In this document: piece after piece, positions 1-64,000 of the stretch
Layout: every line of letters begins with the position of its first letter
How positions within the stretch are numbered: position 1 is the stretch's first letter
Assembly (NCBI GenBank): GCA_964459155.1
Contig: CAYWKF010000011.1
Location: 84,011-148,010, forward strand
Direction: 5' to 3'
DNA from: an uncultured Desulfobacterales bacterium
GTDB taxonomy: Bacteria; Desulfobacterota; Dissulfuribacteria; Dissulfuribacterales; JALVPX01
Length of the DNA stretch: 64,000 nt
The notes under the pieces: model-generated
What the model was told of the DNA's origin: nothing
The model's database searches: none
Seen by the model: only the letters and a program-made list of their open reading frames with translations
Made by a program: the position numbers and the translations under genes

Positions 1-33
1 CACAAACGCGAGAAAGAGGAGTTCCTGAGGCTG

Positions 34-654
34 TTGGGCCAAACTGGTGAGACGCTTACAAAAGAAGAAGAAAAAATTTTGGACCATTTCCTGACCACTG
101 AGGGCCATATTTCGCCAGAATATCTCACCGAAAAGATAGGCGACCCAGGTTTGGATACGGAAACGGTTACCAAGATGCTTGAAAAACTATGTCGATACGG
201 CATAGCCCAAAAGGTCCAATTCAACGGCAGGGGCACCTGGTTTGAGCATCTTCATTTAGGGTCAGAGCATGACCATCTTCTATGCACAAGCTGCGGTAAG
301 ATTACTGAGTTCAAAGACCCTTTTCTAAAAAAACAGGGAGACAAGATTGCCAGCAGCTACAGGTTTCAGCCATTGCACTATAAGATGACCATTTTGGGCT
401 TATGTCCCAGATGCCGCAGAGATAAGGCGGCTGCCATGCCTTTATCCTTGGCGTCAGCAGGCGAACGTGTACGGATAGTCAGGTTGGCCGGAGGCTGTGA
501 GGTTCAGCAGCGTCTTAGATCATTGGGAATAAACGTTGGGGATACTATAGAAATCATCAACAACAAAGGACCGGTTATAGTTAATGCCAAGGGATCACGC
601 ATAGGCCTTGGCCTTGGCCTTGCCCACAAGGTTTTGGTTGCTCCGGTTGAATGA
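34..654 (+). CDS. Fur-family metalloregulator fused to a C-terminal FeoA (SH3-like) domain. The frame is open back to nt 1, so the true start may lie upstream of the window.
   Basis: Fur hallmarks HLHLGSEHDHLLCTSCGKITEF and LGLCPRC. The last ~75 aa (GERVRIVRLAGG..GINVGDTIEII..GPVIV..GSRIGLGLGLAHKVLV) look like FeoA. The TTG at 34 is the first start codon in the window. Confidence 0.75.
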   Translation: MGQTGETLTKEEEKILDHFLTTEGHISPEYLTEKIGDPGLDTETVTKMLEKLCRYGIAQKVQFNGRGTWFEHLHLGSEHDHLLCTSCGKITEFKDPFLKKQGDKIASSYRFQPLHYKMTILGLCPRCRRDKAAAMPLSLASAGERVRIVRLAGGCEVQQRLRSLGINVGDTIEIINNKGPVIVNAKGSRIGLGLGLAHKVLVAPVE

Positions 655-669
655 GCTTGAGGTAGAAAG

Positions 670-1479
670 ATGGATTTGAAGATTGGTTTCATTGGCGGCG
701 GTCAGATGGCAGAGGCCTTGATAAAGGGCCTTTTGGACAAGGGGATGGCAACAGAGGATACGTTGAGTGCGAGCGACCCCTCTCAAGCCCGGAGAGAGCA
801 TCTGTCAAAGCAATATGGAATAAGGGTTTGGGAACGCAATCAGCCGGTATTGGAATTTTCGAATGTGTTGATTCTGGCTGTGAAGCCCCAGGTAATGAAA
901 ATAGTGCTTGACGACATTGCAGCTTCTGTCACAGAGAGTCACATCTTGATCTCCATTGCTGCTGGTATTTCCACCGCCTATTTGGAAAAGGGGCTACCTG
1001 GTCATGCCAGAGTGATAAGGGTAATGCCCAACACTCCAGCCCTGGTTCAAAAGGGTGCAGCAGCATTGTGCAAAGGCACCAAGGCCTCGAAACAAGATCT
1101 CGAGGTTGCCTTGGCCATTTTTGACTCCGTTGGGGAAGCGGTGGTGGTGCCTGAATCCATGATGGATGCGGTTACTGGCCTTAGCGGCAGCGGTCCAGCC
1201 TACGTATTCCAGTTTATCCAGGCCATGGTTGATGGTGGAGTGCTTGAAGGCCTTCCACGGGACATAGCCCAACGGTTGGCTGTCCAGACCGTCTTGGGTG
1301 CTGCTGAAATGTGCAAAAGAAGCGGGAAAAATCCAGCTGAATTGACTGCCATGGTCACAAGCCCAGGGGGTACCACAATCCAGGGCATCTATGAGATGGA
1401 AAGAGACGGCTTCAGAGGAAGTGTGATGGCTGCTGTGAGTGCAGCTACGGCCCGTTCCAAAGAGCTTGGAGGAGAGTAG
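670..1479 (+). CDS. proC: Pyrroline-5-carboxylate reductase
   Basis: N-terminal IGFIGGGQMAEALIKGLL Rossmann motif, a PNTPALV motif and a C-terminal TSPGGTT motif typical of ProC. 269 aa. Confidence 0.9.
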   Translation: MDLKIGFIGGGQMAEALIKGLLDKGMATEDTLSASDPSQARREHLSKQYGIRVWERNQPVLEFSNVLILAVKPQVMKIVLDDIAASVTESHILISIAAGISTAYLEKGLPGHARVIRVMPNTPALVQKGAAALCKGTKASKQDLEVALAIFDSVGEAVVVPESMMDAVTGLSGSGPAYVFQFIQAMVDGGVLEGLPRDIAQRLAVQTVLGAAEMCKRSGKNPAELTAMVTSPGGTTIQGIYEMERDGFRGSVMAAVSAATARSKELGGE

Positions 1480-2859
1480 TTGCCAGAGATAGGTAGCTTT
1501 AATAGTGCCAAATCCTTTATTGAAGGACTGGACCTTTCGAATAGACATGGGCCAGCCTTTCTGTTTCTGGGAAGAAACGAGGCAACAGCACCTCTTGTCG
1601 GCATGCTTATAGATAAGCTTTTGCCAGAAGGTCCTTCAGATTTCAATCTTCACAAGTTTGATACAGAAAGTGCCATGCCATCGGCTGTGGCTGAAGCCCT
1701 TGGGTCGGCATCCCTGTTTCCGGGCAGAAAGGTTGTCTTGATAAAAGATCCACCATTTTTTTCCATCCAGTCCAAGTCCTCTTTAGACTGGGAAGATTTC
1801 GTCCAATTACTAGAAGCAGACAAGGTCAAGAAAGCTGCAACTGTTCTGGCAACTCTGCTTCATGAAACTTCTTTGCGCCCTGAAAATGTGGCTGAAATGG
1901 ATGACAGTCAATTCAGGAAAGCAGCAGGCGTGGATGAAGATTTTGACATTGCTTCGGTTAGAAAATTTGTCCAGACCAATCAGCCGTTAATAGACAGGTT
2001 GATGAGTGTGGGCCAGGCAGATTGGTCATGGCTCGAATCCTGGATAAAGGCCTCTGGTGCAAAAGTTGATGTTGCGCTGGTGGTTACGGCAGAGAAGGTA
2101 GACAAGAGGTCTAAGTTGTTCAAAGTGTTCAAAAAACATGGCACCGTGTTTGACCTAGCTGCTTCCTCGCAGCGTGAAGAAAAGGAGCAACTACACTCTT
2201 TTTTTGCAAGATATGCCAAGGAAAGAGGCCTGAAGTTCAGCCGGGAGGCCGCAACACTGTTCTTACAGAGAGTAGGTAATGACCTTGGGGCCCTGAAAAG
2301 GGAATTGGAAAAACTTTCTCTATCCAACACTACTGTTACAGGGACTATTGATATCGAGCAGGTAGAGGAGTTGGTCACTGCCCATAAGATTGATGAACTT
2401 TATGAGCTCAACGAGGCCTTGGGAAACAAAGACGTTGCTTTGGCCTTGAAAATTGTCCGAAAGTTGCTGGACCAAGGCTTTCATCCATTGGCCATTTTCC
2501 AGGGCATGGCCAACTACCTGTTGAAACTGTTCCTGCTGCACCAGGCCCTGGCTGGAATCGGCCTGAAAAACATGTCACAAATAGGCTCTTATCCAAGATT
2601 TCAAAAAGAGATATTGCCTTTGATAAAAAAACATTGGGAGGAAGGCTGCCCAGAAATCATCAAAAAATCTCATCCTTACGGACTTTTTAAAATGGTGCCG
2701 AAGGCAGCATCTTTTTGCACCACACAGGAATTTTTGGAAATCATACAGGCCCTTTATCACTTTGACCTGGCCCTGCGCACTTCTGCCATACCTCCAGATT
2801 TGGTGCTTGAAGCCTTGCTCTTCCAGGTTATTAAGGGGGAATCGTCTGGTGGAAAATAG
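1480..2859 (+). CDS. holA: DNA polymerase III delta subunit (long form, 459 aa)
   Basis: LFPGRKVVLIKDPPFF near the N-terminus and FSREAATLFLQRVGNDLGALKRELEKLSL, the delta-subunit signature. The TTG start abuts the proC stop. Confidence 0.7.
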   Translation: MPEIGSFNSAKSFIEGLDLSNRHGPAFLFLGRNEATAPLVGMLIDKLLPEGPSDFNLHKFDTESAMPSAVAEALGSASLFPGRKVVLIKDPPFFSIQSKSSLDWEDFVQLLEADKVKKAATVLATLLHETSLRPENVAEMDDSQFRKAAGVDEDFDIASVRKFVQTNQPLIDRLMSVGQADWSWLESWIKASGAKVDVALVVTAEKVDKRSKLFKVFKKHGTVFDLAASSQREEKEQLHSFFARYAKERGLKFSREAATLFLQRVGNDLGALKRELEKLSLSNTTVTGTIDIEQVEELVTAHKIDELYELNEALGNKDVALALKIVRKLLDQGFHPLAIFQGMANYLLKLFLLHQALAGIGLKNMSQIGSYPRFQKEILPLIKKHWEEGCPEIIKKSHPYGLFKMVPKAASFCTTQEFLEIIQALYHFDLALRTSAIPPDLVLEALLFQVIKGESSGGK

Positions 2860-3454
2860 AAAGTCCCTCTTGCCTGTGGCCCGTTTTCTGTTCGAAGGCT
2901 CCATGCTCAAAAAGGTCTTGCGCACAGGATATCCTTTTCTTGGCAAGGGAGAGGAGTCAGTGGCAGCTCACACCTTTGGAGTGATGTTGGCTGCCTTTGC
3001 GCTGGCAAAAGAGTTTGAATCAGTAGATATGGAGCGTTTATTGCATCTGTGTCTATTCCACGATCTTACAGAGGCTCGCACAGGCGATGCCAACGCAGTG
3101 CACAAGCTCTATTTAACCATTGATGAGGAGAAGGCAGCTAGGCATATGACGCGGGAACTTGACTGGGGACAAGAGGTCTATGATCTGCTCGAAGAGTATC
3201 GTGCGGCAGAGACCGTTGAGGCCCAGATTGCCCATGACGCAGACCAGATCGACATGCTTCTTTCCCTGAAGGAGCATCTTGACACTGGAAGTGAAGACGC
3301 AGGATTATGGATTCCCTATGTCAGGGCCAGGCTTAAAACAGAGCCGGCCAAAAGGCTTGCAGAAGCCATTATGAATGAACATTGGGCAGCATGGTGGATG
3401 CGCGATCTGTTAGGAAAAGACTTCAAAAAAAATAAAAATGTAAAGGAGGAGTAA
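2849..3454 (+). CDS. HD-domain phosphohydrolase (YfbR/5'-deoxynucleotidase-like)
   Basis: ESVAAHTFGVMLAA and HLCLFHDLTEARTGD (H..HD..D pattern). The GTG at 2849 overlaps the holA stop. The ATG at 2903 is an alternative start. Confidence 0.7.
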   Translation: MENRKSLLPVARFLFEGSMLKKVLRTGYPFLGKGEESVAAHTFGVMLAAFALAKEFESVDMERLLHLCLFHDLTEARTGDANAVHKLYLTIDEEKAARHMTRELDWGQEVYDLLEEYRAAETVEAQIAHDADQIDMLLSLKEHLDTGSEDAGLWIPYVRARLKTEPAKRLAEAIMNEHWAAWWMRDLLGKDFKKNKNVKEE

Positions 3455-4599
3455 TGATAAACAAGAAAATTCTATTTTGGCTTAGCCTGTTTATTGCAGT
3501 TCCAGCCTTTGCCCTTGCCTCAGCTCAGGGTAAGGCAAAGGTCAAGATCTATTATACGGCCAACACCTATGGTTACCTGGAGGCATGCCCTTCTTGAAAG
3601 GGCAAAGTGGTGGGCGGTCTTGCCCGCCGGGTTCAATGGCTCAAGGAAAATAGGAAAAAAAAGGATGCTTCTTTGCTCCTCGATGCGGGGGATTCCCTCT
3701 TTCCTGGCGAATACGCCAGGGGGGACATCTACAAGAAAAGGGCAGACTACATGCTGGAAGTGTATGGAATGCTTGGTTACGATGCCTTTGGTATTGGCAG
3801 GCGTGACCTGCCCTTTGGTATCCAATTCCTTGAGGAGCAGTCCAAGAAGCATGGAATCGAATTTGTTTCAGCAAATCTCCTTTCCAAAGGAAAAAGGCCC
3901 TTTGCTCCTTACAAGGTTTTCAAAGTTGGAGACACCAAAGTGGCAGTCATCTCTGTGATATCTTCCAGGCCGAACAAGACGTGGGAAGCAATGTCCATTT
4001 CAGTAGTCGATCCAAGGCCATTCCTGCAGGAGACAGTGCCTGCGCTCAGGAAGGAGGCCGATCTAGTGGTGCTCCTTTCGAATCTGGGCGAAGTGGAAGA
4101 CCGCAATTTGGTGAAAGAGATTCCAGGAATAGATCTTGTGATAGGAAGTGGCCTTGGTTCGAGATTTAAATTCCCCGTAAAGGTGGCGGACAAAACATAC
4201 ATGGTAAGGCCGCAGAGTAGGGGTAAGAGTATCGGCTGGGTGGAAATTAACATTCCATTTACAGGCCAGGATGACGAGATAAAAGGTGAATTGGTATTCC
4301 TTTCAGGCGTGGTGAAAGACGATCCAGAAGTGGCTAAGAAGGTCAAGGCCCTGGAAACAGAAACCAGGAAATGGGAACGCATCCACAAGAAAAAGGTCTC
4401 TTCAAGCCCTAAGGATCGTAAAAAGGCGGCCAAAGACAACCCATTCTTGAAGGCCCTTGAAAAGGCAAGAAAACAGAGAAAGGCCTTAGACGCAAAAGGT
4501 GAAAAAGGCAGTGGTGCATCCTTTTTGGAAATCCTTAAAAAAGGCCAGACCGAACAACCTGCTGCACCCAGCAACCAAGATTCCTTAAGGCTTAAGTAA
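3454..4599 (+). CDS. Secreted calcineurin-fold (5'-nucleotidase/metallophosphoesterase-like) protein with an in-frame UGA at 3595-3597; candidate selenoprotein with a CPSU motif
   Basis: The ATG at 3454 overlaps the HD-gene TAA and encodes signal peptide MINKKILFWLSLFIAVPAFALASAQG. Next come KIYYTANTYGYLEACPS-UGA-KGKVVGGLARR..LLLDAGDS in one frame. The family's motif I lies upstream of the UGA, and its GG.ar and DaGD motifs lie downstream. Confidence 0.6.
3595..3645 (+). promoter_or_regulatory. UGA codon plus downstream SECIS-like hairpin
   Basis: GGCGG (3613-3617) pairs with CCGCC (3624-3628) around loop UCUUGC (GGUCUU context), starting 15 nt after the UGA. An outer CUUGA (3593-3597) / UCAAG (3641-3645) pairing is possible. 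Confidence 0.4.
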
Positions 4600-4606
4600 C
4601 AGAACG

Positions 4607-5827
4607 ATAGTAACCAGAAAGACGAAATCAAAACAGTGTGTAAAATGCGGCTCATGCCTGGCTGTATGCCCTGTTTACAGGGTTACCAGGCATGAGCGTT
4701 TTTCTCCCAGGGGTAAAAATGCCCTGGTTCAACATCTTGGTTCATCATTCACTTCTAAACAAGATCTCAAATTAGTTTCTGAGACCATCAAGGCTTGTCT
4801 TCAATGCGGGGCATGTACATCAGTCTGCAATGCTGGTGTAGAGGTGGATGCCATAATACGGGAAATCAGGGCCTCTAGAGGAACTGAAAGCAGTCCACCA
4901 TGGTGGTTGAAGCCCATCTTCTCCAATCCAAAAGTGGTTGAACAGATAGCTCCTCTGGCCTTGCGCCATCCAAAGGCAGTTGGTTTTTCTTTGAGACTGC
5001 TTGGATCACAATTTGGCCATGAAGCAAAAAAGATGGCCGTTTTTTTGGCAAAGCAATCCTTTTTGTCCTCACAAGGCGCAGAGAAAAGGGGTAAGGATGA
5101 CAAACCTAGTGCGCTTTTTTTCGTAGGATGCATTCAAAACTTGTGCTTCACAGAGTCTGCAAGGGCAGTGTTGGAGGCGCTGCTTTCCCAGGATTTTCGT
5201 GTGATCCTACCAAAGAACCAGGGCTGTTGCGGCATGGCGCTTTTTTCGGCTGGAGCATTCGAAGAGGCTAAAAGGGCGGCAGCCCACAATCTTCAAATAA
5301 TCAGGAAGCATAGGCCTGACTTCATTGTAACAGGGTGTGCTACATGTGCTTCCATGATATCTAAATGGGAAGGGCTTTTCAGGCATGATGATCCGCTGAA
5401 ACAGGTGGCTCAACATTTTGGAAAAAAGGTCTATGAACTCTCCGCCTTCGTCAAAGAGCATGGTGACGCCATAGCAGTCAAAAGGGCTACTTGGACCAGG
5501 GGAAAAAGAGTGGCTTATCATTTGCCATGCCACCAAAAATATGGATTAAAGGAGGAAAATAGTGGTCCAGAGCTACTGGCCAAGGCCTTTAACGAAGACT
5601 TCGTGAAAATGGGCCAGGGCTGCTGTGGACAAGGCGGCCTTTTCGGCCTAGGCCATCCCAAGGAATCGTATGCCATGGCCCAAGAGCGGATTGAGAGCGC
5701 AGCCCAGGAAGGGGTATCCGTAATTGCAACCACCTGTTCCGGATGCTTGCTCCAGTGGAAGATGGCCATTAAAAAAGAGGGTGCAGAAATCAAGGCGTGC
5801 CATTTTGCAGAGGTGTTCAGTTGGTAA
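4607..5827 (+). CDS. GlcF/GlpC/HdrD-like Fe-S oxidoreductase (two 4Fe-4S ferredoxin motifs plus two CCG domains); start codon unresolved
   Basis: In frame: CVKCGSCLAVCP and CLQCGACTSVCN, then CCGMA..TGCATC and CCGQGG..TCSGC cysteine-rich CCG motifs. The frame opens at 4589. There is no ATG/GTG/TTG before the GTG at 4844. The ATA at 4607 is the only near-cognate codon. Confidence 0.7.
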   Translation: MVTRKTKSKQCVKCGSCLAVCPVYRVTRHERFSPRGKNALVQHLGSSFTSKQDLKLVSETIKACLQCGACTSVCNAGVEVDAIIREIRASRGTESSPPWWLKPIFSNPKVVEQIAPLALRHPKAVGFSLRLLGSQFGHEAKKMAVFLAKQSFLSSQGAEKRGKDDKPSALFFVGCIQNLCFTESARAVLEALLSQDFRVILPKNQGCCGMALFSAGAFEEAKRAAAHNLQIIRKHRPDFIVTGCATCASMISKWEGLFRHDDPLKQVAQHFGKKVYELSAFVKEHGDAIAVKRATWTRGKRVAYHLPCHQKYGLKEENSGPELLAKAFNEDFVKMGQGCCGQGGLFGLGHPKESYAMAQERIESAAQEGVSVIATTCSGCLLQWKMAIKKEGAEIKACHFAEVFSW

Positions 5828-6423
5828 AGAGGATTCAGGATCATTTTTCCAAAAAGGCCAAGGCTGAGGGATATCCCGCCCGTTCAGTCTACAAGCTCCA
5901 GGAGGCCCAGAAAAAATACAAATTTCTCAAAAAGGGCCACAAGGTCCTGGACCTTGGAGCTTCACCAGGCTCATGGTCAAAGTATGCTGCATCAATCGTA
6001 GGCAAAAATGGCAGGGTGATTGCTGTTGATCTCAATCCCCTGGCGCATGACTATCCCAATGTCACACAGATAAAGGCAGATATATATAAGTTTCCAGTGG
6101 AAGAGCTGAAGAAAATTTCGGAATGTTACGATGTCGTTTTAAGTGATATGGCTCCGAAGACCAGTGGACGCAAGGATGTCGATCATCTGCGTTCCATAAG
6201 TCTGGCAGAAAGGGCCTTGGAAATAGCTGTGGATCTGCTTTGTCCAGGCGGTGTCTTTTTCTGCAAAGTCTTTCAGGGCGGCAGCTTCGATGAATTTAGA
6301 AATATGTGCCGCTCCCGCTTCAAAAGTGTGAAGATCTTTAAACCAAAAAGCTCGCGTTCCCAAAGCGTGGAGATCTTTCTCTTTTGTTCAGGGCTTAAAA
6401 GGGATGGCAATGTTGAACAATAG
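5797..6423 (+). CDS. rlmE: 23S rRNA (uridine-2'-O)-methyltransferase RlmE/FtsJ
   Basis: RSVYKLQEAQKKYKFLKKGHKVLDLGASPGSWSKYA and VVLSDMAPKTSG motifs. The TTG at 5821 is an alternative start. Confidence 0.85.
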   Translation: MPFCRGVQLVKRIQDHFSKKAKAEGYPARSVYKLQEAQKKYKFLKKGHKVLDLGASPGSWSKYAASIVGKNGRVIAVDLNPLAHDYPNVTQIKADIYKFPVEELKKISECYDVVLSDMAPKTSGRKDVDHLRSISLAERALEIAVDLLCPGGVFFCKVFQGGSFDEFRNMCRSRFKSVKIFKPKSSRSQSVEIFLFCSGLKRDGNVEQ

Positions 6424-6493
6424 CCCTTCTTTGTATACATATAATGGCTGTGGTCACGACTGAGATTTTTAATCCTTAAACCAGGAGGAAAAC

Positions 6494-6811
6494 ATGGGAG
6501 AAAAGGCCAAGAAAGAAAAACCGCTTGAAAAGATGACAGCCACAGAGCTGCGTGAAGTTGCCAAGGAAATACCAGAGATTCAAGGTGCCCATGGCATGAA
6601 CAAGGAAGAACTGCTCTCTGCCATCAGAAAGGCAAGGGGCATTGAGGAGCCTAAGAGGCCCAAGACGTCCATGAGAGAGATCAAGTTGAAGATCAAAGAG
6701 TTCAGGGAAAAGGCTGCCCAGGCCAAAGAGGCCAACGACCTCAAGATGTACAAAATCTATCGCAAACGCGCCATCAAGCTCAAAAAAATGACCCGCCGGG
6801 CCGCTGTCTAA
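6494..6811 (+). CDS. Small highly charged protein with an N-terminal Rho_N/SAP-like helix-extended-helix motif
   Basis: Strong AGGAGG 6 nt upstream of the ATG. MTATELREVAKEIPEIQGAHGMNKEELLSAI resembles the Rho N-terminal/SAP motif. The rest is Lys/Glu-rich. Confidence 0.55.
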   Translation: MGEKAKKEKPLEKMTATELREVAKEIPEIQGAHGMNKEELLSAIRKARGIEEPKRPKTSMREIKLKIKEFREKAAQAKEANDLKMYKIYRKRAIKLKKMTRRAAV

Positions 6812-6822
6812 GGTATGATCCC

Positions 6823-7710
6823 ATGGCAAAAGAGGCAGTGTTTGAAACCAATTTTCCTGATGTGAGCCTTAAACACCGCGGAAAGGTAAGGGATGTATAT
6901 GACCTTGGTGAACACTATTTGATAGTGGCCACAGACCGCCTTTCTGCCTTTGATGTTGTGCTGCCCACGCCCATACCAGGCAAAGGCAAGATTCTGACCC
7001 AGATGTCCCTGTTTTGGTTCGACATGTTCAAGAATGAAGTGCCGAACCATTTGGTTGCGTGGAATGTGGCTGACTATCCTCGGGTGCTGCACAAGTATGA
7101 GGCCGAGCTCGAGGGGCGCTCCATGCTGGTGAAGAAATGCAGCCCAATGCCGGTTGAGTGTATTGTCAGAGGTTACATCACAGGTTCTGCATGGAAGGAA
7201 TATCTCAAAACTGGTTCGGTGTGTGGCATCAAGTTGCCGGAAGGTTTGAAGGAATCAGAGCGTTTTCCTGAACCGCTTTTCACTCCATCCACAAAGGCCG
7301 AAGCAGGGCAGCATGACGAAAATATCAGCTATGAAAAAATGGTTGAGATAGTGGGTGAAGACAAGGCCTCCATACTCAAGGAGAAGAGTCTGCTCATATA
7401 TGGCAAGGCAGCGGAATATGCAAGGCAGCGGGGCGTCATAATTGCAGATACCAAGTTTGAATTTGGCGAATTTCAAGGTGAAATCATACTAATAGATGAA
7501 ATCCTCACTCCAGACTCTTCCCGTTTTTGGCCCTTGGAGGAATATGAAGTGGGCAAATCGCAACCAAGCTTTGACAAGCAGTATGTGCGCGATTACCTGG
7601 AATCCATTGGTTGGAACAAAAAACCGCCTGCACCAGAACTGCCTCCAGACGTAGTGGAAAAGACCATTGCACGCTACCAGGAGGCATTGGATCGGCTGGT
7701 ATCTGCTTAA
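6823..7710 (+). CDS. purC: Phosphoribosylaminoimidazole-succinocarboxamide (SAICAR) synthase
   Basis: GKVRDVYDLGEHYLIVATDRLSAFDVVL and IIADTKFEFG motifs. 295 aa long-form PurC. Confidence 0.9.
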   Translation: MAKEAVFETNFPDVSLKHRGKVRDVYDLGEHYLIVATDRLSAFDVVLPTPIPGKGKILTQMSLFWFDMFKNEVPNHLVAWNVADYPRVLHKYEAELEGRSMLVKKCSPMPVECIVRGYITGSAWKEYLKTGSVCGIKLPEGLKESERFPEPLFTPSTKAEAGQHDENISYEKMVEIVGEDKASILKEKSLLIYGKAAEYARQRGVIIADTKFEFGEFQGEIILIDEILTPDSSRFWPLEEYEVGKSQPSFDKQYVRDYLESIGWNKKPPAPELPPDVVEKTIARYQEALDRLVSA

Positions 7711-7899
7711 ACCAAAAGGATGAAATGAAGTGACTGCCTTCTTTGAAACTCGTTCTTTTGCCCAAAAACTGCGCAGTGATCGAAGAACAATCTTTGAAAC
7801 ACCAGCAACATGTCTGCGGTTGTTTTTCTGACCCAACACATCGCTGAGTCATTTCCGAGTCTTGGAGGTGTTCAGTTGACCAAATGGAGGGGCCTATTG

Positions 7900-8535
7900 A
7901 TGAAAATGGGCCTCTTTTTCATTTGCGCGGTTACCTCTATTCAACTTCTGTATTTAGGCGTTGCGGAAGCAGAAAATCGCTGGGCAACAGTAAAATATGT
8001 AATCGATGGCGACACGGTTGTGTTGTGTTCAGGAGAAATCATACGCTACATGGGCATAAACGCCCCGGAAATTGCCCATGAACCAGGTGGACACGATGAA
8101 CCCTTTGGCAGAAAGGCCTTGCAGAAAAACCGCCTACTCGTTGAAGGCAAACGAGTAAGGCTTGAGCTTGGTCCTGAAAAACAGGATAGATTTGGCAGGG
8201 GCCTAGCCTACATCTTTTTACCCAACGGTACCATGGTCAATGAACAGCTTGTCAGAAACGGCCTGGCCTACGTTTGTGCCTCTTCCTTCAATATTCCATA
8301 TTTCAGACGGTTGTTAGATGCCCAAAGATATGCCATACAACATTCTGAAGGCCTTTGGTCCCTTCCTGCCAAAAGGCCTGAGAAATATTATATTGCAAAC
8401 AAGAGGTCTTTGAGGTTTCACAGGCCCTCTTGCCCATATGGGCGCCATACCAGTTGGAGGAACAGAAAGATTTTTCCCACCAGGGAAGAGGCGGCTAGGC
8501 ATGGTTACTGTCCATGTAGGAAGTGCAGCCCTTAA
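7900..8535 (+). CDS. Secreted staphylococcal-nuclease (SNase/thermonuclease) homologue with a C-terminal Ada-type Zn-binding motif
   Basis: GGAGG lies 9 nt upstream of the ATG at 7900, followed by a signal-like MKMGLFFICAVTSIQLLYLGVAEA. VIDGDTVVL..YMGINAPE..FGRKA..RFGRGLAY..NEQLVRNGLAY is SNase-like. RFHRPSCPY..GYCPCRKC is Ada_Zn-like. Confidence 0.75.
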   Translation: MKMGLFFICAVTSIQLLYLGVAEAENRWATVKYVIDGDTVVLCSGEIIRYMGINAPEIAHEPGGHDEPFGRKALQKNRLLVEGKRVRLELGPEKQDRFGRGLAYIFLPNGTMVNEQLVRNGLAYVCASSFNIPYFRRLLDAQRYAIQHSEGLWSLPAKRPEKYYIANKRSLRFHRPSCPYGRHTSWRNRKIFPTREEAARHGYCPCRKCSP

Positions 8536-8550
8536 GAAAAGGAGGTCACC

Positions 8551-9612
8551 ATGGGAATCGAAGACAAAACTTCCACAGGTGTAGTAAGGGATCAACGCTA
8601 CTTGGAACACGATCCAGGACCAAGCCATGTGGAATCGCCGCAAAGACTTCAGGCCATATATGATCGCATAGATGCAACTTCACTGGCTGAAGAAGTTGTG
8701 CGGATTGAGCCAAGGGAGGCCTCCAAGGAAGAGCTGGCCTGGAATCACACCATGAACTACATAGAGAGAATCGAGGCCACTGCCGGAAAACCAGTCTCCT
8801 ATCTGGACCCAGATACATCCACCAGCCCAGGTTCCTATCTTGCTGCCATATTGGCCGTTGGAGGCCTTTTCAACGGTATCGATTCTGTCATGGAAGGAAG
8901 AATCCAGAACGGTTTTGCCCTGGTCCGGCCTCCCGGGCATCATGCAGAAAGGGATCATGCCATGGGATTCTGCCTGTTCAATAATGTGGCGTTGGGAGCC
9001 CACTATCTCATGAAAGAACACGGGCTGGAAAAGGTCCTTATAATGGATTGGGATCTTCACCATGGCAACGGAACCCAGCACAGTTTTTATTCCGATCCTC
9101 ATGTGCTCTACATCTCGACCCACCAATTTCCATACTATCCAGGCACAGGTTCGGTTGACCAGATAGGGGAAGGGAAAGGTCAAGGATTTACTGTCAACAT
9201 CCCCCTTGGTGCCGGAATGGAAGATGCAGACTATGCAGCTGTTTTCAACAGGGTGATAGCACCTGTGGGTTCTGCCTTTGCCCCGGATTTCATCCTTGTT
9301 TCTGCAGGCTTTGACACCTATATGGCGGATCCGTTGGGGGGGATGAAGCTGACCGAAAAGGGCTTTGCCTACCAGGCCCATGTATTGATCGAACTGGCTA
9401 AGAAGGTCTGCAAGGGGCGGATACTGTTTTGTTTGGAAGGCGGATACAGCCTCAAAGGTCTTGCCGACGGTGTAGCAGCAGTGCTTTACGAGTGCCTTGG
9501 AAAGAGCATCCTAGATGGTAATACCCTTGCCTTTCTGAAAGGTGCAGAAGATGGTCCAACTGTGATCAACACGGTTCTGGATATACAAAAGAGATATTGG
9601 GCCATCGCTTAG
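8551..9612 (+). CDS. Histone deacetylase-family amidohydrolase (class II HDAC / AcuC / acetylpolyamine amidohydrolase-like)
   Basis: RPPGHHAE, GFCLFNNVA, DWDLHHGNGTQ and EGGY motifs. AAGGAGG precedes the ATG. Confidence 0.85.
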   Translation: MGIEDKTSTGVVRDQRYLEHDPGPSHVESPQRLQAIYDRIDATSLAEEVVRIEPREASKEELAWNHTMNYIERIEATAGKPVSYLDPDTSTSPGSYLAAILAVGGLFNGIDSVMEGRIQNGFALVRPPGHHAERDHAMGFCLFNNVALGAHYLMKEHGLEKVLIMDWDLHHGNGTQHSFYSDPHVLYISTHQFPYYPGTGSVDQIGEGKGQGFTVNIPLGAGMEDADYAAVFNRVIAPVGSAFAPDFILVSAGFDTYMADPLGGMKLTEKGFAYQAHVLIELAKKVCKGRILFCLEGGYSLKGLADGVAAVLYECLGKSILDGNTLAFLKGAEDGPTVINTVLDIQKRYWAIA

Positions 9613-9804
9613 ACGTAGTTTTCGATCTTGCCCGTCACAAAAAGAAGCATTCTGAAACCTTGAATGGAGATTGTGTGTCCAGGAGCGCTTCTTGTTATAC
9701 TATTCCCGCCTAAAAGCAAAATCTTCCCATTGTGTTTTTTTTCAAAGGGATGGTAAAATCAATGTTCATTAACTAGTCTCGTGATGAACCAAAAAAGGAG
9801 AAGG

Positions 9805-10497
9805 ATGATGAGGAACTGTATTAAAGCAATGGTTGTATTGTTAGTAATCTGCTTGGCTTCAACGGTAACCTTGTTTGCCAAAGACAAACACGCCACATTG
9901 CCAGCTGGCGTATATTTTTTAGACTTCGAAGACGTTTCAGTGGGTGGTCTGCCTGCTGGCTGGAAAATCGAAGCAACAGGCAGGCAGAGCCCTTTGGCAA
10001 CCTGGCAAGTCCAAGAAGACAAAAGTGCTCCTTCTGGAACCAAGGTCTTGGCCCTTTCAAAAACGAACCACAATTCAGGCGGCACCTTCAATTTGTGTTG
10101 GACTGATGGGATCTCTTTTAAAGATGGCGAAATAGAAGTTTCCTTCAAAGCAGTTAAGGGCAGAATCGATCAAGGCGGCGGCATCATTTGGAGAGTGCAA
10201 AACAGAAACAACTATTATGTTGCCCGCTTTAACCCACTGGAAGACAATTTCCGCATCTACTATGTGAGGGATGGAATAAGACGCATGATAGAAAGTGCCA
10301 GGGTCTCTTTGCAGCCTGGCAAATGGCACACCATGAAAATTACCCAGCAGGGAAGTGATTATGAGTGCTATCTAGACGGCCACAAACTGCTGGAAGGCAA
10401 TGATAGCCATTTCAAGCAGCCAGGTGGAGTGGGTCTTTGGACAAAGGCAGATGCAGTGACATCCTTTGACAACTTTAAGGTAGTGGGAGCCAACTAG
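9805..10497 (+). CDS. Secreted DUF1080-like (concanavalin/LamG-fold, 3-keto-disaccharide hydrolase family) protein
   Basis: AAGGAG lies before the ATG at 9805, then signal peptide MMRNCIKAMVVLLVICLASTVTLFA. GGGIIWRVQNRNNYYVARF..FRIYYV..GKWHTMKI..GGVGLWTKADAVTSFDNFKV is a DUF1080-like pattern. The ORF is open from 9781. Confidence 0.55.
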   Translation: MMRNCIKAMVVLLVICLASTVTLFAKDKHATLPAGVYFLDFEDVSVGGLPAGWKIEATGRQSPLATWQVQEDKSAPSGTKVLALSKTNHNSGGTFNLCWTDGISFKDGEIEVSFKAVKGRIDQGGGIIWRVQNRNNYYVARFNPLEDNFRIYYVRDGIRRMIESARVSLQPGKWHTMKITQQGSDYECYLDGHKLLEGNDSHFKQPGGVGLWTKADAVTSFDNFKVVGAN

Positions 10498-10499
10498 AG

Positions 10500-11522
10500 A
10501 TGCGCACCATCTTCAGTCTCATGTTACTCGTCGCTGTGATCATGGCTGCTGGCTGTGGGTCTTCACAGCAGAAACAACAAGAGCGTTTGGTCGTGGTCTA
10601 TGTTTCAGAAGACCAGGTCTTTTCCGAGCCAATCCTGAAGGATTTTGAAAAGGAGACAGGTATAAGGGTTAAGGCCGTTTATGATACGGAAGAGGCGAAA
10701 AGCACCGGGGTAATGAACAGGCTAATAGCTGAAAAAAATAACCCCCAGGCAGATGTTTATTGGGCCAATGAGCCCATCAGGGCAGAGCTGCTCAAGCAGA
10801 AAGGTGTTTCAGCCCCATACCACTCTCCGAACGGGGAGGGGATACCAGCTCTGTTCAAAGATCCTGACGGCTACTGGACAGGTTTTTCCGCCCGGGTGAG
10901 GGTGCTCATAGTTAACAAGTCTGTGGAAAAATCCCCCACTTCTATTTTTGATTTGACTGCTCCGGAATGGAAGGGCAGGGCTGTCATTGCCAATCCTCTG
11001 TTTGGCACCACAACCGCTCACGTGGCCGCTCTTTTTGCAGTGCTTGGAGATGAGGAGGCTGAAAAGTTCATGCGTCGTTTGAAGGAAAATGGCATTGCCA
11101 TTTCAACCAGCAACGGTGAAAGTGCAGACTTCGTGGCCTCTGGCCACTACGCCTTCAGCCTGGTAGACAGCGATGATGCAGTAAACAGGATGAGACAAGG
11201 CAGGCCAATCGAGATGGTTTATCCAGACCAGCAGGAAGGTGGGTTGGGCTGTTTTGTGGTGCCTAACGCAGTGGTCTTGGTAAAGGGAGCACCCCACCTT
11301 GAAGAGGCAAAAAAGTTGATCGATTACCTGCTTTCCAGCCAAACGGAAAAAAAGCTCGCCTTTGCAGACTGTGCCCAAATCCCCTTGCACTCTGGTGTAG
11401 AGATGCCACCTGAACTCAAATCAATAGAAGAATTGCGGGTCATGGCAGTCGACTATGGCATGGTGGCAAGAAAAATGGTAGAAATTCAACCATTTCTGCA
11501 ACAGTGGGCAGGCCTGAAGTAG
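10500..11522 (+). CDS. ABC transporter periplasmic substrate-binding protein, Fe(III)/thiamine-type (family 1)
   Basis: Lipoprotein-like MRTIFSLMLLVAVIMAAGCGS. VVVYVSEDQVFSEPILKDFEKETGIRVKAVYD and ADVYWANEP are typical of FbpA/AfuA-like binding proteins. It starts 2 nt after the preceding stop. Confidence 0.75.
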   Translation: MRTIFSLMLLVAVIMAAGCGSSQQKQQERLVVVYVSEDQVFSEPILKDFEKETGIRVKAVYDTEEAKSTGVMNRLIAEKNNPQADVYWANEPIRAELLKQKGVSAPYHSPNGEGIPALFKDPDGYWTGFSARVRVLIVNKSVEKSPTSIFDLTAPEWKGRAVIANPLFGTTTAHVAALFAVLGDEEAEKFMRRLKENGIAISTSNGESADFVASGHYAFSLVDSDDAVNRMRQGRPIEMVYPDQQEGGLGCFVVPNAVVLVKGAPHLEEAKKLIDYLLSSQTEKKLAFADCAQIPLHSGVEMPPELKSIEELRVMAVDYGMVARKMVEIQPFLQQWAGLK

Positions 11523-11568
11523 ACAGACTTCTAGAAAACGATATGCAAAAATATGGCTGCCTGCAACC

Positions 11569-13185
11569 ATGAGAGTTAACAAGCTACAATTTGACACGGC
11601 AGCCTTTTTCCTCTGGGGTGCGGTCCTGGTAATAGCAGTGGCAGGGCTGCTTCCCATGATTTCCATGGTGGCTCAAAGTCTCTTTGCAGAAGGAAAACCA
11701 ACCTTTTCGGCCTTCGAAAGCCTTTTTCACTCACTAAGGCATTGGAGCCTTTTGTTGAACAGCCTGGGCCTCGCCTTTGCGGTCTCAGCAACCACTGTAG
11801 CCGTGGGGGTGCCAATTGGCCTTTTCTTTGGAAAGAGCGATCTTCCTGGTACAAGGCCCATGTGCTTGCTCTATCTCGTGCCACTGCTGGTTCCGCCATA
11901 CATCATGGCCGTTGCCTGGTCAAATCTCTTAATGCCTCATGGCCTGTTGAGCCATTTCCTGAGCAGGTCGACCTTGGATTTAATGCACGGTTTTTTGTTC
12001 GGTTTTGGCGGCACCTTATTGGTTTTGTCAACTGTTTATCTTCCAATCCCCATGTTGTTGACAATCGCATTTTTGAACAGCATTGATCCAAGGCTCGAAG
12101 AAGCTGCCAGGATAGTAGCTCCATGGCCAAAGGTATTGGCTGAGATCACGATTCCCCTCATATTTCCAGGCATCCTCTTTTCCTTCCTCTTGGTCTTCGT
12201 TCTCGCATTGGGAGAGTTCAGTGTGCCTTCTTATTTGCGTTTCGAGGTCTTTTCCGTGGTCAGCTTCACCCACTTTTCGGCGCTCTATGACTTCAAGGCT
12301 GCAACTGTCTTTGCGCTTCCACTGGCACTGGTAACTCTTTTGCTGCTGGTAATTGAGGGAAAATTTCTACATGAAGAGACCTATGCAATAGCTCCCTTTT
12401 CAACTGGCAAAAGGTGCAACATCAGGCTTGGCAGTTATAAGATTCCACTTTTTGCAGCCGTGTTCTCACCGGCCGCCTTTCTTGTGATTTTGCCCATGGC
12501 GGGCCTTCTGGAAAGCGTCCAGGAAATCCATTTTTTTTCTACAGCTATTGAGAAGGCAGGGGATGCGCTTCTGAGAACCTTCCTTTATGCATTCATTGGA
12601 GCGAGTGTACTAACAGTAGTGGGCTTTTTTGTTGGATATTTGGTAAAAAACCATGCCGTTTTTTGCTGGCAATCAGTGGACAAGACGTGTCTTTTCCTCT
12701 TTGCCATGCCTGGAACAGTACTGGGAATAGGCCTTATAGGTCTGTGGAACAGGCCTGCCACTGCATTTGTATATGCAACATTCCTCATAATCCTGCTGGG
12801 TTACGTGGCGAAATATTGCGCATTGCCTAGCAGGATAATTGTGGCCCAGCTATTACAGGTGCCCGATTCCATGGAAGAGGCGGCAATGGTGGCAGGAGCA
12901 GGCTGGCTAAGAAGAATACTGTATGTTGTCATGCCGCTTTCTTTGCCTGGAATAGCTGCGGCATGGCTGGTGAGTTTTTTGTTTTGTATGCGCGACATCG
13001 ACATCACCATGCTCCTTTATCCACCAGGATGTGAAACTTTGCCTGTGAGAATATTTACCTTGATGGCAAATGGAGCACCTCCCTTGATTGCCGCCCTCTG
13101 TGTGCTAATGATGTTGGCAGTGGTTTTACCCGCTTCGCTTTTACTGGCTGTTTGGCCAAAGGGTGAAAAAGGGGTTTTCATATGA
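11569..13185 (+). CDS. ABC transporter permease, duplicated (FbpB-type, two MalFGK-like halves)
   Basis: 538 aa polytopic membrane protein with two EAA-like loops (DPRLEEAARIVAPW and PDSMEEAAMVAGAGW). Confidence 0.8.
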   Translation: MRVNKLQFDTAAFFLWGAVLVIAVAGLLPMISMVAQSLFAEGKPTFSAFESLFHSLRHWSLLLNSLGLAFAVSATTVAVGVPIGLFFGKSDLPGTRPMCLLYLVPLLVPPYIMAVAWSNLLMPHGLLSHFLSRSTLDLMHGFLFGFGGTLLVLSTVYLPIPMLLTIAFLNSIDPRLEEAARIVAPWPKVLAEITIPLIFPGILFSFLLVFVLALGEFSVPSYLRFEVFSVVSFTHFSALYDFKAATVFALPLALVTLLLLVIEGKFLHEETYAIAPFSTGKRCNIRLGSYKIPLFAAVFSPAAFLVILPMAGLLESVQEIHFFSTAIEKAGDALLRTFLYAFIGASVLTVVGFFVGYLVKNHAVFCWQSVDKTCLFLFAMPGTVLGIGLIGLWNRPATAFVYATFLIILLGYVAKYCALPSRIIVAQLLQVPDSMEEAAMVAGAGWLRRILYVVMPLSLPGIAAAWLVSFLFCMRDIDITMLLYPPGCETLPVRIFTLMANGAPPLIAALCVLMMLAVVLPASLLLAVWPKGEKGVFI

Positions 13186-13847
13186 ATCTTGTTCGTTTGG
13201 AATCGGTTTCCAAATCATACCAACGGACAGTGATCGTGAAGGAGGTAACCCTTTGTATAGCCAGAGGCGAAAGGCTTGTGCTGCTTGGTCCATCTGGCTG
13301 TGGAAAGACCACGCTTTTGCGCCTGATTGCAGGCCTTGATTCGCCAGATCAGGGGCAGATCTACCTAGAAGACGAACTTGCTTCAGACGGGCCCGCACTG
13401 TTGATTCCTCCCGAAAGGCGCAACATAGGCTTTGTGTTCCAAGACCTCGCCCTATGGCCCCATTTAACCGTATATGGAAATATCGAATTTGGTCTCAAGG
13501 CCCGCAAGGTCCCTGCCAATGAAAGACGCCAAAGAATTGACGAGATAGTGGAGATAGTCGGGCTCAAAGGTCTTGAGAAAAGGAAACCAGGGCAGCTTTC
13601 CGGCGGGCAGCAGCAGAGGGTGGCCTTAGCACGGGCCTTGGTGCTCAGGCCTAAGATAATATTGATGGACGAACCGTTGTCTAGCCTGGATTTGGCCCTT
13701 CGTTTCAAAATAGGCAACGAGATAGTGGGCCTACAGGAGCGTTTTGGCTTTACCATGGTCTATGTCACCCATGATAGAGAGGAGATGAAGCAAATATCCA
13801 CCAGGGTAGCCATTATGGAAAATGGGAGAATAAGGCTGGGGAGCTAG
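13182..13847 (+). CDS. ABC transporter ATP-binding protein (short; no C-terminal TOBE-type domain)
   Basis: Walker A GPSGCGKTT, signature LSGGQQQRVALARAL, Walker B ILMDEPLSSLD. It overlaps the permease stop by 4 nt. Confidence 0.9.
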   Translation: MNLVRLESVSKSYQRTVIVKEVTLCIARGERLVLLGPSGCGKTTLLRLIAGLDSPDQGQIYLEDELASDGPALLIPPERRNIGFVFQDLALWPHLTVYGNIEFGLKARKVPANERRQRIDEIVEIVGLKGLEKRKPGQLSGGQQQRVALARALVLRPKIILMDEPLSSLDLALRFKIGNEIVGLQERFGFTMVYVTHDREEMKQISTRVAIMENGRIRLGS

Positions 13848-13872
13848 CACATCTTGCCCCCAGCCTTTTTAT
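13834..13872 (+). terminator. Rho-independent terminator after the ABC operon
   Basis: GGCTGGGG (13834-13841) pairs with CCCCAGCC (13857-13864) and is followed by TTTTTATT. The stem overlaps the TAG stop. Confidence 0.6.
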
Positions 13873-13875
13873 TGT

Positions 13876-14508
13876 TCATGGCCCTTGTTCAGCGTTTTGG
13901 GTAGGGCCTTGGGCCATGCTGCTATTTTCTATCTCTTCCCAGCCAGTGAGCATGCCCTTCAAGTGAGACAAAGGTGTCTTGCCTGTTGTGGTCAGATAGC
14001 TGTGCAGGATCAGGAAGGCAAGCATCAAAAAAGCACCAGCACTATGCAAAATGGCAACACTGCCAAAGGAGATGCCGAGTGATTGGTTGTAATAGTAGAG
14101 TAGTCCCGTAACGAATAGCAAAGGAAATATGAATATCTTGAGAAAGAGATAGGCAAGCCTCTGTAGGGCATTTAACTTTTTTTCAGGATGTTTTTCATGG
14201 GGGTGGCATTCACCCTTGAATATGCCGCACGCATAGTAATAGCAGATTTCGGCCATCTTTTCCCTGATGGGCAGATAGTGTCTCCATTCACCAGTGGTAA
14301 AATGCCAAAAAATGGCAAAGGCAGTCAGGCCGAGCAGCGTCCAGGCGGAAATGTCATGCCATTTTACCGCCCTTTCAAATCCTAATAACGTATATGAGCC
14401 ATGAATCTCAAAGCCGGTAAGGAGAAGCACCAAAATCAAAATGGCTTGAAACCAGTGCCAAAATCTTTCAAAACGGCTGTATAAATAAACTTTTTCGGCC
14501 ATGATCAT
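13876..14508 (-). CDS. Membrane di-heme cytochrome b (Ni/Fe-hydrogenase / FdnI / PhsC-type b subunit)
   Basis: YSRFERFWHWFQAILILVLLLTGFEIHG opening, four predicted TM helices with conserved His. It starts 10 nt downstream of the cytochrome c gene. Confidence 0.8.
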   Translation of the reverse strand: MIMAEKVYLYSRFERFWHWFQAILILVLLLTGFEIHGSYTLLGFERAVKWHDISAWTLLGLTAFAIFWHFTTGEWRHYLPIREKMAEICYYYACGIFKGECHPHEKHPEKKLNALQRLAYLFLKIFIFPLLFVTGLLYYYNQSLGISFGSVAILHSAGAFLMLAFLILHSYLTTTGKTPLSHLKGMLTGWEEIENSSMAQGPTQNAEQGP

Positions 14509-14517
14509 TCCTCCGTC

Positions 14518-16089
14518 CTATTTTTTTCTGGCAAGAACAATCCTCAAGAGCCCGTGACCGATGACTAACAGCAGTGTTAATCCGCACAGCAGCCACCCGG
14601 CCTTGTCCACAAGATTGGAAAGATCTCTACCAGGGATGTAGACCCCTTTTACTGCTGCCAACCTGCCAGCCTGACGCCTGTGGCATTCTTGGCAATCGAG
14701 ACTCTTTTCCTTGGGGGGGATCATGTGGGAAAGTGGCAAATAATAGAGTGTTTCTACAAATTCGAGCTTGCCGCTGAAAGGCACTCCTGCTTCTTTCATC
14801 CCAGCCTCGGCTGCTTTGAGCCAGTCATATTCTGCCCAAAATGCACCGGAACCCTTTTTGCCAAAAAGTTTGGGAATAACCATTGTTTTGTTCTCAGGGT
14901 CATACGGCTGTTTGCCAAGATGGACCTTGAAAGGGTAAATCTTGGACTTCGGGTCCCCGGGTTCACCAAGTGGCTTGTTGAGCCAGATCCTGTTGTTCTG
15001 GGGCTCTTTTTTGTCTGTGACCACGGTGTGTTGCATGGTCCCGTTGAACCAGAAATATTCTGGAACAACGTCCTTATCCCATGCCATGGTGCCCTTTTTG
15101 GTATGGTAAGCTGGTTTGCCAAATTTGTCCTTTTTCACAATCGGTTTGTGATCCGGCCCAAATTCGCCTGCAGTTGACCAATCCCAAAAGATGTTGGTGG
15201 GCATGGAACGGGCATAGTAGGGAACATGGCAGCTTTGACATGCCACCTTGTCTGTGTGGTGGTTCAATTTTTCTTTTTTGTGTGGATTGAGACCATGACA
15301 TGATGCACATCTGATTCTGTGCCCGTCATCCTTTGGAAGTGCCAGCTGCTCCTTGCCCTCAGGCGGATTCCTATATTTGCGTCCATCAATCTCATGCTCA
15401 ATAGCAGTGTGGCAAGTGGAACAAGAAAAATTCAGTCCTTTGGCATCCATATGCACATCCAAATTTTTCTCTGGATTCGACAGGGTGCTGTCCAGATCAC
15501 CCCTCTTGACTCCATCTCCGCCACCGCTGTAAAAGTGGCACTTGCCGCAGCTTGCCCTGCTGGTCGGACCAACATTTTGTGCCACCATTTGTAAGTTGAC
15601 AGGTTCAAAGACCTTCTTACCAGCAAAAACTTTTCTTTCATAAGGCGGGTAGCCACAGGCAGTTGGAAATTTTTTGTACTTGCCTGTTGTGTCATGGCAA
15701 ATAAGGCAATCTATCTTTTCAGCATTGTTGAAATCAAAGGAATGGTCTTTCCAGCCGTAACCTGCATGGCAGCTGGTGCACCTGCACCAGTTCGAGGTCA
15801 CGGCCACTCAGAAGTTGTTGATTACATGCCTTTTCCCCAGCTTTCGGCCTTCAAAGTCTGATTCCCACGTCCAGTGGATGGTTTTTTGAAATTGTTCAGC
15901 AGCCTTGTTGTGGCACTTGAGGCACGCCTTGGTTACCTCTTCAGCGGTCTTGAAATCCTTCTTCAGCTCCTCAAATTTTCCATGGTCAGCAGTGGATGCG
16001 TCGGATCGGGTGGTTGTGCTTGGCTTGGAAAAGACGGCAGAAGGTAACAGGAGAGACAAAAATAAGACTAAAGGCAAGGTGGTTTTCAT
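14518..16089 (-). CDS. Octaheme c-type cytochrome (tetrathionate-reductase/Otr-like family) with an in-frame UGA at 15808-15810 and a C-terminal TM anchor; candidate selenoprotein
   Basis: The 93-aa ORF (signal peptide MKTTLPLVLFLSLLLPSAVFS plus heme 1 CLKCH) and the 429-aa ORF (CTSCH, CLICH, CGKCH, CSTCH, CASCH, CQSCH, CQECH) are contiguous in one frame. They are separated only by TGA: ..GKRHVINNF-U-VAVTSNWCRCTSCHAGYGW. This gives 8 CxxCH motifs in total. Confidence 0.65.
15773..15810 (-). promoter_or_regulatory. UGA codon plus downstream SECIS-like hairpin
   Basis: The minus strand reads UGA, then 17 nt, then CUGGUGC-AGGU-GCACCAG (7 bp stem, GGU-containing apical loop). Confidence 0.5.
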
Positions 16090-16364
16090 TTTGATTCCTC
16101 CTGTGTTAATTCAGGCTGATGCCAAGGTAAACACGAATCCGGAACAAGTCAATTATTTTCCATATGCTCAAAATAATTTTTATGGCCTCATTTCAAAAAA
16201 AACAAAATTTGTGTATTTTCAAGGAGTTCTAACTTTTTGAAGGAAAAGTAGTCATTGGGCTTTTTCCCTTTTTAGTTGATGAATTTCTGAAAGATGTCTA
16301 TTGTTCAGTGGTAAACTTAACTTTTAACTGCAAGCTTAGAAGCGAGATGTTGGGGAGTGATGTA

Positions 16365-17021
16365 ATGGCACCTTCTGGAAGAACCATTGCAATAGGTGAC
16401 ATACATGGTTGTAATGAAAAGTTGGAAGTGCTTTTGAAACGGCTGTCTATAGAAAAAGATGATACCTTGATCTTTTTGGGTGATTACATAGGCCGCGGCC
16501 CTAGTTCGAAAAGGGTTATTTCCGACATAATAGAATTGAAAAAAAGCCATAAAAACGTGATCTGTCTCCTTGGCAATCATGAAAACCTCCTGCTGGAATA
16601 TGTTCGTTCTCCAGAAGAGGTCTTGATTCCTTATTTGAGGCAACAGAGCATTGAATCATTCTTGGAGAGCTATGGTGAAAGCGATCTGAGGCACCTTCAC
16701 GATCTTTCATTCATGCCGAGGGAACATGTGGAATTTTTGAAATCGCTTCAACTCTATTACACAGAGGGTGATTACTTTTTTGTACATGCAGGTCTTATGC
16801 CCGGCCTTGCCTTTGAAAAGCATACTGCCATGGAGTTTTGCGAGGTGAGGGACGCCTTTTTGGAGTCACCAGTGGAAATAGGTAAGACTGTGGTGTTCGG
16901 CCACACACCCTTTGAGCTGCCCTTTGTGACAAAAGACAAGATCGGCATAGACACAGGTGCGGTATATGGAAATTTATTGACTGCAGTTGCGTTGCCTGAA
17001 ACAAGATTTTACCACGCCTGA
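16365..17021 (+). CDS. PPP-family metallophosphoesterase (Ser/Thr phosphatase / ApaH-like diadenosine tetraphosphatase)
   Basis: IAIGDIHGC, FLGDYIGRGP and LLGNHE motifs. The ORF is open from 16308, and the ATGs at 16347 and 16365 are candidate starts. Confidence 0.8.
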   Translation: MAPSGRTIAIGDIHGCNEKLEVLLKRLSIEKDDTLIFLGDYIGRGPSSKRVISDIIELKKSHKNVICLLGNHENLLLEYVRSPEEVLIPYLRQQSIESFLESYGESDLRHLHDLSFMPREHVEFLKSLQLYYTEGDYFFVHAGLMPGLAFEKHTAMEFCEVRDAFLESPVEIGKTVVFGHTPFELPFVTKDKIGIDTGAVYGNLLTAVALPETRFYHA

Positions 17022-17024
17022 ACC

Positions 17025-19676
17025 CTATTCCTGCTCCACCCTTGCTCTCTTTTTTTCCTTTTCTTTTAGGTACTCGATAAGTTTTTTCAGTTCGTAATCG
17101 CCTTCGTAGAATGCATCTGCAACGAGATAGGGTGTCTCATCGTTGATCATGGCTGCATCAATGAGCCTTGTAAAACCAAGAAGCCTGCCCACTATCACGA
17201 GCTTATCTTCGATAACCTCTGCAGGGGCATATTCGAAAACTGCATTTACCAAATCGGCTTTGACATCTGTGAAAAAATCTGCGCGCTCAAGGATCTCGCC
17301 TATGGCCAACGCCCTTCTGTGCCGCTGTTTCAAGGAGGTGCCACCGCCTTTGAAGCGGAACTTTACATAATTTTCCCTGGGATCAAGGCTGCATACCGAA
17401 TCCACCATTGTAAAATGAAAATCCATGCGGGCGTTCAAGTTGAAATAGTCTCTGGCCAATATGATATAATTGGGCAAGCCAAGGGGCCGTTGGGAACGGG
17501 CATCAGACATCCATCTCCCCACTACCGAGCCCATGTCTCCAATGACCGGCGGTGGTCCTGCCCATCGCAGGCCTGGCGTCGATATACCTTTCCAAAGGGC
17601 CTTAAAAGGCCTGCAAGTGATTTCATCTGGTGTCACAGATCTCTTTTTCTTACGATGGGGCGTCAGCCCTCCACCAACATCGATTATATGTAAAAAGAAG
17701 GGGATGTCGCTTTCCAGCTTGTATACCACCCCTGAAGTTTCCTCCAATAGTTCATCTCCTGCTTCAAAAAAGGCAATTACAGCCTTTTCATGCACGTATC
17801 GTACGATGTCATGGAGGGAACGGCATTCCATGATAGAAAACGTTGGGCCGTAGGCATCAGTAAGGTTCAATTTTATGGTCAACTCCTTGACCTGGTCTAA
17901 GATGGTATTGGTGGGTTGTTCAGCAGGTGGAGAGGTTTCTTTTTCCGCTGTTTTCTGTTTCTCATAATCTTGTATGGCGCTATTTATCTCTTCTTCATCT
18001 GCCAAATAGACCTTGCCTCGTTCACCGTCAATGGTGATCCACTGGCCATCTTCAAGGCGTGCCATGGCATCAACCAAACCTACCAGCATCGGCCTGCCAT
18101 ATTCTCTGGCAACGCAGGACAAATGGTCTGCCGGATTGCCAAAATCTACCAGCAAGCCATTTACGTTTCTTATAACCTTGGCAGCATCAACCAAGCTTCG
18201 GTGCATAACGATTATGACGGGTTCCTTAGGAATTTCCTCGAGATCCTGCCGCCTTTTTATTTTTTTTACCTTGCCTGTAACTATACCCTTGGATGTAATC
18301 AAACCTTGATGAAAGATCGGTTTTCGGTGATCGATCTTTATGGTTTTAGTGCCCGAGTGCGCTTCCATGATGAGCGGCCTTGACTGAAGTATCCAGACTT
18401 CTCCCTGGGGATCCATGGCCCATTCTATATCTTGGGGAGAGTCGAGTACTTTTTCCAACTCCAGGCCAATGGAAACAAGCTTCTGGACCTCTTCGTCAGA
18501 GAGCACCCTGGCATCTTGTCGTTCTGGCGGAATGTCTTCTTCCATGACCCCGCCTTTGGGATTTAATGTAAGCTGTTTCGTCTTTTTGGAGACGATCGGT
18601 GGCTCAATGTACAAATCTCCGCCTAATGTCCTGTATGGCTTATAGATATCTGCCATCGATGCTCCAGAAACAACCAGCTCACCCATGCCGAAAACAGCGC
18701 TGATAAGCATGGTCTGTTCTTCGTTGTCATTTGGATCAACAGTGAAGATGACCCCGGCTTTTTGAGCGTTGATCATTTCAAGGCACAAAACTGCCATGTT
18801 GAAATCGAGGGGTTTCATGCCAGCGCCCATGCGGTAGGCCAGACTCCGTGAATTGAAGTTACTGGCTATCACCTCTTTCACGGCATTTTTCAATTCCTCA
18901 AAAGAGATGACATTCAGTACAGATGTGAATTGGCCTGCAAAAGAGTGGTGCTTGCTGTCCTCACTTAGGGCACTGCTTCTGACCGCTAGCCCCTTGCCTT
19001 GGTCAAAAAATTTTGAAGCCATGTGCATCAGTGTGTTTTCAAGGGCTTCAGGGAGTTGGGCGTTTAAGACCTCGTTTCTGATTTCTTCTTCTGCTTCCTT
19101 GGTCAGCGATTTACCTTGGAACAAAAAGGGCTGTAGCTTTTTTAAGATTTTGAATGAAAGGCCACTTTCCTCCAAAAAGAAACGGCAGCCATGTGTGAGT
19201 ATTGAGAAACCGTCTGGCACATGTATTCTTTCCAGTGAACGCAGGCGTGCCAAATTGCTGGCCTTTCCCCCGGCCAACGTCGCATAATCTGGCAGAATGT
19301 CATCCAAAGATATGCAGAAAGGGATGTCTTTGTGGGTGGGGATGTTTTTCAGAAGTTCATTTATTTTTTTGCTTATATTTTGGTGAATGTTGAAAAGCTT
19401 AGTATGTTTGTCATAGTCCAATTGGTTCAACTTTTCTATCAGGTCTCCTGTTACTTCAATGAGTTCATGAATTTTATTTTGAAGTCCTGGACCGAAAAAT
19501 TGTGCTTCCCTCAACTTTAGATCAATGTCTGTTATGAGTTCGACGGCCTTGGTGTTTTCATACAAAAGGGAACGGAAGATCTGGTATCTCCATTTCAATT
19601 CTTCCAAGTGTTCCCGGGCCTTTTGTTCTCTTAAGCTCTGAACTTTATGGATTTGATTCTTCAGCCATTTGAGCAT
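17025..19676 (-). CDS. PEP-synthase-like dikinase paralogue 3 (PPDK_N ATP-grasp plus phospho-His swivel domain plus uncharacterised C-terminal domain)
   Basis: LAGGKASNLARL, LAVRSSALSEDSKHHSFAGQF, PQDIEWAM..WILQSRPL; His domain VDFGNPADHLSCVAREYGRPMLVG. The C-terminal ~300 aa is shared with the other two paralogues. The ATG at 19676 has AGGTGA 4 nt upstream, overlapping the upstream stop. The ORF is open to 19709. Confidence 0.75.
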   Translation of the reverse strand: MLKWLKNQIHKVQSLREQKAREHLEELKWRYQIFRSLLYENTKAVELITDIDLKLREAQFFGPGLQNKIHELIEVTGDLIEKLNQLDYDKHTKLFNIHQNISKKINELLKNIPTHKDIPFCISLDDILPDYATLAGGKASNLARLRSLERIHVPDGFSILTHGCRFFLEESGLSFKILKKLQPFLFQGKSLTKEAEEEIRNEVLNAQLPEALENTLMHMASKFFDQGKGLAVRSSALSEDSKHHSFAGQFTSVLNVISFEELKNAVKEVIASNFNSRSLAYRMGAGMKPLDFNMAVLCLEMINAQKAGVIFTVDPNDNEEQTMLISAVFGMGELVVSGASMADIYKPYRTLGGDLYIEPPIVSKKTKQLTLNPKGGVMEEDIPPERQDARVLSDEEVQKLVSIGLELEKVLDSPQDIEWAMDPQGEVWILQSRPLIMEAHSGTKTIKIDHRKPIFHQGLITSKGIVTGKVKKIKRRQDLEEIPKEPVIIVMHRSLVDAAKVIRNVNGLLVDFGNPADHLSCVAREYGRPMLVGLVDAMARLEDGQWITIDGERGKVYLADEEEINSAIQDYEKQKTAEKETSPPAEQPTNTILDQVKELTIKLNLTDAYGPTFSIMECRSLHDIVRYVHEKAVIAFFEAGDELLEETSGVVYKLESDIPFFLHIIDVGGGLTPHRKKKRSVTPDEITCRPFKALWKGISTPGLRWAGPPPVIGDMGSVVGRWMSDARSQRPLGLPNYIILARDYFNLNARMDFHFTMVDSVCSLDPRENYVKFRFKGGGTSLKQRHRRALAIGEILERADFFTDVKADLVNAVFEYAPAEVIEDKLVIVGRLLGFTRLIDAAMINDETPYLVADAFYEGDYELKKLIEYLKEKEKKRARVEQE

Positions 19677-19684
19677 CACGTCAC

Positions 19685-22198
19685 CTAAAGCTTGCAAGAT
19701 GAGCCACAAAGATCGACAAACTTGTGGAAAAAACGTTCAACAGCATGTTCATCAGCCATCCTGACATCCAGCTGCCGTGTAAAGGCTATGAGCTCACCTA
19801 TATGTTGAAGTGTTTTGGTGATCTCATACTCTTCTACTCCCTTCAGTTTGCCGATCACTATGTCTTTTTTAGTTTCTGATTTGAATCCAAGGCTTTCGAG
19901 TATCCATTTCAAGAGTTCTGCCCTTTTGCGTCTTTTGGATTCCTCTGCGAACCCACCTGCAAAACGGAAATAAATGTAGTTGTTGTCTGGTTCAGGGCAT
20001 ACATAGGAGTCAATCACGTTAAAGTGATATCCCAGCAAAAGGCTGAGATTCATATAGTCAGTGGCTACAATGGCTAGATTCTGTCCCGAATACTCGGGGG
20101 GGTTTGTCAGCATGCTTACCGGCCTTACCATGCTGGAAAACAGGTCCCCTAACCCGAAGGGTGCTGGTTCAGTGTCCCATGCCTCCTTTCTCAGAAGACC
20201 AGTCAAGAGCGCCTTGAACGGTACGCTCGTTATTTGATCGGGAGTAACACTCCTTGAGTTCTCATCCGCCATTACCCCTGAACCAATGTCTATGATGTTG
20301 ATTTTGATTGGTATAGGCGCCTGAAGCTCCATTACCCGCTCGTCGCCGAATGACCGTACCGATGTGAATTGGTCTATCAGCGACTCCACAGCTTTTACGT
20401 GACTAAAGTGTATGATGTCATGGATCGTTTTGCATTTTTCTGGAACAAAGTCCTTGGACGTTGGGTCTACCAAATAGAGAGGAGCTACATAACTTAAAAT
20501 ACGTCTCAAGATTTTTATCTCGGGTTCTTCCAAATATTCCCAGTCGCGTCTTGCCTCCACTTCCACAAGCTCTTCTATGATACCTTCATACACTCTCTTT
20601 TCATCTGCATCCACAGTAACGTCCATTCCTTCTTTGAGCAGTTTGGTTGCCTTGCCAGTGCCGAAAATGGCAGGCACCCTGTATTCTCTGGCAATAGTTG
20701 CCAAGTGGCCTGTGGAGCTTCCAACATCAGTTATGATCGCTGCTGCCTTTTTAAGTACTCTGCTCAGCTTTGGATGCGCATATCTTGAAACAACAACGGA
20801 ACCCACTGGAACTTTATCCGGATCTTCGTCTGGACTGACATGGACGACCCTGCCCGACGCAATACCCAGTTGGGCAGTTTGACCCACACCTTCCATAAGG
20901 ATTGGAAATTTTTTTAGGATTTCTTCAATGTCAGCACCGACAGGTTCAGGCACCGCCTGGATGCCAAGACGCCTGTTTTGAAGTATCACAAGCTCATCTT
21001 TTTCATTGATCGCCCACTCCAGATCCCTGGGATTTCCAAAGGCCTTTTCGCACAACATGGCTGATTCAGCAATTTTTCTTATGGTCTTGAGGTCAAGGAG
21101 CGACGAGCCCCGCCGCATATGGGTGGTCACCATTTCCAGCGGCTCTTTGCCAGGGGGCAACTTGCATTTTGGAGGCTTATCAGTAATGAGGCTGGAAACC
21201 AGAGTAAATGGATAGGCGCGTTTTACCACATATTGATCGCCAGTGTGGTGTCCAGCTACCAACTTTTCCCCCAGTCCTTCCACAGCCGAGATGACTAGGC
21301 AATCTCTGCTCTTGCCAAGGGGATCTCTCGTATAAGTCACTCCAGATATGTGGGCATTGATCATTTCCTGAACTCCCACAGCTACGGGAGTGGCTAGGAG
21401 GTTGCTTGTGTCTCCGATATAATCTTTCACCTCAGGCATAAATCTCGCCATGATGACCTTTTTGTACGCATCGAAGATCAATTCAGGCTGTACATTCAAT
21501 AAAGTGTGAAACTGGCCTGCAAAACTCCGTTCCGTGTCTTCACCCACAGCGCTGCTTCTAACAGCAAGCAACGTTCGTTTGCCCAAACGCCTGAAGAGGC
21601 TGTCAAGCTCTTGATTTACAGCCTCCTTCAACCTATCGGGTATCGAAGATTCCAAAAATAAGGCTTCTATTTCTTTTTTGGTGTCTTCTGTAGCACCCTT
21701 TTGGGAATACAGTTTTTCAATTCTGGGGATGATGTTGTTCTGCTCCAGGAAAAGGATATAGGCCTGCTTGGTTATTGCGAAACCATCTGGCACCCTGATC
21801 TGAAAATTGTTGAATATGTCTGCAAGGCTGGCGTTTTTGGAACCTACTATATCATCTAGGTCTCTGTTGATTTCTTGATAGGCCAGGGTAAGGCGTTCAC
21901 CGTATGGTCCAGCCCCTCCGGAAACGAGATCTTCGAGGTTAAACCTGATTGCCTCTAAAATATCGTATAGTATCAAATACTTGCCCTGTGAAAGAGCGTT
22001 GAGGTCGTAGATGACCTCCCGGGTGGTTTCACAAACGTTCGTCACAAAGCTTGCAATGAAGGCCCGGTCAAAGAGATAATTTCCTCCCAAAACCTTTTCC
22101 GCATGGGCAATTTCTTCCAGAACTTTGTTGTTGAGTTCAAGAATGTTTCTGAAATATTGGAAAACCCTTTTCAGGGGGCGTGGACTTTTTTTTCTCAT
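19685..22198 (-). CDS. PEP-synthase-like dikinase paralogue 2
   Basis: IVGSKNASLADI, LAVRSSAVGEDTERSFAGQF, PRDLEWAI..LVILQNRRL; His domain ITDVGSSTGHLATIAREYRVPAIFG. The C-terminal domain carries IIDIGSGV, VTPDQITSVPFKAL and NYIYFRFAGG. Confidence 0.75.
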   Translation of the reverse strand: MRKKSPRPLKRVFQYFRNILELNNKVLEEIAHAEKVLGGNYLFDRAFIASFVTNVCETTREVIYDLNALSQGKYLILYDILEAIRFNLEDLVSGGAGPYGERLTLAYQEINRDLDDIVGSKNASLADIFNNFQIRVPDGFAITKQAYILFLEQNNIIPRIEKLYSQKGATEDTKKEIEALFLESSIPDRLKEAVNQELDSLFRRLGKRTLLAVRSSAVGEDTERSFAGQFHTLLNVQPELIFDAYKKVIMARFMPEVKDYIGDTSNLLATPVAVGVQEMINAHISGVTYTRDPLGKSRDCLVISAVEGLGEKLVAGHHTGDQYVVKRAYPFTLVSSLITDKPPKCKLPPGKEPLEMVTTHMRRGSSLLDLKTIRKIAESAMLCEKAFGNPRDLEWAINEKDELVILQNRRLGIQAVPEPVGADIEEILKKFPILMEGVGQTAQLGIASGRVVHVSPDEDPDKVPVGSVVVSRYAHPKLSRVLKKAAAIITDVGSSTGHLATIAREYRVPAIFGTGKATKLLKEGMDVTVDADEKRVYEGIIEELVEVEARRDWEYLEEPEIKILRRILSYVAPLYLVDPTSKDFVPEKCKTIHDIIHFSHVKAVESLIDQFTSVRSFGDERVMELQAPIPIKINIIDIGSGVMADENSRSVTPDQITSVPFKALLTGLLRKEAWDTEPAPFGLGDLFSSMVRPVSMLTNPPEYSGQNLAIVATDYMNLSLLLGYHFNVIDSYVCPEPDNNYIYFRFAGGFAEESKRRKRAELLKWILESLGFKSETKKDIVIGKLKGVEEYEITKTLQHIGELIAFTRQLDVRMADEHAVERFFHKFVDLCGSSCKL

Positions 22199-22356
22199 GG
22201 CCTATGTTCCAAGATATACACTGTTTTTAAACGATTCTCTTTTTCAAACGACTCTCTGCCCATAACTACGTGAGATCCATGGTCACTTGAAAATCTCATG
22301 CATGCATCATGAGTATAACAGAATTTTTCCGGTACGTTTCGAACTTCTTCCCAAAC

Positions 22357-23154
22357 CTATTTTTTACACAAAAGCACCGAGGCTTGAGTTTGAGCCAGTG
22401 TCTCATAGATAAGAGGCATTCGCGGCGAAAAAGAGCTGGCCACAAACGCATAGTTCATAAGAAAGTCGCTCATTGCCTCTGGAGTGCCCAATACATTGTG
22501 AATGTTTGAAATTTTCAAGCCATGCCGGGTAAAGATTTGCTCACCCGTTTCAATAGATGGTTCACTCTGGGTAGAATCTAAGAATTCAAGGTTGTCCACA
22601 TCCTTGAAGTTGTAATAGATGAGGTCGATATCCATCTCAGAGTCTTTTAAAAGTTTACCAAGTGTATGGGCTATGGCGTCTGGCTCAGTACCGTCACCAA
22701 TTAGGATACCAATTGTCCTGGATACAGACAAATTTTTAACATAAAGGATGGAACACGGGCATTTTTCATACAGTTCCGAAGATACAACCTCGGTTAAATT
22801 TTCTGTTTTGGAGATGGGCAAGTGTCCTTCAATAAAAAGGTCATAGTTGCCTTCTCGCAATTCCCGTAATATTTCATTTTCCCTATTTCCTATCCTAATT
22901 TTTGGAGGGCCGCTGAAACCGAATTTGACCTTTTCAGTCTTTAATAGACGAGAAATTGTTGCCTCGCCATCCCTAAGCATCTTTTCTATGGATGCTTGTT
23001 CATCCATATTGCTGCGCGTTAGTTTTTTGCCGTCTGAATAGACTACATGAAGAATAAAGGTATTCAATTCCAAAAAAGAGCTTAGGTAATCTACATATCT
23101 CAAAGCAATACTTGATGCTAAGTTTTCATCCAGGTAGAGTAGCACTTTTGCCAT
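22357..23154 (-). CDS. Tandem universal-stress-protein-like (adenine nucleotide alpha-hydrolase fold) protein
   Basis: Two halves each open with a beta-strand-like KVLLYLDEN.. / TIGILIGDGTEPD.. followed by helical segments. The assignment rests on pattern only; no ATP-binding G-2x-G-9x-G-S/T motif was seen. Confidence 0.35.
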   Translation of the reverse strand: MAKVLLYLDENLASSIALRYVDYLSSFLELNTFILHVVYSDGKKLTRSNMDEQASIEKMLRDGEATISRLLKTEKVKFGFSGPPKIRIGNRENEILRELREGNYDLFIEGHLPISKTENLTEVVSSELYEKCPCSILYVKNLSVSRTIGILIGDGTEPDAIAHTLGKLLKDSEMDIDLIYYNFKDVDNLEFLDSTQSEPSIETGEQIFTRHGLKISNIHNVLGTPEAMSDFLMNYAFVASSFSPRMPLIYETLAQTQASVLLCKK

Positions 23155-23173
23155 TGGATATACTCCTGTTGAA

Positions 23174-23569
23174 CTATTCAGGCGCCTTTTTTCTTTTTAT
23201 GCGTTCTTCAGCTTTTTTTACAATTTCGATGATTTCACTCAGCTTAAACGGCTTTGCCAAAAAGTCGAAAACCCCTTTTTTAAATGATTCTTTGGCGGTT
23301 TCCATGGTAGCGAATCCAGTGATTACAATGACCTCTGTCTCCGGCCAAAGATTTTTGACCTTCTCGAGGAACTCCATGCCAGAGATGCCCTCCATCTTCA
23401 GGTCTGTGATTACTATGTCGAACTTTTGTTCGCGTACCCTTTCCAGGGCCTGGCTGCTCTTGGTGAAGCTCTCTACCTGATAACCTTTTTTTTCAAGGGC
23501 GGGCTGGAGGCGTTTGGCAACTATAGGTTCATCATCTAATATCAATATGGAAATATTTTTTTCACTCAT
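23174..23569 (-). CDS. Stand-alone response-regulator receiver (CheY-like)
   Basis: ILILDDEP, phospho-acceptor context DIVITDLKMEGISGMEFL, VIVITGFAT, and K in LAKPF. The start overlaps the upstream dikinase stop by 8 nt. Confidence 0.9.
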   Translation of the reverse strand: MSEKNISILILDDEPIVAKRLQPALEKKGYQVESFTKSSQALERVREQKFDIVITDLKMEGISGMEFLEKVKNLWPETEVIVITGFATMETAKESFKKGVFDFLAKPFKLSEIIEIVKKAEERIKRKKAPE

Positions 23570-26123
23570 TTTTCATCTCCATCAGCTCATATATTTTGTC
23601 TTTGAAATCATTGATGCGTGTGTCGTTTATCATCATAACATCAAGTTGCCTGGTGAAGCCTATGAGAATGCCTATCAGATACAACCTTTTTTCCATCTCT
23701 GGCCGATTCAATCTTTTTATGCGCGCCACAACCAAGTCTCCCCTGGTTTCGACCATGAAGTCGTAGTAGGCCAACACTTCTTCAATTAGTTTGGCTCGAC
23801 GACTGCGGCGTTCCGCCTCTGTAACCCCGCCAAAGAATCTGAAATAAATATAATTTTCCCTTATTTTTTCAGATAGATAGCTGTCAACTATGGTGAAATG
23901 GTAGCCAAGCCTGAGACTCAGGTTCACATAGTGGCTGCTGATGACGGCCAAGTTTTGCCCCAGGCTTTTTGGGTCCATGTGTTCTGCTGAAAAGGTGCGT
24001 GTGAGACTTGCCATGAAGCTTGATGCATCAATTGAAACAGGTGAGCTGTCCCAGGCTCCAGGGCATTTCAGGCCTCTTATTAAGGCTTTTAAGGGGATCG
24101 ATCTTATCAATTCAGGTGTGACCGTTGCAGAATCAGGAGGGGTAGGTTCCTCAAGGCCTCCGCCTATGTCGATGATTACAAGGTCCAGTGGAATATCCCA
24201 CTTCAACCGTTTTACTGATGCATCTTTTGTGCTTATGCCAGCGAAATGGAGGTTTACCAGGGCCTCAACGGCTTTTTCATGAACAAAGCGAGTGATGTCA
24301 TGAAAGGTTTCGCAGTTTTCCGGCTTGAAGTGTGTGTCCGTTGGATCCACCAGGGTAAGGGGTTCTATCTTCCTCAAGATTCGCCTTAGAAGGCGGTACT
24401 CATAGCTCTCGGTTATCTTTTCCTGTTCAAGATTGAAGAAGAAAAGCTCTTTTACTTCGCCCTGATAGATTTTCCTGTCAGCCGCATCAAGTGTAACAAG
24501 CCCTTTGTCTTGGAGTATCGATATCGCTCCAGACACGTTGAAAAGAGCAGGCAGAGCGTATTCCCTGCAGATGGTGGCGAGATGTCCGGTAACTGCGCCT
24601 ATCTCGGTAACCAGGCCTGAAACTTTGGACATGAGTGGTGCCAACCTTGGTGAGGCATACTTGGTCACCACAATCGCACCCTTTGGAACTTTGTCCAAAT
24701 CATCACCAGGGCCCAACACATGTACTTCGCCTATTCCAACCCCTTCTTGAACAGTTACCCCTCTGTCTTCAATCAAGACCTTATGTTTTTTGCCCAATTC
24801 AGACAATCCTTTTGGATAGAGGCCTGCCCTATATTTTATTCTCAGGGGTCGGGTCTGTAGGATTACGATTCCGCCGTCGGCAATGGCAAATTCAATGTCT
24901 TGGGGTTTCTTGAAATATCTTTCGATGTCCAGCGCGCACTGTGCCAATTGTTTGATCTGGCCCAGACTGAGGCTGGGCTTATCCTTCAATTCTTCGTCGA
25001 CTTCTACTATGTCTAATCTTTTCTGGTCAACCAATTGTCTCTTCTTGTCCTTCCAGGAAATTTGGATAGAGCTTATTTTTTGGGTTTTTCGATCGACATA
25101 AAAGGTGTCCCCTGTGGTACGCCCAGACACTATCAGGCCGCCAATTCCCCAGTTTGAGCTGATGATCATGGTGTCACTGACTGGGTCAGAAGGATTCAGA
25201 CTGTAAATTACACCGCTCACTTTAGAATTTATCAGCTCTTGACAGCCTGCAGCCATTAGTATCTCATCCTCTTTGAAGCCTATTTTTCTTCTGTATTCCA
25301 AGGCACTTGGATTAAAAGTACTGGCTATTACACGTTTATATGCATCAGATATGCCATGTTCATTTACCCCAATTACACTTTCATAGAGACCGGCAAAGGA
25401 GTGTTCGCTGTCTTCTCCATAAGCACTGCTCCTGACTGCCATTAGCGGGTTGGGGCCAATTTGTTTTTTCAATTTGGCCGTTGCATCTTTTATGTCATGT
25501 TTCAAATCAGAAGGGATGTCTGCCTTTAGTATTTCATCTTGAATCATTTGGGCTGCATCTTTAATGGTGAGATCGTTGCTGTCCAACGTCTCGAGTATCC
25601 TGTTTATTTTTTCGTGAAGGTCATTTCTTTGAAGAAAACGCTGGTACGCATAAAACGTAACCGCAAAGCCCCTGGGAATCTGAATACCCAGATTTGACTT
25701 CAATTGGCAAAGGAAGGCATTCTTTCCTCCCACGGAGTCTTCATCCCACTTTTTTATTTCATCATAGAACAAGATATTCTTTGCAACGCCTATATACCGG
25801 CCTTCCAAAATACTTATGATGTCCGACTCAATTTTCTGGTAAGCTTCAATAAGTCCTTCATATTTGCCAGGAACCATTTCATTCAATGTAAAAATCAGTT
25901 TTTGTACGTTGGTGGAAAGTTTATCCACGAAGTCTTCAATGAAGTGTTTGTCAAAAACAAAGTCTCCGCCAAGGATTTGATTTGCTGCCGCTATTTGATC
26001 CAGTATGGTGCTGTTGAGTTGGAGAATTTCCCGGAAAAGCTTGAACAGTTCTTTGAAGGAGCGACCCTTGGCCGAGCCGCTCCAACGTGAAAGGCCTTTT
26101 AATATGTCCTTGATTGTGAACAT
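23562..26123 (-). CDS. PEP-synthase-like dikinase paralogue 1
   Basis: SVGGKNAFLCQL, MAVRSSAYGEDSEHSFAGLY, PQDIEFAI..IVILQTRPL; His domain VTEIGAVTGHLATICREYALPALFN. The C-terminal domain carries IIDIGGGL, VTPELIRSIPLKAL and NYIYFRFFGG. Confidence 0.75.
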   Translation of the reverse strand: MFTIKDILKGLSRWSGSAKGRSFKELFKLFREILQLNSTILDQIAAANQILGGDFVFDKHFIEDFVDKLSTNVQKLIFTLNEMVPGKYEGLIEAYQKIESDIISILEGRYIGVAKNILFYDEIKKWDEDSVGGKNAFLCQLKSNLGIQIPRGFAVTFYAYQRFLQRNDLHEKINRILETLDSNDLTIKDAAQMIQDEILKADIPSDLKHDIKDATAKLKKQIGPNPLMAVRSSAYGEDSEHSFAGLYESVIGVNEHGISDAYKRVIASTFNPSALEYRRKIGFKEDEILMAAGCQELINSKVSGVIYSLNPSDPVSDTMIISSNWGIGGLIVSGRTTGDTFYVDRKTQKISSIQISWKDKKRQLVDQKRLDIVEVDEELKDKPSLSLGQIKQLAQCALDIERYFKKPQDIEFAIADGGIVILQTRPLRIKYRAGLYPKGLSELGKKHKVLIEDRGVTVQEGVGIGEVHVLGPGDDLDKVPKGAIVVTKYASPRLAPLMSKVSGLVTEIGAVTGHLATICREYALPALFNVSGAISILQDKGLVTLDAADRKIYQGEVKELFFFNLEQEKITESYEYRLLRRILRKIEPLTLVDPTDTHFKPENCETFHDITRFVHEKAVEALVNLHFAGISTKDASVKRLKWDIPLDLVIIDIGGGLEEPTPPDSATVTPELIRSIPLKALIRGLKCPGAWDSSPVSIDASSFMASLTRTFSAEHMDPKSLGQNLAVISSHYVNLSLRLGYHFTIVDSYLSEKIRENYIYFRFFGGVTEAERRSRRAKLIEEVLAYYDFMVETRGDLVVARIKRLNRPEMEKRLYLIGILIGFTRQLDVMMINDTRINDFKDKIYELMEMKNE

Positions 26124-26131
26124 AAATTAAA

Positions 26132-26911
26132 TCAGTGGGCGCCTCCTTTGCCTTTAAACAGTATGCCCATCAACAGGCCGGCAAATATCGCAATCACAAC
26201 TGCGCCAATGCCATAAATCAGAGAGTAATCGAAAGCAAGCTTGGAAACCAGGGCAGGGAAACCGACTTGCTTCAAATTCAAATCTTGTTCATCCTTTCCC
26301 ACGATTTTTAGATCCTTAATGGCGAACAATTCAACTTTGTAAGAGCCCTGTTTCATTTTGGGAGGGATTGGAATGATGGCCTTGAATTCACGGAATCCCT
26401 CTTTATCTCCAACGTAATTCAAATTGTTGGGGTAGATTCCATAAGTGCCCGATTCTTCGAGAAGCTTGACAAACTCCTTGAAAATGAACCCCTTGTCTTC
26501 GCCTTCTGGCTCCAATGTCATCATTTTTTCCAAGAACTTGTAGCCCAGATTGAGAGCAGGATCATCTATTTTGTTTTCCATGTCACTGGAGCTAATGACC
26601 AAAAAGACTTCAGGGACATTTCCAATGGTGACGTCTCCAATGTTCATCCAAAGCAACCCTCCGATTTTCCCCTTTTTTTTGAGGTTTATATGGGTGTAAT
26701 GTCCACTCAGTCTTAGAACTGCTTTGCAACCAGCAGGGATCTTTCCTGTAACTTCTACAGTGGTTCCGTTGTAAAAGGTGCCAATTTTTATAAGGTTCGG
26801 CACAAGTTTAAAGGAGATGTCGGATGTTTGCTGCGCATAGGCAGATGATATGATGAAAAGGAATATGAAGGACACTGAAATATATAGCAAGCTATGTTTT
26901 CTAACATCCAT
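26132..26911 (-). CDS. Signal-peptide plus C-terminal-TM protein, TIGR02186/Alph_Pro_TM-like
   Basis: N-terminal MDVRKHSLLYISVSFIFLFIISSAYA and a C-terminal helix LIYGIGAVVIAIFAGLLMGILF. I recall this architecture, and adjacency to a TauE gene, as typical of the TIGR02186 family. This is not verified. Confidence 0.45.
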   Translation of the reverse strand: MDVRKHSLLYISVSFIFLFIISSAYAQQTSDISFKLVPNLIKIGTFYNGTTVEVTGKIPAGCKAVLRLSGHYTHINLKKKGKIGGLLWMNIGDVTIGNVPEVFLVISSSDMENKIDDPALNLGYKFLEKMMTLEPEGEDKGFIFKEFVKLLEESGTYGIYPNNLNYVGDKEGFREFKAIIPIPPKMKQGSYKVELFAIKDLKIVGKDEQDLNLKQVGFPALVSKLAFDYSLIYGIGAVVIAIFAGLLMGILFKGKGGAH

Positions 26912-26912
26912 C

Positions 26913-27842
26913 TTAATGACCTCCTTTCAGGGCAACCATAATTTCTGGAGGCACCAAGAGCCCGTAAAGCATTTTCACGCAGACCAGCAAAACCAGAGAT
27001 GCCAACAGGATTTTTATCTGGTCGCCTTTCAAATGCTTGTTGATGATAGTCCCAATTTGCGCACCGAGTGTGGAGCCAAGCAGCAGGAGCAGGGCGAGTA
27101 CAAAATCAACGGTGTGATTGGAATAGGCCTGCATAATGGTTACATCAACGCATGTAAAAAGGATTTGGAACAAGCTGGTTCCCACCACTACGTGCATAGG
27201 CATTCTCAACATATAGACCATCACCGGCACCATTATGAAACCACCGCCAACTCCCATGATTGCTGCCAATATGCCTACAAATGCACCGAAGATTAGTGGA
27301 AGCAACAGGGAAATCTCAATACCAGATTTTTCAAATCTTGTTTGAAATGGAAGACTCTTCAGCATCTTGGCATATGCCGATTCTTTTTTGGTCTGCTGGG
27401 TGGCAGAAGGCGGCTTGTTTTGACTTCTCAAACCCTTGAGGCTGTCTACGAACATATAGGCGCCCACCCCACCTAGCATGATCACATAGGTTATTTTGAT
27501 CAAAAAATCTGCATTTCCCATGGCGCGCAAAATTTTGATTATTTGCACCCCAAGGGTTCCGCCTACGATGCCTCCAATGAGCAACAGAATACCCATCTTG
27601 AAATCCACATTGCCCAAACGCCAATGTGCCAGAGTTCCTGAGGTGGAAGCGCCTACTATCTGATTTGAGTCTGATGCCGCTGCCACTGTTGGGGGAATCC
27701 CAAACATAATCAACAGGGGCGTCATTAAGAAGCCTCCTCCAACACCAAAGATTCCAGAAAGCAGTCCTACAAACCCTCCTAAACCAAAGATTAGTAGGAT
27801 GTTTACGCTGTTCCCTGCAATGGGAAGATACATGTGAAACAT
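26913..27842 (-). CDS. TauE/SafE-family anion (sulfite/organosulfonate-type) permease
   Basis: 309 aa polytopic protein with repeated GxGGG motifs (GIFGVGGGFLMTPLL and AIMGVGGGFIMVPVM), the hallmark of TauE/SafE (DUF81). Confidence 0.8.
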   Translation of the reverse strand: MFHMYLPIAGNSVNILLIFGLGGFVGLLSGIFGVGGGFLMTPLLIMFGIPPTVAAASDSNQIVGASTSGTLAHWRLGNVDFKMGILLLIGGIVGGTLGVQIIKILRAMGNADFLIKITYVIMLGGVGAYMFVDSLKGLRSQNKPPSATQQTKKESAYAKMLKSLPFQTRFEKSGIEISLLLPLIFGAFVGILAAIMGVGGGFIMVPVMVYMLRMPMHVVVGTSLFQILFTCVDVTIMQAYSNHTVDFVLALLLLLGSTLGAQIGTIINKHLKGDQIKILLASLVLLVCVKMLYGLLVPPEIMVALKGGH

Positions 27843-27930
27843 TGTGCCTGATACCTCCTCGTAAGGTTTCGCTGAAATTGATGCGGCTCATAAAAGCCTT
27901 TGTTAATACCTTTAGGTTCAGACACAAATT

Positions 27931-27946
27931 GCAATGAAGATGCCAA
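27931..27946 (-). promoter_or_regulatory. Sigma-54 (-24/-12) promoter upstream of the TauE-dikinase operon
   Basis: The minus strand reads TGGCAT-CTTCA-TTGCA, against consensus TGGCAC-N5-TTGCW. GG and GC have the canonical spacing. It lies about 90 nt upstream of the ATG at 27842. Confidence 0.65.
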
Positions 27947-28035
27947 GAAATTGTCGGTTTGCTTTATAATTAAATTTAGTAAAAACAGTATATTATCTCC
28001 GGAAGGGTTTGTTGGTCTCAAAATTTGTGAATTAT

Positions 28036-28138
28036 GTTTCAAAGTGAAAAAATGGAGCTGTTTGGTGCAACCGCTTGAATTAAGACAAGTTTCAAATTGG
28101 ATGTGTTTAAGTGAGAGAGCGCATGTTTCAATTTGAAC
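28036..28138. promoter_or_regulatory. Three copies of a GTTTCAA-containing, partly palindromic motif; candidate enhancer (UAS) sites for the adjacent sigma-54 activator
   Basis: TGTTTCAAAGTGAAA (28036-28049, with inverted repeat TTTCA-N3-TGAAA), AGTTTCAAATTGG (28088-28100) and TGTTTCAATTTGAAC (28124-28138). They lie 90-190 bp upstream of the -24/-12 element. Confidence 0.4.
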
Positions 28139-28140
28139 CA

Positions 28141-29487
28141 CTATCCCTTTATCTGGAATTTTTTCATGCGCCTCCATAGGGTAGTGCGTGGAATATTCAA
28201 AATTTTACTGGCCAACTTCTTGTTGTAGCCAGTCTCTTTCAATACTTTCAATATGTGGAGCCTTTCCACTTCTTCCAAGGGCAACAATGGCTGGTTCTTC
28301 ATATCCCCGTTTTCCGACTCCATGTGTGAAAGTTCATCTGGCAAATGCTCAACGCCTATCTGTTTGTCATCAGCCAAGGCTATGGCCCTTTGTATGATGT
28401 TTTCAAGCTCTCTAACATTTCCAGGGAAGTCATATTTCATGAGCAGGCTCAGTGCCTCTGGGGTAATATTTTGAACCTCCTTTTTAAAGCGTCTTGAATA
28501 TTTTTTTATGAAATGTGTAATCAGCAGGGGAATATCTTCCTTCCTCTCTGCTAGACGGGGCAGCTCTATATTAACCACATTCAGCCGGTAATACAGGTCC
28601 TCCCTGAATTTTCCAGCCTTTATGGAGGTCTTTAGATCCACATTTGTGGCAGCGATGATGCGAACGTCCAAATCGATGGGCCTTGTACCTCCAACTCTAA
28701 GAATTTGCCTTTCTTGTAACACGTGCAGCAGTTTGACCTGCATGCTCATTGGCATTTCGCCTATTTCATCCAGAAATACGGTGCCGCCGTTTGCTGTTTC
28801 AAAAAGCCCTTTTTTGGTTGAATTAGCACCAGTAAAAGCCCCTTTTTCATACCCGAAGAGTTCGCTGCTTATAAGCTCCTCAGTAAAACTGGCGCAGTTG
28901 AAGTAAACAAAGGGCTTGGAGCGCCTTGGACTGAGTTTGTGGATTGCCTTGGCCACCATCTGTTTTCCAGTGCCTGTTTCAGCTTGAAGTAATACGTTGC
29001 AGTTGACCAGCGATACTTTTTTAATGAGTTTAAATATCTCCTGCATGGCAGGCCCTGCGCCCACAAAGCCATCAATAACGGCACTGGCGGCATTTGTCAT
29101 GCGCAGGGTTTTATTTTCAAATTTGAGCCTGAGGCTCTGTTTTGCCCTGTTTGCTATGAGGCATATGTCATGTTTTTTCAGGGGTTTTGTCAAATAATGG
29201 AAGGCGCCCATTTTGGTGGCTTCGACTGCCGAATCGATACTGGCATATCCAGTAATGATGATGGCCTCACTGTCAGGATTTGTATTTTTTACCCTTTTTA
29301 AAACCTCCAGGCCATCAATATCGGGCAGTTTCAAATCTATGAAAACCAGATGAAAGGTGGTCTCGGCCAATCTATTGAAAAAAAGCGATGCATTAGGGAA
29401 TGTTTCAACTTGAAACCTTTCCTTTTCGAGAAAGCGTTTCATCAAATTTCTTGCTACCTTCTCATCATCGATTACCGCTACTTTCAT
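28141..29487 (-). CDS. Sigma-54-dependent response regulator (NtrC family: receiver plus AAA+ plus Fis-type HTH)
   Basis: Receiver VFIDLKLPDIDG; Walker A ETGTGKQMVA; GAFTGA loop (YEKGAFTGA); GTVFLDEIGEM; C-terminal HTH ASKILNIPRTTLWRRMKK. Confidence 0.92.
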   Translation of the reverse strand: MKVAVIDDEKVARNLMKRFLEKERFQVETFPNASLFFNRLAETTFHLVFIDLKLPDIDGLEVLKRVKNTNPDSEAIIITGYASIDSAVEATKMGAFHYLTKPLKKHDICLIANRAKQSLRLKFENKTLRMTNAASAVIDGFVGAGPAMQEIFKLIKKVSLVNCNVLLQAETGTGKQMVAKAIHKLSPRRSKPFVYFNCASFTEELISSELFGYEKGAFTGANSTKKGLFETANGGTVFLDEIGEMPMSMQVKLLHVLQERQILRVGGTRPIDLDVRIIAATNVDLKTSIKAGKFREDLYYRLNVVNIELPRLAERKEDIPLLITHFIKKYSRRFKKEVQNITPEALSLLMKYDFPGNVRELENIIQRAIALADDKQIGVEHLPDELSHMESENGDMKNQPLLPLEEVERLHILKVLKETGYNKKLASKILNIPRTTLWRRMKKFQIKG

Positions 29488-30913
29488 TATCTTCTACCTT
29501 TTGGCCCTCAGGTTGGTACACCGGGAGAAATATTGAAAAAGTGGTCCCTTCCCCTAGCTTGCTCTTTACCTCAATATGGCCACCATGTTTTCTTATAATA
29601 CCATATACGATCGAAAGCCCCAGCCCTGTGCCTTTGCCCACTTCTTTAGTCGTAAAGAATGGATCAAAAATTTTATCCAGCATCTCTTCTGGTATGCCCT
29701 TGCCTGTATCGCTTATGTCAATACGCAGATAACCTTTGGGCTGCTCCCTTGCATCCACATATATGATACCACCCTGATCCATGGCCTGTATAGAATTCAA
29801 AAACAGATTTAGAAACGCCTGCTGCAACTTGTCTTCGTCGCCCAGAATGGGCGGCAGATCCGTCGGTATATCCACTCCGAAGTATATCTGTTTGATCATG
29901 AGTTCGTTGTCTATCAACTGCCGGGTTTTCTCTATTACATCGCAAATTTTGAGTGGTTTGATGGAAGGCTCCTTTTCCCGGGAAAAATCGAGCAGGTTTC
30001 TGACAATTTTGCTTGCCCGTTCAGTCTGTTCCAATATGTCTTTGATAATCTCTTTGGCCTCTTCGGGAGAAAGCTCTTCATATTCTTCATACAAAAGATC
30101 GGCAGACAAGGAGATGTTGTTCAAGGGGTTGTTGATCTCATGGGCAATGCCAGATGAAAATGTACCTATGGCGGCCATCTTTTTGGTCTGAAGTATTTCC
30201 TCATTCCGCATCTTCAATTCCTGAGCCATTTTGTTAAAAGCTTTGATCAAGTCAGATATTTCATCATGGATGGTTGAGTCATCTTCAATTGGCTCGAATT
30301 TATCTTCCAGCAAATCCTTTGTGGCCTTTTCCAATATTTTCAATCTATCTATTACCGGCCTGATTTGGAATTGAATAAATATGACCATTATAAAGCCCAG
30401 TGCACTAGGTATGATTACAAAGCTCCAAATGATATGTTTCAGCTCTTTGTGTATTTTGTTTTCCACCCTGTCTAGTATTGTATGACAGTAGTTTACTATC
30501 ATTTTGCCATATTTTCTCACTATGATAGGATTGAGTTTCTTCGTCTTTTTATAGGTCTTAAATAGCTGCTCATATTTATTCAGGCTGTAAATAAAGTCAG
30601 CATAGCTGTTTTCGTCGCTTATGCTTAGGATATCCTGTTCCCTATTTTGTATGTCTTCTTTGAGCTTTGATATGTATCTTGTTAATTTGTCAAGGTTATG
30701 TTCACCTACTTTTAGCAGGATATCTTTTTCATAACGTCTAATTTCTAGGGCATCTAACAATATATTATTGAACTGTTCGATGGTATTCAGTTTGCGCTCT
30801 ATACTCATGATATCCCAATAAAAGATACCAAAAATTATCAGAAAGAAACAAAGGATCATTACACTAAAGACGAGAATCTGCTCTTTTATGGTTAATCTAA
30901 GTATAGGAAACAT
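29465..30913 (-). CDS. Sensor histidine kinase (two TM segments flanking a ~150-aa extracytoplasmic region, HisKA, HATPase_c)
   Basis: H-box FSSGIAHEINNPLNNI, N-box LNLFLNSIQAM, G-boxes DTGKGIP and GTGLGLSIV. It overlaps the regulator start by 23 nt. Confidence 0.9.
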   Translation of the reverse strand: MFPILRLTIKEQILVFSVMILCFFLIIFGIFYWDIMSIERKLNTIEQFNNILLDALEIRRYEKDILLKVGEHNLDKLTRYISKLKEDIQNREQDILSISDENSYADFIYSLNKYEQLFKTYKKTKKLNPIIVRKYGKMIVNYCHTILDRVENKIHKELKHIIWSFVIIPSALGFIMVIFIQFQIRPVIDRLKILEKATKDLLEDKFEPIEDDSTIHDEISDLIKAFNKMAQELKMRNEEILQTKKMAAIGTFSSGIAHEINNPLNNISLSADLLYEEYEELSPEEAKEIIKDILEQTERASKIVRNLLDFSREKEPSIKPLKICDVIEKTRQLIDNELMIKQIYFGVDIPTDLPPILGDEDKLQQAFLNLFLNSIQAMDQGGIIYVDAREQPKGYLRIDISDTGKGIPEEMLDKIFDPFFTTKEVGKGTGLGLSIVYGIIRKHGGHIEVKSKLGEGTTFSIFLPVYQPEGQKVEDNESSGNR

Positions 30914-31046
30914 GATATTTTCTCCTTTGTGGAGTTATTTAGCAAAGAATATGCCCTGCCAGTTTGTGCCTTAATTGACAAATAATAATATAATAAAAAA
31001 TTATATCTTTAACTACTGTATCAATTGGGCAATGCCCTGATTATAA

Positions 31047-31316
31047 CCTTGCTTTTTTGGATGGTTCAAAGAGTACAACAAACAGGGTTTGAGAGCCGAT
31101 CTCGTAAGCGGAATCGCTGTGGCCCTTGTGCTCATACCCCAGTCCATGGCCTATGCACAATTGGCTGGCCTGCCTCCCTACTATGGCCTCTATGCCTCCT
31201 TTGTCTCCCCTGTGGTTGCAGCCCTTTTCCTACTGTGGCAAAGGACGTGGAAGAAGTCTGGGAAAATACCCATGTACCCGAGGAAGAGGAAATTTGTCCC
31301 TTGCGCAAGGTTGTGA
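31047..31316 (+). pseudogene. Remnant of a SulP-family sulfate/anion permease (N-terminal ~60 residues only)
   Basis: The frame encodes ..[56 protein letters not shown], the conserved SulP N-terminus. It has no start codon upstream. Similarity is lost after about 31229 and the frame stops at 31316. Confidence 0.7.
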
Positions 31317-31354
31317 AGAAAACTAGTTGAATAGAGTTGAAAAAATAATAAGGC

Positions 31355-31709
31355 TGGTGGAGGCGGCGGGAATCGAACCCGCGTCCGGAAGCATTCCACT
31401 CAAGCTTCTACGTGCGTAGCCTGGATTCCTTTTTTCACCCGACACCATCCATCCAGGCGGGATGGTGACGAGCTAGCTTGCAACTGTTTCACCCTTGAAG
31501 GGGCAAGCACCCTTCAAGCGGCTAGCCTGCTAGGTCGACGCCCAGGTCCCAGCGTGCAGGCCCGCTGGGTTGGACGCTGGCTGATTATGCAGCCAGTGCG
31601 TACTCGTATTCAGAGTCGGCGTTTGTGTTTTTGTCTGCCTTTTTACGAGGTGGCAGTCCTCGGCACGCCACTTGAGCTTCCATACCCCCGTCGAAGCCAG
31701 GTCGCCCCC
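31355..31709 (-). ncRNA. ssrA: tmRNA (transfer-messenger RNA)
   Basis: The minus strand starts GGGGGCGACCUGGCUUCGACGGGGG..GCCGAGG..CCUCGUAAAAAG and ends GGACGCGGGUUCGAUUCCCGCCGCCUCCACCA. The tag frame ends ..GCC GAC UCU GAA UAC GAG UAC GCA CUG GCU GCA UAA. By analogy with the E. coli layout the probable tag is ADSEYEYALAA, with resume codon GCC at 31618-31620. Confidence 0.95.
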
Positions 31710-31735
31710 ATGGAGATGGTTGCTCAGTTATTACA

Positions 31736-31763
31736 AATATAATTCTGTAAAAATGTGTGTCAA
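31736..31763 (-). promoter_or_regulatory. Possible sigma-70 promoter for ssrA
   Basis: The minus strand reads TTGACA, 16 nt, TATATT, ending 26 nt before the mature 5' end. tmRNA is processed from a precursor. Confidence 0.35.
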
Positions 31764-31856
31764 TCGCTTTGGCAGGGAATAAGTTGATATGAAAGGCCGT
31801 TAAGATTATAAAGAAGCTAATTTCCGAATCACGCACGGCCTTTGGGATTACATAAT

Positions 31857-32492
31857 ATGCCACAATCATATAGACACACGTTACTAGTTTTAGCTGTTTT
31901 CCTACAAATCTTTTTTGGTCTTAATCTGACAGGCTATTCCGTAACTGCCGCTGAAAATAGAGAATTTGATTCGAAAGTAGTACATCTTGGTAAAGAGATT
32001 GCGAACAAGTTCTTGTCCAATCTCATGGAATCCCTTGAAAACGTAATCAGTAACCAGGGAACTGCCAAGGCCGTGGCAGTTTATAAAGAGAAGGTCGATG
32101 AGATCACGAGAATGATCAAAAATGATCTCAACAATAAAGACATTGGTATTAAACTGTTGTCTCCCAGGTACCGAGATGTGGAAAATTCTCCTGATTATTA
32201 TGAAGAGCAGGCTTACCAGGATTTTCAAAAGGTGTGGAAAGACACTGGGAGATATCCACCCTATGTGATACAGGAAATCAGGAGGAACGGAAGGGTCTTA
32301 TACCGCTATTATGAACCTTTGTACGTAAAAAGGCTGTGTTTGAAATGTCATGGCACTTTGGAATCCTTAGACATTGAGGCCGTGAAGTGTATCAGACAAG
32401 AGCATCCCAACGACAATGCCGTTGGATACAAGCTTGGCGATCTTAGGGGCTTTATCAGGATAACTATTCCTCAAACCTTCATAGCACAATAA
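31857..32492 (+). CDS. DUF3365 (Tll0287-like) single c-heme sensor-domain protein
   Basis: TM/signal segment LLVLAVFLQIFFGL. The C-terminal YYEPLYVKRLCLKCHG (CxxCH) and GYKLGDLRGFIRITIP are typical of DUF3365. Confidence 0.6.
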   Translation: MPQSYRHTLLVLAVFLQIFFGLNLTGYSVTAAENREFDSKVVHLGKEIANKFLSNLMESLENVISNQGTAKAVAVYKEKVDEITRMIKNDLNNKDIGIKLLSPRYRDVENSPDYYEEQAYQDFQKVWKDTGRYPPYVIQEIRRNGRVLYRYYEPLYVKRLCLKCHGTLESLDIEAVKCIRQEHPNDNAVGYKLGDLRGFIRITIPQTFIAQ

Positions 32493-32496
32493 AGGC

Positions 32497-32943
32497 TTAA
32501 GACTGGGCATTATCGCAATTTTCACTGCTAGCGGTGCAGGTTTTTTTCTTCATCAATTTTTCAAAGGTGGCTTCTTTCAAAGTGGAGCGCAATTTTTCCC
32601 GTGCTTCTACCCATATTTCATGAACTGTGCACTCACCACTCATACGGCAGGATTCAGGCCTGATGACACATTGATTGAGGGTGATTTCCCCGGTAACCGA
32701 TTCAATAACATCTAATAGAGTGATGTCTTGGGGTGATTTCACAAGCCTATATCCGCCACTCTTGCCTTGCAGAATTTCGATAAAACCAGATTTTGCCAAT
32801 TGTTGAGCAATTTTTGCCAAAAATTGTGACGGTACGTCGCAATGTTCCGAAATTTCCTTCCGGCTTGTCAACACTCCTTGTCCCTTGTGGGATAGGTATA
32901 GTACCGCCCTTACGGCGTATTCTCCTGCCATGGTCAATCGCAT
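32497..32943 (-). CDS. Rrf2-family transcriptional regulator with a three-Cys cluster-binding motif (IscR/NsrR-like)
   Basis: MRLTMAGEYAVRAVLYLS..EISEHCDVPSQFLAKIAQQLAKSGFIEILQGKSGGYRL, followed by C-x6-C-x5-C (CVIRPESCRMSGEC). Confidence 0.85.
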   Translation of the reverse strand: MRLTMAGEYAVRAVLYLSHKGQGVLTSRKEISEHCDVPSQFLAKIAQQLAKSGFIEILQGKSGGYRLVKSPQDITLLDVIESVTGEITLNQCVIRPESCRMSGECTVHEIWVEAREKLRSTLKEATFEKLMKKKTCTASSENCDNAQS

Positions 32944-33298
32944 TTTATCTTCCTGTTGAAGTTCGAATTAAGATTAAAAAGATCTTTTTAGTCTAAAAAA
33001 TATCTTTTTGCAATCTTTTAAGTATCAGGCCGATTTTGCTCCATCTTTGTGAAAATAGATTATAACTGGTTGTTTTTTTCCATCTAATTTTTGTGTGTTC
33101 CTTAATATAAACAATTGACGAGTTTATTTCATATCTATTTTTATTTTTTACCGCCTTTTCCTTGACACAGAGCCATTCAGTCTGGTTTTATTTTTATCGA
33201 TCAGTCAATAGCGCAAATGCAGTGAAATTTTTAACTAAAACATTTTGCATTTGCTGGTTTTTTTCCGCTTTTAAGCCTATGTGATGAGGAGGTTTGGC

Positions 33299-35992
33299 AT
33301 GTCTTCAAGAATGAAGATCTGGATTCTGGTCCTGGTAGTAATTTACATATTGGCCTCTATTGTTGATTGCCAACAGAGGAAAAAAAGGCGTCATGAGGTT
33401 AAGCATGAGGCCAAGGTTGAATTAAGGCATGAGCCACAAAAACCACAAGGCAAGATCGTTATTTCTGGCTTGGAAGAAGGCAAGCCTTGCAGCCAGATCG
33501 AAGAAAAATATAAGGGCATGCTCAAAGCCAAGAATGAGGAACTGGCTGCCTGCAAGAAGGCCCTAAAAGAGACCACTGAAACCTCAGAAAAAATCAAAGA
33601 GTTGAACAGCCAAGTTGCCAAGCTCAAAGAGGAGCGGGACAGTTTGGCTCTCAAAGTCGAGGCCTTGGAGCAGGAAAAGGCTGCCTTGGTGTCAGAGGCA
33701 AGCCAGTTGAAGGCTCAGCTCAACGCAAACAAGCAACGCATAGCAGAACTTGAAAGGTCTTTGAAAGACACTGTGCGCACCCAGCAAGAGGTACTTCAGC
33801 TGGTCCAGTCAAAGGCCAATCAGATCACCGAGCTGCAGCAGGCAATCTCGGAAAGGGTATCTGAACTAAACCGTATCAAAAGGATCTTTAATCAGAACAA
33901 GGCCAAGTTGGAGCAGGTTGAGGGCGAGTTGGCAGCTGCAAAAAAGGAAATAGCTGCACTGAAGGCAACCGTGGCAGAAAAGGATCAAAAGATTGCCACC
34001 CTTGAAAACATGCTCTCTAAGGCTCAGGCAGACCTCAGCGAAAAGAGCGCCGTTATCGAAAAATTGAAGTCTAGCATTGCTGCCCTGGAGAGCGAAAAGG
34101 GCGAGACTGCAAAGGACCTTGCCAAGGCAGAGGCCCAGATCCTGGAACTCCAGAAGGCCCTCGCAGCAAAAGAAGGCGCTTTGAAGGAGATGCGTTCCGC
34201 CCTTTCGGAGGCACAGAATAAGCTTCAAATTATTGCAGAATACAAGAACCGCATTGGAGCTCTTCAGAAAGAAAAAGAGGAAATAGGTTCGAAGCTGGCC
34301 CAAGTGTTGGCTTTTCAAAAGGAATTCAAAAAGACCTACGATGAGTTGCTGAAAAAATGCAATCAGCAAGAGGAGCTTTTAAAACAGGCCCTGGCCGATG
34401 CCAAAAAACTGCCCGAGGCAGAGGCCAAGCTGGCAGAGCTGAAAAAGGCCTTGGCAGAGTCTGAAAAGGCCAAGGAAAATGCTGAAATGTTGCTTAAAGA
34501 CAAGGAAGCAGAACTTGCCGGATTGAAGGAAAAATTGGGCACCACATTGGCGAGGCTCGATAAACTTGAAGAACAGATTGCAGCCTGTAGAGAGACTGAG
34601 GCAGCCCTTGCAGCCCTTAAGAGCGAGAAAGAACAGCTCTCTTCCCAGTTCGTAGAGACCAAGAATAAGCTGGAAGGTCTGCAGAAGGTCCTTATCGAAG
34701 TCCAAAAGGTGGCTGATGATGCCAAGGCTCGTTATGAGGCCTTGAAGTCGGAGAAGGAGAAGCTGGCAGGTGAGCTTTCTACTCTGCAGGAGAAGGTGTC
34801 GAGTCTTGAGAAGTCATTGGCAGAGGCTGAGTCAGCCAAGGCCGAGGCTTTGAAGGAGGCAGAGGCGAAGGCAGCAGAGGTATCTTCTTTGAAGGAGCAG
34901 CTGGCATCTGTTCAGTCAGAGCTTGAGGCATTGAAGCAGAAGGCCACGGTTTGTGAGGAGGCCAATGCTACCATAGTAGCCTTGAAGTCAGAGAAGGAGA
35001 AATTGGCTTCAGATCTAGCAACAGTCCAGTCTGAACTCGATTCCTTGAAGCAGAAATTGGCAGAGTATGAAGAGGCCAAAGGCACCATTGAGGCCCTCAA
35101 GGCAGAGAAGGAAAAATTAGCTGCAGAGCTGGAAGGCCTAAAGGTCAAGCTTGCAGAGAGCACTAAGACCATAGAGCAGCTCAATGCCAAGTTGGCTGGT
35201 GACGAGTCAAAGATCTCTGAACTCGTCGCAGCCCTGGAGAAAGCCAAGTCTGAAGCGTCCTCCTTGGCAGAGCAAGCCGCCAAGGTTGCAGCCCTAGAAC
35301 AGAAGATAGGCGAGCTTGAGGCAGCATCAAAGGCAAAAGAAAGTGCCCTAAAGGCTGCTGAGAAAAATGCAGCAGAACTCAAGGCAAAGGTTGCTGAGCT
35401 TGAGCAGAAGGTGGCCCAGCTTGAATCTGAAAGCCAAAAAGCGGCCGAGCTTCAGGCCCTGCTGGACCAGAAGAAGGTAGAGCTTGATCAGTTGAAGGCT
35501 AGAATATCAGAGCTAGAAGCCAACCTCAAAGAGTGTGCTGAAATGAAACTTGAGGCCTTGGATGCAGATAAAGATGGCATACCCAACGAGTCAGATCTTT
35601 GCCCAGGCACCCCTGAAGGAGTCAAGGTCGACAAGCTGGGATGTGGGCCCGACCAGGTGATACTCCTTAAAGGAGTAAACTTTGCCTTTGGCACTGCTGA
35701 ACTTACAGAAGAGGCAAAACAGGTTCTGGACGGTGTTGCCGACATTCTGAAACGTTATCCTGAATTGAAACTGGAAGTTGCTGGCCATACGGACAATATC
35801 GGCGACCGTCAGAACAATATCCGCTTGTCCCAGGCGAGGGCCGATGCCGTCAAGAACTATTTGGTGAAAAAGGGAATCTCACCTGACAGGCTTGTAGCCA
35901 AGGGTTATGGGCCTGATCAGCCCATTGCAGACAACAGCACCCGGGCTGGAAGGGCAGCTAACCGGCGGGTTGAGTTGAGAAAGATACAGTAA
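33299..35992 (+). CDS. ~900-aa protein: N-terminal TM/signal, ~750 aa coiled coil, TSP3-like Ca-binding motif, C-terminal OmpA/MotB peptidoglycan-binding domain
   Basis: GAGGAGG precedes the ATG at 33299. A long heptad-rich E/K/A/L region is followed by DADKDGIPNESDLCPGTPEG. The C-terminus is NFAFGTAELT..LEVAGHTDNIGDRQNNIRLSQARADAVKNYL..NRRVEL (OmpA_C). Confidence 0.8.
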   Translation: MSSRMKIWILVLVVIYILASIVDCQQRKKRRHEVKHEAKVELRHEPQKPQGKIVISGLEEGKPCSQIEEKYKGMLKAKNEELAACKKALKETTETSEKIKELNSQVAKLKEERDSLALKVEALEQEKAALVSEASQLKAQLNANKQRIAELERSLKDTVRTQQEVLQLVQSKANQITELQQAISERVSELNRIKRIFNQNKAKLEQVEGELAAAKKEIAALKATVAEKDQKIATLENMLSKAQADLSEKSAVIEKLKSSIAALESEKGETAKDLAKAEAQILELQKALAAKEGALKEMRSALSEAQNKLQIIAEYKNRIGALQKEKEEIGSKLAQVLAFQKEFKKTYDELLKKCNQQEELLKQALADAKKLPEAEAKLAELKKALAESEKAKENAEMLLKDKEAELAGLKEKLGTTLARLDKLEEQIAACRETEAALAALKSEKEQLSSQFVETKNKLEGLQKVLIEVQKVADDAKARYEALKSEKEKLAGELSTLQEKVSSLEKSLAEAESAKAEALKEAEAKAAEVSSLKEQLASVQSELEALKQKATVCEEANATIVALKSEKEKLASDLATVQSELDSLKQKLAEYEEAKGTIEALKAEKEKLAAELEGLKVKLAESTKTIEQLNAKLAGDESKISELVAALEKAKSEASSLAEQAAKVAALEQKIGELEAASKAKESALKAAEKNAAELKAKVAELEQKVAQLESESQKAAELQALLDQKKVELDQLKARISELEANLKECAEMKLEALDADKDGIPNESDLCPGTPEGVKVDKLGCGPDQVILLKGVNFAFGTAELTEEAKQVLDGVADILKRYPELKLEVAGHTDNIGDRQNNIRLSQARADAVKNYLVKKGISPDRLVAKGYGPDQPIADNSTRAGRAANRRVELRKIQ
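34612..35130 (+). repeat. Internal repeats within the coiled-coil gene
   Basis: Four copies of ALK(S/A)EKE(K/Q)L-type segments: LAALKSEKEQLSS, YEALKSEKEKLAGEL, IVALKSEKEKLASDL, IEALKAEKEKLAAEL. The matching DNA similarity (gccttgaagtc(g/a)gagaaggagaa..) starts near 34612, 34738, 34978 and 35093. Confidence 0.7.
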
Positions 35993-36043
35993 TAGAATAG
36001 GTTGGTTGCCCTTGTAATAGGGCAGCATGAGACCACCGAGGAG

Positions 36044-36070
36044 GGCCCTGGGAAAACCAGGGCCTTTTTA
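36044..36070 (+). terminator. Rho-independent terminator after the OmpA-domain gene
   Basis: GGCCCTGG-gaaaa-CCAGGGCC followed by TTTTTAATTT. Confidence 0.75.
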
Positions 36071-36087
36071 ATTTGAATCTGCACGAA

Positions 36088-39000
36088 ATGGCTAATGAGG
36101 CAAAGGGAAAGCGTGAAAACTGCATAAAGATCAGGGGGCTTTCCATACACAATTTGAAATCTCTTGATCTGGATATCCCTCTTGGGACATTTGTGACCAT
36201 CACGGGACCTTCTGGTGCTGGCAAATCTTCCCTTGCCCTGGATACGCTCTATGCAGAGTCTCAGAGCAGATATGTTGAGACCTTTTCTCCCTACGTGCGG
36301 CAGCTTATGGAGCGAAGGCCCAGACCTCCAGCCAGGTTGATAGAAAATCTGCCTGCTGCTATCGCCATAGGCCAGTCAAACCCGGTGAGGAGCGCACGCT
36401 CTACAGTAGCCAGCCTAAGCGACATTACCCATCCAGCCAAACTTCTCTATTGGCGCATGGCTACCCTTCACTGTCCCAATTGCCAACAGCCAGTGCAAAG
36501 AGAAGGCTTTGAATCAGTGGCCGCTTTTTTGAAAAAGAAAAATGTAGAACATGGCTATGCCACGATAACTGCGTTGGTTTCTGATCCAAACCCAAGCCGG
36601 TTGGAGGAACAAGGCTACTTCAGGTTCCTCATCGATGGAAAAGTAGAAAGATTGGAAGAGAGTGCCTTTATCCCCAATCCTGTTGAGATAGTAATAGACC
36701 GGTTCGATCTCCAAAAAGTGGATAGGAAGAGGCTTTTCGATGCCTGCAAGCAAGGCTTTTCCATTGGAACCGGCATGATCAGGCTTCATCTTCCTGACGG
36801 AACCACTGCACCATTCAGCTCATCTTTTCACTGTCCAAGATGTGACAGGTGGTTTGATGAGCCAGTGCCTGATCTTTTTTCTTTTAATTCCCCTTCAGGA
36901 GCCTGTGCAGAATGTCAGGGATTTGGCCGTATCATGGACATCGACTGGAATCTGGTTATTCCAGATCCTTCGAAGAGCATTGCTGCTGGTTGTATAAGGC
37001 CCTTTGAGAACTGGAAGGATGAAAGGTATGAGTTGCTGGCCTGGTGCGAAAAAGAGGGCATAGATGTTGAGCGTCCATGGCAGGATCTTCCAGAAGAGGC
37101 AAAACAGGACATAATCTTCGGCAGGGGAGACTGGTATGGCATAAAAGCGGTGTTCGACTATTTGGAATCTAAGCGTTACAAGCCCCACGTTAGAATGCTT
37201 CTTTCAAAATACCGGGCCTATTTGACATGTCCAAGGTGCCTAGGTGCTAAATTTAGGCCTGAGACGTTGTGGTACAGAATAAGCGGTAAGAGCGTAGCAG
37301 ATTTTTACGCCTTGGATATCACCGGCGCTGCTCACTGGATGGAGACCTTGAAGGCCGTGGCCAGGGACGAAGCTGCTAAGGCCCTTGTGGAAGACATCCA
37401 TGCTAAGCTTGTGACCCTGGAAAGGGCAGGCCTTGGTTATTTGACCTTGGACCGGCAATCCAGGACTTTGTCTGGTGGTGAAGTGGCCAGGATATCCTTG
37501 GCCAAGGCCCTGTCATCAAGGCTCACAGAAACCCTTTTCGTGTTGGACGAGCCCACTGTAGGGCTTCACCCAAATGATACCAAGAAGCTCGTGGGATTGC
37601 TTCATGACCTTCGAAGTCAAGGCAACACAGTTATTGTAGTGGAACATGACCATTCTGTTGCAGCCAACTCTGACGTGGTAATCGAATTGGGGCCAGGGCC
37701 TGGCGAAAAGGGGGGAATGATAACCTTTTCAGGAAGTGCTTCCAAATGGCTTGCTAGGCAGGAAAGATATATTCCCATTATAAACAAAAAACCCCGGCAG
37801 CCAGAAAGATTTCTCCAAGTTTCTGGTGCACGCACCCATAACTTGAAGGATATAGACGTCAAGATTCCTTTGAACTGCCTCACTGTGGTATGTGGGGTTT
37901 CTGGATCTGGAAAGAGTTCGTTAGTCGATGAGACACTTTACAAAGGGCTTCTGCGTTTGAAAGGGTTGTCCACCGAACCTCCTGGTGAATTCGATTCTAT
38001 TGAAGGGGCCGTAGAGTTGCGCAAGGTTTTTCTGCTGGACCAGAGTCCCCTTGGCAGAACACCCCGAGGCTGCCCGGCCTCTTATCTCAAGGTGCTCGAT
38101 GTCATAAGGAAGTGTTTTGCAGCCACTTCCATGGCCAGAGAAATCGGTCTTACCCCTGGCTCCTTTTCCTATAATTCTTCTGCCGGGCAATGCCCAGTTT
38201 GTAAAGGCCAGGGAAGCGAGGTCGTCTCCATGCAGTTCTTGCCGGACATAAGCCTTCCATGCCCTGAGTGCCATGGAGCACGCCTTAGAAAGGATGTATT
38301 AGCCATTTTTTACCAAGGTAAAAACATGCAGGACGTCTTTGAAATGACACTGGAAGAGGCTGTTTCCCATTTCAAAAAAATGTCCAAGGTGAGGGATGCT
38401 TTGAACACGGCGATCAGGCTTGGGCTGGGATACCTGCGCCTGGGTCAGCCAATCCATACCCTTTCTGGGGGTGAGGCCCAGCGCCTTAAAATCGCCAGGT
38501 GCCTTAAAGAAGGCGAGGCCAGTGGCTGCTTGTACATCCTCGATGAACCAACCCGGGGGTTGTCCTGTAAAGAGGTGGAACTCCTTATGTCAGCCCTGAA
38601 ACAGTTGATCGAAGAGGGCGGTACTGTGGTGGCAGTGGAACATGATCTTCACGTAATAACAGCGGCAGACTGGGTTGTGGAACTTGGACCTGGTGGTGGG
38701 AAAGATGGCGGCAAGATAATTTTTTCCGGTCCCCCTGCAGGACTGCTTGAATGCAAGGTTTCAAACTGCCGAAAGGCCTTGGAGAACTTCGGGAGATCGA
38801 CACACGTTGAGGCGCCCAGATCCGAAAGCCCAAAGGGCAACAGCGCAATCGAAATATATGGAGCAAGAGAACACAACCTGAAGGGCATAAACGTATCAAT
38901 CCCCAAAAAGAAGTTCGTAGTTGTTACGGGAGTATCGGGATCTGGAAAATCGACCCTTGCCTTTGACATAATATTTTCTGAAGGCCAGCGTAGATACATT

Positions 39001-41337
39001 GAGAGCTTGCCAGCCTATATGCGCCAGTTCTTGAAGCTGTATGAGAAACCAGATGTGGAACGAATACTTGGCCTTACACCCACGGTTGCATTGGAACAGC
39101 GTGCCACCAACTTTGGAGCAAAGTCCACAGTGGGGACCATGACGGAGGTGTACCACTATTTGCGCCTCCTCTATGCAAAGGCATCTACGCCATTTTGCCT
39201 AGACTGTGGCACTGAAATGGGAAAGCAAGAGTTTGATCAAGTGGTAACCTGCTTGATGAAAAAATATGGCAAAGAGCCAATCGCCTTTTTGGTTCCAAAG
39301 GTCAGAAACCGCAAGGGTTGGTTCCAGCCAGTGTTCGAACATGCGGTCAAGTCGGGTGCAGCGTTTGCCAGGATAGATGGAAATATTGTGAATATCCCAC
39401 CGATTCCTCGACTTTCAAGGTACAAGGCCCACAACATTGAAATAGGATATGGTCCTGCCAGGTTCCCGAAAACCAATACCTCTGAAGAGGCAAGGCAGTT
39501 CCTGAAGGGTTTGTTTGAACAGGGTGGTGGAGAAATAATAGTCCTGGACGAGACAGGGGCAGAGGAACGATTCAGCCTGAAATTCTGGTGCCGGGAGTGT
39601 GGAAACAGTGCAGCCGAACCAGATCCTTTGCTATTCTCTTTCAATACTCGCAGTGGTGCATGTCCCAGGTGCACAGGTACAGGGTTCGAGGAGTCTGGTC
39701 AGAGGTGCATTGCATGCCGAGGAAGCAGGTTGTCTGAATCAGCCAGACAGTGGCGAATAGATGGAGTTGGTATCGACCACTTTTTGGCGCTTGAAATCTC
39801 TGATGCCTTGAAACTTGCGAGGTCATGGGCCAAAGGATTGCCTTTTCCTGAAAGGTTAAAGCCAGTGACGGTACCTTTGCTCGAAACCATTGTTCGCACA
39901 CTGACATTCCTTGACGAAGTCGGTCTAGGCTACTTGCAGTTGGAACGGGCAGGCCATGGTCTGTCTGGAGGAGAGACTCAGCGCATAAGGCTTGCAGCTT
40001 CCCTTGGTTCAGGTCTTACTGGCGTTACGATGGTTTTAGATGAGCCGACCATAGGGCTTCATCCATCTGACAACAAGCTGCTTCTCAAATCTCTCAAAAA
40101 ATTGTGCGGCCAAGGTAATTCTGTAATCGTAGTGGAGCATGACGAGGAGACCATTAGGGAGTCAGATTGGGTGATAGACCTTGGTCCAGGTGGGGGAGCA
40201 CAAGGAGGCAGGGTGTTGTTCAGTGGTCCTCCAGACAAACTCGCAGGCCTAGAAATAAGTGCCACTGGCAGGATGCTTGCCAACAAGGATAAAATCACAG
40301 GCCTTAAAAGGTCAAGGCGTCAATTTTCAGATTTTTTAAGGCTTGAAGGTTGTAATCATCGCAATCTCAAAAGTGTGGACGTTGCTATTCCAGCCAAAGC
40401 CCTCACAGTGGTTTGTGGGGTGTCTGGTTCAGGAAAGAGTACCTTAGTGGATGGAATAGTTGCTACCAATGTACAGGAATGGATTCTGAGGGGAGACCAA
40501 GCACAGCCGCTGAAGTGCAGCACAGTAGAGGGTGTTCATTTGTTCAAAGCCATCAAGAAAGTGGACCATTCGCCCATAGGCAAAACATCCCGCTCCTGTC
40601 CAGCCACCTATTGCAAGCTGCTTGATCCCATAAGGATGCTTCTGGCTGCCACACCCGATGCCAGGCGAATGGGCTTTCGGCCCTCCACTTTTTCCTTCAA
40701 CGTGGAAGGTGGAAGATGCGAATTGTGCAAAGGGCAGGCTCATACCAAGGTGGTCCTTGGTTTTTTGCCAGATGTGTATGTGCGGTGCAGCCGTTGCATG
40801 GGTACCCGTTTCAAGCAGGAGGTCTTGAATGTCTACTGGCGTGGAAAAAACATCTCAGACATACTCAATATGACCATTGAGGAGGCGCGGGAACTGTTCA
40901 AACCAGTGCCCAACTTATTCAAGCCTCTTTCAATACTATGTGAGCTTGGAATCGGCTACTTAAGCCTGGGCCAGCCAAGCCCCACTCTGTCAGGGGGCGA
41001 GGCTCAGAGGCTCAAGCTTGGTAGGGAACTCATTTCAGGGAAGCCAGAGAGTACTATTTATCTGCTGGATGAGCCTACCACAGGGCTTCACATGGAAGAT
41101 GTTGAACGGCTTGTCCGTTTTTTGCACAGAATGGTGGACAAGGGCGCCACCATAGTAGTCATCGAACACAATTTGGACGTCATAAGAAACAGTGATTGGG
41201 TGGTGGAACTTGGCCCGGGTGGGGGAAGGCATGGCGGAAAGGTACTGTATTGTGGCCCTTCTGAACAATTTCTAAATGGATCTGTTAAGACCCCTACATC
41301 CAGCCTTGTAAACCAGACTTTCCATACTTATCGTTAA
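36088..41337 (+). CDS. Tandem-duplicated UvrA paralogue (four ABC ATPase modules, about 1749 aa)
   Basis: Walker A x4: GPSGAGKSSLALDTLYAE, GVSGSGKSSLVDETLYKG, GVSGSGKSTLAFDIIFSEG, GVSGSGKSTLVDGIVATN. Signature x4: LSGGEVARISLA, LSGGEAQRLKIA, LSGGETQRIRLA, LSGGEAQRLKLG. UvrA-type Cys pairs (CPNC, CPRC, CPVCKG, CPEC, CELCKG..) are present. The ORF is open from the TTG at 36073. Confidence 0.85.
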   Translation: MANEAKGKRENCIKIRGLSIHNLKSLDLDIPLGTFVTITGPSGAGKSSLALDTLYAESQSRYVETFSPYVRQLMERRPRPPARLIENLPAAIAIGQSNPVRSARSTVASLSDITHPAKLLYWRMATLHCPNCQQPVQREGFESVAAFLKKKNVEHGYATITALVSDPNPSRLEEQGYFRFLIDGKVERLEESAFIPNPVEIVIDRFDLQKVDRKRLFDACKQGFSIGTGMIRLHLPDGTTAPFSSSFHCPRCDRWFDEPVPDLFSFNSPSGACAECQGFGRIMDIDWNLVIPDPSKSIAAGCIRPFENWKDERYELLAWCEKEGIDVERPWQDLPEEAKQDIIFGRGDWYGIKAVFDYLESKRYKPHVRMLLSKYRAYLTCPRCLGAKFRPETLWYRISGKSVADFYALDITGAAHWMETLKAVARDEAAKALVEDIHAKLVTLERAGLGYLTLDRQSRTLSGGEVARISLAKALSSRLTETLFVLDEPTVGLHPNDTKKLVGLLHDLRSQGNTVIVVEHDHSVAANSDVVIELGPGPGEKGGMITFSGSASKWLARQERYIPIINKKPRQPERFLQVSGARTHNLKDIDVKIPLNCLTVVCGVSGSGKSSLVDETLYKGLLRLKGLSTEPPGEFDSIEGAVELRKVFLLDQSPLGRTPRGCPASYLKVLDVIRKCFAATSMAREIGLTPGSFSYNSSAGQCPVCKGQGSEVVSMQFLPDISLPCPECHGARLRKDVLAIFYQGKNMQDVFEMTLEEAVSHFKKMSKVRDALNTAIRLGLGYLRLGQPIHTLSGGEAQRLKIARCLKEGEASGCLYILDEPTRGLSCKEVELLMSALKQLIEEGGTVVAVEHDLHVITAADWVVELGPGGGKDGGKIIFSGPPAGLLECKVSNCRKALENFGRSTHVEAPRSESPKGNSAIEIYGAREHNLKGINVSIPKKKFVVVTGVSGSGKSTLAFDIIFSEGQRRYIESLPAYMRQFLKLYEKPDVERILGLTPTVALEQRATNFGAKSTVGTMTEVYHYLRLLYAKASTPFCLDCGTEMGKQEFDQVVTCLMKKYGKEPIAFLVPKVRNRKGWFQPVFEHAVKSGAAFARIDGNIVNIPPIPRLSRYKAHNIEIGYGPARFPKTNTSEEARQFLKGLFEQGGGEIIVLDETGAEERFSLKFWCRECGNSAAEPDPLLFSFNTRSGACPRCTGTGFEESGQRCIACRGSRLSESARQWRIDGVGIDHFLALEISDALKLARSWAKGLPFPERLKPVTVPLLETIVRTLTFLDEVGLGYLQLERAGHGLSGGETQRIRLAASLGSGLTGVTMVLDEPTIGLHPSDNKLLLKSLKKLCGQGNSVIVVEHDEETIRESDWVIDLGPGGGAQGGRVLFSGPPDKLAGLEISATGRMLANKDKITGLKRSRRQFSDFLRLEGCNHRNLKSVDVAIPAKALTVVCGVSGSGKSTLVDGIVATNVQEWILRGDQAQPLKCSTVEGVHLFKAIKKVDHSPIGKTSRSCPATYCKLLDPIRMLLAATPDARRMGFRPSTFSFNVEGGRCELCKGQAHTKVVLGFLPDVYVRCSRCMGTRFKQEVLNVYWRGKNISDILNMTIEEARELFKPVPNLFKPLSILCELGIGYLSLGQPSPTLSGGEAQRLKLGRELISGKPESTIYLLDEPTTGLHMEDVERLVRFLHRMVDKGATIVVIEHNLDVIRNSDWVVELGPGGGRHGGKVLYCGPSEQFLNGSVKTPTSSLVNQTFHTYR

Positions 41338-41416
41338 AAATAACAAAAGGCCTGATTTCCTTGCCAAAGGCCCATCGCATGTAAAATTGAATGTGCCTTG
41401 TTTGAAAGGAGTGGTG

Positions 41417-42037
41417 ATGAATTTGAGCGGGAGTGAAATAGCACTGTATGCTGCAAGCAGCGCCTTTGTGATATTGGTGGCCTTTTTGATCTATCTGATT
41501 GTTACAATGAAGCGGAGCCTGGATGAAGCAGTGGCCACTCTAAAAAGCCTTAGGATGAGCATGACAAAGATTTCTGATGAAATCGTACCTGCTGTAGAAG
41601 GATTGGCTGAACTGCAGTCCAGTGCCAAAGCCACCTTGGACGAACTTAGAAGGAAGTCGGATATAGTGGATATTGAATTGGTGCCATTGCTTCAGGAAGC
41701 AACATCTGCGGCTCGAGAACTGAGGCTGATGGAAGAATCTTTGAATGGCTACATTAACGGACGGGTGGAGGAGATCCTGGACAATACAAACGAGGTCGCT
41801 CAAAACGCCAAACAGATTACTCAGGATGTGAAAAGAAATGTTGAGGATACAAGGGAATTTTTTGATTCAGTGCGTGAGACAGGCCAGACATTGAAGATGG
41901 TGAGTGGCCTCGTGCGAGGTGGCGTGACAGGCGCTGCAGTGCAGTTGGCCAGTATGGCAACGGGCATAAGGTCCTCTGTAGAATATCTTGCAGAAAATAT
42001 ATCAAAACAAAAAAAGGAGGTGAAAAGAGATGAGTAA
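41417..42037 (+). CDS. DUF948-like membrane-anchored coiled-coil protein
   Basis: AAGGAG lies upstream. N-terminal TM IALYAASSAFVILVAFLIYLIV is followed by helical repeats. Adjacency to a YtxH gene is typical of this family. Confidence 0.5.
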   Translation: MNLSGSEIALYAASSAFVILVAFLIYLIVTMKRSLDEAVATLKSLRMSMTKISDEIVPAVEGLAELQSSAKATLDELRRKSDIVDIELVPLLQEATSAARELRLMEESLNGYINGRVEEILDNTNEVAQNAKQITQDVKRNVEDTREFFDSVRETGQTLKMVSGLVRGGVTGAAVQLASMATGIRSSVEYLAENISKQKKEVKRDE

Positions 42038-42368
42038 CGGAAATGGACGCTATTCCCCAGGCTGTTTGGTATTGTCTTTTCTGCTTGGAGGAGCCATGGG
42101 TGCCGGCTTGACCATGCTGCTTGCTCCAAGGTCTGGTCCTGAGACCAGGGAAAAGATAAAGGATGAGACTCTTAAAGTAGCCGAAGAGGCCAAGGAGAGA
42201 ACCGAGGAATTACTTGAAAAGACCAGGCAGATGGTGGAGGAAAAGATGACGTTGATAACCTCTGCCATAGAGGCTGGCAAAGAGGCCATGGAGGCTGAGA
42301 AACAACGCCTTTTGGCCAAGATAAAAAAAGAAGCTGCAGAGGGCCAGAAGGAGGCCCCTGAGGCCTAA
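42030..42368 (+). CDS. YtxH-domain (general-stress, membrane-anchored) protein
   Basis: FLLGGAMGAGLTMLLAPRSGPETREKIKDE is the YtxH signature. AAGGAGG lies upstream, and the gene has an 8-nt overlap with the previous gene. Confidence 0.7.
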   Translation: MSNGNGRYSPGCLVLSFLLGGAMGAGLTMLLAPRSGPETREKIKDETLKVAEEAKERTEELLEKTRQMVEEKMTLITSAIEAGKEAMEAEKQRLLAKIKKEAAEGQKEAPEA

Positions 42369-42374
42369 GACACG

Positions 42375-42427
42375 CCCGGATTATGCATCTTTCAGGCGTC
42401 TTTGGCCGCCAATTTGCATAATCCGGG
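42375..42427. terminator. Long-stem hairpin between convergent genes (possible bidirectional terminator)
   Basis: CCCGGATTATGCA (42375-42387) and TGCATAATCCGGG (42415-42427) form a perfect 13-bp inverted repeat with a 27-nt spacer. There is no clear U-tract. Confidence 0.35.
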
Positions 42428-42470
42428 GTATGTTATACAGTGGCAACAGTTTCAGACTGCTTCGATTTTT

Positions 42471-45434
42471 TTACAAGTCAGTGATTTTCATCTCTTTGAT
42501 CCCCGCATCTTCCAGTCTTTCCCTGCTGGATAGAACACATACGGAAGGCTTTTCAAAAGCAGGAGCAAGGATTTCTTTGTTCACCTTTTTTATCTGCTCC
42601 CCTGAGCAAGCCATCAACCTAAGCCTGAAGCCTTTTCTGAATTGATAGTCCTGGCCTGTGAGAAATCGTTCAAGGGCGATTCCCACTGCACTGCCAGGCC
42701 TTATGGGTTTATCCAGGCCTTTTATGGAACCAATTATATATTGTTCCACAGCCTTGGGTGAGATGTCCATCTCCTTATCTATGAATTCGAAGGTCTTTTT
42801 AAAGGTTTCGATGGTTTCCACTATGAAGGGGTCCCTGTAGCTCCAGAAATCAAATACCCCTTGTAGGCTGTTAAATTCTGCTCTCGCCCCATAGGCACCG
42901 CCATGTACCCTTATTTTCTCCCACAGATAACCGTAGCTGAGCTGAGTGCTCAAGAGGGCAAGAATTGGAGCATCTTGATGGGAGGCACTGATGCTTTTTG
43001 CGGCCAAGGCAACAAAGGCTACATCGGCAGGTGTGGCCAAACCGTCCAACGAGCCCTGTGAAGGCTCAAAGGTAGTTCCTGAATCAGACACTTCGGTCTT
43101 GGGCAAAACTTGGAGGTCCTCCATGAGTCTTTGCCTGAAACAGTCAAAATTTTCCATTGTACCAACAAAACTTACAGTAATACGGTTTGTTGCCTTAATG
43201 AATTCATTTATTTCGTTAAGTTTGTATATCAGCTCATCAGCGTTTGAATCAAAGTCTTGGAGCAACATGTCAAAAAGCTTGAGTTGCGTTACGCCGCTTA
43301 TTCTTTCCGAAACTTCACAATTCTTTGAAAGGTTCCGGGAGGCAAACAGAGCAGCATATCTGCCACCGTTGGGAATAATGGAGCTGCGTCTCGCTACCCG
43401 GCCCTGATAGAGCACGTCTTTGAGCCTTGCTTTGTCTGAGAAGTCAGGCTGAAGAAACCTCTCCTTCAATACGTCTGTCATCTTTTCTAGGTTTCGCTCA
43501 AGACCCTTGGTATAAAATGTCATGGCAGGTCGAAACAGGTCTGGTTCTTCAACCGTACCTTTTGAAGAAAGGCCAACTCCTATACCGCTGCAAACGGCTG
43601 CCTCCCTTTCTGCCATTTTTACATAATCATAGGGGCCTGCGCCCATTTTCACCACAGCATCACCATATACGGGCAGATAATCGATGAGGTCTTCACTGAT
43701 ACCTCTCAAATCTACTGAAATTGCTATGTAGTTCAGCCCATTTGAAAATATGTCTGTGTGGAGAAACAGCACGCCACTTGCCGCCTCTGTCGAAGTTGGA
43801 AGCTCTATGGGTTCTTCAGGCACATCTGCCAAACTCAATCTAGGCAGTGTGGCCAAGGCATCGGGTGGATTTGGAGACATCTGCATTTTTTGGAGTCTTT
43901 TTGCCTCCTCAGCCAGCCGGCGAAGCTCGTCTTCAGACATCTTTGCCTTTATTTCGGCCAGTTTTTTGTTGAGAGCCTCCTCCTTTTTTGAAAGAAGTTC
44001 CTTATCTGGCACGAAGGTGAGAATGGAGTGATGCGGGTTGTCCACCAACTGTTCTTTTAATACTGATTCAAAAAAACCCGACTCCGTGCGATATCTGCTG
44101 CGCAATTCCTCCAGCAATTCCCTGACTTGTAGATTGATCAGAGGATCTGCGTCATATAGCCAAGAACGGTAGGTGCGATCCATCAGCCTCAGTGGATACA
44201 TCTCTTTTATTTCAAGGGATTCCATCTCTATTTGATGGAAGGCGGTTTCGAGTTTTTCAGGATCAAGCCCTTGTTCCACCTCCTTTTTGATGGTGTCATA
44301 TATGATCTTGACTATTTTTTCCTGGTACTCAGGTTCGGTGCCCTTGAGACCTACGGTGAAAAATGTGTCGCGCTGGTAATCGGCGTAGCCAGATTCTGTC
44401 AACTCTTCACCCAGTTGGGAATCGATGAGGGCTTTTCTGAGGGGTGAAGCTGGGTTGCCAAGGAGGTAGTAGTCCAAGACTTTCATGGCCAAAGTGGTTA
44501 TGGCGTCTGTTACATCGTTGGTCAAATATGTGACTACAACGGCACTTTTTTTTGCCGGACTCTCTTCATGGCCAATGGGGTAGGGTATCTTTTGATAGAT
44601 AGGCTTTCTCCATCTAGGCTGAAGGGGGATGGACGTGTCAATCTCTATGCGTGAAAATTGTCCCAGGCAATTTTCGTCTAGGAACTTTAGATGTTCTTCT
44701 GTTGGAATGTTTCCATAGACGAAAATCAAGGAATTTGACGGATGGTAGTAAGTCTTGTGAAATGCAACGAATTGCTCATACGTAAGCTCTGGAATTTTTT
44801 CAGGATCGCCTCCCGAGTCCAGGCCATAGGGCGTATCAGGGCAAATTGACCGGCTTGTGTAACGGCTTATGAGGTTGTCTAGGTCTGAATATGCCCCCTT
44901 CATCTCATTGTAGACTATACCTTTAATGATGAGTGGGGAATTTATGGGGTCATCGAGGTCCAGTGGCTCAAGATGGTGGCCTTCCTGCTTGAAATGTTCT
45001 TCGCGAAGCAGGGGAAAAAAGACGGCATCTGCATAGACTGAGGCTAGGTTGAAAAAGTCCTTTTTGTTAACGCTGGCACAAGGGTAAACGGTTTTGTCTG
45101 GATATGTCATGGCGTTCAAAAAAGTAGCCATGCTTGTCTTCAATAGTTCTACAAAGGGATCTTTCACTGGGTACTTCCTGGAGCCACACAATACGGTGTG
45201 TTCAAGAATATGGGGGAGGCCTGTATCATCTGGCGGTGGAGTTCTCAAAGCAATGGCAAAGAGATTTTCAGTGTCATTCGTATGAAGGTGAAGAAGTTTT
45301 GCTCCGCTTTTTTCATGTTCCAGCAGATATGCAACACATTGAATCGTTGGCAGAGGGGTTATCTTTATTGCCTTGAAGTTTTGGATCTTTTCACCTGGCT
45401 GGAGGGAAATAGAGGGTAGTTTTTCTTTACTCAT
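42471..45434 (-). CDS. M16C insulinase-family metallopeptidase (PreP/presequence-protease-like)
   Basis: Zinc motif HILEHTVLCGS (HxxEH). 987 aa, the four-domain size typical of M16C. Confidence 0.85.
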   Translation of the reverse strand: MSKEKLPSISLQPGEKIQNFKAIKITPLPTIQCVAYLLEHEKSGAKLLHLHTNDTENLFAIALRTPPPDDTGLPHILEHTVLCGSRKYPVKDPFVELLKTSMATFLNAMTYPDKTVYPCASVNKKDFFNLASVYADAVFFPLLREEHFKQEGHHLEPLDLDDPINSPLIIKGIVYNEMKGAYSDLDNLISRYTSRSICPDTPYGLDSGGDPEKIPELTYEQFVAFHKTYYHPSNSLIFVYGNIPTEEHLKFLDENCLGQFSRIEIDTSIPLQPRWRKPIYQKIPYPIGHEESPAKKSAVVVTYLTNDVTDAITTLAMKVLDYYLLGNPASPLRKALIDSQLGEELTESGYADYQRDTFFTVGLKGTEPEYQEKIVKIIYDTIKKEVEQGLDPEKLETAFHQIEMESLEIKEMYPLRLMDRTYRSWLYDADPLINLQVRELLEELRSRYRTESGFFESVLKEQLVDNPHHSILTFVPDKELLSKKEEALNKKLAEIKAKMSEDELRRLAEEAKRLQKMQMSPNPPDALATLPRLSLADVPEEPIELPTSTEAASGVLFLHTDIFSNGLNYIAISVDLRGISEDLIDYLPVYGDAVVKMGAGPYDYVKMAEREAAVCSGIGVGLSSKGTVEEPDLFRPAMTFYTKGLERNLEKMTDVLKERFLQPDFSDKARLKDVLYQGRVARRSSIIPNGGRYAALFASRNLSKNCEVSERISGVTQLKLFDMLLQDFDSNADELIYKLNEINEFIKATNRITVSFVGTMENFDCFRQRLMEDLQVLPKTEVSDSGTTFEPSQGSLDGLATPADVAFVALAAKSISASHQDAPILALLSTQLSYGYLWEKIRVHGGAYGARAEFNSLQGVFDFWSYRDPFIVETIETFKKTFEFIDKEMDISPKAVEQYIIGSIKGLDKPIRPGSAVGIALERFLTGQDYQFRKGFRLRLMACSGEQIKKVNKEILAPAFEKPSVCVLSSRERLEDAGIKEMKITDL

Positions 45435-45463
45435 CCTTTTCTCCTGATTGGAATGTTGATGCT

Positions 45464-48400
45464 CTATCGCAGAAAATTCAATGTGCGTTTTATATCATTC
45501 TGCGCCAGATAGAGCGCAGGTATTATAACCAGTGTTATTCCGGTGGCAAAAAGTATCCCAAAGGCCAGGCTGATAGCCATTGGAATGAGAAATTGCGCCT
45601 GGCGGCTGGTTTCGGTGAGCATGGGAACGAGTCCAAAGAAGGTGGTGAGAGAAGTGAGGAGTATGGGCCTGAACCTCCTAAGTGCAGCGGTCTTTACTGC
45701 GTGCAGCGGTGAGGCGCCATCTCTTCTTAGTCTGTTTGCGTAGTCTAGCAAGAGCAGGGAATCGTTTACTACCACCCCCGCCAGTGCCACCAAACCAAAC
45801 ATACTCATCATGGAGAGGTTTTTACCGAGCAGGAAGTGGCCCATGATGGCTCCAACAATGCCAAAGGGGATGGCAGCCATTATCAATAGTGGTTGAAAAT
45901 AACTCCTGAAGGGGATGGCAAGTAGGCCATACATTGCAATCAATGCCATTAGAAAGCCGTGCTTGAGACTCTGCATGGATTCACGGCTACGCTTTGATTC
46001 GCCCATCAGCTTGATTCTAAGGCCTGGATAATCAGACTTCATCCTGGGAAACAGATTTTTTTTCAAATCAGCCAGTATCTCTTCAGGATTGGCTTTTTTT
46101 TCATCCACGTTGGCAGTGACGTCTACAATCCTGACTCCATCCGCATGGCTTATAACGTTGTATCCCCTTCCCAGTGTCAGAAAAGCGGCCTGCTGTAATG
46201 GGATTTCAGTTCCATCTTGCTTGATGATCCACAAATTTTTGAGGTTCCACAAAGACCGTCTCTCATACTCCGGCAGCCTCACCATAACCCATACCTCGTT
46301 GGGGCCACGCATCATCCTCAAGGCAGTTGCACCGTAAAAGGCGCTTCTGACCTGTGTGCCGAGATCCTTTTCTGTGACACCCAGGGAAGCAGCCTCCGGC
46401 CTTAGGGTGATTTTTACTTCCTTTTTCCCCTTGGCAAGACTGTTTGCAATATCCGTTACTCCAGGATATTGGGAAAGCGCGGTTTCCATTTCTAGGGCGG
46501 CTTTTTCTAATACATTGAAATCATTATGATAAATTCTTATATCTATGTTGTCGCCCATATGGATGAGATCACTTTGAAAGGCGATAAATTCCACCCCAGG
46601 CATGGGACCAACCAGCCCTCTCCAGTAGTTGGAAATTTGCCTGGTAGTGGTATGGCGTTCTCCAGAAGGAATCAAATAAAAAGAGAGCCTGCCCTTGTTC
46701 TCTCCACCGTCGCCCACAAGGGAATAAACGTGTTTCAAAAGTTTGTACCCTTCCTGTCTTTCGAAATGGGCTATTGCAGCAAGCCCCTTTTCTTCCACCA
46801 TTTTCATCACCTTGGCAGTCTCTTCAGCCGATGTCCCAGGCACCATTTGTATATGCACTTTTATGGTGTCCGATTCCACCTTTGGGAAAAAACGGTATTT
46901 TATTATACCGCCGCCCACCATTCCGGCTGTGACGATGATTGAGCCCAATGCCCAGGCTATGGTGGCATAACGGTATTTGAGCATCCAATCCAACATGGAA
47001 GAAAATGGGCCGTTTACGAATCTGCTTAAGCCCTTTTCAAAGGCACTGCTTATGGAATTGAGCCATTTGATGGGCCACCACTCTTCTTCAAGCTCTTTCG
47101 GCCTTTGGTTCAGGTGGGCTGGTAGTATCAGCAAAGATTCCACGAGCGATAGGAGAAATATTGTTATTGCCACTTTGGCAATTACAGATATGAATTTGCC
47201 CATGGAGCCTGAAACGAATAGGAGAGGTGAAAAGGCGGTTATTGTGGTGAGCACTGCGAATATCACCGGCACTGCCACCTCTGCTGCTCCGTCTACGGCT
47301 GCCTGGTAATAATCTTTGCCTCGAAAACGCTGTTCATAGATGTTTTCTCCTACCACTATGGCGTCATCCACCACTATTCCCAATGCCATGATGAAGGCAA
47401 ATAGCGATATCATGTTGATGGAGAGGCCCATGGCTGGCATTAGGAATAACGCCCCTAGAAAGGATATGGGGATACCAAGCATTACCCAAAAGGCAAGTCT
47501 GATCTGTAAAAAAAGGCCAAGTATGACAATAACTAGACACAGGCCGGTGAGACCGTTCTTGACTAAAAGATCGAGCCTGCTTTTCAGGATTTCAGCCCTG
47601 TCATTCCAGATGGCTAAGTGAAGGCTTGGCGGCATCAACCTTTCATGTTCGGCAATGTAGCGTCTTACCGCCCTCGAAATATCTTTTGGCTTCTCCTTCC
47701 CCACCCTGAAAATCTCGATCATGGCACATGGTTTCGAATCAAAAGTGGAATAGATGCCCACATCCCGGAAGCCGTCTGTAATTTGGGCAATATTTTTGAG
47801 CCTTACCTCATCATAGCCATTCGAGACAATGGTGATGTCCCCATATTCCCTACCATGGTATCTTCGCTCTTTGGTGCGCAAAAGGGTCCTGGTTCTCTTG
47901 TCGTCGATGTCACCTCCAGGGATGTCTCTCGATGCTTCCGACACCCTGGCAGCAATTTGGGAAAGATTGAGACCATATTTCCTCAAGTTGGACTGGGGAA
48001 CTTCAATGGAGATTTCGTAGGGCCGCAAGCCCCGTAACTCTATCTGGGATATTTCAGGAAGGGCCAGGAGGTCATCTTTTATCTTCTCAGCCCAATAGTG
48101 GAGGGTGGCCTCTGGCACATCCCCGTACAGGGCCAAATAGAGAACCTGCCTTCGCCTTGTCAATTTTCGTATGATGGGTTTCTCTGCTTCTTTGGGGAAT
48201 GTGACGATCTGATCTATTTCATTCTTGATGTCCTGAAGGGCGAGGTCAGGGTTTCTGTTCTCATATATCTCGGCAGTAACAATGCCTATCCCTTCCTTTG
48301 CAGTTGACCTTATCTCCTTTATCGAATCGAGGCCAGACAGTCGCTCTTCGATGGGTAATATTATGCCTTCTTCAATCTCTTCAGGCCCCGCCCCCAAGTA

Positions 48401-48553
48401 GGCCACCGAAATCTCTACAAGGTCAAGCTCAATATCCGGAAAGATCTCCTGCTTGATGGAACCTGCCATGATGAGACCCCCAACGATAAAAAAGAGCATG
48501 AGCAGGTTTGCAGCCACATGGTTGCCTGCCATCCATTTGATGAGGGCCTTCAT
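45464..48553 (-). CDS. RND efflux transporter, inner-membrane permease (AcrB family)
   Basis: 1029 aa with a 12-TM layout and two large periplasmic loops. Conserved VVDDAIVVGENI and VVNDSLLLLDY motifs. Confidence 0.9.
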   Translation of the reverse strand: MKALIKWMAGNHVAANLLMLFFIVGGLIMAGSIKQEIFPDIELDLVEISVAYLGAGPEEIEEGIILPIEERLSGLDSIKEIRSTAKEGIGIVTAEIYENRNPDLALQDIKNEIDQIVTFPKEAEKPIIRKLTRRRQVLYLALYGDVPEATLHYWAEKIKDDLLALPEISQIELRGLRPYEISIEVPQSNLRKYGLNLSQIAARVSEASRDIPGGDIDDKRTRTLLRTKERRYHGREYGDITIVSNGYDEVRLKNIAQITDGFRDVGIYSTFDSKPCAMIEIFRVGKEKPKDISRAVRRYIAEHERLMPPSLHLAIWNDRAEILKSRLDLLVKNGLTGLCLVIVILGLFLQIRLAFWVMLGIPISFLGALFLMPAMGLSINMISLFAFIMALGIVVDDAIVVGENIYEQRFRGKDYYQAAVDGAAEVAVPVIFAVLTTITAFSPLLFVSGSMGKFISVIAKVAITIFLLSLVESLLILPAHLNQRPKELEEEWWPIKWLNSISSAFEKGLSRFVNGPFSSMLDWMLKYRYATIAWALGSIIVTAGMVGGGIIKYRFFPKVESDTIKVHIQMVPGTSAEETAKVMKMVEEKGLAAIAHFERQEGYKLLKHVYSLVGDGGENKGRLSFYLIPSGERHTTTRQISNYWRGLVGPMPGVEFIAFQSDLIHMGDNIDIRIYHNDFNVLEKAALEMETALSQYPGVTDIANSLAKGKKEVKITLRPEAASLGVTEKDLGTQVRSAFYGATALRMMRGPNEVWVMVRLPEYERRSLWNLKNLWIIKQDGTEIPLQQAAFLTLGRGYNVISHADGVRIVDVTANVDEKKANPEEILADLKKNLFPRMKSDYPGLRIKLMGESKRSRESMQSLKHGFLMALIAMYGLLAIPFRSYFQPLLIMAAIPFGIVGAIMGHFLLGKNLSMMSMFGLVALAGVVVNDSLLLLDYANRLRRDGASPLHAVKTAALRRFRPILLTSLTTFFGLVPMLTETSRQAQFLIPMAISLAFGILFATGITLVIIPALYLAQNDIKRTLNFLR

Positions 48554-49734
48554 TTGATAGGTTCAGCCTCCACGATTCTGAGCTTCATGCCTGGGGCAGC
48601 ACCAAGCAGGGGACTGATAACGATTTTTTCTCCGTCGGCAATCTCTTTTCCAATGATGACAGTGCGCTTGTCCTCCCATATTGGTTTGACTTGGCGTATC
48701 TCCAGCCTGCCGGTGCTGGAAACCACATAAACGTTGTTGCCTTCACGCAGGGCAGAAGCGGGCAGAGGGAAACCTGTTACTTTCTTCCCCCTGATCATTA
48801 TGTGGACAAAAGTTCCAAAAGGCAGGACTGGGCCTGGGGTGGCTTCTTTGTTGGCGTGAAGCAAATAGGGGTCTTGCACGTCGATAAATAGGTGGGTAAG
48901 TCTCGTTTTTTCCTCGATCTGGCCAGAAGACCTGCTAACCAGGCCAGTCCTTACCTCATTAAATGAATCATTTAGCGCTATTTCTACCCTGGATGGTTCC
49001 TGTCCACCAGATCCCACTGATGGCAAAGTAATCCACTTTAGATCCATGAGCAGAATGGGGGCCTTGACCTCGGCCCTATCGGTTCCAGCAATCACGCCTA
49101 CGGCCTCACCAGCTTTTACATAGTGACCTGTATCGATTCCTTCTTCGAGAACGATGCAATTAAAAGGTGCCGTTACCGATGTGCGCTTGAGGTCGAGCAT
49201 GGCCTTGTTCACCTCTGCTTTAGCCGATTCCACTTGGGCCTTGGCATTTTCTATTTGCGGCTTCATGAGCACCAGAGGAGGAGGTTCCTCCTCAGACCTG
49301 TTTTGCATCCTCCATTCCCGTTTGGCTACCTCGGCCCTGGCCTCCATGATCTCAAGGTCGAGCTTCGCCTTTGCCAGCCTTGCCTTGGCTTTCTGAAGGA
49401 GGTACCGATAGTCTGCCTCTTCGATTTTGAAAAACAGTTCTCCTTTTTTGAAAAATCCACCTTCCAGGAACTTCTCTGAGACATGCTCAATCTTGCCACT
49501 CACCTGAGGGGTAATCTTTGCTTGGAGCTTGGGCTTAACACTCCCTGTGGAGTAGATTGGAAGAGGGATTTGCTGTTCTTTTGCAACCACCACTTCAACA
49601 GGCACCCCTGTCTGTTCTGCCTGGCGGCGCTCCGGAGGTTTTCTTAAACCAATGAGGAGATAGGCGACGTATAAAGCGGCGGTCAAAATCATCAAGGGAA
49701 GCACTATTTTTATGACAAGCCTCTTTTTACTCAT
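48550..49734 (-). CDS. RND efflux periplasmic adaptor (MFP/HlyD family)
   Basis: N-terminal TM, a coiled-coil hairpin (AKARLAKAKLDLE..AKAQVESAKAEVNKA), and the motif TSVTAPFNCIV. It has 4-nt overlaps with both neighbours. Confidence 0.85.
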   Translation of the reverse strand: MSKKRLVIKIVLPLMILTAALYVAYLLIGLRKPPERRQAEQTGVPVEVVVAKEQQIPLPIYSTGSVKPKLQAKITPQVSGKIEHVSEKFLEGGFFKKGELFFKIEEADYRYLLQKAKARLAKAKLDLEIMEARAEVAKREWRMQNRSEEEPPPLVLMKPQIENAKAQVESAKAEVNKAMLDLKRTSVTAPFNCIVLEEGIDTGHYVKAGEAVGVIAGTDRAEVKAPILLMDLKWITLPSVGSGGQEPSRVEIALNDSFNEVRTGLVSRSSGQIEEKTRLTHLFIDVQDPYLLHANKEATPGPVLPFGTFVHIMIRGKKVTGFPLPASALREGNNVYVVSSTGRLEIRQVKPIWEDKRTVIIGKEIADGEKIVISPLLGAAPGMKLRIVEAEPIK

Positions 49735-51185
49735 TTTTTCAATCCTGCCTGCTCTATCTCTTCATGCATCCACCTGCCGCCCAATGCCCTGGCAAGCTGG
49801 ATTCTGCCCAAGATACGTAGCCTCTTGGCCTCCACCAGACCTATCTGTACCTTGGCATGGGTCGATTGTGCCTCCAGAACAGGCAAAAAGGTATCCACCC
49901 CCAAGGTGTACTGTTCGAGGGCCATTCTAAGACTTGACTCGGAGGCCTTTAATCTTTTTTTGAGGATATTGTAATTTTGATCTGCCGATTTTATGGCAAC
50001 AAGGGCGTTTTCCACGTCTTTAAAGCCTTCGAGCACGGCCTTTCTGTATTTTGCCAACGCTTCCTCCAGTTGAGCCTTTTTTGACTCTACCTCTGCTGCT
50101 CTTTTGCCTGCGTCAAAAATGGGCTGGACACCGGTCGCCACGATTGACCACAATATTTTGGAAAAATCAAACAACCTTGACAATTCTTGTTCCTCATACC
50201 ATAGACTCCCAAGGATATTGAAGGAAGGAAACCTTTCTGCCACTGCCTGTGCTACTTTTGCATCCAACGCTTTCACCCTGAGAAGAGAGGCGCTTATGTC
50301 TGGTCTGTTCAAAAGCAAGTCGGCAGGCAGGCCTTGTTCAAAAGAAAAATCGGGTTCAGCCAAGAAGTTCGTGTCTTTCAGTGCATCCAGGGGCTGGAAA
50401 GAGCCAATCAAAAGTGCAAGGCTGTTTCTGGCCGTCTCTAGCTCCTTTTCCAAAATAGGCAGCTCGGCCTCGGCTCCCAGAAGATTTTGCCTGGCCTGAT
50501 AGAGGTCTAGGGCACTAACTAAACCAGCAGCATATCTAGCCTCAACGAGTTCCACACTTTCTTGAAAAGACTTGATTATCTTGGAGGTCAAAACAATTTT
50601 CTCTTTTGTTGCAACCAACTTGAAAAAGGCCTCTGCCGTCTGTGCAGAAATAGTCAAAAAGGCTGTGCGAAGATCGGCCTCTGAAGCAGATGCTTCAAGC
50701 AGTGCCGCCTGACGTAAGGATGAAAGTTTGTGCCACAGGTCGATCTCATAGGAGGCGGCCAAACCTATTTTGAATAAATTTGAAGTGATGCTGTCACTGC
50801 CTACTTTACGGCTCGACCGGCCTGCCGACGCCTCAAGATCAAGAGAGGGCCACAAAGACGCTCCCGCCTTCTTGTTAATTGCTTCAGCCTGTTTCAACCT
50901 GGAGAAGGCTATTTTCAGATCAAGGTTGCCTTGAAAAGCCTTTTCCATTATTAGATTCAACGATGGATTGTGAAAATTTTCCCACCATCTGAATGTTGAC
51001 ACAAACTTTGTGATACTTTGGCTGTTTTTATTGTAAAAATGTATGGGAAGTTGGATATTAGTTGAAACATTTGAACGATGAGGCGCACAAGCCCCTAACG
51101 TGAGCAGCAAGAGAGACAATACAATGGCAGCATGCTTAATGCCGGTAAATGTGGCCCTTGATTTGTTAACCGCAAAGTTTTTCAT
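49731..51185 (-). CDS. RND efflux outer-membrane factor lipoprotein (NodT/TolC family)
   Basis: Lipobox LLTLGAC, followed by duplicated TolC-type repeats. The ATG at 51185 is preferred; the ORF is open to 51221. Confidence 0.85.
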   Translation of the reverse strand: MKNFAVNKSRATFTGIKHAAIVLSLLLLTLGACAPHRSNVSTNIQLPIHFYNKNSQSITKFVSTFRWWENFHNPSLNLIMEKAFQGNLDLKIAFSRLKQAEAINKKAGASLWPSLDLEASAGRSSRKVGSDSITSNLFKIGLAASYEIDLWHKLSSLRQAALLEASASEADLRTAFLTISAQTAEAFFKLVATKEKIVLTSKIIKSFQESVELVEARYAAGLVSALDLYQARQNLLGAEAELPILEKELETARNSLALLIGSFQPLDALKDTNFLAEPDFSFEQGLPADLLLNRPDISASLLRVKALDAKVAQAVAERFPSFNILGSLWYEEQELSRLFDFSKILWSIVATGVQPIFDAGKRAAEVESKKAQLEEALAKYRKAVLEGFKDVENALVAIKSADQNYNILKKRLKASESSLRMALEQYTLGVDTFLPVLEAQSTHAKVQIGLVEAKRLRILGRIQLARALGGRWMHEEIEQAGLKK

Positions 51186-51265
51186 AGCTCTTTTAATGTC
51201 GAGACAAAGTTGGTTATACAAAAAAAAACGCTCAATTGGTATATAAAGATAGACAGGAAGAGACC

Positions 51266-52177
51266 ATGAAGCTTAAAAAGGCGATCATAACTGGAGGTTC
51301 TGGATTCATAGGGCGTCACTTGGTTAAATTGGTGCCAGAGCCCATAGTAGTAGGAAGGAGCAGCAAAAAACTCCAAAAGGTTCTTCCCAATGTACAAAGC
51401 CTTGAATGGCACCCTCCTGAGCTCATTTCAAAGGAAGTGTTCGATGATGTTGATGTGGTTTTTCATCTGGCCGGGGAAAATATTTATAAGGGCCGCTGGA
51501 ACGAAGAGAAAAAGAAAAGGATTTTTGAATCAAGGCAGGTGGGTACGCGGACAATAGTTGAATCTATGTGCCAGGCAAAGAACCGCCCCAAAGTCCTGAT
51601 TAGCTCGTCTGCAGTGGGATATTATGGCGACCGTGGCGATGAAGAGCTCACCGAAGACTTTGGCCCAGGTTCTGGCTTTCTTGCCGAGGTGTGTCAAATG
51701 TGGGAAATGGAAGCCATGAGGGCCACTAGTTGCGGAGTCAGGGTTGTTCCGATACGCACAGGTATCGTTTTGGGTAGGGATGGAGGGGCCTTGGTAGAAA
51801 TGCTGAAGGTGTTCAGGTTTGGGCTGGGCGGCAAGCTGGGAAAAGGGAATCAGTACATGTCTTGGATTCATATAGAAGACCTGGTCTCCATAATGACCTA
51901 TTGTGCTCAGACTGACACGATATCAGGGCCTGTAAATGCGGTCTCACCAAATCCGGTGACCAACAAGGAATTTACAAAGACACTTGCCAAGGTGCTGAGA
52001 CGCCCTGCCTTTATGACTGTTCCTGCCACCCTGTTGAAATTGGTTCTTGGCGAATTTGCAGATGCGGTACTGACTTCCCAACGTGCCTTGCCTCAAAAAC
52101 TCTTGAATTCAGGCTATCAATTCAGGTATCCTTCTTTGCAAGATGCTCTTACCAATTTGTTGAGAAAGGAACGATGA
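51266..52177 (+). CDS. TIGR01777/YfcH-type NAD-dependent epimerase-family protein (SDR plus DUF1731)
   Basis: ITGGSGFIGRHL Rossmann motif and the C-terminal SQRALPQKLLNSGYQFRYPSL tail typical of DUF1731. Confidence 0.8.
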   Translation: MKLKKAIITGGSGFIGRHLVKLVPEPIVVGRSSKKLQKVLPNVQSLEWHPPELISKEVFDDVDVVFHLAGENIYKGRWNEEKKKRIFESRQVGTRTIVESMCQAKNRPKVLISSSAVGYYGDRGDEELTEDFGPGSGFLAEVCQMWEMEAMRATSCGVRVVPIRTGIVLGRDGGALVEMLKVFRFGLGGKLGKGNQYMSWIHIEDLVSIMTYCAQTDTISGPVNAVSPNPVTNKEFTKTLAKVLRRPAFMTVPATLLKLVLGEFADAVLTSQRALPQKLLNSGYQFRYPSLQDALTNLLRKER

Positions 52178-52183
52178 CTGGAA

Positions 52184-53194
52184 GTGGTGTTTTGGAAAAA
52201 TTGTTGCCTCGTTCTTGCCCTGGTTTTTCTCCTAGGTCCAACAAGTCGTGCCAAAGCAGGAGGGCCTGGTCCAGACTATATTCCTCAAGATAGAGATATT
52301 GCCACCAGGGTTTATGCCCAAGTGGTCAGCACGCCTTGCCCTGTATTCCGCAACCCATGTGACGATCTAGAAGGCTGCAAGCCGGTCCGTTTTCTTGAAG
52401 GTGATTTCGTTTGGGTAAGCCTCGAGAGTCCTGACCCAGTAGATTCAGGCGGGCAACTCTGGTATTTGATCAATCCGGGTGAATTTGTTCCGTCTGAGTA
52501 TTTGTTGATCAAACCAGTTTCACAGTTCAATGGAATATCAATCAAGGAAGATCAATTTTTCCCCTTTGCGTGGGTAATAATGGATGCCTACATTACTCAA
52601 AATCCAGGCAGCTATTTCAACCCGTCCGACAAGCCGATAGCAAAATATACCATGATAAAGATTCTTCAGGCAAAAAGGATAGGCAGATGGAACTGGTACA
52701 GGATAGATGACAACTGGTGGATAGAACAGAGGATGGTTGCCATGGTTCAGGCGAGGCCAAGGCCTGAAGGCATCGGACCTGATGAAAAATGGATCGACGC
52801 AGATTTATATGAGCAGACAATATGTGCCTACGAGGGTGACAAAATGGTCTATGCGACACTGATTTCTTCAGGCGTGCGAGACTATGAAACAGTCCAAGGC
52901 AAGTACAGGATATGGATTAAGGCCCGTTCCGCGAAAATGAGCGGAGGGGAAAAAGAGGGCACCAGATATTTTCTTGAGGACGTGCCGTACCACATGTACT
53001 TTTTGAGCAACTATGCAATACATGGGGTTTACTGGCACAACCGTTTTGGAACCAGGCAATCGCATGGGTGCCTCAATGTATCTTTAAAAGATGCGAGATG
53101 GTTTTTTTATTGGACCCACCCTGTTCCATCCACAAAGTCGAATTGGACCAAGGCTACGGCCCAGGATCCTGGAACGTGGGTTGTAGTCCATTAA
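52184..53194 (+). CDS. L,D-transpeptidase (YkuD domain) with an N-terminal SH3-like region
   Basis: The catalytic motif ..IHGVYWHNRFGTRQSHGCLNVSLKDARWFF (HxxxxxxxxSHGC) and a signal peptide VVFWKNCCLVLALVFLLGPTSRA. Confidence 0.8.
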   Translation: MVFWKNCCLVLALVFLLGPTSRAKAGGPGPDYIPQDRDIATRVYAQVVSTPCPVFRNPCDDLEGCKPVRFLEGDFVWVSLESPDPVDSGGQLWYLINPGEFVPSEYLLIKPVSQFNGISIKEDQFFPFAWVIMDAYITQNPGSYFNPSDKPIAKYTMIKILQAKRIGRWNWYRIDDNWWIEQRMVAMVQARPRPEGIGPDEKWIDADLYEQTICAYEGDKMVYATLISSGVRDYETVQGKYRIWIKARSAKMSGGEKEGTRYFLEDVPYHMYFLSNYAIHGVYWHNRFGTRQSHGCLNVSLKDARWFFYWTHPVPSTKSNWTKATAQDPGTWVVVH

Positions 53195-53219
53195 AGTTTA
53201 GGGTTAAGAGGCTCGATGG

Positions 53220-53972
53220 TCATTCGTGCATATGAGGTTCATCTTCCAGGCTTGCCCGCATGGTGGATTGCCCCTTGATTATTACAGGCGTTCCAACGGG
53301 TATGACCCTGAAGAGTTCCTCCATGTCAGTGTTTCTCATGGCAATGCAGCCATAGGTCCAGTCCCAGGGTATGCCTCCGCCGTGGATGCATATGGCTCCC
53401 CCCAATGGAGTATTCCATGGGGGCTTCCGCCTTGCCTTAATAGCCCGTACAATTGCATTGTACTGTTGTCGCGTTATGAGCCCCTGTCTCAGGCCTCTTT
53501 CAGCATCTTCAATGTTTGGATAGGAAATTCCAAGGGAAAGATAGTATTTGCTTTTTGGATTCTTGTTGCACACGTAAAATCTGCCTTCAGGCGTGCGCCG
53601 GTCTCCCTGTCTTTCCTTGTCTCCCACAGGATCTAGACCAAGGCTTATTGGGTAAATTTTTATGAGTTCGCTTCCAGAATAGAGGAAAAGTCTCCTGGCT
53701 TCCTTGTCAATAACTATTCTCGCATTTCTAATGGTTGTGGTTAGTTTTTTATCATAGTTGAAAAAGATATCCCCGTAGGGTTTCGTCTTTTTGCATGTGA
53801 ATGAGGGCCTTTTTAGTTTATTCAGGCACTTTCGTGAGGGCTTCTTTTTTGAGGTTTTTGTATGGGGTTGGGGTTCTGGAGGAGGTTGATGATAACAGCC
53901 AAAAAGAACCATCAAAGTGAAGAGTGCAAGGAGGATTTTTATTTTAGTTTTTTGATCAGGCACTGGCCACAC
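53220..53972 (-). CDS. L,D-transpeptidase-family lipoprotein (YkuD domain)
   Basis: Lipobox LMVLFGC. Catalytic region GGAICIHGGG..WTYGCIAMRNTDMEELF. Confidence 0.75.
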   Translation of the reverse strand: MWPVPDQKTKIKILLALFTLMVLFGCYHQPPPEPQPHTKTSKKKPSRKCLNKLKRPSFTCKKTKPYGDIFFNYDKKLTTTIRNARIVIDKEARRLFLYSGSELIKIYPISLGLDPVGDKERQGDRRTPEGRFYVCNKNPKSKYYLSLGISYPNIEDAERGLRQGLITRQQYNAIVRAIKARRKPPWNTPLGGAICIHGGGIPWDWTYGCIAMRNTDMEELFRVIPVGTPVIIKGQSTMRASLEDEPHMHE

Positions 53973-54083
53973 CCTCCATTTCCTGACAAACTTTTCGGCT
54001 ATGAATTGGAAATGATGAAATTTTAAAAAAGTTAAAGCATAATGTATTCAAAGACAAGGACTATTACAGGGAAAATTTAGGAA

Positions 54084-55124
54084 GTGTCAATTTCAATAAA
54101 TGGAGCACATGGAGAAGGAGGAGGGCAGGTGTTGAGGACCTGCCTTGCTCTGTCTGTAGCTCTAAAGAAGCCCGTGCACATATTCAACATAAGGGCCAAG
54201 CGGCCCAAGCCCGGTCTGAGGCCACAGCACTTGACCTGCGTAAAGGCTGCCCAGTTCATCAGCGGTGCCGAAGTGAAAGGAGCCTTTATTGGTTCCAAAG
54301 AACTTTTTTTTACACCGGGTGAAACAAAAGCTGGAAATTATGCCTTTGATATCGGAACTGCTGGTTCTACAATGCTGGTTCTTCAAACAGTTCTGCTACC
54401 TTTGGCACTATGTCAGGCACCTTCTCACATACGCTTGACAGGCGGGACTCATGTGCCATGGAGTCCCCATTTTCACTATATTCAAAAGGTTTTTTTGCCT
54501 GCTTGTACCAACGCTGGCATTGATTTTTCCATGAAATTGGAAAGGTGGGGATGGTATCCACAGGGGGGAGGCAAGGTCTTGGTGGATATTGCCCCATGGA
54601 AGGATCGGAAATCCTTTTCTTTCGATAGTAAATTTGCTAAAAATAAGCTTGCAATAAAGGCCATGTCTGCAATTTCACGACTGCCCACCCATGTGCTGAG
54701 GCGCCAGGCCGATCAACTCAAGCGATCTTTCAAAGAAAAAGAAATGGAAGTGGAGGTAGAAGAGGTGATTGCCAAGGCAAGCTGTCCAGGAAGCCTGGTG
54801 TTTTGTTGGACAGCCCAAGAAGGCTGCTATGCGGGTTTCACAGGTCTTGGATCAAAGGGTAAACCGGCAGAAAAGGTGGCTGATGAGGCAGCGGCTGGCA
54901 TGCTTTCTTTTTTACACAGCCGTGCCAACGTAGATTTTCGTTTGGCAGATCAATTAGTTACAGTGGCAGCTTTATGTGGGCGGAGTTCCACATGGCTGAC
55001 TCAAAAACTCACGGGCCATTTGGAGACCAATTGCTGGGTTGCAGAGCAGTTTGGTACAGGAAAGTTCACTTTTTTTGATGAAGATGGCGCGGTCAGGGTG
55101 GTCTATGATTGCAGAATGGACTGA
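54084..55124 (+). CDS. rtcA: RNA 3'-terminal phosphate cyclase
   Basis: GAHGEGGGQVLRTCLALSVALKKPVHIFNIRAKRPKPGLRPQHL and the LADQL motif. No rtcB or rtcR lies next to it in this window. Confidence 0.88.
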   Translation: MSISINGAHGEGGGQVLRTCLALSVALKKPVHIFNIRAKRPKPGLRPQHLTCVKAAQFISGAEVKGAFIGSKELFFTPGETKAGNYAFDIGTAGSTMLVLQTVLLPLALCQAPSHIRLTGGTHVPWSPHFHYIQKVFLPACTNAGIDFSMKLERWGWYPQGGGKVLVDIAPWKDRKSFSFDSKFAKNKLAIKAMSAISRLPTHVLRRQADQLKRSFKEKEMEVEVEEVIAKASCPGSLVFCWTAQEGCYAGFTGLGSKGKPAEKVADEAAAGMLSFLHSRANVDFRLADQLVTVAALCGRSSTWLTQKLTGHLETNCWVAEQFGTGKFTFFDEDGAVRVVYDCRMD

Positions 55125-55170
55125 TTTGTTGATTATTGTCACAACCCCATACAAATGGTAGGTTTTGCCT

Positions 55171-56238
55171 ATGAAATTCGAACTTAAATGGTTGGCATGG
55201 GAAATTACTCGGCGGTGTAACTTAAAATGTGTTCATTGCCGGTCTTCATCAGAGCTTGAGGTCAAGGAACATCCTGATTTTCCGCTGGAGGAAGCATACC
55301 GGATCTTGGATGATATAGCCGCTTTTGCCTCTCCGGTGGTTGTTTTATCTGGCGGAGAGCCCCTTTTGCGTCCGGATGTATTCGACATCGCACAATATGG
55401 AACAGATAAGGGCTTCAGAATGTGTCTGGCCACCAACGGCACCCTGGTTACCCAGGATGTGTGCGATTCCATAAAAAGGACCGGCATCAAGATGGTGTCT
55501 TTGAGCCTGGATGGTGCAACTGCTGAAGTGCATGACAACTTCAGACAGCAGCCTGGGGCCTTTGAAGGCACTCTCAATGCTGCTCGGCTTTTCAGGGAAA
55601 ATGGCATTCAATTTTTGATAAATTCTTCCTTTACTAAACGTAATCAGGAAGACATACCAAAGGTGTATGAGTTGGCCAAGGAGCTTGGAGCCACTGCTTG
55701 GTACCTTTTTATGATAGTTCCCACCGGCAGAGGCGAAGACATTCTGAAGGAACTTATATCTCCAGAGGACTACGAGAAGATACTTGACTGGCACTATCAG
55801 ATGGAGAAGGAGGAAAACGAACTTCTTGTGAGGCCTACCTGTGCCCCACACTATTACCGGGTAAGGATGCAGAAGGCCAAAGAGGAAGGCGAAAGAGTGA
55901 AACCACGAACTTTGAAGTTTTCCACCGGTGGCTCAAAAGGCTGCCTGGCCGGGCAGCTTATTTCTTTGTTGGACGTGGATGGCAATGTGCTTCCATGCAG
56001 CTACTTTCCAATGCCTGCAGGCAACATTCATGAAAAAAGCTTCAAGGATATATGGGAAAATAGTAGGCTATTCAAGGAATTGAGGGATTTTTCTTCCTAC
56101 AAGGGAAGATGCGGCGTATGCGAATATGTTAATATCTGCGGCGGCTGTAGGGCCAGGGCATATGCAGTAAATGGCGATTACCTTGCAGAAGAGCCGTTCT
56201 GCACATATTTGCCCCGTAGGATGAAAGGCAAAAAATAG
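55171..56238 (+). CDS. Radical SAM/SPASM enzyme, AhbD/NirJ-like (candidate Fe-coproporphyrin decarboxylase / heme synthase)
   Basis: [18 protein letters not shown] (CxxxCxxC) near the N-terminus and a C-terminal SPASM cysteine cluster [18 protein letters not shown]. It lies immediately upstream of hemE-hemH-hemY. Confidence 0.6.
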
Positions 56239-56257
56239 GAGGGGAGGTTGGAGATCG

Positions 56258-57280
56258 ATGAATGACAGATTTTTGAGGGCATGTGCAGGGGAGAAGGTTA
56301 GCCCTGTTCCTGTGTGGCTCATGCGCCAGGCTGGCCGATATCTTCCTGCTTATCAGGCAGTCCGCAATCAGACAGATTTTCTTACCCTTTGTAAGACCCC
56401 TGAGCTGGCAGCTGAGGTAACTATACAGCCCATAGACATATTAGGAGTGGATGCCGCAATCCTCTTTTCGGACATATTGATTCCACTGGAGCCCATGGGC
56501 ATAAAACTTACTTTCCTGGAAGGCGCAGGTCCTGTGCTAATCCCACCTGTCCGGACCATGGAAGATTTGAACAGGCTTCGGACCATATCGCCAAAGGATG
56601 ACGTTCCCTTTGTGCTTGAAACTATAAAGATCCTTCGAAGGAAGCTCAAAGAAAAGGTTCCTCTAATAGGGTTTGGAGGGGCACCATTTACCCTTGCAAC
56701 TTATATGATTGAAGGCGGCACTACCCGTACATTCTTGTATACGAAGCGCATGCTTTTTGAAGAGCCGGAGATGTTCGCGAAATTGATGGATCTCCTTACA
56801 GAAGTCACCATCTCCTACTTGAAGGCCCAGGCAGAAGCTGGCGCCCAAGCGGTTCAGCTCTTCGATACTTGGGGAGGTATCTTGTCAAGAGGGGATTATA
56901 TCTCTGCTGTTAAACCATACGTGGAAAGGATCTTGGCAGAACTAAAAGAGACAGGGATACCCCGAATATATTTCGTATTAGATGGTGGCCATTTGCTCCA
57001 GGATTTGAGAGAATTAGACGCAGAGGTAATAGGGCTCGACTGGCGGATGGATATCAGAGACGCCTTGATAAGGCTTGGAAAAGAAAAGGTCGTTCAGGGC
57101 AACCTTGATCCTTTCTCCCTCTTTTTGCCAGAGGAGCGCTTGCGCCAACGGGTGTCTGACATACTTGAACAGGGCAGGGAGGCCAAAGCTCACATATTCA
57201 ACCTCGGCCATGGGATAATGCCTGCCGCACCTCCTGAAAAGGCAAAGCTCCTGGTCGATTTGGTGCACGAACTTTCCTAG
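56258..57280 (+). CDS. hemE: Uroporphyrinogen decarboxylase
   Basis: PVWLMRQAGRYLPAYQ, the DAAILFSDIL motif and LGHGI near the C-terminus. Confidence 0.92.
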   Translation: MNDRFLRACAGEKVSPVPVWLMRQAGRYLPAYQAVRNQTDFLTLCKTPELAAEVTIQPIDILGVDAAILFSDILIPLEPMGIKLTFLEGAGPVLIPPVRTMEDLNRLRTISPKDDVPFVLETIKILRRKLKEKVPLIGFGGAPFTLATYMIEGGTTRTFLYTKRMLFEEPEMFAKLMDLLTEVTISYLKAQAEAGAQAVQLFDTWGGILSRGDYISAVKPYVERILAELKETGIPRIYFVLDGGHLLQDLRELDAEVIGLDWRMDIRDALIRLGKEKVVQGNLDPFSLFLPEERLRQRVSDILEQGREAKAHIFNLGHGIMPAAPPEKAKLLVDLVHELS

Positions 57281-57288
57281 ATCCACAT

Positions 57289-58257
57289 ATGATAGGCGTT
57301 GTATTGCTCAACATGGGAGGGCCAGATTCTCTGGACGCGGTTCGCCCTTTTCTCCAGAATCTATTTTCTGACAGGGAGATCATCCAATTAGGCCCCAAAT
57401 TTGTTCAGCCCTTTATTGCGCGTTTCATAGCGTGGAGAAGGGCACCAAAGAGCGCCAAAGCCTATGAAAAGATAGGCGGCAAAAGCCCTTTGACCGAAAT
57501 CACCTATAATCAGGCAAAGGCCTTGGAATCGTCTTTAAGATCCAGCGGCTTTGATAACGTAATCTGTAAGGTTGGCATGAGGTATTGGAGGCCAAGGACC
57601 CCGCACATATTGGAGGAATTGGCCAGATTTGGTGTTGGCCGTGTAGTCGGCCTTTCTCTGTATCCCCACTATTCCAGGGCCACCACTGGCTCGTCTGTGG
57701 CCGATTTTTTGGAAAGCTGCAATGCCCTTGGCCTTGAAAGCGCGGTGGTAGATGCATATCCAGATCATCCAGACTACATAAAGGCCCTTTCAAAACTGGT
57801 TGCACTAAAAGCGGCAGAAATAAAGGGTGCAAATGAGGTTGATTTCCAACTGGTTTATAGTGCCCATAGCTTGCCTAAAAAGATGATCGATGAAGGGGAT
57901 CCATACCTGGATCATCTAAAAAAGACAATTTCAGCCCTGGAAGACGAGACAGGAATGAGAGGTACACTTTGTTTCCAGAGCAGGAGCGGGCCAGTGGAAT
58001 GGTTGAGGCCTGCCACAGACGAACTTTTGAGAAGGCTGGTGTCAGAGGGTAAGCAGAATATAATGGTGCTGCCGATAAGCTTCGTGTCCGATCACATAGA
58101 GACGCTGTATGAAATAGATATGTTGTATGGCAGCATGGTAGAGGCTGCTGGTTCAAGACTTTTCAGGGTGCCGGCCTTGAACTGCCATCCAGATTTTATA
58201 GACTGCCTCAAAAAACTAACTCTCAGAAAATTGGAGGAAAAAGGTTGGCTAAAGTAG
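57289..58257 (+). CDS. hemH: Ferrochelatase (proto- or coproporphyrin type)
   Basis: IGVVLLNMGGPDSLDAVRPFLQNLFSDREII, SLYPHYS and FVSDHIETLYEID motifs. Confidence 0.9.
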   Translation: MIGVVLLNMGGPDSLDAVRPFLQNLFSDREIIQLGPKFVQPFIARFIAWRRAPKSAKAYEKIGGKSPLTEITYNQAKALESSLRSSGFDNVICKVGMRYWRPRTPHILEELARFGVGRVVGLSLYPHYSRATTGSSVADFLESCNALGLESAVVDAYPDHPDYIKALSKLVALKAAEIKGANEVDFQLVYSAHSLPKKMIDEGDPYLDHLKKTISALEDETGMRGTLCFQSRSGPVEWLRPATDELLRRLVSEGKQNIMVLPISFVSDHIETLYEIDMLYGSMVEAAGSRLFRVPALNCHPDFIDCLKKLTLRKLEEKGWLK

Positions 58258-59624
58258 TTATAGTGGGAGGCGGCATGTCCGGCCTTTCGTTGGCCGTGCA
58301 CTTAAAACGTCTGAAGCCAGAATGGGAGTTGTCGGTTCTTGAATCGGAATCAAGGCCAGGTGGAAAAGCCTGGACTGTTCAAGAAGATGGGTTCAGGGTT
58401 GAATTTGGAGTAAATGGCGTACTTGACAACAAGCCTCACACACTGGAATTGGCTGGGATGGTGGGGGCTGAGATCTTGTACAGTAATGATGCGGCTCGCA
58501 GACGTTATGTGGTGAAAAAAGGCCGCCTTGTGAAGCTTCCAGAATCCCCCAAGGAATTCTTGACCTCTTCTCTTTTAACTCTGGAAGGCAAGTTGAGGGT
58601 TGTAATGGAAACCATAATCCCAAGAGGGGATGTGGAAAAAGATGAATCCTTGGCCTCCTTTGCAAGGCGTAGGCTTGGAAAAGAGGCCTTTCAATATCTG
58701 ATCGACCCCATGGCATCTGGAATCTTTGCCGGTGATCCTGAAAAATTGTCCCTCAAAAGCTGTTTTCCAAGGATACATGAGCTTGAAATGCAATATGGAA
58801 GCTTGATAAGGGCAATGATCAAGCTGCAAAAAGAAGCGAAAAAGGAAGGCAAGAGCGGCCCTGGTGCCGGGCCAGGCGGCAAACTCACATCGTTCAGGAA
58901 TGGTATGGGAGAGTTGGTAAACGCTTGTGCCCATGAATTGGGAGATTCTTTGCACACTGATACAACGGTGTCTGGAATAGAAAGAGAAAACGGCCTTTGG
59001 AAAGTTGAGTTGGAAGGCGGTAGACATGAAGAGGCGACTCATCTGGTGCTTGCAGCACCGGCAGGTGTGTGTGCAAGCCTTATGAAAAATGTTAATCCAG
59101 GGCTTATGCCTCTGTTGAAATCCATATCGTATCCTCCCATTGCAGTGGTTGCCTTTGCCTTTGAGACTTCGAGGCTTCCAAGGCCTCTTGATGGCTTTGG
59201 CTTTTTGTGCCCTTGGGTTGAACAGCGAAAGATATTGGGTGCCCTGTGGGATTCTTCTGTCTTCAAATTCAGGTCACCAGACGGTTATTCTCTCATAAGG
59301 GTGCTGGCAGGAGGTGCAAGGCGGCCAGAAGTTGCTGGCTACCGGAAAGAAAGGCTCGTTGATACAGTATTGAAAGAGCTGAAGGATATCATGGGCATCA
59401 GTGTCAAGCCTGAAACCATGTGGCTGCATGTTTGGCCTCATGCTATTCCGCAGTATCAGATTGGATACTCCTCTTTGCTGGACTGCATCGAAAAGGAGAG
59501 AAAGAAGACACCAAACCTCTTTTTCAGGTGCAACTGGGTGGGTGGTGTAAGCCTCAACGATTGCGTCGCGAATAGTAAGGCATTGGCACACAGCCTGGCC
59601 GATTCCGATGTTCAAAAGGGCTAG
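58245..59624 (+). CDS. hemY: FAD-dependent protoporphyrinogen/coproporphyrinogen oxidase (HemY/CgoX family)
   Basis: VVIVGGGMSGLS dinucleotide fold, GGK.. and a C-terminal GVSLNDCV motif. 459 aa, overlapping hemH by 13 nt. Confidence 0.8.
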   Translation: MAKVVIVGGGMSGLSLAVHLKRLKPEWELSVLESESRPGGKAWTVQEDGFRVEFGVNGVLDNKPHTLELAGMVGAEILYSNDAARRRYVVKKGRLVKLPESPKEFLTSSLLTLEGKLRVVMETIIPRGDVEKDESLASFARRRLGKEAFQYLIDPMASGIFAGDPEKLSLKSCFPRIHELEMQYGSLIRAMIKLQKEAKKEGKSGPGAGPGGKLTSFRNGMGELVNACAHELGDSLHTDTTVSGIERENGLWKVELEGGRHEEATHLVLAAPAGVCASLMKNVNPGLMPLLKSISYPPIAVVAFAFETSRLPRPLDGFGFLCPWVEQRKILGALWDSSVFKFRSPDGYSLIRVLAGGARRPEVAGYRKERLVDTVLKELKDIMGISVKPETMWLHVWPHAIPQYQIGYSSLLDCIEKERKKTPNLFFRCNWVGGVSLNDCVANSKALAHSLADSDVQKG

Positions 59625-59636
59625 TTGGAATCTTCT

Positions 59637-60122
59637 ATGGCTTCTTCCAATGGATCAGAGACCATATCCCGCCTGTTGAAAAAGGTAGCGCAGATTCACG
59701 GTCTGGAACGCCGCTTGGCCTGTGGAAAAGTATGGGAGGTATGGCAAGAGGCCGTTGGTGAAGCCATTGCAAGACACGCATGGCCCAAGGGAATCAGAGA
59801 AGGAACAAAACTGGTCGTGGCCGTGGTCGATTCTGTTTGGATGCAACAGCTCAGCCTTCAAAAGACCCTCTTGCTGGAAGTTCTTAACCGTCATCTGCCT
59901 GAAAAGGCGCACCTGGAAGATATAAGATTCGTATACGGCGACGTTAAAAGGCTTCGGCAGGGTTGGATCAAGGGAATGCAAAAGGGCTTGAAACAGAAAG
60001 CACGTCCACTGAAGGTTGATCCAGAACTTCAAGAAAAGGCCGAACTCATGGTTGCACCCATCAAAGACAATGAACTGAGGGAGGCCTTGATGAGGTTGTT
60101 TTTGAAAAGCCAGTCAGGCTAA
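59637..60122 (+). CDS. DUF721/DciA-like protein
   Basis: KVWEVWQEAVGEAIARHAWPKGIREGTKLVVAVVDSVWMQQLSLQKTLLLEVLN matches the DUF721 pattern (W..ivG..ia.ht.p..l..g.L.v.v.ss.w..eL). The ORF is open from the TTG at 59625. Confidence 0.6.
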   Translation: MASSNGSETISRLLKKVAQIHGLERRLACGKVWEVWQEAVGEAIARHAWPKGIREGTKLVVAVVDSVWMQQLSLQKTLLLEVLNRHLPEKAHLEDIRFVYGDVKRLRQGWIKGMQKGLKQKARPLKVDPELQEKAELMVAPIKDNELREALMRLFLKSQSG

Positions 60123-60127
60123 CGCTG

Positions 60128-60775
60128 TCAGATTAGATTTTCTTTTTCAAGGTTTTTTATGGCCACCTTTACGAAGTCTTTTACCAGCCTATCAACATTG
60201 CTGTCCAGTATGGTTTCCGTGAGCATGGACCAGATCAGCTTTCCGCTCTTCACATCATATAGATTTGTTTCCACCACCATTATTTCCTGTTCCTCGGTGT
60301 AACTGGGTTCTTTTATGATCTCATAGCTGAAGGCGTAGTAGTCATACCAGCCGGCATAGGCATATGGCGGTGGGACATATGGGCCTATTCCTGGGGACAC
60401 CCGGGTTATCTCTGGATGCTGTATCGTCTCTTTTTTCTTTCCCACGATACGGCTTATCAAAATTGTATCGAACTGTTGCCCTTTGACCAGATCTTCAAGC
60501 CTTTTTTTGTCTTTAATCTCTTCTGAAGGTATGATTTTGTAACTTGGCACGCATACTGAGCCGCGCATGCGTATCTCCTCACACATAGAATCTTCATATT
60601 TCCGCCTCAAAACCTCTTGCTGGGCCACTCCTGCAACAAGTACCTTGCTGATCTTTTTGCCACTATAATCTGGGTTCATCCACGTGGTAGAAGTTGTCGT
60701 AGTGGCACAGGCCGTAAAGGTTGCAACCATACATAGGATCATAAGCCTTAAGATCAAAGTGCTAAAGGCGTTCAT
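60128..60775 (-). CDS. Lipoprotein of unknown function
   Basis: Signal peptide with lipobox MVATFTAC. No recognisable catalytic motif. Confidence 0.5.
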   Translation of the reverse strand: MNAFSTLILRLMILCMVATFTACATTTTSTTWMNPDYSGKKISKVLVAGVAQQEVLRRKYEDSMCEEIRMRGSVCVPSYKIIPSEEIKDKKRLEDLVKGQQFDTILISRIVGKKKETIQHPEITRVSPGIGPYVPPPYAYAGWYDYYAFSYEIIKEPSYTEEQEIMVVETNLYDVKSGKLIWSMLTETILDSNVDRLVKDFVKVAIKNLEKENLI

Positions 60776-60943
60776 GGATCATGCCTCCATCAAATATTCA
60801 AGTGTCAATTATGTGAAGCATACTGTACCTGTTATCACATTACAGAAGAGACATGTTTTTGTCCAGCAAGGAAGGGTACTATTTTTAACAGATCGTTTGG
60901 CTCTCGTTTGGCTCGGGGTTGTTTTTATTATATTATAGATCTT

Positions 60944-61588
60944 ATGTCAGATTCAGGGCGCAGAGTAAGGGTAAAGATTTGCGGTATCACTTCAGCACAA
61001 CAGGCCATTCAGGTTGCTGAAGCAGGAGCTGACGCAATTGGGCTAGTAATGGCCAAGAGCCCGAGGCAAGTGGACGATGGCAAGGCTGCTGAGATTGTTA
61101 AGGCCATTGCTCCATTTGTTCAAACGGTGGCTGTGTTCGTTAATCCAGGTGAGGATGAAGTGAAAAAGGCCCTTTATGACTTGGGCATAGATATGATACA
61201 GCTCCATGGCAATGAAAGTCCAACGTTTTGCAAAAGATTTTCCACGAAGGTGGTCAAAGCATGGCGTGTGAAGGGAATGGACGACCTTGCACAGCTAAAA
61301 GAATATGAAGAATGCATCAGGGGATTTTTGCTTGACACTTGGGATCCCAACCAGGCAGGGGGTACCGGAAGGACTTTTGATTGGGCCATAGGAACCGAGG
61401 CAGTGAAGGTGCTTTCAAAACCTGTTATCCTGGCAGGCGGCCTTGGTCCCGAAAACATTAAGGCTGCCATTGAGGCGGTTAGGCCTTGGGGAGTGGATGC
61501 AAGCTCCAGTCTTGAAGATGCACCTGGTGTGAAAAATCTCAGGAAGGTCAGGGCCTTTGTGGATGCGGTCAAGGGCTTAAAAGTATGA
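60944..61588 (+). CDS. trpF: Phosphoribosylanthranilate isomerase
   Basis: VKICGITSAQQAIQVAEAGADAIGLV, QLHG and GGLGPENI motifs. The ORF is open from 60908. Confidence 0.88.
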   Translation: MSDSGRRVRVKICGITSAQQAIQVAEAGADAIGLVMAKSPRQVDDGKAAEIVKAIAPFVQTVAVFVNPGEDEVKKALYDLGIDMIQLHGNESPTFCKRFSTKVVKAWRVKGMDDLAQLKEYEECIRGFLLDTWDPNQAGGTGRTFDWAIGTEAVKVLSKPVILAGGLGPENIKAAIEAVRPWGVDASSSLEDAPGVKNLRKVRAFVDAVKGLKV

Positions 61589-61610
61589 ATATCATTCAGG
61601 AGTCGATTAG

Positions 61611-62825
61611 GTGAAGAAAAAAAGGACTGGAACAATCAACATAGACAAAAAAGGCCATTTTGGCCTTTTTGGAGGCCGATATGTGCCAGAAACATTGATG
61701 CCTGCCATTTCAGAACTCGAGCAGGCATATTTCAACGCCAAAAAAGATCCAGAGTTTCGGGATGAGCTCAGGGCCATCCTCAAAGATTTCGTGGGAAGAC
61801 CCACGCCTTTGTATGAAGCTAAACGCCTTGGAGATGCGCTTGGCGGCATACGGATCTATTTGAAAAGGGAAGATCTTACCCACACTGGTGCACACAAAAT
61901 CAACAACACCATAGGGCAGGTTCTACTGGCTAAGCGTATGGGAAAAAAGCGCATCATTGCAGAAACTGGTGCTGGCCAACATGGAGTAGCCACTGCCACT
62001 GCGGCAGCTTTGATGGGCCTTGATTGTGAAGTTTACATGGGCCGCAAGGATACTGTGCGCCAAGCCATGAATGTATTCCGCATGGAACTTACCGGGGCCA
62101 AGGTTATTCCTGTTGATTCAGGGACTAAGACCCTCAAAGATGCCATAAATGAGGCCATAAGAGATTGGGTGACAAATGTAAAGGACACCCATTACATAAT
62201 AGGTTCGGTGGTTGGGCCTCATCCATACCCTGTAATGGTGCGCGATTTTCAATCAGTCATAGGGAAAGAGACCAAAGGCCAGATCAAAAGACGAATCGGC
62301 AGGCTTCCAGACATTGTGATTGCCTGTGTGGGAGGCGGTTCCAATGCCATGGGCATGTTCTACAATTTCGTGAGAAATGACGAAGTCAAGTTGATCGGAG
62401 TAGAGGCAGCAGGAGAGGGTATAAATTCAAATTATCATTCAGCCACCCTCACCGTAGGCGAGCCTGGGGTGCTGCATGGTACCATGAGTTACTTGCTGCA
62501 AGACAAGTGGGGTCAGATAAAGGGAGCCCATTCAGTGGCTCCAGGCCTTGATTATCCAGGTGTTGGGCCTGAGCACAGCGCCTTGAAAGATGCAGGAAGG
62601 GTGGAATACGTTGCTGTGGATGACAAACAGGCCTTGGATGGTTTCGAACTCCTCTCCAAGACAGAAGGCATAATCCCGGCCCTAGAGAGCGCCCATGCCA
62701 TAGCCTATTTGAAGGAGATCGCACCAAAATTGAAAAAGAACACAGTGGTGGTTGTCAACCTGTCAGGCAGGGGAGACAAAGACGTCCAGAGCGTTAGTGA
62801 GATATTCCAGGGGAGGTCTTCATGA
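61611..62825 (+). CDS. trpB: Tryptophan synthase beta chain
   Basis: [31 protein letters not shown] (PLP lysine), [10 protein letters not shown] and GGGSNAMG. Confidence 0.95.
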
Positions 62826-63628
62826 TGAACCGCATCCAAGCAATGTTTTCGGATCTAAAAAAGAGGGGTGAAACAGCTCTGATACCCTTCGTCACTGCCG
62901 GTGACCCAGACGATGCAACCACGGAAGCCTTGGTGTTAGAAATGGCGGCAAATGGCGCTGACTTGATAGAGCTGGGCTTGCCCTTTTCCGATCCGTTGGC
63001 AGATGGTCCAACTATCCAAGCAGCTAGCCAGCGGGCGTTGGCAGCAGGCATGAATACAAAGAAATTTTTTGACTTGGTAAAACGCATTCGCAAGAAGTGC
63101 CAAATCCCTTTGGTCCTCATGGGTTATTACAATCCAATCTATAGGTATGGTCTGGAAAGGTTTGCAGCAGATGCAGCCAAGGCTGGTATTGATGGGACCA
63201 TTATACCGGATCTTCCCTTGGAAGAGGCTGGCCCTTGGATGAAGGAAGCAAAGAAAACAGGCCTGGCAAATATTTTTCTTATCGCTCCAAACACCCCACC
63301 TGAAAGAATAGAAAAAATTGGCAGAGCGAGCCAAGGCTTCCTCTACTATGTTTCGGTCACTGGTATTACGGGTGCAAGGAACGATCTTCCAGTGGAATTG
63401 TCTAAGGGCTTGAAAATGACAAAAAAGCTCGTAAATATCCCCTTGGCGGTGGGCTTTGGTATCTCCCGGCCCGAACAGGTGGCCATGCTGTCTGAGTTTG
63501 CAGATGGCATCATAGTTGGCAGTGCCATTGTCAAGCTCGTGGAAAAATGTGGAAGCAGCACAACAAAGGCAGTTCAAGAAGTTGGGGACTTTGTGAAGGG
63601 TTTGAAGGAAGCAACCAGGTCGGGTTGA
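62822..63628 (+). CDS. trpA: Tryptophan synthase alpha chain
   Basis: [41 protein letters not shown] and GFGIS motifs. It has a 4-nt overlap with trpB. Confidence 0.93.
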
Positions 63629-63631
63629 GTC

Positions 63632-64000
63632 TTACTTCTTTGTTTTTTCCCATATCGGCCAATTGGGGTCAAGTTTTCGGAAGCGGTCGTCAACTTCTAT
63701 TGAGTCTGACAGTCGCCTATTTCCTATGATGATGCCCCCTGGCTTTATTGTATCTTCAATCAGCCTTTCAAACCGGCCTTGCAACTCTTTTGTGGAAAAT
63801 GGTCTGAAGTAGTAAATGACATCGAATTTATCGTAATCTTGGAATTTCCAAATGTCTTCCAGCAAAATTTTGTCTGATCCTATGAGCCTTTGGGCAATTT
63901 TGCATGGATAAGGGTCTTTCTCTATGCCATGGGCATCGAAACCAGCCATTTCTGCAACAAGTACTATTTGGCCAATGCCACATCCAACGTCGATAAAACT
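63632..64000 (-). CDS. Class I SAM-dependent methyltransferase, 5'-truncated by the window edge
   Basis: The minus frame continues past the listed ORF start: ..SFIDVGCGIGQIVLVAEMAGFDAHGIE (motif I VGCGxG). It then gives DVIYYFRPF and GGIIIGN. Confidence 0.7.
   Translation of the reverse strand, partial: SFIDVGCGIGQIVLVAEMAGFDAHGIEKDPYPCKIAQRLIGSDKILLEDIWKFQDYDKFDVIYYFRPFSTKELQGRFERLIEDTIKPGGIIIGNRRLSDSIEVDDRFRKLDPNWPIWEKTKK

What the first reader, a model, noticed from the sequence alone, without database searches (positions are those of the whole stretch)
3454..4599. Secreted calcineurin-fold protein with degenerate metal ligands and a C-P-S-UGA (CxxU) motif: second candidate selenoprotein
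Seen directly: the ATG at 3454 (overlapping the upstream TAA) encodes a clear signal peptide followed by KIYYTANTYGYLEACPS. An in-frame TGA follows at 3595-3597. The same frame then continues as KGKVVGGLARRVQWLKENRKKKDASLLLDAGDSLF..YDAFGIGRRDL...

The 5'-nucleotidase/metallophosphoesterase layout is motif I hTNDxHG, then GGxaR, then DaGD, then GNHEF. Motif I lies upstream of the UGA and the remaining motifs downstream, so the two pieces belong to one protein.

The metal ligands look lost: TNDxHG has become TANTYG, and GNHEF has become GRRDL. A CxxU redox-type motif has been inserted between motifs I and II.

A short GC hairpin (GGCGG-UCUUGC-CCGCC) starts 15 nt after the UGA.

Inference: this is a pseudo-phosphoesterase scaffold re-used as a periplasmic thiol/selenol redox protein.
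Basis: partly seen in the sequence, partly recalled or inferred. Interest (0 to 1): 0.75.

Follow-up and report, generated by a model that had tools for sequence, protein, structure and literature searches.

The report
Unannotated UshA-like CxxU selenoprotein gene
This is one real gene for an exported selenocysteine protein built on a catalytically dead 5'-nucleotidase scaffold; the type is already catalogued, but this branch is split in two and unnamed in every public gene call seen, and its function is untested.

Summary
Window 3454-4599 is a single 381-codon gene with an in-frame TGA at 3595-3597, read as selenocysteine (Sec).

Evidence:
- The TGA and a purifying-selected upstream segment recur in all orthologues (64-86% identity) and in more distant CxxU and CxU clades.
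- Cys homologues carry the same tetrapeptide (EPCPSC).
- The hairpin after the UGA meets all four published bacterial SECIS criteria, is more stable than over 99% of synonymous recodings, and has frozen synonymous sites.
- TGA is an ordinary stop for 16 of 45 long ORFs in the window.
- A second recognisable selenoprotein gene, an octahaem tetrathionate-reductase-family cytochrome, lies 10 kb away.

The protein has the 5'-nucleotidase N-domain fold but keeps only the motif II aspartates. Across the family, the Cys/Sec motif and the catalytic D-x-H are mutually exclusive.

It is not new in kind. UshA-like selenoproteins have been listed since 2008, and NCBIfam holds two models (NF041198, CxU; NF049981, CxxU). 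The window protein scores below both cut-offs, so it is an uncurated sister clade. Every public gene call seen is the truncated 330-residue form.

The proposed thiol/selenol redox role is plausible but untested. Two related loci lack the partner Cys.

The parts
3443..3449 (+). Shine-Dalgarno sequence AAGGAGG, 4 nt upstream of the ATG
   Evidence: Read directly. Conserved as A/GGAGG or GGGGG in L001 and L004.
3454..4599 (+). Complete selenoprotein gene: 381 codons including UGA-Sec at codon 48, plus the TAA stop. Public gene callers split it into a 47-aa ORF and a 330-aa ORF starting at GTG 3607.
3454..3519 (+). Sec-type signal peptide: MINKK, hydrophobic core, A-L-A then S. The cleavage site is predicted by eye.
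   Evidence: Sequence read directly. The same layout occurs in L001, L012, L018 and L023 despite low sequence identity. pN is higher here (0.29-0.48) than in the mature part, as expected for a signal peptide.
3556..3573 (+). Degenerate metallophosphoesterase motif I, T-A-N-T-Y-G. The canonical form is T-N-D-x-H-G, so the Asp and His ligands are lost.
   Evidence: Alignment to 2Z1A and to UshA and canonical homologues.
3586..3597 (+). C45-P-S-U48 motif (TGC CCT TCT TGA). These are the only Cys and Sec residues of the mature protein.
   Evidence: Cys homologues have EPCPSC (P0113, P0214), QPCPYC (P0100) and EPCLTC (P0006) in the same columns. Sec relatives have DPCFGU, DPCPTU and QPCPSU.
3595..3597 (+). 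UGA selenocysteine codon
   Evidence: Conserved in L001/L002/L003, L004/L012, L005/L011 and in L013-L023. TGA is otherwise a normal stop, ending 16 of 45 long ORFs.
3608..3629 (+). Bacterial SECIS-like hairpin: 9-bp stem, apical loop GUCU at 3617-3620, 19 nt between the UGA and the loop.
   Evidence: MFE; z = -2.3 to -2.9 against synonymous recodings; 9 of 10 codons identical in three orthologues against 24.6% elsewhere; pS 0.09-0.12 against 0.74-0.86; same GGUCU at +22 to +26 as E. coli fdhF; published criteria.
3682..3693 (+). Motif II, D77-A-G-D80: the only canonical metal-ligand motif retained.
3796..3807 (+). Degenerate motif III, G-R-R-D. The canonical form is G-N-H-E, so the Asn ligand and the catalytic His are replaced by two Arg.
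   Evidence: R117 and D118 are invariant in the closest clade.
4078..4083 (+). Motif IV position, S209-N210. The canonical form is S-H, so the His ligand is lost.
   Evidence: LSNLG is nearly invariant in the clade.
4141..4152 (+). Motif V position, I-G-S-G. The canonical form is G-G-H-S, so the His ligand is lost.
4351..4596 (+). Lys-rich C-terminal tail with conserved NPFLKALEKA (4438-4467) and FxE(I/L)LKK motifs. It takes the place of the 5'-nucleotidase C-terminal substrate-binding domain.
   Evidence: conservation across P0005, P0090, P0101; no Pfam 5_nucleotid_C hit.
2849..3454 (+). Upstream HD-domain (YfbR-like) hydrolase gene. Its stop overlaps the selenoprotein start (TAATG). It is a conserved neighbour.
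4601..5827 (+). Downstream 2x[4Fe-4S] + 2xCCG (HdrD/GlcF/LdhH-C-like) gene, a conserved neighbour. The exact start is unresolved.

Best explanation
Window 3454-4599 is one gene for a Sec-pathway-exported selenoprotein of the UshA-like (5'-nucleotidase N-domain) superfamily.

Shown:
- UGA 3595-3597 sits at a position where homologues carry Cys or Sec.
- It is followed by a conserved hairpin that fits the bacterial SECIS model.
- The upstream 47 codons evolve as coding sequence.
- The fold is that of UshA, while five of the seven dimetal ligands and the catalytic His are gone.
- Across the family, the Cys/Sec motif and the catalytic D-x-H exclude each other.

Inferred from established knowledge of bacterial Sec decoding:
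- SelB with Sec-tRNA(Sec) binds the hairpin at 3608-3629 and inserts Sec at codon 48.

Inferred function (roughly 45% of my belief):
- The mature periplasmic protein no longer hydrolyses phosphoesters.
- It uses the U48 selenolate, in the beta1-alpha1 loop that follows motif I, as its reactive centre.
- C45 would act as the resolving partner, forming a selenenylsulfide, on an unknown periplasmic substrate. That substrate is most plausibly an inorganic sulfur or metalloid species, or a thiol/disulfide.
- It would be re-reduced by a periplasmic thiol system. In the cytochrome-fused NF041198 sister family the fused haem domain could play that part.
For: 1. One gene, not two.
- NCBIfam models align from residue 12 or 30 straight across the UGA (NF041198 at 181.8 bits over residues 12-348; NF049981 at 114.2 bits over residues 30-295, model positions 1-259 of 262).
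- 2Z1A aligns over residues 20-233.
- Upstream mature codons have pN 0.06-0.13 against pS 0.47-0.82.
- In L018 the first possible start after the TGA lies 52 codons downstream, which would delete GGIARR and motif II.

2. Sec.
- The TGA is conserved in L001-L005/L011/L012 and in L013-L023 (CxxU), and in L024, L030 and L035 (CxU).
- Cys sits at the same column in P0113, P0214, P0100 and P0006.
- TGA is a normal stop for 16 of 45 ORFs.
- A second selenoprotein gene is in the window (TIGR04315 at 592.7 bits against a cut-off of 375, aligned across its TGA).

3. SECIS.
- All four published criteria are met.
- z = -2.9 against synonymous recodings.
- 9 of 10 codons are frozen, P = 2.6e-5.
- Synonymous change is suppressed about 7-fold.
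- Sec loci fold more stably than Cys loci, p = 0.002.
- GGUCU lies at +22 to +26, as in fdhF.

4. Dead phosphoesterase on a UshA fold.
- for the ligands.
- A model of homologue P0006 has pLDDT 92, and its best PDB match is E. coli 5'-nucleotidase at E = 3e-22.

5. The Cys/Sec motif replaces the metal site.
- 75 sequences have the motif without D-x-H, 48 have D-x-H without the motif, and 1 has both.

6. Redox hints.
- The mature protein has no Cys other than C45.
- L030, a true NF041198 member (355.6 bits), fuses the domain to four CxxCH haem motifs.
- Distant Cys homologues sit among DsbD, thioredoxin, DsbA and ars genes.
Against: - No covariation supports the hairpin. It is invariant within the clade, and the 14 CxxU loci share no consensus structure.
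- The plain dinucleotide-shuffle z-score is only -1.1, because the G-G-L-A-R-R codons are intrinsically self-complementary.
- No tRNA-Sec was found in the 64-kb window. The only ORFs scanned against protein families were not selA, selB or selD, and most of the window's ORFs were not scanned.
- There is no protein-level evidence of read-through.
- For the redox mechanism specifically:
  - L014 and L017 carry Tyr instead of the first Cys.
  - The conserved neighbours (holA, HD hydrolase, CCG protein, rlmE, purC) look cytoplasmic or housekeeping and name no substrate.
Confidence: 0.8

Rival explanations
1. It is the same selenoprotein, but C45 and U48 are soft ligands of a rebuilt metal or metalloid site rather than a redox couple. 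With the surviving D77, D80, D118 and N210 they would bind Cu, Zn, Ni, Fe or As(III). The protein would then be a periplasmic metal or metalloid binder or chaperone, or a SoxB-like hydrolase with a new metal centre.
For: - The acidic residues of motif II and the last residue of motif III are retained.
- L014 and L017 keep Sec but lose the Cys, and that clade carries another Cys directly before motif III (ALC[VI]GKRD).
- Distant Cys homologues with vicinal GCC motifs lie in neighbourhoods with ArsR, ArsP, Acr3-type and LMW-PTP genes.
- L010 lies next to a heavy-metal P-type ATPase.
- SoxB is among the better NCBIfam hits (76 bits).
Against: - There is no ars or metal gene near the window gene or its orthologues.
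- The motif spacing varies (CxC, CxxC, CC), which is loose for a fixed coordination geometry.
- Fusion of the sister family to multihaem cytochromes suggests electron transfer.
Confidence: 0.25
2. The TGA is a true stop, giving two products: a 47-residue secreted peptide and a separate cytoplasmic 330-residue protein initiated at GTG 3607. This is how every public gene call seen annotates it.
For: - Gene callers produce exactly this split.
- A GTG lies 9 nt after the TGA, with AAGGG just upstream.
Against: - Motif I and strand beta1 of the fold lie upstream of the TGA and the rest downstream.
- The GTG is not positionally conserved: L004 shifts by a codon, and L018 has no start for 52 codons.
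- Cys replaces the TGA in full-length homologues.
- Synonymous sites are frozen exactly over the hairpin.
Confidence: 0.03
3. The TGA is a sequencing or assembly error, or a strain-specific nonsense mutation, so the gene is a pseudogene.
For: None beyond the bare presence of a stop codon.
Against: - The same TGA is found in independent assemblies from ENA, NCBI, JGI and Logan, and in clades only 36-38% identical.
- Purifying selection acts on both sides of the TGA.
Confidence: 0.01
4. The protein is still an active 5'-nucleotidase or phosphodiesterase, and the Sec is only peripheral.
For: Homology to 5'-nucleotidases.
Against: - The equivalents of Asp41, His43, Asn116, His117, His217 and His252 are all substituted (E. 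coli numbering is from my own knowledge of the UshA structure).
- There is no C-terminal substrate-binding domain.
- D-x-H and the Cys/Sec motif are mutually exclusive.
Confidence: 0.03

Closest known systems
UshA-like selenoprotein family 2 (NCBIfam NF049981; CxxU; listed as 'GenBank annotated' in PMC13188914)
   Same: - It has the same CxxU motif type.
- The alignment covers essentially the whole 262-position model, starting at the mature N-terminus (residues 30-295, positions 1-259).
- Among everything I tested, the window clade scores highest on this model (114-118 bits, against 62-90 for the other clades).
   Different: - It scores below the curated cut-off of 140 bits.
- It carries an extra C-terminal basic tail of about 85 residues.
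- I could not retrieve any true member of NF049981 for comparison.
UshA-like (seleno)protein NF041198 'UshA_like_PCGU' (COG0737 UshA-like, CxU; first reported in the GOS survey, PMC2398784)
   Same: - It has the same scaffold.
- Sec sits in the same loop after motif I.
- The catalytic His of motif I is lost in the same way.
- It is the highest raw score for the window protein (181.8 bits).
   Different: - The cut-off of 275 bits is not reached.
- The motif is C-G-U (CxU), not C-P-S-U.
- The true member L030 (355.6 bits) carries a C-terminal region with four CxxCH haem motifs. The window protein has no other Cys at all.
E. coli UshA / periplasmic 5'-nucleotidases (PDB 1USH, 2Z1A, CD73)
   Same: - The N-terminal metallophosphoesterase fold is shared (sequence E = 9e-13 to 2Z1A; model of homologue P0006, Foldseek E = 3e-22, TMq 0.65).
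- Both are exported proteins.
- Both carry the GG(L/V)ARR and DAGD motifs.
   Different: - It lacks motif I Asp/His, motif III Asn/His, and the histidines of motifs IV and V.
- It lacks the C-terminal nucleotide-binding domain.
- It has Cys/Sec instead.
Thiosulfohydrolase SoxB (TIGR04486; PDB 2WDC)
   Same: It belongs to the same superfamily, is periplasmic, and acts on a sulfur substrate rather than a nucleotide. That is a precedent for non-nucleotide chemistry on this fold.
   Different: - It scores 76 bits against a cut-off of 550.
- SoxB keeps a dimanganese site (my own knowledge), whereas here the ligands are gone.
E. coli fdhF SECIS element
   Same: It is a hairpin directly after the UGA inside the coding region, with GGU at +15 to +17 and GGUCU at +22 to +26, identical in position (verified the fdhF sequence).
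   Different: - The stem sequence is different.
- There is no bulged U17 in the predicted fold.
- SelB binding has not been tested.

Membership tests
Bacterial selenoprotein gene (general definition) | An in-frame UGA conserved in orthologues, with coding sequence on both sides | tested here: met
   conservation; pN much lower than pS both upstream and downstream.
Bacterial selenoprotein gene (general definition) | Homologues with Cys aligned to the UGA (a Cys/Sec pair) | tested here: met
   P0113 and P0214 have EPCPSC, P0100 has QPCPYC and P0006 has EPCLTC in the same columns.
Bacterial selenoprotein gene (general definition) | [quoted passage not shown] | tested here: met
   The stem is 9 bp, the loop is GUCU, the spacing is 19 nt and the MFE is -17.4 kcal/mol. 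It is supported by recoding and synonymous-site tests, but not by covariation.
Bacterial selenoprotein gene (general definition) | Sec machinery (selA, selB, selC, selD) in the same genome | not testable with these tools
Indirect support comes from a second selenoprotein gene in the window.
Bacterial selenoprotein gene (general definition) | Selenium actually incorporated into the protein | not testable with these tools
   This needs 75Se labelling or mass spectrometry.
NF049981 UshA-like (seleno)protein family 2 | HMM score at or above the curated cut-off of 140 bits | tested here: not met
   The window scores 114.2 bits, and orthologues score 113.5 and 117.8.
NF049981 UshA-like (seleno)protein family 2 | CxxU motif (as listed in PMC13188914) | tested here: met
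   C45-P-S-U48 (for the listed motif).
NF041198 UshA-like (seleno)protein, PCGU type | HMM score at or above the curated cut-off of 275 bits | tested here: not met
   It scores 181.8 bits and covers only model positions 5-339 of 519.
NF041198 UshA-like (seleno)protein, PCGU type | CxU (P-C-G-U) motif | tested here: not met
   The window has A-C-P-S-U. True CxU forms were seen in L024, L030 and L035.
NF041198 UshA-like (seleno)protein, PCGU type | C-terminal multihaem cytochrome c region. This is seen in the true member L030 and in P0026; it is my reading of the model's C-terminal half. | tested here: not met
   The window protein has no CxxCH motif and no other Cys. L030 has four CxxCH motifs.
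5'-nucleotidase / calcineurin-like metallophosphoesterase | The metallophosphoesterase fold (N-terminal domain) | tested here: met
   phmmer to 2Z1A gives E = 9e-13. The model of homologue P0006 matches 1OIE/1USH at E = 3e-22. The model is of a homologue 32% identical, not of the window protein itself.
5'-nucleotidase / calcineurin-like metallophosphoesterase | Dimetal-ligand and catalytic motifs: D-x-H, GD, GNH(E/D), H, GH-x-H | tested here: not met
   Only the motif II aspartates are kept. The other motifs read TANTYG, GRRD, SN and GSG.
5'-nucleotidase / calcineurin-like metallophosphoesterase | C-terminal substrate-binding domain (Pfam 5_nucleotid_C, PF02872) | tested here: not met
   There is no Pfam hit. 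The C-terminus is a Lys-rich tail.
Thiosulfohydrolase SoxB (TIGR04486) | HMM score at or above 550 bits | tested here: not met
   It scores 76.2 bits.

The most novel reading that the evidence does not exclude
The window clade and its relatives at 36-38% identity (L013-L023) would form a third, uncurated UshA-like selenoprotein family. In this family every histidine of the dimetal site has been discarded, and a single Sec in the loop after motif I is the catalytic centre of a new periplasmic selenoenzyme acting on inorganic sulfur, selenium or arsenic species. It would be functionally tied to its conserved neighbours, the HD hydrolase and the HdrD-like 2x[4Fe-4S]/2xCCG protein.
Probability: 0.15. 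Interest if true: 0.55.

Novelty: new member of a known kind. Interest (0 to 1): 0.3.

Why it matters
The practical value lies in annotation. Every public gene call seen for this clade is a 47-aa ORF plus an unnamed 330-aa ORF, and neither curated NCBIfam model reaches its cut-off. Pipelines will therefore keep missing it. A clade-specific model would recover a set of Sec-containing proteins from uncultured deltaproteobacterial MAGs.

Biologically, it is a clean example of a catalytic dimetal centre traded for a Cys/Sec motif on an unchanged fold. The two features are mutually exclusive across 138 sequences. The function of the whole UshA-like selenoprotein group has been unknown since it was first listed in 2008. 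This short, cytochrome-free version has only one Cys and one Sec, which makes it a simple subject for biochemistry.

Tried and rejected
- **Submitting the joined protein.** I used P0001 and the Cys homologue P0006 instead.
- **Genome scan.** The genome-contig scan returned only one locus, a 'Deltaproteobacteria bacterium' MAG. I therefore got no useful taxonomy and no access to the Sec machinery.
- **Metagenome scan.** A 6-sequence alignment worked.
- **SECIS covariation.** RNAalifold over 14 CxxU loci gave only a trivial 4-bp consensus with no compensatory changes. The clades appear to use different hairpins.
- **Dinucleotide-shuffle z-score.** It is unimpressive at -1.1. The informative control was synonymous recoding.
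- **Other read-through candidates in the window.**
  - 51197-53191 is just two adjacent genes.
  - The downstream CCG gene has no in-frame stop.
- **L007 Thioredoxin_3 calls.** The two adjacent calls are in different frames and are not a TGA split.
- **Neighbourhoods of CxC relatives.** L025-L037 sit among housekeeping genes (by N-terminal resemblance clpP, serC, serA, leuA-like and purA; these ORFs were not family-scanned) and give no functional clue.
- **Model coordinates.** They are not exposed, so the distance from the CxxC loop to the former metal site could not be measured.
- **Pfam.** It gives no hit at all for the window protein.
Full report
**1.

The frame opened by ATG 3454 reads MINKKILFWLSLFIAVPAFALASAQGKAKVKIYYTANTYGYLEACPS. 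It then meets TGA at 3595-3597 and continues KGKVVGGLARRVQWLKENRKKKDASLLLDAGDS...GIGRRDL... to TAA 4597-4599. The ATG overlaps the TAA of the upstream gene (TAATG) and follows an AAGGAGG ribosome-binding site at 3443-3449. ORF listing shows a 47-aa ORF (3454-3597) and a 330-aa ORF from GTG 3607 in the same frame. Public gene callers report exactly this pair.

**2. It is one gene**

- Pfam finds nothing.
- NCBIfam aligns two models straight across the TGA:
  - NF041198 'UshA-like (seleno)protein' scores 181.8 bits over residues 12-348.
  - NF049981 'UshA-like (seleno)protein family 2' scores 114.2 bits over residues 30-295, which is model positions 1-259 of 262.
- The solved Thermus 5'-nucleotidase 2Z1A aligns over residues 20-233 (E = 9e-13).
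- In orthologues from independent assemblies the 47-codon upstream ORF, the TGA and the downstream ORF are all present. These are L001/L002/L003 (79% identical), L004/L012 (64%) and L005/L011 (86%, contig cut just before the TGA).
- By Nei-Gojobori counts, the mature upstream codons 23-47 have pN 0.06-0.13 against pS 0.47-0.82. That is the same regime as the downstream part (pN 0.12-0.21, pS 0.74-0.86).
- The GTG used by gene callers is not positionally conserved. In L018 the first ATG/GTG/TTG after the TGA lies 52 codons downstream, past GGIARR and motif II.

**3. The TGA is a Sec codon**

A scan of metagenome contigs with a clade alignment returned 37 loci. I read the codon at the equivalent position in each.

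| Type | Motif | Loci |
|---|---|---|
| CxxU | ACPSU | window, L001, L011, L012 |
| CxxU | DPCFGU | L015, L016, L018-L021 |
| CxxU | DPCIAU | L013 |
| CxxU | DPCPTU | L022 |
| CxxU | QPCPSU | L023 |
| CxU | EPCGU / DPCGU / SPCGU | L024 / L030 / L035 |
| CxC | CSC, CRC, CNC, CAC, CKC | nine of L025-L042 (L025-L027, L031, L032, L034, L036-L038) as listed; L028, L039, L040 and L042 by eye from the printed sequences |

An exhaustive phmmer search found 6,421 representatives at E <= 1e-3. They include full-length Cys proteins with the same tetrapeptide: P0113 and P0214 (EPCPSC), P0100 (QPCPYC) and P0006 (EPCLTC). Many other hits begin exactly at 'M-GGLARR', which is the signature of calls truncated after a Sec codon.

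The genetic code is standard. Of 45 long ORFs in the window, 16 end in TGA, 17 in TAG and 12 in TAA.

The window also holds a second selenoprotein gene on the minus strand at 16089-14518. It is a signal-peptide octahaem cytochrome with TGA at 15810-15808. Its read-through product scores 592.7 bits on TIGR04315 (cut-off 375) over the whole model. A 2026 review lists this family among selenoprotein families (PMC13188914). This organism therefore evidently decodes UGA as Sec.

**4. The SECIS element**

From the U of the UGA, the RNA folds into a 9-bp stem (nt 14-22 with 27-35, window 3608-3629) and a GUCU loop, at -17.4 to -18.7 kcal/mol. It meets all four criteria of the published bacterial SECIS model as quoted in PMC13188914.

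| Criterion | Window element |
|---|---|
| 4-16 bp stem | 9 bp |
| 3-9 nt loop | 4 nt |
| G in the first two loop positions | G, followed by U |
| 16-37 nt from the UGA | 19 nt |
| MFE <= -7.5 kcal/mol | -17.4 kcal/mol |

It proved an exact match inside annotated fdhF in 5,420 genomes. Both elements have GGU at +15 to +17 and GGUCU at +22 to +26.

The peptide G-G-L-A-R-R is encoded by intrinsically self-pairing codons, and the plain shuffle z-score is only -1.1. I therefore ran stricter controls.
- The native sequence is more stable than 99.1-99.6% of synonymous recodings (z = -2.9).
- Nine of the 10 informative codons after the UGA are identical in three orthologues, against 24.6% elsewhere (binomial P = 2.6e-5).
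- pS is 0.09-0.12 in codons 49-61, against 0.74-0.86 downstream.
- Across 15 Sec and 16 Cys loci, the recoding z-scores average -1.87 and -0.84 (one-sided Mann-Whitney p = 0.002). The loci are related to each other, so this p-value is only indicative.

One result is negative. The 14 CxxU loci share no covarying consensus structure, so covariation does not support the element.

**5. What kind of protein it is**

The alignment to 2Z1A and to canonical family members pairs the motifs as follows.

| Window | Canonical |
|---|---|
| TANTYG | TNDxHG |
| DAGD | DAGD |
| GRRD | GNHE |
| LSNLG | LSHLG |
| IGSG | GGHS |

In E. coli UshA numbering, which I give from my own knowledge of that structure, the equivalents of Asp41, His43, Asn116, His117, His217 and His252 are all substituted. 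Only the motif II aspartates are kept. There is no C-terminal nucleotide-binding domain. The protein ends instead in a Lys-rich tail with the conserved motifs NPFLKALEKA and FxE(I/L)LKK.

The joined window protein could not be submitted for modelling. I therefore modelled the full-length CxxC homologue P0006 (32% identical, same architecture). The model has mean pLDDT 92.1 and pTM 0.87, and the CxxC lies in the long loop between strand beta1 and helix alpha1. Its best PDB matches are E. coli 5'-nucleotidase structures (E = 3e-22, TMq 0.65).

I classified 138 sequences that carry an N-terminal region.

| Class | Sequences |
|---|---|
| Cys/Sec motif, no D-x-H | 75 |
| D-x-H, no Cys/Sec motif | 48 |
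| Both | 1 |
| Neither by my regex | 14 |

At least five of the six 'neither' examples printed carry a D-x-H that the regex missed. The Cys/Sec motif therefore replaces the dimetal centre rather than adding to it. It is a substitution within an existing loop, not an insertion. The mature window protein contains exactly one Cys (C45) and one Sec (U48).

**6. How it probably works**

- **Shown:** the protein carries an export signal, has a dead phosphoesterase site, and has Cys/Sec in the loop after motif I.
- **Inferred from the established mechanism of bacterial Sec insertion:** SelB binds the hairpin and delivers Sec-tRNA(Sec) to UGA 3595.
- **Inferred with moderate confidence:** the U48 selenolate is the reactive centre, and C45 acts as the resolving residue by forming a selenenylsulfide.

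Support for a redox role:
- The true NF041198 member L030 (355.6 bits) fuses the same domain to four CxxCH haem motifs.
- Distant Cys homologues (P0016, P0019) lie among DsbD, thioredoxin, DsbA, ArsR, ArsP, Acr3-type and LMW-PTP genes.

Evidence against a strict C-U couple:
- L014 and L017 carry Tyr in place of the Cys (DPYFGU, DPYIAU).
- Their clade has another Cys directly before motif III.

This keeps open the rival reading that Sec, with or without Cys, ligates a metal or metalloid in a rebuilt site.

The gene order holA, HD hydrolase, this gene, 2x[4Fe-4S]/2xCCG protein, rlmE, purC is conserved even in the clade that is 36-38% identical. It names no substrate.

**7. Comparison with what is known**

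- 'COG0737, UshA-like' selenoproteins with a CxU motif were reported from the Global Ocean Sampling data in 2008: 76 Sec sequences and 92 Cys homologues (PMC2398784).
- They reappear in reviews from 2022 and 2026. [quoted passage not shown]
- The window protein fails both curated cut-offs: 114.2 bits against 140, and 181.8 against 275.
- Among all the clades I tested it is the closest to NF049981, with the others scoring 62-90 bits.
- It is therefore a new, uncurated member, or sister clade, of a known kind and not a new kind.
- None of the family listings I read assigns these families a function, and I know of no experimental characterisation.

**8. Verdict**

This is a genuine selenoprotein gene that is mis-split in every public gene call seen. 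The redox function is plausible but unproven. The novelty is modest, and I score interest at 0.3.

Noticed in passing
window 14518-16089 (minus strand); TGA at 15808-15810; hairpin at 15773-15790: This is a second selenoprotein gene: a signal-peptide octahaem c-type cytochrome with an in-frame TGA (…RHVINNF-U-VAVTSNW…). The read-through product scores 592.7 bits on TIGR04315, the tetrathionate reductase family (cut-off 375), over the whole model. A perfect 7-bp hairpin, CUGGUGC-AGGU-GCACCAG, lies at +21 to +38. The gene directly downstream of it (13876-14508, minus strand) is a PhsC-like cytochrome b subunit.
   Followed up: yes
window 4601-4680 (start of the CCG gene); also L001, L005, L014, L018: The downstream 2x[4Fe-4S]/2xCCG gene has a conserved CxxCxxCxxxCP motif (QCVKCGSCLAVCPVY, or RCVRCGACLSVCPVY in the other clade). 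In all five loci the motif lies upstream of any in-frame ATG, GTG or TTG. That suggests a non-canonical start codon, possibly ATA in the window clade and CTG in the L018 clade. The ORF is in frame with the selenoprotein's TAA in L005 but at +1 in the window, so it is not read-through.
   Followed up: partly
L014 2063-2080 and L017 ~409-426: Two related Sec loci have Tyr instead of the first Cys of the CxxU motif (DPYFGU, DPYIAU; TGC changed to TAC). Their whole clade (L013-L022) carries an extra Cys two residues before the Gly of motif III (ALC[VI]GKRD), which could act as an alternative partner for Sec.
   Followed up: partly
L007 1497-10253 and L008 815-8011: Distant Cys-type homologues with a vicinal GCC motif (P0019, P0016) lie among ArsR, ArsP permease, Acr3-type SBF, LMW-PTP (ArsC-like), DsbD_TM, Thioredoxin_3, DsbA and SurA_N-thioredoxin genes. 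This is a metalloid plus periplasmic thiol-redox neighbourhood. The window clade does not share it.
   Followed up: partly
L036 and L037, 48 nt from the second Cys codon of the CSC motif: Two Cys-form loci keep an unusually stable hairpin over the GG(L/I)ARR codons (recoding z = -2.5 and -2.7). This is comparable with the Sec loci and could be a fossil SECIS left after a Sec-to-Cys replacement.
   Followed up: no
window 4438-4467 and ~4522-4545: The Lys-rich C-terminal tail is not random low-complexity sequence. NPFLKALEKA(K/R)K and FxE(I/L)LKK are conserved in relatives 33-36% identical (P0005, P0090, P0101).
   Followed up: partly
L030 682-2205: This is a true NF041198 member (355.6 bits) with DPCGU and four C-terminal CxxCH haem motifs. 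The read-through ORF ends at another TGA, whose nature (second Sec or true stop) was not examined.
   Followed up: no
window 51236-53194: An epimerase-like gene and an L,D-transpeptidase-like gene lie in the same frame, separated by a TGA. The pair mimics a read-through ORF but is two ordinary genes.
   Followed up: yes
L007 3124-3778: Two adjacent Thioredoxin_3 gene calls (47 aa and 166 aa) looked like another TGA-split selenoprotein. They are in different frames, so it is not a simple in-frame UGA.
   Followed up: yes
window 31355-31709 (minus strand); 55165-59624: A tmRNA gene with tag peptide ADSEYEYALAA lies at 31355-31709. At 55165-59624 there is a haem-biosynthesis cluster: an AhbD-like radical SAM gene, hemE and a protoporphyrinogen oxidase gene.
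   Followed up: no

What the first reader, a model, noticed from the sequence alone, without database searches (positions are those of the whole stretch)
14518..16089. Octaheme cytochrome c that is complete only if an in-frame UGA is decoded: candidate selenocysteine next to the Otr-type active site
Seen directly: the 93-aa ORF carries the only signal peptide and the first CxxCH. The 429-aa ORF carries seven more CxxCH motifs and a C-terminal TM helix. The two are contiguous in the same frame, separated by one TGA (15808-15810): ..LGKRHVINNF-UGA-VAVTSNWCRCTSCHAGYGW.

A c-type cytochrome must be exported to be matured, so the downstream ORF alone (GTG start, no signal peptide) makes little sense.

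17 nt after the UGA there is a 7-bp perfect hairpin CUGGUGC-AGGU-GCACCAG with a GGU-containing loop. This is the position and style expected of a bacterial SECIS.

Inference: the UGA encodes Sec. From memory only, Shewanella octaheme tetrathionate reductase has a Lys distal ligand to the catalytic heme and a Cys about 8 residues downstream in the active-site pocket. Here a Lys sits exactly 8 residues before the UGA (K-RHVINNF-U). That spacing would put a selenol at the catalytic heme. I am not aware of a described selenocysteine multiheme cytochrome.
Basis: partly seen in the sequence, partly recalled or inferred. Interest (0 to 1): 0.85.

Follow-up and report, generated by a model that had tools for sequence, protein, structure and literature searches.

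The report
Selenocysteine octaheme cytochrome c (Otr family)
This is a real gene for a membrane-anchored eight-heme respiratory enzyme whose conserved catalytic-site cysteine is replaced by selenocysteine (an in-frame UGA plus an RNA hairpin); this selenoprotein type is already listed in databases but has never been studied.

Summary
Minus-strand 16089..14518 is one 523-codon frame, broken only by TGA at 15810..15808. Only the joined product has a signal peptide, eight CxxCH motifs and a full-length match to the Otr family.

The UGA aligns exactly with Cys64 of Shewanella Otr. That cysteine is present in all 102 full-length homologues and in 61 genomic loci (TGC/TGT). Seventeen other genomes carry TGA at this codon, with the frame open across it.

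All TGA loci have a SECIS-like hairpin that fits the published bacterial consensus. There are two unrelated hairpin types, in two separate clades. In the window's clade the loop codon AGG (Arg103) occurs in 14/14 TGA loci and 0/63 Cys loci.

TGA is a normal stop for neighbouring genes. A second Cys/Sec-pair gene (UshA-like, 3454..4599) lies in the same window. selA, selB, selD and tRNA-Sec were not found in the roughly 84 kb visible.

The Sec reading is therefore strongly supported. The novelty claim is not. A 2026 review lists a GenBank-annotated Sec form of TIGR04315, and a Sec multiheme cytochrome (MccSep/ExtKL) has been characterised. This is a new member of a catalogued but unstudied selenoprotein kind.

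The parts
14518..16089 (-). Full selenoprotein gene: Otr/OhcA-type octaheme cytochrome c, 523 codons including UGA94, stop TAG
   Evidence: Single frame. TIGR04315 592.7 bits, profile 1-440/440 spanning the TGA. 1SP3 E = 1.7e-122.
16027..16089 (-). Signal peptide (residues 1-21, MKTTLPLVLFLSLLLPSAVFS), preceded by RBS GGAGG
   Evidence: Read directly from the sequence. No predictor was run.
15832..15834 (-). Lys86 codon, equivalent of Otr Lys56 (axial ligand of the catalytic heme 2)
   Evidence: Alignment to 1SP3. Otr numbering from PMC3769277. The GK motif is present in every full-length homologue printed.
15808..15810 (-). In-frame UGA = Sec94, equivalent of Otr Cys64
   Evidence: Cys in 102/102 full-length homologues. 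TGC/TGT in 61 loci and TGA in 17 other loci at the same codon.
15773..15790 (-). SECIS core hairpin CUGGUGC-AGGU-GCACCAG. It encodes N100-W-C-R-C-T-S106. Its 3' arm is the first Cys of the heme-2 CxxCH motif.
   Evidence: Invariant apart from two G-C to G-U changes in 14 TGA loci of this clade. Loop codon AGG is 14/14 in TGA loci against 0/63 in Cys loci. Fits the bSECIS consensus in PMC13188914. Resembles the E. coli minimal SECIS ggttgcaggtctgcacc (PMC3834832).
15766..15780 (-). Heme-2 (catalytic heme) binding motif C104TSCH108
   Evidence: Aligned to C74xxC77H78 of Otr.
14533..14601 (-). C-terminal hydrophobic helix (residues 497-519), putative membrane anchor. The 1SP3 alignment ends at residue 472, before this segment.
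   Evidence: Sequence. 1SP3 alignment range.
13876..14508 (-). Co-transcribed cytochrome b subunit (PhsC-like / Ni_hydr_CYTB), the likely quinol-oxidising partner
   Evidence: PF01292 E = 6.5e-24; NF011582 112 bits, below its cutoff. A homologue lies directly downstream of otr in 80 of 82 related loci.

Best explanation
The locus is a two-gene operon, otr(Sec)-cytB. The first gene encodes a selenocysteine-containing member of the Otr (OhcA-like) family of octaheme c-type cytochromes.

Proposed mechanism:
1. Translation starts at ATG 16089.
2. At UGA94, the hairpin 17 nt downstream (loop AGGU) recruits SelB with Sec-tRNA(Sec). Sec is inserted and translation continues to TAG at 14518.
3. The signal peptide directs export. 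Eight hemes are attached in the periplasm. The protein stays tethered by its C-terminal helix next to a PhsC-like cytochrome b, which feeds it electrons from the quinol pool.
4. Catalysis occurs at the Lys86-ligated heme 2. Sec94 replaces the family's invariant catalytic-site Cys (Otr Cys64).
5. I infer that the selenolate acts as a stronger nucleophile and leaving group towards S-S or other chalcogen bonds (tetrathionate, polysulfide, perhaps selenite). The heme chain then reduces the adduct.

Shown here: the single frame, family membership, the Cys/Sec pair, SECIS conservation and the conserved cytochrome b partner.
Inferred: actual Sec insertion, membrane topology, the electron donor, the substrate and the chemical role of Sec.
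For: 1. Only the joined ORF gives a signal peptide plus eight CxxCH motifs, and a complete TIGR04315 match across the TGA.
2. The UGA aligns with Cys64 of 1SP3.
3. That Cys is present in 102/102 full-length homologues. The 17 truncated database proteins all begin 1-3 residues after it.
4. In GTDB genomes the codon is TGA in 17 further loci and TGC/TGT in 61. The frame is open, with conserved GKxxxxNNF upstream of every TGA.
5. Every TGA locus has a stem of at least 7 bp (18/18), against 9/61 Cys loci. Mean MFE is -20.6 against -15.4 kcal/mol.
6. There are two non-homologous hairpins. CUGGUGC-AGGU-GCACCAG lies 17 nt after the UGA in 14 loci. GCAACGA-GGC-UCGUUGC lies 13 nt after the UGA in four Desulfohalobiaceae loci. 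They fall in two separate clades of an NJ tree. Both satisfy the bSECIS rules: loop 3-9 nt, G in the first two loop positions, UGA-to-loop distance 16-37 nt (PMC13188914).
7. Codon-level selection is visible. Arg103 is AGG in 14/14 against 0/61. From the codon tallies, I derived that Ser106 is AGY in 14/14 against 38/61 and Thr105 is ACC/ACU in 14/14.
8. Two Cys-type genes nested in the Sec clade keep the stem but have lost the GG loop (CGCU, AGAU), i.e. fossil SECIS elements.
9. The start codon of the '429-aa ORF' is not conserved: codon 95 is GTG, ATT, ATC or ATA.
10. TGA terminates neighbouring genes, so there is no code reassignment.
11. A second Cys/Sec-pair gene with its own SECIS-like hairpin lies in the same window.
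12. Sec forms of this family are annotated in GenBank (PMC13188914). A Sec multiheme cytochrome has been shown to work this way (PMC13510729).
Against: - No selA, selB, selD or tRNA-Sec was found in the window or within 10 kb either side. The rest of the metagenome-assembled genome could not be searched.
- No Rfam family matches the hairpin. The Rfam scan returned only chance-level hits to unrelated families, so this test is uninformative about a SECIS.
- Most of the stem is forced by the amino acids W-C...C-T. The RNA evidence therefore rests on the loop and the outer pairs, and the 14 loci are phylogenetically related rather than independent.
- There is no protein-level evidence.
- The physiological substrate of even Shewanella Otr is disputed (PMC12949373).
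- The distance from Cys64 to the heme-2 iron could not be measured here.
Confidence: 0.88

Rival explanations
1. The TGA is a true stop. The locus is a decaying or genuinely split gene: a 93-aa monoheme fragment plus a 429-aa heptaheme protein translated separately from GTG 15807.
For: Gene callers split it this way everywhere. RefSeq WP_197460471.1 is annotated as a 438-aa protein. No Sec machinery was seen in about 84 kb.
Against: - The downstream part has no signal peptide and no RBS, so it could not be exported or receive heme.
- Its 'start' codon is not conserved (GTG, ATT, ATC or ATA).
- The same codon is TGA in 18 independent assemblies. Both halves remain under purifying selection, and a conserved hairpin is present.
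- A nonsense mutation would not recur precisely at an invariant Cys codon in two clades.
Confidence: 0.04
2. The UGA is read through, but not as Sec. A near-cognate Trp or Cys tRNA, or a low level of leaky termination, yields a Cys/Trp-94 enzyme.
For: UGA is the leakiest stop codon. Cys at this site is the family norm.
Against: - Leaky read-through needs no hairpin, yet all 18 TGA loci keep one that matches the SelB-type consensus, with a selected GG loop.
- The loop decays once the codon reverts to TGC.
- The same contig has a second Cys/Sec-pair gene.
- The lineages involved are among the most selenoprotein-rich bacteria (PMC13188914).
Confidence: 0.04
3. Sequencing or assembly error in a metagenome contig; the true codon is TGC.
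For: The source is a metagenome assembly (ENA ERZ27262694, k141_48242).
Against: An identical truncated product is also on record on a 26,671-bp contig sourced from NCBI/Logan (P0159). Relatives at 57-80% identity from other projects show the same truncation. Seventeen named genomes have TGA here, together with covarying SECIS features.
Confidence: 0.01

Closest known systems
Shewanella oneidensis octaheme tetrathionate reductase Otr (SO_4144, PDB 1SP3; NCBIfam TIGR04315)
   Same: About 50% identical over 430 residues (E = 1.7e-122). Eight CxxCH motifs, the Lys56 equivalent (K86), the heme-2 motif and the catalytic-site Cys64 position are all aligned.
   Different: Sec replaces Cys64. The window protein has a C-terminal hydrophobic helix beyond the 1SP3 alignment (which ends at residue 472) and an adjacent cytochrome b gene, whereas PMC12949373 describes Shewanella Otr as soluble.
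GenBank/RefSeq-annotated Sec form of TIGR04315 (example WP_331457571.1), listed in Table 1 of PMC13188914
   Same: Same family, with one Sec. This is the kind to which the window gene belongs.
   Different: The review gives no Sec motif, position, SECIS or function, and cites only 'GenBank annotated'. I could not retrieve that sequence to confirm that its Sec is at the same column. Other orthologues are still annotated as truncated, e.g. WP_197460471.1.
MccSep / ExtKL (GSU2937-2936; NF040886), the Geobacter pentaheme selenoprotein polysulfide reductase (PMC13510729)
   Same: A periplasmic multiheme cytochrome c made by reading through a UGA between two called ORFs. It has Sec/Cys-type homologues and SECIS-like hairpins. 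Sec lies next to the catalytic heme and acts as a nucleophile on S-S/Se substrates.
   Different: It is an unrelated family: there was no NF040886 hit. It has five hemes, and its catalytic heme is His/Cys-ligated, with Sec (U325) far away in the sequence. Here the catalytic heme is Lys-ligated and Sec lies between the Lys ligand and the heme motif.
Ohc complex (OhcBAC) of Desulfovibrio (PMC4641369, PMC6491731)
   Same: An octaheme OhcA plus a heme-b membrane subunit OhcC. A homologue at 49% identity (P0118) is named 'OhcA-like' by its depositor.
   Different: No OhcB (Fe-S) gene lies next to the window pair. Nothing in the held literature mentions Sec in OhcA.
E. coli fdhF-type minimal SECIS (5'-GGUUGCAGGUCUGCACC-3', PMC3834832)
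   Same: The window hairpin CUGGUGCAGGUGCACCAG shares the GCAGGU...GCACC core and the G-G-U loop.
   Different: No bulged U; a 4-nt loop; and 17 nt of spacing from the UGA. From memory, the spacing in E. coli is 11 nt. SelB binding was not tested.

Membership tests
Otr / TIGR04315 octaheme c-type cytochrome | Full-length HMM match above the curated cutoff | tested here: met
   592.7 bits against a cutoff of 375, profile 1-440/440, residues 34-484 spanning the UGA.
Otr / TIGR04315 octaheme c-type cytochrome | Eight CxxCH heme-binding motifs in one exported polypeptide | tested here: met
   Motifs at residues 56, 104, 128, 181, 223, 261, 284 and 466. Met only if the UGA is read through.
Otr / TIGR04315 octaheme c-type cytochrome | Conserved Lys ligand of heme 2 (Otr Lys56) | tested here: met
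   K86 aligns with the Lys56 position. The GK motif is present in all full-length homologues printed.
Otr / TIGR04315 octaheme c-type cytochrome | Conserved catalytic-site cysteine (Otr Cys64) | tested here: met
   The position is occupied by UGA (Sec, the Se analogue of Cys). Cys is found in 102/102 homologues and 61/61 Cys-type loci. The catalytic-site Cys is mentioned in 10.1101/2023.04.20.537704.
Otr / TIGR04315 octaheme c-type cytochrome | Tetrathionate, nitrite or hydroxylamine reductase activity | not testable with these tools
   Needs enzymology. Even for Shewanella Otr the physiological role is disputed (PMC12949373).
Bacterial selenoprotein gene | In-frame UGA aligned with Cys in homologues (Cys/Sec pair) | tested here: met
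Bacterial selenoprotein gene | UGA-containing orthologues in other organisms | tested here: met
   17 further genomes in two clades.
Bacterial selenoprotein gene | [quoted passage not shown] | tested here: met
   Window: 7-bp stem, loop AGGU, 24 nt from the UGA to the loop. Second clade: 7-bp stem, loop GGC, 20 nt. Rules from PMC13188914. Loop codon AGG 14/14 against 0/63.
Bacterial selenoprotein gene | selA, selB, selC (tRNA-Sec) and selD in the genome | tested here: inconclusive
   None found in the 64-kb window or within 10 kb on either side. Indirect support comes from a second Cys/Sec-pair gene at 3454..4599.
Bacterial selenoprotein gene | Selenium in the protein | not testable with these tools
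   Needs 75Se labelling, ICP-MS or peptide mass spectrometry.
Ohc complex (OhcBAC) | OhcA octaheme + OhcB Fe-S protein + OhcC cytochrome b encoded together | tested here: not met
   OhcA-like and cytochrome b genes are adjacent. No Fe-S protein gene lies in the operon: the neighbours are a metallophosphatase and an ABC transporter. It resembles a two-subunit version.
MccSep / ExtKL (NF040886) | Sequence membership in the ExtKL family | tested here: not met
   No NF040886 hit at E <= 0.01. It is a functional analogue only.

The most novel reading that the evidence does not exclude
Sec was acquired at least twice independently at exactly the Otr Cys64 position, each time with a newly built SECIS. 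This would mark that residue as the catalytic nucleophile of the whole Otr/OhcA family. It would also imply that the long-disputed physiological reaction is reductive cleavage of chalcogen-chalcogen bonds (tetrathionate, polysulfide, selenium species) at a Lys-ligated heme, not nitrite reduction. That would be a second, mechanistically distinct heme-selenium catalytic centre beside MccSep.
Probability: 0.35. Interest if true: 0.6.

Novelty: new member of a known kind. Interest (0 to 1): 0.4.

Why it matters
- Annotation: gene callers and parts of RefSeq split or truncate these genes. They therefore under-count a respiratory enzyme that is widespread in sulfur-cycling Thermodesulfobacteriota (as named by depositors in the locus titles).
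- Mechanism: natural Sec substitution is a classic pointer to a redox-active catalytic Cys. Here it falls on the one conserved non-heme Cys beside the Lys-ligated heme of Otr, an enzyme whose physiological substrate is still argued over. This gives a concrete, testable hypothesis: compare U94, U94C and U94S kinetics on tetrathionate or polysulfide against nitrite.
- SECIS evolution: the hairpin is built out of the codons of the heme-binding motif itself. The W-C residues at 101-102 appear to be imposed by the RNA rather than by the protein. This is a clear example of how a coding-region SECIS reshapes a protein sequence.

Tried and rejected
- Rfam scan of 15600..15900 at E <= 10 gave only chance hits and no SECIS family.
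- A search for the structural role of Cys64 failed. Mowat et al. 2004 is not held. 'Cys64' and 'OhcA' searches returned unrelated papers, and one four-term search returned nothing. Only Lys56 and C74xxC77H78 and an unnumbered 'cysteine residue' of the catalytic site could be cited. I did not run structure prediction, because the tools return no coordinates and the Sec-to-heme distance could not have been measured.
- Sec machinery: ARAGORN found only a tmRNA. Pfam tables for the window and 10 kb either side show no SelA, SelB or SelD domains. One look-up failed because my ORF start differed from the called gene.
- The listing of cluster members rejects 'U', so I could not test whether the full-length Sec protein is on record.
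- Rejected idea: Cys102 (NWC) as a resolving Cys for a selenenylsulfide. The second Sec clade has Ala there. The W-C codons are the 5' arm of the hairpin. Cys-type revertants keep W-C. An RNA-driven origin is therefore more likely, though a clade-specific chemical role is not excluded.
- Rejected idea: UGA reassignment (genetic code 4 or 25). TGA terminates at least four neighbouring genes.
- Other in-frame-TGA ORF pairs in the window were not examined individually, apart from 3595..3597. From their coordinates they look like adjacent genes or antisense artefacts.
Full report
**1. Observation**

On the minus strand, 16089..14518 is a single reading frame of 523 sense codons. It is interrupted once, by TGA at 15810..15808, and ends at TAG. 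A GGAGG ribosome-binding site lies 8 nt before the ATG.

Residues 1-21 (MKTTLPLVLFLSLLLPSAVFS) look like a signal peptide. The first CxxCH (C56LKCH) precedes the TGA. Seven more follow it, at residues 104, 128, 181, 223, 261, 284 and 466. A hydrophobic helix covers residues 497-519.

Seventeen nucleotides after the TGA lies the perfect hairpin CUGGUGC-AGGU-GCACCAG (15790..15773). The 76-nt region folds at -32 kcal/mol, z = -2.5.

**2. What the protein is**

The joined sequence, with Cys in place of the stop, matches NCBIfam TIGR04315. This is the tetrathionate reductase family of octaheme c-type cytochromes. The score is 592.7 bits against a cutoff of 375, and the match covers the whole profile (1-440/440) across the TGA.

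It also aligns with the only solved relative, Shewanella Otr (PDB 1SP3), at E = 1.7e-122. In that alignment GKKNSINNFCVAISSNEPRCTSCHAGYGW is opposite GKRHVINNF[UGA]VAVTSNWCRCTSCHAGYGW.

PMC3769277 states that heme II of Otr is bound by C74xxC77H78 and Lys56. By simple counting this gives:
- K86 = Lys56
- U94 = Cys64
- C104 = Cys74

[quoted passage not shown] In my 120-sequence alignment the only conserved Cys outside the CxxCH motifs is the one at position 94. The UGA therefore sits on the catalytic-site cysteine. The exact geometry could not be measured with these tools.

**3. Cys/Sec pair and orthologues**

Of the 120 best database homologues, 102 are full length, and all 102 have Cys at column 94. 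Seventeen are 'truncated' proteins of 427-438 aa. These include all 12 of the closest homologues shown in that region, and they begin one to three residues after that column. This is the footprint of gene callers stopping at a Sec codon.

A scan of one genome per GTDB species returned 80 loci. At the aligned codon, 17 have TGA, 44 have TGC and 17 have TGT. In every TGA locus the frame is open upstream, with the conserved GKxxxxNNF motif.

The TGA loci include a cultured isolate, Thermodesulfatator autotrophicus S606. Its RefSeq protein WP_197460471.1 is annotated as the truncated 438-aa piece.

The codon after the TGA varies (GTG, ATT, ATC, ATA). There is therefore no conserved restart codon for a separate downstream gene.

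**4. SECIS evidence**

All 18 TGA loci, counting the window, have a stem of at least 7 bp just downstream. Only 9 of 61 Cys loci have such a stem anywhere in the same 57 nt. Mean MFE is -20.6 against -15.4 kcal/mol.

There are two different hairpins:

| Clade | Loci | Hairpin | nt after UGA |
|---|---|---|---|
| Thermodesulfobacteriota-type (includes the window) | 14 | CUGGUGC-AGGU-GCACCAG | 17 |
| Desulfohalobiaceae | 4 | GCAACGA-GGC-UCGUUGC | 13 |

In the first clade the only two changes are C-to-U transitions that keep G-U pairs.

[quoted passage not shown] The window values are 7 bp, loop AGGU and 24 nt.

The core of the window hairpin also resembles the E. coli minimal SelB-binding SECIS, ggttgcaggtctgcacc (PMC3834832).

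Part of the stem is forced by the amino acids. W101-C102 pair with the codons of C104-T105. The free positions nevertheless show RNA-level selection (Ser106 and Thr105 clade splits derived by me from the tallies):

| Codon | TGA loci of this clade | Cys loci |
|---|---|---|
| Arg103 = AGG (forms the GG of the loop) | 14/14 | 0/61 (CGN 56, AGA 3) |
| Ser106 = AGY | 14/14 | 38/61 |
| Thr105 = ACC/ACU | 14/14 | not counted |

Source.

Two Cys-type genes (L085, L086) nest inside the Sec clade. They keep the W-C stem but have loops CGCU and AGAU. Once the codon became TGC, the loop decayed.

In an NJ tree the two Sec groups are separate. The Desulfohalobiaceae group is embedded among Cys-type Desulfovibrionales-like sequences. 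This implies at least two gains and one or two losses. Caveats: this is an NJ tree only, and the loci within a clade are not independent.

**5. Is the organism Sec-competent?**

I found no tRNA-Sec; ARAGORN reported only a tmRNA. No SelA, SelB or SelD domains appear in the window or within 10 kb on either side. The rest of the 176-kb contig and of the MAG is out of reach, so this criterion is open.

Two indirect points favour competence. First, TGA is an ordinary stop for at least four neighbouring genes, which excludes code reassignment.

Second, the window holds another candidate selenoprotein on the plus strand at 3454..4599:
- It has an in-frame TGA at 3595..3597 in the motif E-A-C-P-S-U.
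- A 9-bp hairpin follows, with loop GUCU starting 19 nt after the UGA.
- It hits two NCBIfam 'UshA-like (seleno)protein' models across the TGA, both below their cutoffs.
- Distant homologues have CxxC with Cys at the UGA column, and the three closest homologues are truncated just after it.

The lineages carrying the Sec form belong to the groups the review describes as the richest in selenoproteins.

**6. Context and mechanism**

The next gene (14508..13876, same strand) is a PhsC-like/Ni_hydr_CYTB cytochrome b. A homologue lies directly downstream of otr in 80 of 82 related loci, both Sec and Cys types. [quoted passage not shown]

Together with the C-terminal helix, this suggests a membrane-bound quinol:Otr module. 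It is related to the Ohc complex of Desulfovibrio but lacks the Fe-S subunit OhcB.

The proposed sequence of events is SelB-dependent Sec insertion, export, heme attachment, and electron input from quinol via cytochrome b. Catalysis would follow at the Lys-ligated heme 2, with the Sec94 selenolate as the nucleophile.

The last step is an inference. It is drawn by analogy with MccSep, where Sec next to the catalytic heme attacks polysulfide or selenite (PMC13510729). The substrate is unknown. Otr enzymes reduce tetrathionate, nitrite and hydroxylamine in vitro. Deletion studies in Shewanella show no role in tetrathionate respiration and hint at sulfite instead.

**7. Comparison with what is known, and novelty**

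Two items contradict this.
- MccSep/ExtKL of Geobacter was predicted in 2007. It is now characterised structurally and genetically as a Sec-dependent pentaheme polysulfide reductase (PMC13510729).
[quoted passage not shown] Its only source is 'GenBank annotated' (PMC13188914).

The kind is therefore catalogued, but without a motif, SECIS, position or function. In the held literature I found no paper that analyses it.

The window gene is a new, unannotated member of that kind. This analysis adds:
- the mapping of Sec to Cys64 beside Lys56;
- the two independent SECIS solutions;
- the codon signature;
- the fossil SECIS in revertants;
- the conserved cytochrome b partner;
- the observation that RefSeq still truncates some orthologues.

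**8. Verdict**

Novelty is modest. Interest is 0.4: a solid, biologically meaningful selenoprotein that offers a handle on the mechanism of Otr, but not a new category.

Noticed in passing
window 3454..4599 (+), TGA at 3595..3597: Second candidate selenoprotein: a signal-peptide-bearing UshA/metallophosphatase-like protein with motif EACPS-U-KGK. A 9-bp hairpin (loop GUCU) starts 19 nt after the UGA. It hits the NCBIfam UshA-like (seleno)protein families NF041198 and NF049981 below their cutoffs. Distant homologues have CxxC with Cys at the UGA column, and the three closest homologues are truncated gene calls. It may be a third subfamily of UshA-like selenoproteins.
   Followed up: partly
L003 (Thermodesulfatator autotrophicus S606, NZ_LSFI01000001.1), TGA at locus position 6190: RefSeq WP_197460471.1 (438 aa) is only the post-UGA part of a Sec-type Otr orthologue. 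RefSeq annotation of this selenoprotein family is therefore inconsistent.
   Followed up: partly
L085 (3304) and L086 (3403): Cys-type (TGC) Otr genes nested within the Sec clade. They retain the NWC-encoded stem, but the loop has changed from AGGU to CGCU or AGAU. These are apparent fossil SECIS elements after Sec-to-Cys reversion.
   Followed up: yes
window 15781..15786 (codons W101-C102): The W-C dipeptide before the heme-2 motif occurs in all 14 TGA loci of this clade, where most Cys-type proteins have E-P, W-P or Y-A. Its codons form the 5' arm of the SECIS. The extra Cys therefore looks imposed by the RNA structure rather than by protein chemistry.
   Followed up: partly
window 17025..26123 (-): Three tandem large paralogues with PPDK_N + PEP-utilizer domains (883-894, 837 and 853 aa). 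A response-regulator gene and a 265-aa ORF with no recorded Pfam hit lie between them. This is an unusual cluster immediately upstream of the otr region.
   Followed up: no
window 36073..41337 (+): A very long (about 1750 aa) UvrA-like ORF with duplicated UvrA/ABC domains.
   Followed up: no
window 31355..31709 (-): tmRNA gene with tag peptide ADSEYEYALAA. It is the only RNA gene ARAGORN found in the window.
   Followed up: no
L069 (6274 and 9640): One Anaerolineae contig carries two Cys-type Otr paralogues about 3.4 kb apart.
   Followed up: no

What the first reader, a model, noticed from the sequence alone, without database searches (positions are those of the whole stretch)
17025..27946. 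Sigma-54-driven operon with three paralogous PEP-synthase-like dikinases that carry an uncharacterised C-terminal domain instead of the PEP/pyruvate TIM barrel
Seen directly: a roughly 10.9 kb minus-strand string runs TauE, TIGR02186-like, dikinase 1, CheY-like receiver, USP-like, a 158-nt gap, dikinase 2, dikinase 3. Short gaps or overlaps point to translational coupling.

All three 837-883 aa proteins share the same layout:
- a ~130-aa helical N-terminus;
- a PPDK_N ATP-grasp domain (..VRSSA.(G/S)ED(S/T)..SFAG.., P(Q/R)D(I/L)E(F/W)A.. and a ..LQ.R(P/R)L segment);
- a swivel domain with the phospho-His (TGHLATICREY / TGHLATIAREY / ADHLSCVAREY).

The last ~300 aa have no G(S/T)NDL(T/S)Q-type motif of the PEP-utilizer TIM barrel. 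Instead they share their own conserved blocks: IID(I/V)G(G/S)G(L/V), VTP(E/D).I...P(L/F)KAL, NY(I/V).FRF.GG, and a helical tail.

Established knowledge: the ATP-grasp plus His-swivel cassette is re-used by dikinases that phosphorylate substrates other than pyruvate. Examples are rifampicin phosphotransferase, glucan-water dikinase and phenylphosphate synthase.

Inference: these are dikinases for an unknown substrate or substrates. Triplication and coupling to an anion permease suggest a small anionic or sulfonated metabolite, or a multi-step phosphotransfer. I could not assign the system.
Basis: partly seen in the sequence, partly recalled or inferred. Interest (0 to 1): 0.8.

Follow-up and report, generated by a model that had tools for sequence, protein, structure and literature searches.

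The report
Permease-coupled dikinases with unknown acceptor domain
Three enzymes annotated as PEP synthase are not PEP synthases: they keep the ATP-driven phospho-histidine machinery but carry a new, unclassified C-terminal domain, and they sit in a widely conserved sigma-54-controlled gene cassette of sulfate-reducing-type bacteria together with a membrane permease pair whose tails end in Gly-Gly-His.

Summary
Three minus-strand genes (853, 837 and 883/894 aa) have PPDK_N plus the swivel-His domain but no PEP-utilizers_C. Their last ~290 aa match no Pfam family, PDB sequence or PDB fold (AlphaFold pLDDT 84; not a TIM barrel).

- **Family:** at least 1,493 clusters at 50% identity, nearly all with this architecture, mostly Desulfobacterota.
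- **Conserved cassette:** TauE and TIGR02186 lie upstream of DK1 in 67 of 67 testable loci, and a canonical CheY-like receiver lies downstream in 67 of 74. A histidine kinase, an NtrC-type regulator and a footprinted sigma-54 promoter are usually adjacent.
- **Receiver link:** some family members fuse the receiver to the C-terminus.
- **Three old orthogroups:** most DK2 orthologues have lost the ATP-grasp catalytic residues but keep the swivel His.
- **Unexpected tails:** cassette TauE and TIGR02186 proteins end in cytoplasmic Gly-Gly-His-COOH. Four alphaproteobacterial pairs without a dikinase do not.
- **Expression:** in Dissulfuribacter thermophilus, published proteomics shows the three core proteins rising together during thiosulfate disproportionation.

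The acceptor is unknown. I favour permease-coupled phosphotransfer (0.38) over a free metabolite (0.30).

The parts
29465..30913 (-). Sensor histidine kinase: 2 TM helices, ~129-aa periplasmic region, HAMP, HisKA, HATPase_c
   Evidence: Pfam; hydropathy. An HK lies next to the cassette in most related loci.
28141..29487 (-). NtrC-type sigma-54 activator: REC, Sigma54_activat, AAA lid, HTH_8
   Evidence: Pfam, E 3.1e-71. A close homologue is present in 52 of 76 related loci.
28036..28138 (-). Two conserved palindromic TTTCA-N3-TGAAA(C) sites (28137..28125 and 28049..28036); candidate activator-binding sites
   Evidence: Read. Both sites are conserved in L091, L092 and Dissulfuribacter thermophilus L090, in an otherwise 59% identical spacer. 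Binding was not tested.
27930..27945 (-). Sigma-54 -24/-12 promoter element TGGCATCTTCATTGCA
   Evidence: One mismatch to the consensus. Conserved in relatives. Found in 45 of 62 loci, against a background of 0.106 per kb per strand.
26913..27842 (-). TauE/TSUP-family permease (309 aa) ending in ...KGGH-COOH
   Evidence: Pfam TauE, 176.7 bits. The GGH end is present in 70 of 75 cassette orthologues. Predicted 4+4 TM topology with a cytoplasmic tail.
26132..26911 (-). TIGR02186/Alph_Pro_TM bitopic protein (259 aa): signal peptide, periplasmic domain, one TM helix, cytoplasmic tail ...KGKGGAH-COOH
   Evidence: Pfam, 130.8 bits. A terminal G-x-H is present in 67 of 74 orthologues and in 102 of 102 homologues. 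Topology.
23562..26123 (-). DK1 (853 aa): helical N-domain, ATP-grasp, swivel His514, novel C-domain (res ~560-853)
   Evidence: It is 59% identical to the Dissulfuribacter thermophilus 'PEP synthase' P0374.
23174..23569 (-). CheY-like single-domain receiver; overlaps the DK1 stop by 8 nt
   Evidence: Pfam. D12, D13, D56, T84 and K106 are kept in all 68 sequences aligned, the window's and 67 orthologues. Fused to the dikinase in P0148, P0166 and P0177.
22357..23154 (-). Divergent USP-like protein (265 aa)
   Evidence: No Pfam hit of its own. Its L018 orthologue hits Usp at E 2.1e-8. Present downstream of the receiver in 37 of 70 loci.
22199..22356 (-). 158-nt spacer where close relatives carry a second USP gene (281 aa)
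   Evidence: L090, L091 and L092 carry the extra gene. No remnant of it is left in the window. No terminator or promoter consensus was found.
19685..22198 (-). DK2 (837 aa): same layout, ATP-grasp motifs intact here, swivel His
   Evidence: In 12 of 15 other genomes the DK2 orthologue has lost the ATP-grasp catalytic residues but keeps the His and the C-domain.
17025..19709 (-). DK3 (883 aa from ATG 19676, or 894 aa from TTG 19709): different N-terminus, intact ATP-grasp, swivel motif ADHLSC, same C-domain
16308..17021 (+). ApaH/PrpE/PPP-like metallophosphoesterase, convergent with DK3 (3 nt between the stop codons)
   Evidence: Pfam Metallophos, E 1.8e-17. Below all NCBIfam cut-offs. Adjacent to the 3' end of the DK3 orthologue in 13 of ~15 loci, and co-directional in L057 and L063; also in L092.

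Best explanation
The three genes belong to three old orthogroups of an uncharacterised family of PpsA-like, ATP-driven phospho-histidine enzymes. In this family the PEP/pyruvate TIM barrel is replaced by a family-specific ~290-aa domain.

They are part of a conserved cassette controlled by a two-component system and sigma-54.
- Invariant core: a TauE/TSUP permease, its TIGR02186 bitopic partner, DK1 and a CheY-like receiver, usually with USP proteins.
- Additions here: DK2, DK3 and an ApaH/PPP-like phosphoesterase.

Most likely mechanism:
1. The ATP-grasp domain uses ATP to phosphorylate the swivel His (ATP to AMP). This is shown only as conserved catalytic residues.
2. The swivel domain carries the phosphoryl group to the C-terminal domain. 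This is inferred from the domain order of PpsA and PPDK.
3. The phosphoryl group is passed to an acceptor that belongs to the permease apparatus rather than to a catabolic metabolite. Candidates are the cytoplasmic Gly-Gly-His-COOH tails of TauE and TIGR02186, and/or the receiver Asp. This step is inferred.

The system would then switch or energise the permease, much as PTS Enzyme I feeds a phosphorelay to a transporter. DK2 would be loaded in trans by DK1 or DK3, and the phosphoesterase would reset the system.

The physiological context is sulfur-oxyanion metabolism or stress in anaerobic Desulfobacterota.
For: Architecture and novelty of the C-domain:
- no Pfam or PDB sequence match.
- pLDDT 84.2. 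Secondary structure is helices plus antiparallel sheets. There are 0 Foldseek PDB hits at E<=1e-3 and all TM-scores are below 0.25.

Catalytic competence:
- GGK, RSSxxED..SFAG, ExxxQxR and the swivel His are kept in DK1, DK2 and DK3.
- The C-domain has invariant or near-invariant residues: C-x3-HD-x5-HE, (I/L)DxGGG, N, H, NYxxFRFxGG and RxxR.

Cassette:
- TauE and TIGR02186 lie upstream in 67 of 67 loci, and the receiver lies downstream in 67 of 74.
- The receiver is fused C-terminally in P0148, P0166 and P0177.
- The receiver phospho-site residues are kept in all 68 sequences aligned.

Phosphorelay hint: 12 of 15 DK2 orthologues lack the ATP-grasp catalytic residues, while all 15 keep the swivel His and the C-domain motifs.

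Tails:
- GGH-COOH in 70 of 75 TauE orthologues, G-x-H-COOH in 67 of 74 TIGR02186 orthologues, and in 102 of 102 homologues.
- Absent from 4 alphaproteobacterial pairs that have no dikinase.
- Predicted to be cytoplasmic.

Other context:
- The phosphoesterase is linked to DK3.
- No metabolic enzyme is conserved in the cassette.

Expression: DITHS69_1988, 1989 and 1990 rise together (log2FC +3.40, +1.79, +1.56) in thiosulfate disproportionation (PMC13490349). Sequence and synteny show these are the DK1, TIGR02186 and TauE orthologues.
Against: - No phosphotransfer has been measured.
- Every characterised enzyme with ATP-grasp plus swivel His (PpsA, PPDK, glucan water dikinase, rifampin phosphotransferase, PigC, phenylphosphate synthase) acts on a non-protein substrate.
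- The conserved Cys/His/Asp/Asn/Arg set in the C-domain would suit a small-molecule site equally well.
- The receiver could simply be a regulator phosphorylated by the neighbouring histidine kinase. It is 37% identical to the receiver of the sigma-54 regulator.
- The tails could be a docking or metal-binding feature and not phospho-acceptors.
- The no-dikinase comparison rests on only four alphaproteobacterial loci.
- No complex model could be computed.
Confidence: 0.38

Rival explanations
1. Small-molecule water (or phosphate) dikinases. The C-domain binds a free solute moved by the TauE/TIGR02186 permease and phosphorylates it. Candidates are a sulfur compound or another small anion, or a toxic compound inactivated as in rifampin phosphotransferase. 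The receiver and USPs only regulate, and the tails at most dock the enzyme to the permease.
For: - All characterised relatives phosphorylate non-protein substrates (established knowledge).
- The closest sequence relatives of the first two domains are PpsA.
- The C-domain carries a conserved polar residue set.
- Linkage to a permease of an anion-transporter family is invariant.
- The cassette is induced during thiosulfate disproportionation in D. thermophilus and is flanked there by DASS-type anion transporters.
Against: - No conserved gene in the cassette would use or remove a phosphorylated metabolite.
- Three paralogues share identical acceptor-site motifs.
- DK2 orthologues lack a working ATP-grasp.
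- The receiver is fused at the C-terminus.
- The terminal His tails are specific to dikinase cassettes.
Confidence: 0.3
2. Output enzyme or unorthodox kinase of the two-component pathway only.
- Either the neighbouring histidine kinase phosphorylates the receiver, which switches DK1 on.
- Or DK1 acts like a hybrid kinase whose swivel phospho-His donates to the receiver Asp.

In both versions there is no direct chemistry on the permease.
For: - The receiver is translationally coupled to DK1 (8-nt overlap).
- It is conserved downstream in 67 of 74 loci.
- It has canonical phospho-acceptor residues in all 68 sequences aligned.
- It is fused at the C-terminus, the position typical of hybrid kinases, in P0148, P0166 and P0177.
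- An HK plus a sigma-54 regulator are nearly always adjacent.
Against: - This does not explain the conserved catalytic-looking C-domain shared by DK2 and DK3, which have no receiver of their own.
- It does not explain the permease tails or the phosphoesterase.
Confidence: 0.15
3. A nucleotide-signalling module. The pyrophosphoryl- or phosphoryl-His intermediate is used to make an unusual nucleotide or polyphosphate signal. The USP proteins read it and the ApaH-like enzyme degrades it.
For: - Up to three USP proteins per cassette.
- The phosphoesterase scores best against ApaH-type models, though below their cut-offs.
- USP domains are known nucleotide binders (established knowledge).
Against: - The evidence is purely circumstantial.
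- There is no nucleotide-binding signature in the C-domain and no fold match.
- The phosphoesterase is present only where DK3 is.
Confidence: 0.05
4. Ordinary PEP synthases (PpsA) with a divergent C-terminus, acting in gluconeogenesis. This is how databases annotate them and how PMC13490349 reads the D. thermophilus protein.
For: - Database names are 'pyruvate, water dikinase' or 'phosphoenolpyruvate synthase'.
- The best NCBIfam hits are the PpsA models.
Against: - PpsA model scores are 264-324 bits against cut-offs of 598 and 739.75, and cover only model positions ~5-477.
- No PEP-utilizers_C hit even at E<=10.
- The predicted fold is not a (beta/alpha)8 barrel and matches no PpsA or PPDK chain.
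- The genomic context is a permease and signalling cassette.
Confidence: 0.02

Closest known systems
PEP synthase (PpsA, pyruvate, water dikinase, EC 2.7.9.2; PDB 2ols, 9dae, 8a8e)
   Same: The ATP-grasp (PPDK_N) is followed by the swivel phospho-His domain, in the same order. PpsA is the best sequence match for residues ~116-561 (E 2e-57). The catalytic Lys, Arg, Glu, Gln and His are conserved.
   Different: No PEP/pyruvate TIM barrel. An extra ~115-130-aa N-terminal helical domain. A novel C-domain. Scores lie far below the family cut-offs.
Rifampin phosphotransferase (RPH; PDB 5hv1, 5fbs) and prodigiosin ligases PigC/RedH
   Same: They reuse the ATP-grasp plus swivel-His cassette with a non-pyruvate acceptor domain. 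The ATP-grasp is detectably similar.
   Different: In RPH the acceptor-binding domain lies between the ATP-grasp and a C-terminal swivel domain. Here the order is grasp, swivel, acceptor domain. The acceptor domains show no similarity. Model scores are 154-227 bits against a 999-bit cut-off for RPH, and 182-208 bits against 1300 for PigC.
Phenylphosphate synthase (Thauera aromatica PpsABC)
   Same: It is a precedent for the ATP-grasp and the His-carrying or acceptor part lying on different polypeptides, so that the His is loaded in trans. This is what DK2 orthologues without a working ATP-grasp would need. This comparison rests on established knowledge and was not tested here.
   Different: It is a catabolic enzyme followed by a carboxylase. 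Its acceptor domain is a different family. It has no permease, receiver or USP context.
PTS Enzyme I and the PTS phosphorelay
   Same: The same swivel phospho-His domain (weak hits to EI) passes a phosphoryl group to proteins that end at a membrane transporter. This is the functional analogy behind the favoured explanation.
   Different: EI is loaded by PEP through a TIM barrel, not by ATP through an ATP-grasp. There are no HPr or EII homologues here. Transfer to the permease tails is an inference.
Hybrid histidine kinases
   Same: An ATP-dependent His-phosphorylating module is followed by a C-terminal or adjacent receiver with a canonical Asp.
   Different: There is no HisKA or HATPase_c in the dikinases. 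His-to-Asp transfer has not been shown.
Sigma-54-controlled TSUP permease and UspA operons of Desulfovibrio vulgaris (DVU0132-0133; DVU3298-3302 under DVU3305)
   Same: These are TSUP/TauE permease operons and membrane-plus-UspA operons driven by NtrC-type response regulators in a sulfate reducer. The DVU3298-3302 group is induced by several stresses (PMC4641369 and PMC3333781).
   Different: Neither paper reports a dikinase in these operons. Homology of those genes to the ones here was not tested.

Membership tests
PEP synthase / pyruvate, water dikinase (TIGR01418, NF005057) | N-terminal ATP-grasp nucleotide-binding domain (PPDK_N) | tested here: met
   PF01326 E 1.6e-82, 8.6e-63 and 9.2e-77.
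PEP synthase / pyruvate, water dikinase (TIGR01418, NF005057) | Central swivel domain with the catalytic His | tested here: met
   PF00391 in all three. The His is conserved (TGH, TGH, ADH).
PEP synthase / pyruvate, water dikinase (TIGR01418, NF005057) | C-terminal PEP/pyruvate-binding TIM barrel (PEP-utilizers_C) | tested here: not met
   No hit at E<=10 for the three C-domains or for 40 family members. The profile finds no PDB sequence. The AlphaFold model is not a barrel and matches no PpsA or PPDK chain.
PEP synthase / pyruvate, water dikinase (TIGR01418, NF005057) | Whole-protein score above the curated equivalog cut-off | tested here: not met
   NF005057: 324, 264 and 282 bits against a 598-bit cut-off. 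TIGR01418: 317, 258 and 276 bits against 739.75.
Rifampin phosphotransferase (NF041857) | Domain order ATP-grasp, rifampin-binding domain, C-terminal swivel His; score above the cut-off | tested here: not met
   196, 154 and 227 bits against a 999-bit cut-off. The swivel domain is central, not C-terminal.
PTS Enzyme I (TIGR01417) | HPr-binding N-domain, swivel His and a PEP-binding TIM barrel | tested here: not met
   Only the swivel segment matches, at 22-31 bits against a 341.7-bit cut-off.
New dikinase family defined here (N-domain, ATP-grasp, swivel His, family-specific C-domain) | C-domain motifs C-x3-HD-x5-HE, (I/L)DxGGG and NYxxFRFxGG..RxxR at the C-terminus of a PPDK_N plus PEP-utilizers protein | tested here: met
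   Present in DK1, DK2 and DK3 and in orthologues of all three groups. The profile finds 1,493 representative clusters at E<=1e-3, and the full-length ones are 810-890 aa with the domain at ~545-855.
TauE/TSUP permease (PF01925) | Pfam score above the gathering threshold; 4+4 TM helices | tested here: met
   176.7 bits against 32.6. About 8 hydrophobic segments with a basic central loop. Substrate not testable here.
TIGR02186 / Alph_Pro_TM (PF09608) | Family model score above the cut-off | tested here: inconclusive
   Pfam 130.8 bits against 24.5, which is met. NCBIfam TIGR02186 54.1 bits against 255.25, which is not met. This is a divergent Desulfobacterota branch with a terminal G-x-H tail that the alphaproteobacterial members lack.
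Universal stress protein (PF00582) | Usp domain hit | tested here: inconclusive
   The window 265-aa protein gives no hit. Its L018 orthologue gives 35.2 bits against 24, while four other orthologues give none.
Sigma-54-dependent operon | -24 GG / -12 GC element with correct spacing upstream of the first gene, and an enhancer-binding protein | tested here: met
Sigma-54-dependent operon | Transcription that depends on RpoN and the activator | not testable with these tools
   Needs RNA-seq or a reporter in rpoN or activator mutants.
ApaH / PrpE / PPP-family phosphoesterases | Metallophos domain with GDxHG..GDxxxRG..GNHE motifs; score above an equivalog cut-off | tested here: inconclusive
   Metallophos E 1.8e-17. 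Motifs GDIHG, GDYIGRGP and GNHE are visible. The best equivalog is ApaH-type NF001204 at 83.3 bits against 176, and all others are also below their cut-offs.

The most novel reading that the evidence does not exclude
An ATP-driven, PTS-like phosphorelay. A PpsA-type enzyme loads its swivel His from ATP. Through a previously unseen acceptor domain it phosphorylates the C-terminal Gly-Gly-His tails of a TSUP permease and its TIGR02186 partner (and/or a receiver Asp). This gates or energises transport of a sulfur-related anion. A paralogue without an ATP-grasp acts as a relay, and a PPP/ApaH-like enzyme acts as the phospho-His eraser.
Probability: 0.15. Interest if true: 0.9.

Novelty: new variant of a known kind. 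Interest (0 to 1): 0.74.

Why it matters
- **Misannotation.** A widespread protein family is systematically annotated as PEP synthase. It has at least 1,493 clusters at 50% identity and at least 597 matching stretches among 185,579 species-representative genomes. The annotation already distorts omics interpretation: in D. thermophilus the strongly induced protein was read as gluconeogenesis, although it is part of a TauE permease cassette.
- **An unclaimed domain.** The C-terminal domain is a well-conserved unit with no Pfam model and no structural relative. It has a candidate active site and is a clean target for structure and function work.
- **A testable system.** The cassette ties together a TSUP permease pair of unknown substrate, a two-component/sigma-54 circuit, USP proteins and ATP-driven phospho-His chemistry, in organisms central to the anaerobic sulfur cycle. 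The terminal Gly-Gly-His tails, the receiver fusions and the ATP-grasp-dead paralogues give concrete hypotheses. Cultured hosts are available: Dissulfuribacter thermophilus, Desulfonauticus submarinus, Desulfosarcina cetonica and Pseudodesulfovibrio karagichevae.

Tried and rejected
- **PEP-utilizers_C or any other Pfam family in the C-domain.** Nothing at E<=10 for the three window domains. No recurrent weak family across 40 members.
- **PDB by sequence profile.** 0 hits at E<=10.
- **Foldseek against PDB with two models** (pLDDT 77.7 and 84.2). 0 hits at E<=1e-3. The recurrent weak hits have TM-scores below 0.25 and are treated as noise: AlaRS C-Ala and RecJ DHHA1 domains, arginine kinase, CphA2.
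- **Stand-alone C-domain proteins.** P0102 (318 aa, on a 3.98-Mb contig) looked like one. However, tblastn continues upstream to DK1 residue 382, so it is a 5'-truncated dikinase remnant.
- **Long 'receiver' ORFs in L041 and L049.** These were artefacts of my ORF start extension.
- **Defence system.** No PADLOC hit for the dikinases, permease pair or USP-like protein. The only hit is a weak one for the phosphoesterase.
- **A second promoter or a terminator in the 158-nt gap.** None found by consensus scans.
- **Remnant of the missing USP gene in that gap.** None found.
- **Literature.** Nothing on TIGR02186. Nothing on this dikinase architecture. The D. vulgaris regulon papers do not mention such enzymes.
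- **Supplementary tables of PMC13490349.** Not held.

Full report
**1. What is in the window.**

On the minus strand the ORFs are as follows:
- histidine kinase, 30913..29465
- NtrC-type regulator, 29487..28141
- a 298-nt spacer
- TauE, 27842..26913
- Alph_Pro_TM/TIGR02186, 26911..26132
- DK1, 26123..23562 (853 aa)
- a CheY-like receiver, 23569..23174, overlapping DK1 by 8 nt
- a 265-aa protein, 23154..22357
- a 158-nt gap
- DK2, 22198..19685 (837 aa)
- DK3, 19709 or 19676..17025 (894 or 883 aa)

Pfam gives PPDK_N and the PEP-utilizers mobile domain in all three dikinases and no PEP-utilizers_C. NCBIfam PpsA models match only their first ~470 positions, at 258-324 bits against cut-offs of 598 and 739.75. 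PDB sequences (PpsA, rifampin phosphotransferase) cover only residues ~116-561.

**2. The C-terminal domain.**

- The last ~290 aa give no Pfam hit at E<=10, either in the window proteins or individually in 40 family members.
- A profile of the domain finds no PDB sequence.
- AlphaFold2 with 123 sequences gives pLDDT 84.2 and pTM 0.75. The model has two N-terminal helices, a small sheet, then a six-stranded antiparallel region with long helices. It is not a (beta/alpha)8 barrel.
- Foldseek against PDB returns nothing at E<=1e-3, and all TM-scores are below 0.25 for both models.
- The domain is strongly conserved. Invariant or near-invariant positions include C-x3-HD-x5-HE, (I/L)DxGGG, an Asn, a His, NYxxFRFxGG and RxxR. 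These persist in orthologues of all three paralogue groups. That pattern looks like an active or ligand site, but this is inference.
- A profile search of 1.84 billion cluster representatives finds 1,493 proteins at E<=1e-3 (754 at E<=1e-30). The full-length ones are almost all 810-890 aa, with the domain at ~545-855. The domain is therefore essentially confined to this architecture.
- One apparent stand-alone copy is a truncated gene.

**3. The cassette.**

A scan of one genome per species found at least 597 matching stretches. The best 80 loci are mostly Desulfobacterota, plus Abyssobacteria and a few others. I searched those loci with the window's proteins:
- Of 76 loci with a full DK1 orthologue, 67 of the 67 with enough upstream sequence have TauE and TIGR02186 immediately upstream.
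- 67 of 74 have the receiver immediately downstream.
- 37 of 70 have the USP-like gene after the receiver.
- A close homologue of the sigma-54 regulator is in 52 of 76.

Clustering of the remaining ORFs added further members:
- a ~150-aa USP upstream of TauE (29 loci)
- a second ~280-290-aa USP after the first (34 loci)
- a metallophosphoesterase

The window's 265-aa protein has no Pfam hit itself, but an orthologue hits Usp.

It abuts the 3' end of the DK3 orthologue in 13 of about 15 loci. It is usually convergent and twice co-directional. It is ApaH/PrpE/PPP-like but falls below every equivalog cut-off.

Close relatives (L091, L092) show the window's full order, with one extra USP gene where the window has its 158-nt gap.

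**4. Regulation.**

- TGGCATCTTCATTGCA (27945..27930) is one of only two 1-mismatch matches to the sigma-54 consensus in the 64-kb window.
- Aligning the regulator-TauE spacer with those of L091, L092 and Dissulfuribacter thermophilus shows that three elements are conserved in an otherwise 59% identical spacer: this promoter element, two palindromes TTTCA-N3-TGAAA(C), and the ribosome-binding site.
- Across loci, a -24/-12 element lies within 900 nt upstream of TauE in 45 of 62 cases, against a background of about 0.1 per kb per strand.
- Sigma-54 dependence is thus well supported by sequence, though not shown experimentally.

**5. Three orthogroups and a dead ATP-grasp.**

Each window paralogue has its own orthologues. 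DK1 and DK2 share the N-terminal domain, while DK3 has a different one.
- DK3 orthologues keep all ATP-grasp motifs.
- In 12 of 15 other genomes the DK2 orthologue has lost the Lys, the RSSxxED..SFAG block and the ExxxQxR block. All 15 keep the swivel His motif GHLATxARE and the C-domain motifs.
- The window's DK2 is of the intact type.

A conserved phospho-His carrier without its own ATP site implies loading in trans. Phenylphosphate synthase is a precedent, with separate ATP-grasp and His or acceptor subunits (established knowledge).

**6. Link to the receiver.**

- Some family members carry the receiver fused after the C-domain. P0148 (987 aa) has PPDK_N, swivel, C-domain and then Response_reg at 857-966. 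P0166 and P0177 are fragments of the same kind.
- The free receivers keep D12, D13, D56, T84 and K106 in all 68 sequences aligned.
- The window receiver is 37% identical to the receiver of the adjacent sigma-54 regulator. It could therefore be served by the same histidine kinase.

**7. Terminal Gly-Gly-His tails.**

- Cassette TauE proteins end in GGH-COOH in 70 of 75 cases.
- Cassette TIGR02186 proteins end in G(A/G/S)H-COOH in 67 of 74 cases.
- All 102 database homologues of the window's TIGR02186 protein end in G-x-H.
- Three sampled homologues lie in the same cassette: those of Desulfonauticus submarinus and D. thermophilus, and a third on a 7.4-Mb metagenomic contig.
- TauE paralogues outside the cassette end differently.
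- Alphaproteobacterial TauE-TIGR02186 pairs with no dikinase nearby (Salipiger, Sphingomonas and Ruegeria, plus the Neorhizobium TIGR02186 protein) lack the tail.
- Topology argues that both tails are cytoplasmic (inference). TIGR02186 has a signal peptide, a periplasmic domain and one TM helix followed by basic residues. TauE has 4+4 TM helices with a basic central loop.

The tails are thus a signature that travels with the dikinase.

**8. Physiology.**

DK1 is 59% identical over its full length to the 'phosphoenolpyruvate synthase' of Dissulfuribacter thermophilus S69T (P0374). Its locus reads HK, sigma-54 regulator, TauE, TIGR02186, DK1, receiver, USP-like, USP, followed by two DASS-type transporters, a USP and 2-oxoglutarate oxidoreductase.

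This order matches locus tags DITHS69_1990 down to 1981 in a 2026 proteomics paper (PMC13490349).
- 1988 ('PEP synthase') rises with log2FC +3.40, 1989 with +1.79 and 1990 (TauE) with +1.56, during thiosulfate disproportionation relative to H2/sulfite cultures.
- 1984 and 1982 fall.
- The authors read 1988 as gluconeogenesis. The sequence and context show it is the cassette enzyme.

The three core proteins are therefore made, and change together, with sulfur-compound metabolism.

**9. Interpretation.**

Shown:
- The architecture, catalytic residues, conservation, synteny, promoter, tails and fusions.
- Co-expression in one cultured species.

Inferred:
- The phosphoryl flow ATP, swivel His, C-domain acceptor, by analogy with PpsA and PPDK.
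- What the acceptor is.

I favour an acceptor that belongs to the permease apparatus or its regulators, namely the terminal His tails and/or the receiver Asp. The reasons are:
- The cassette has no enzyme to use a phosphorylated metabolite.
- All other members are regulatory.
- The receiver can be fused C-terminally, as in hybrid kinases.
- DK2 behaves like a relay.
- A PPP/ApaH-like eraser accompanies DK3.
- The tails co-vary with the enzyme.

Confidence is 0.38. The main rival is a free small-molecule dikinase, perhaps acting on a sulfur compound (0.30). It is supported by the fact that every characterised ATP-grasp/swivel enzyme acts on non-protein substrates, and by the polar active-site-like residues. 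Ordinary PpsA is excluded in practice.

**10. Novelty.**

The chemistry module is known. The acceptor domain, the cassette and its features are, as far as the searches reach, undescribed. I file it as a new variant of a known kind. There is a 0.15 chance that it is a PTS-like, ATP-driven relay to a permease, which would be of high interest.

Noticed in passing
window 22199-22356: The 158-nt gap between the USP-like gene and DK2 sits exactly where close relatives (L090, L091, L092) carry a second ~281-aa USP gene. No remnant of that gene is detectable in the window.
   Followed up: yes
L081 10001-11454; L019 13497-14549; L023 12494-13669: DUF202 (YidH-like) membrane proteins recur next to family members. 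One lies directly after a 5'-truncated dikinase remnant in L081. In L019 and L023 a DUF202-receiver fusion precedes an extra dikinase copy.
   Followed up: partly
L090 (Dissulfuribacter thermophilus, GCA_001687335.1, MAGO01000002.1) 8129-14634: The protein reported as 'PEP synthase' (DITHS69_1988) and interpreted as gluconeogenesis in PMC13490349 is the cassette dikinase next to TauE and TIGR02186. The paper's text gives a different locus tag (DITHS69_1161) from its table.
   Followed up: yes
L090 15141-19839: In D. thermophilus the cassette is followed by two DASS/CitMHS-type anion transporters with TrkA_C and by another USP. The proteomics paper reports one transporter (1984) and the USP (1982) as decreasing when the cassette proteins increase.
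   Followed up: no
window 36073-41337 (+): A 1,754-aa ORF with UvrA-type domains (UvrA_inter, UvrA_DNA-bind, several ABC ATPase segments). This is about twice the length of a normal UvrA.
   Followed up: no
window 33281-35992 (+): A 903-aa protein with a long coiled-coil region and a C-terminal OmpA domain.
   Followed up: no
window 13876-15807 (-): A cytochrome b561-type membrane protein plus a multihaem 'Cytochrome_cB' protein, forming a pair just beyond the phosphoesterase gene.
   Followed up: no
window 31842-32492 (+): A Tll0287-like protein encoded divergently, upstream of the histidine kinase gene. Whether it belongs to the sensing system was not examined.
   Followed up: no
window 28089-28100 (-): A third TTTGAAAC-containing site between the two conserved palindromes. 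It is present in the window only and is not conserved in L090, L091 or L092.
   Followed up: partly
L072, L074, L078 (upstream of the core cassette): Some genomes carry an additional unit (receiver plus an ~837-aa dikinase closest to DK3) upstream of the HK-TauE-TIGR02186-DK1 core, and two receivers downstream. The module is therefore combinatorial.
   Followed up: no
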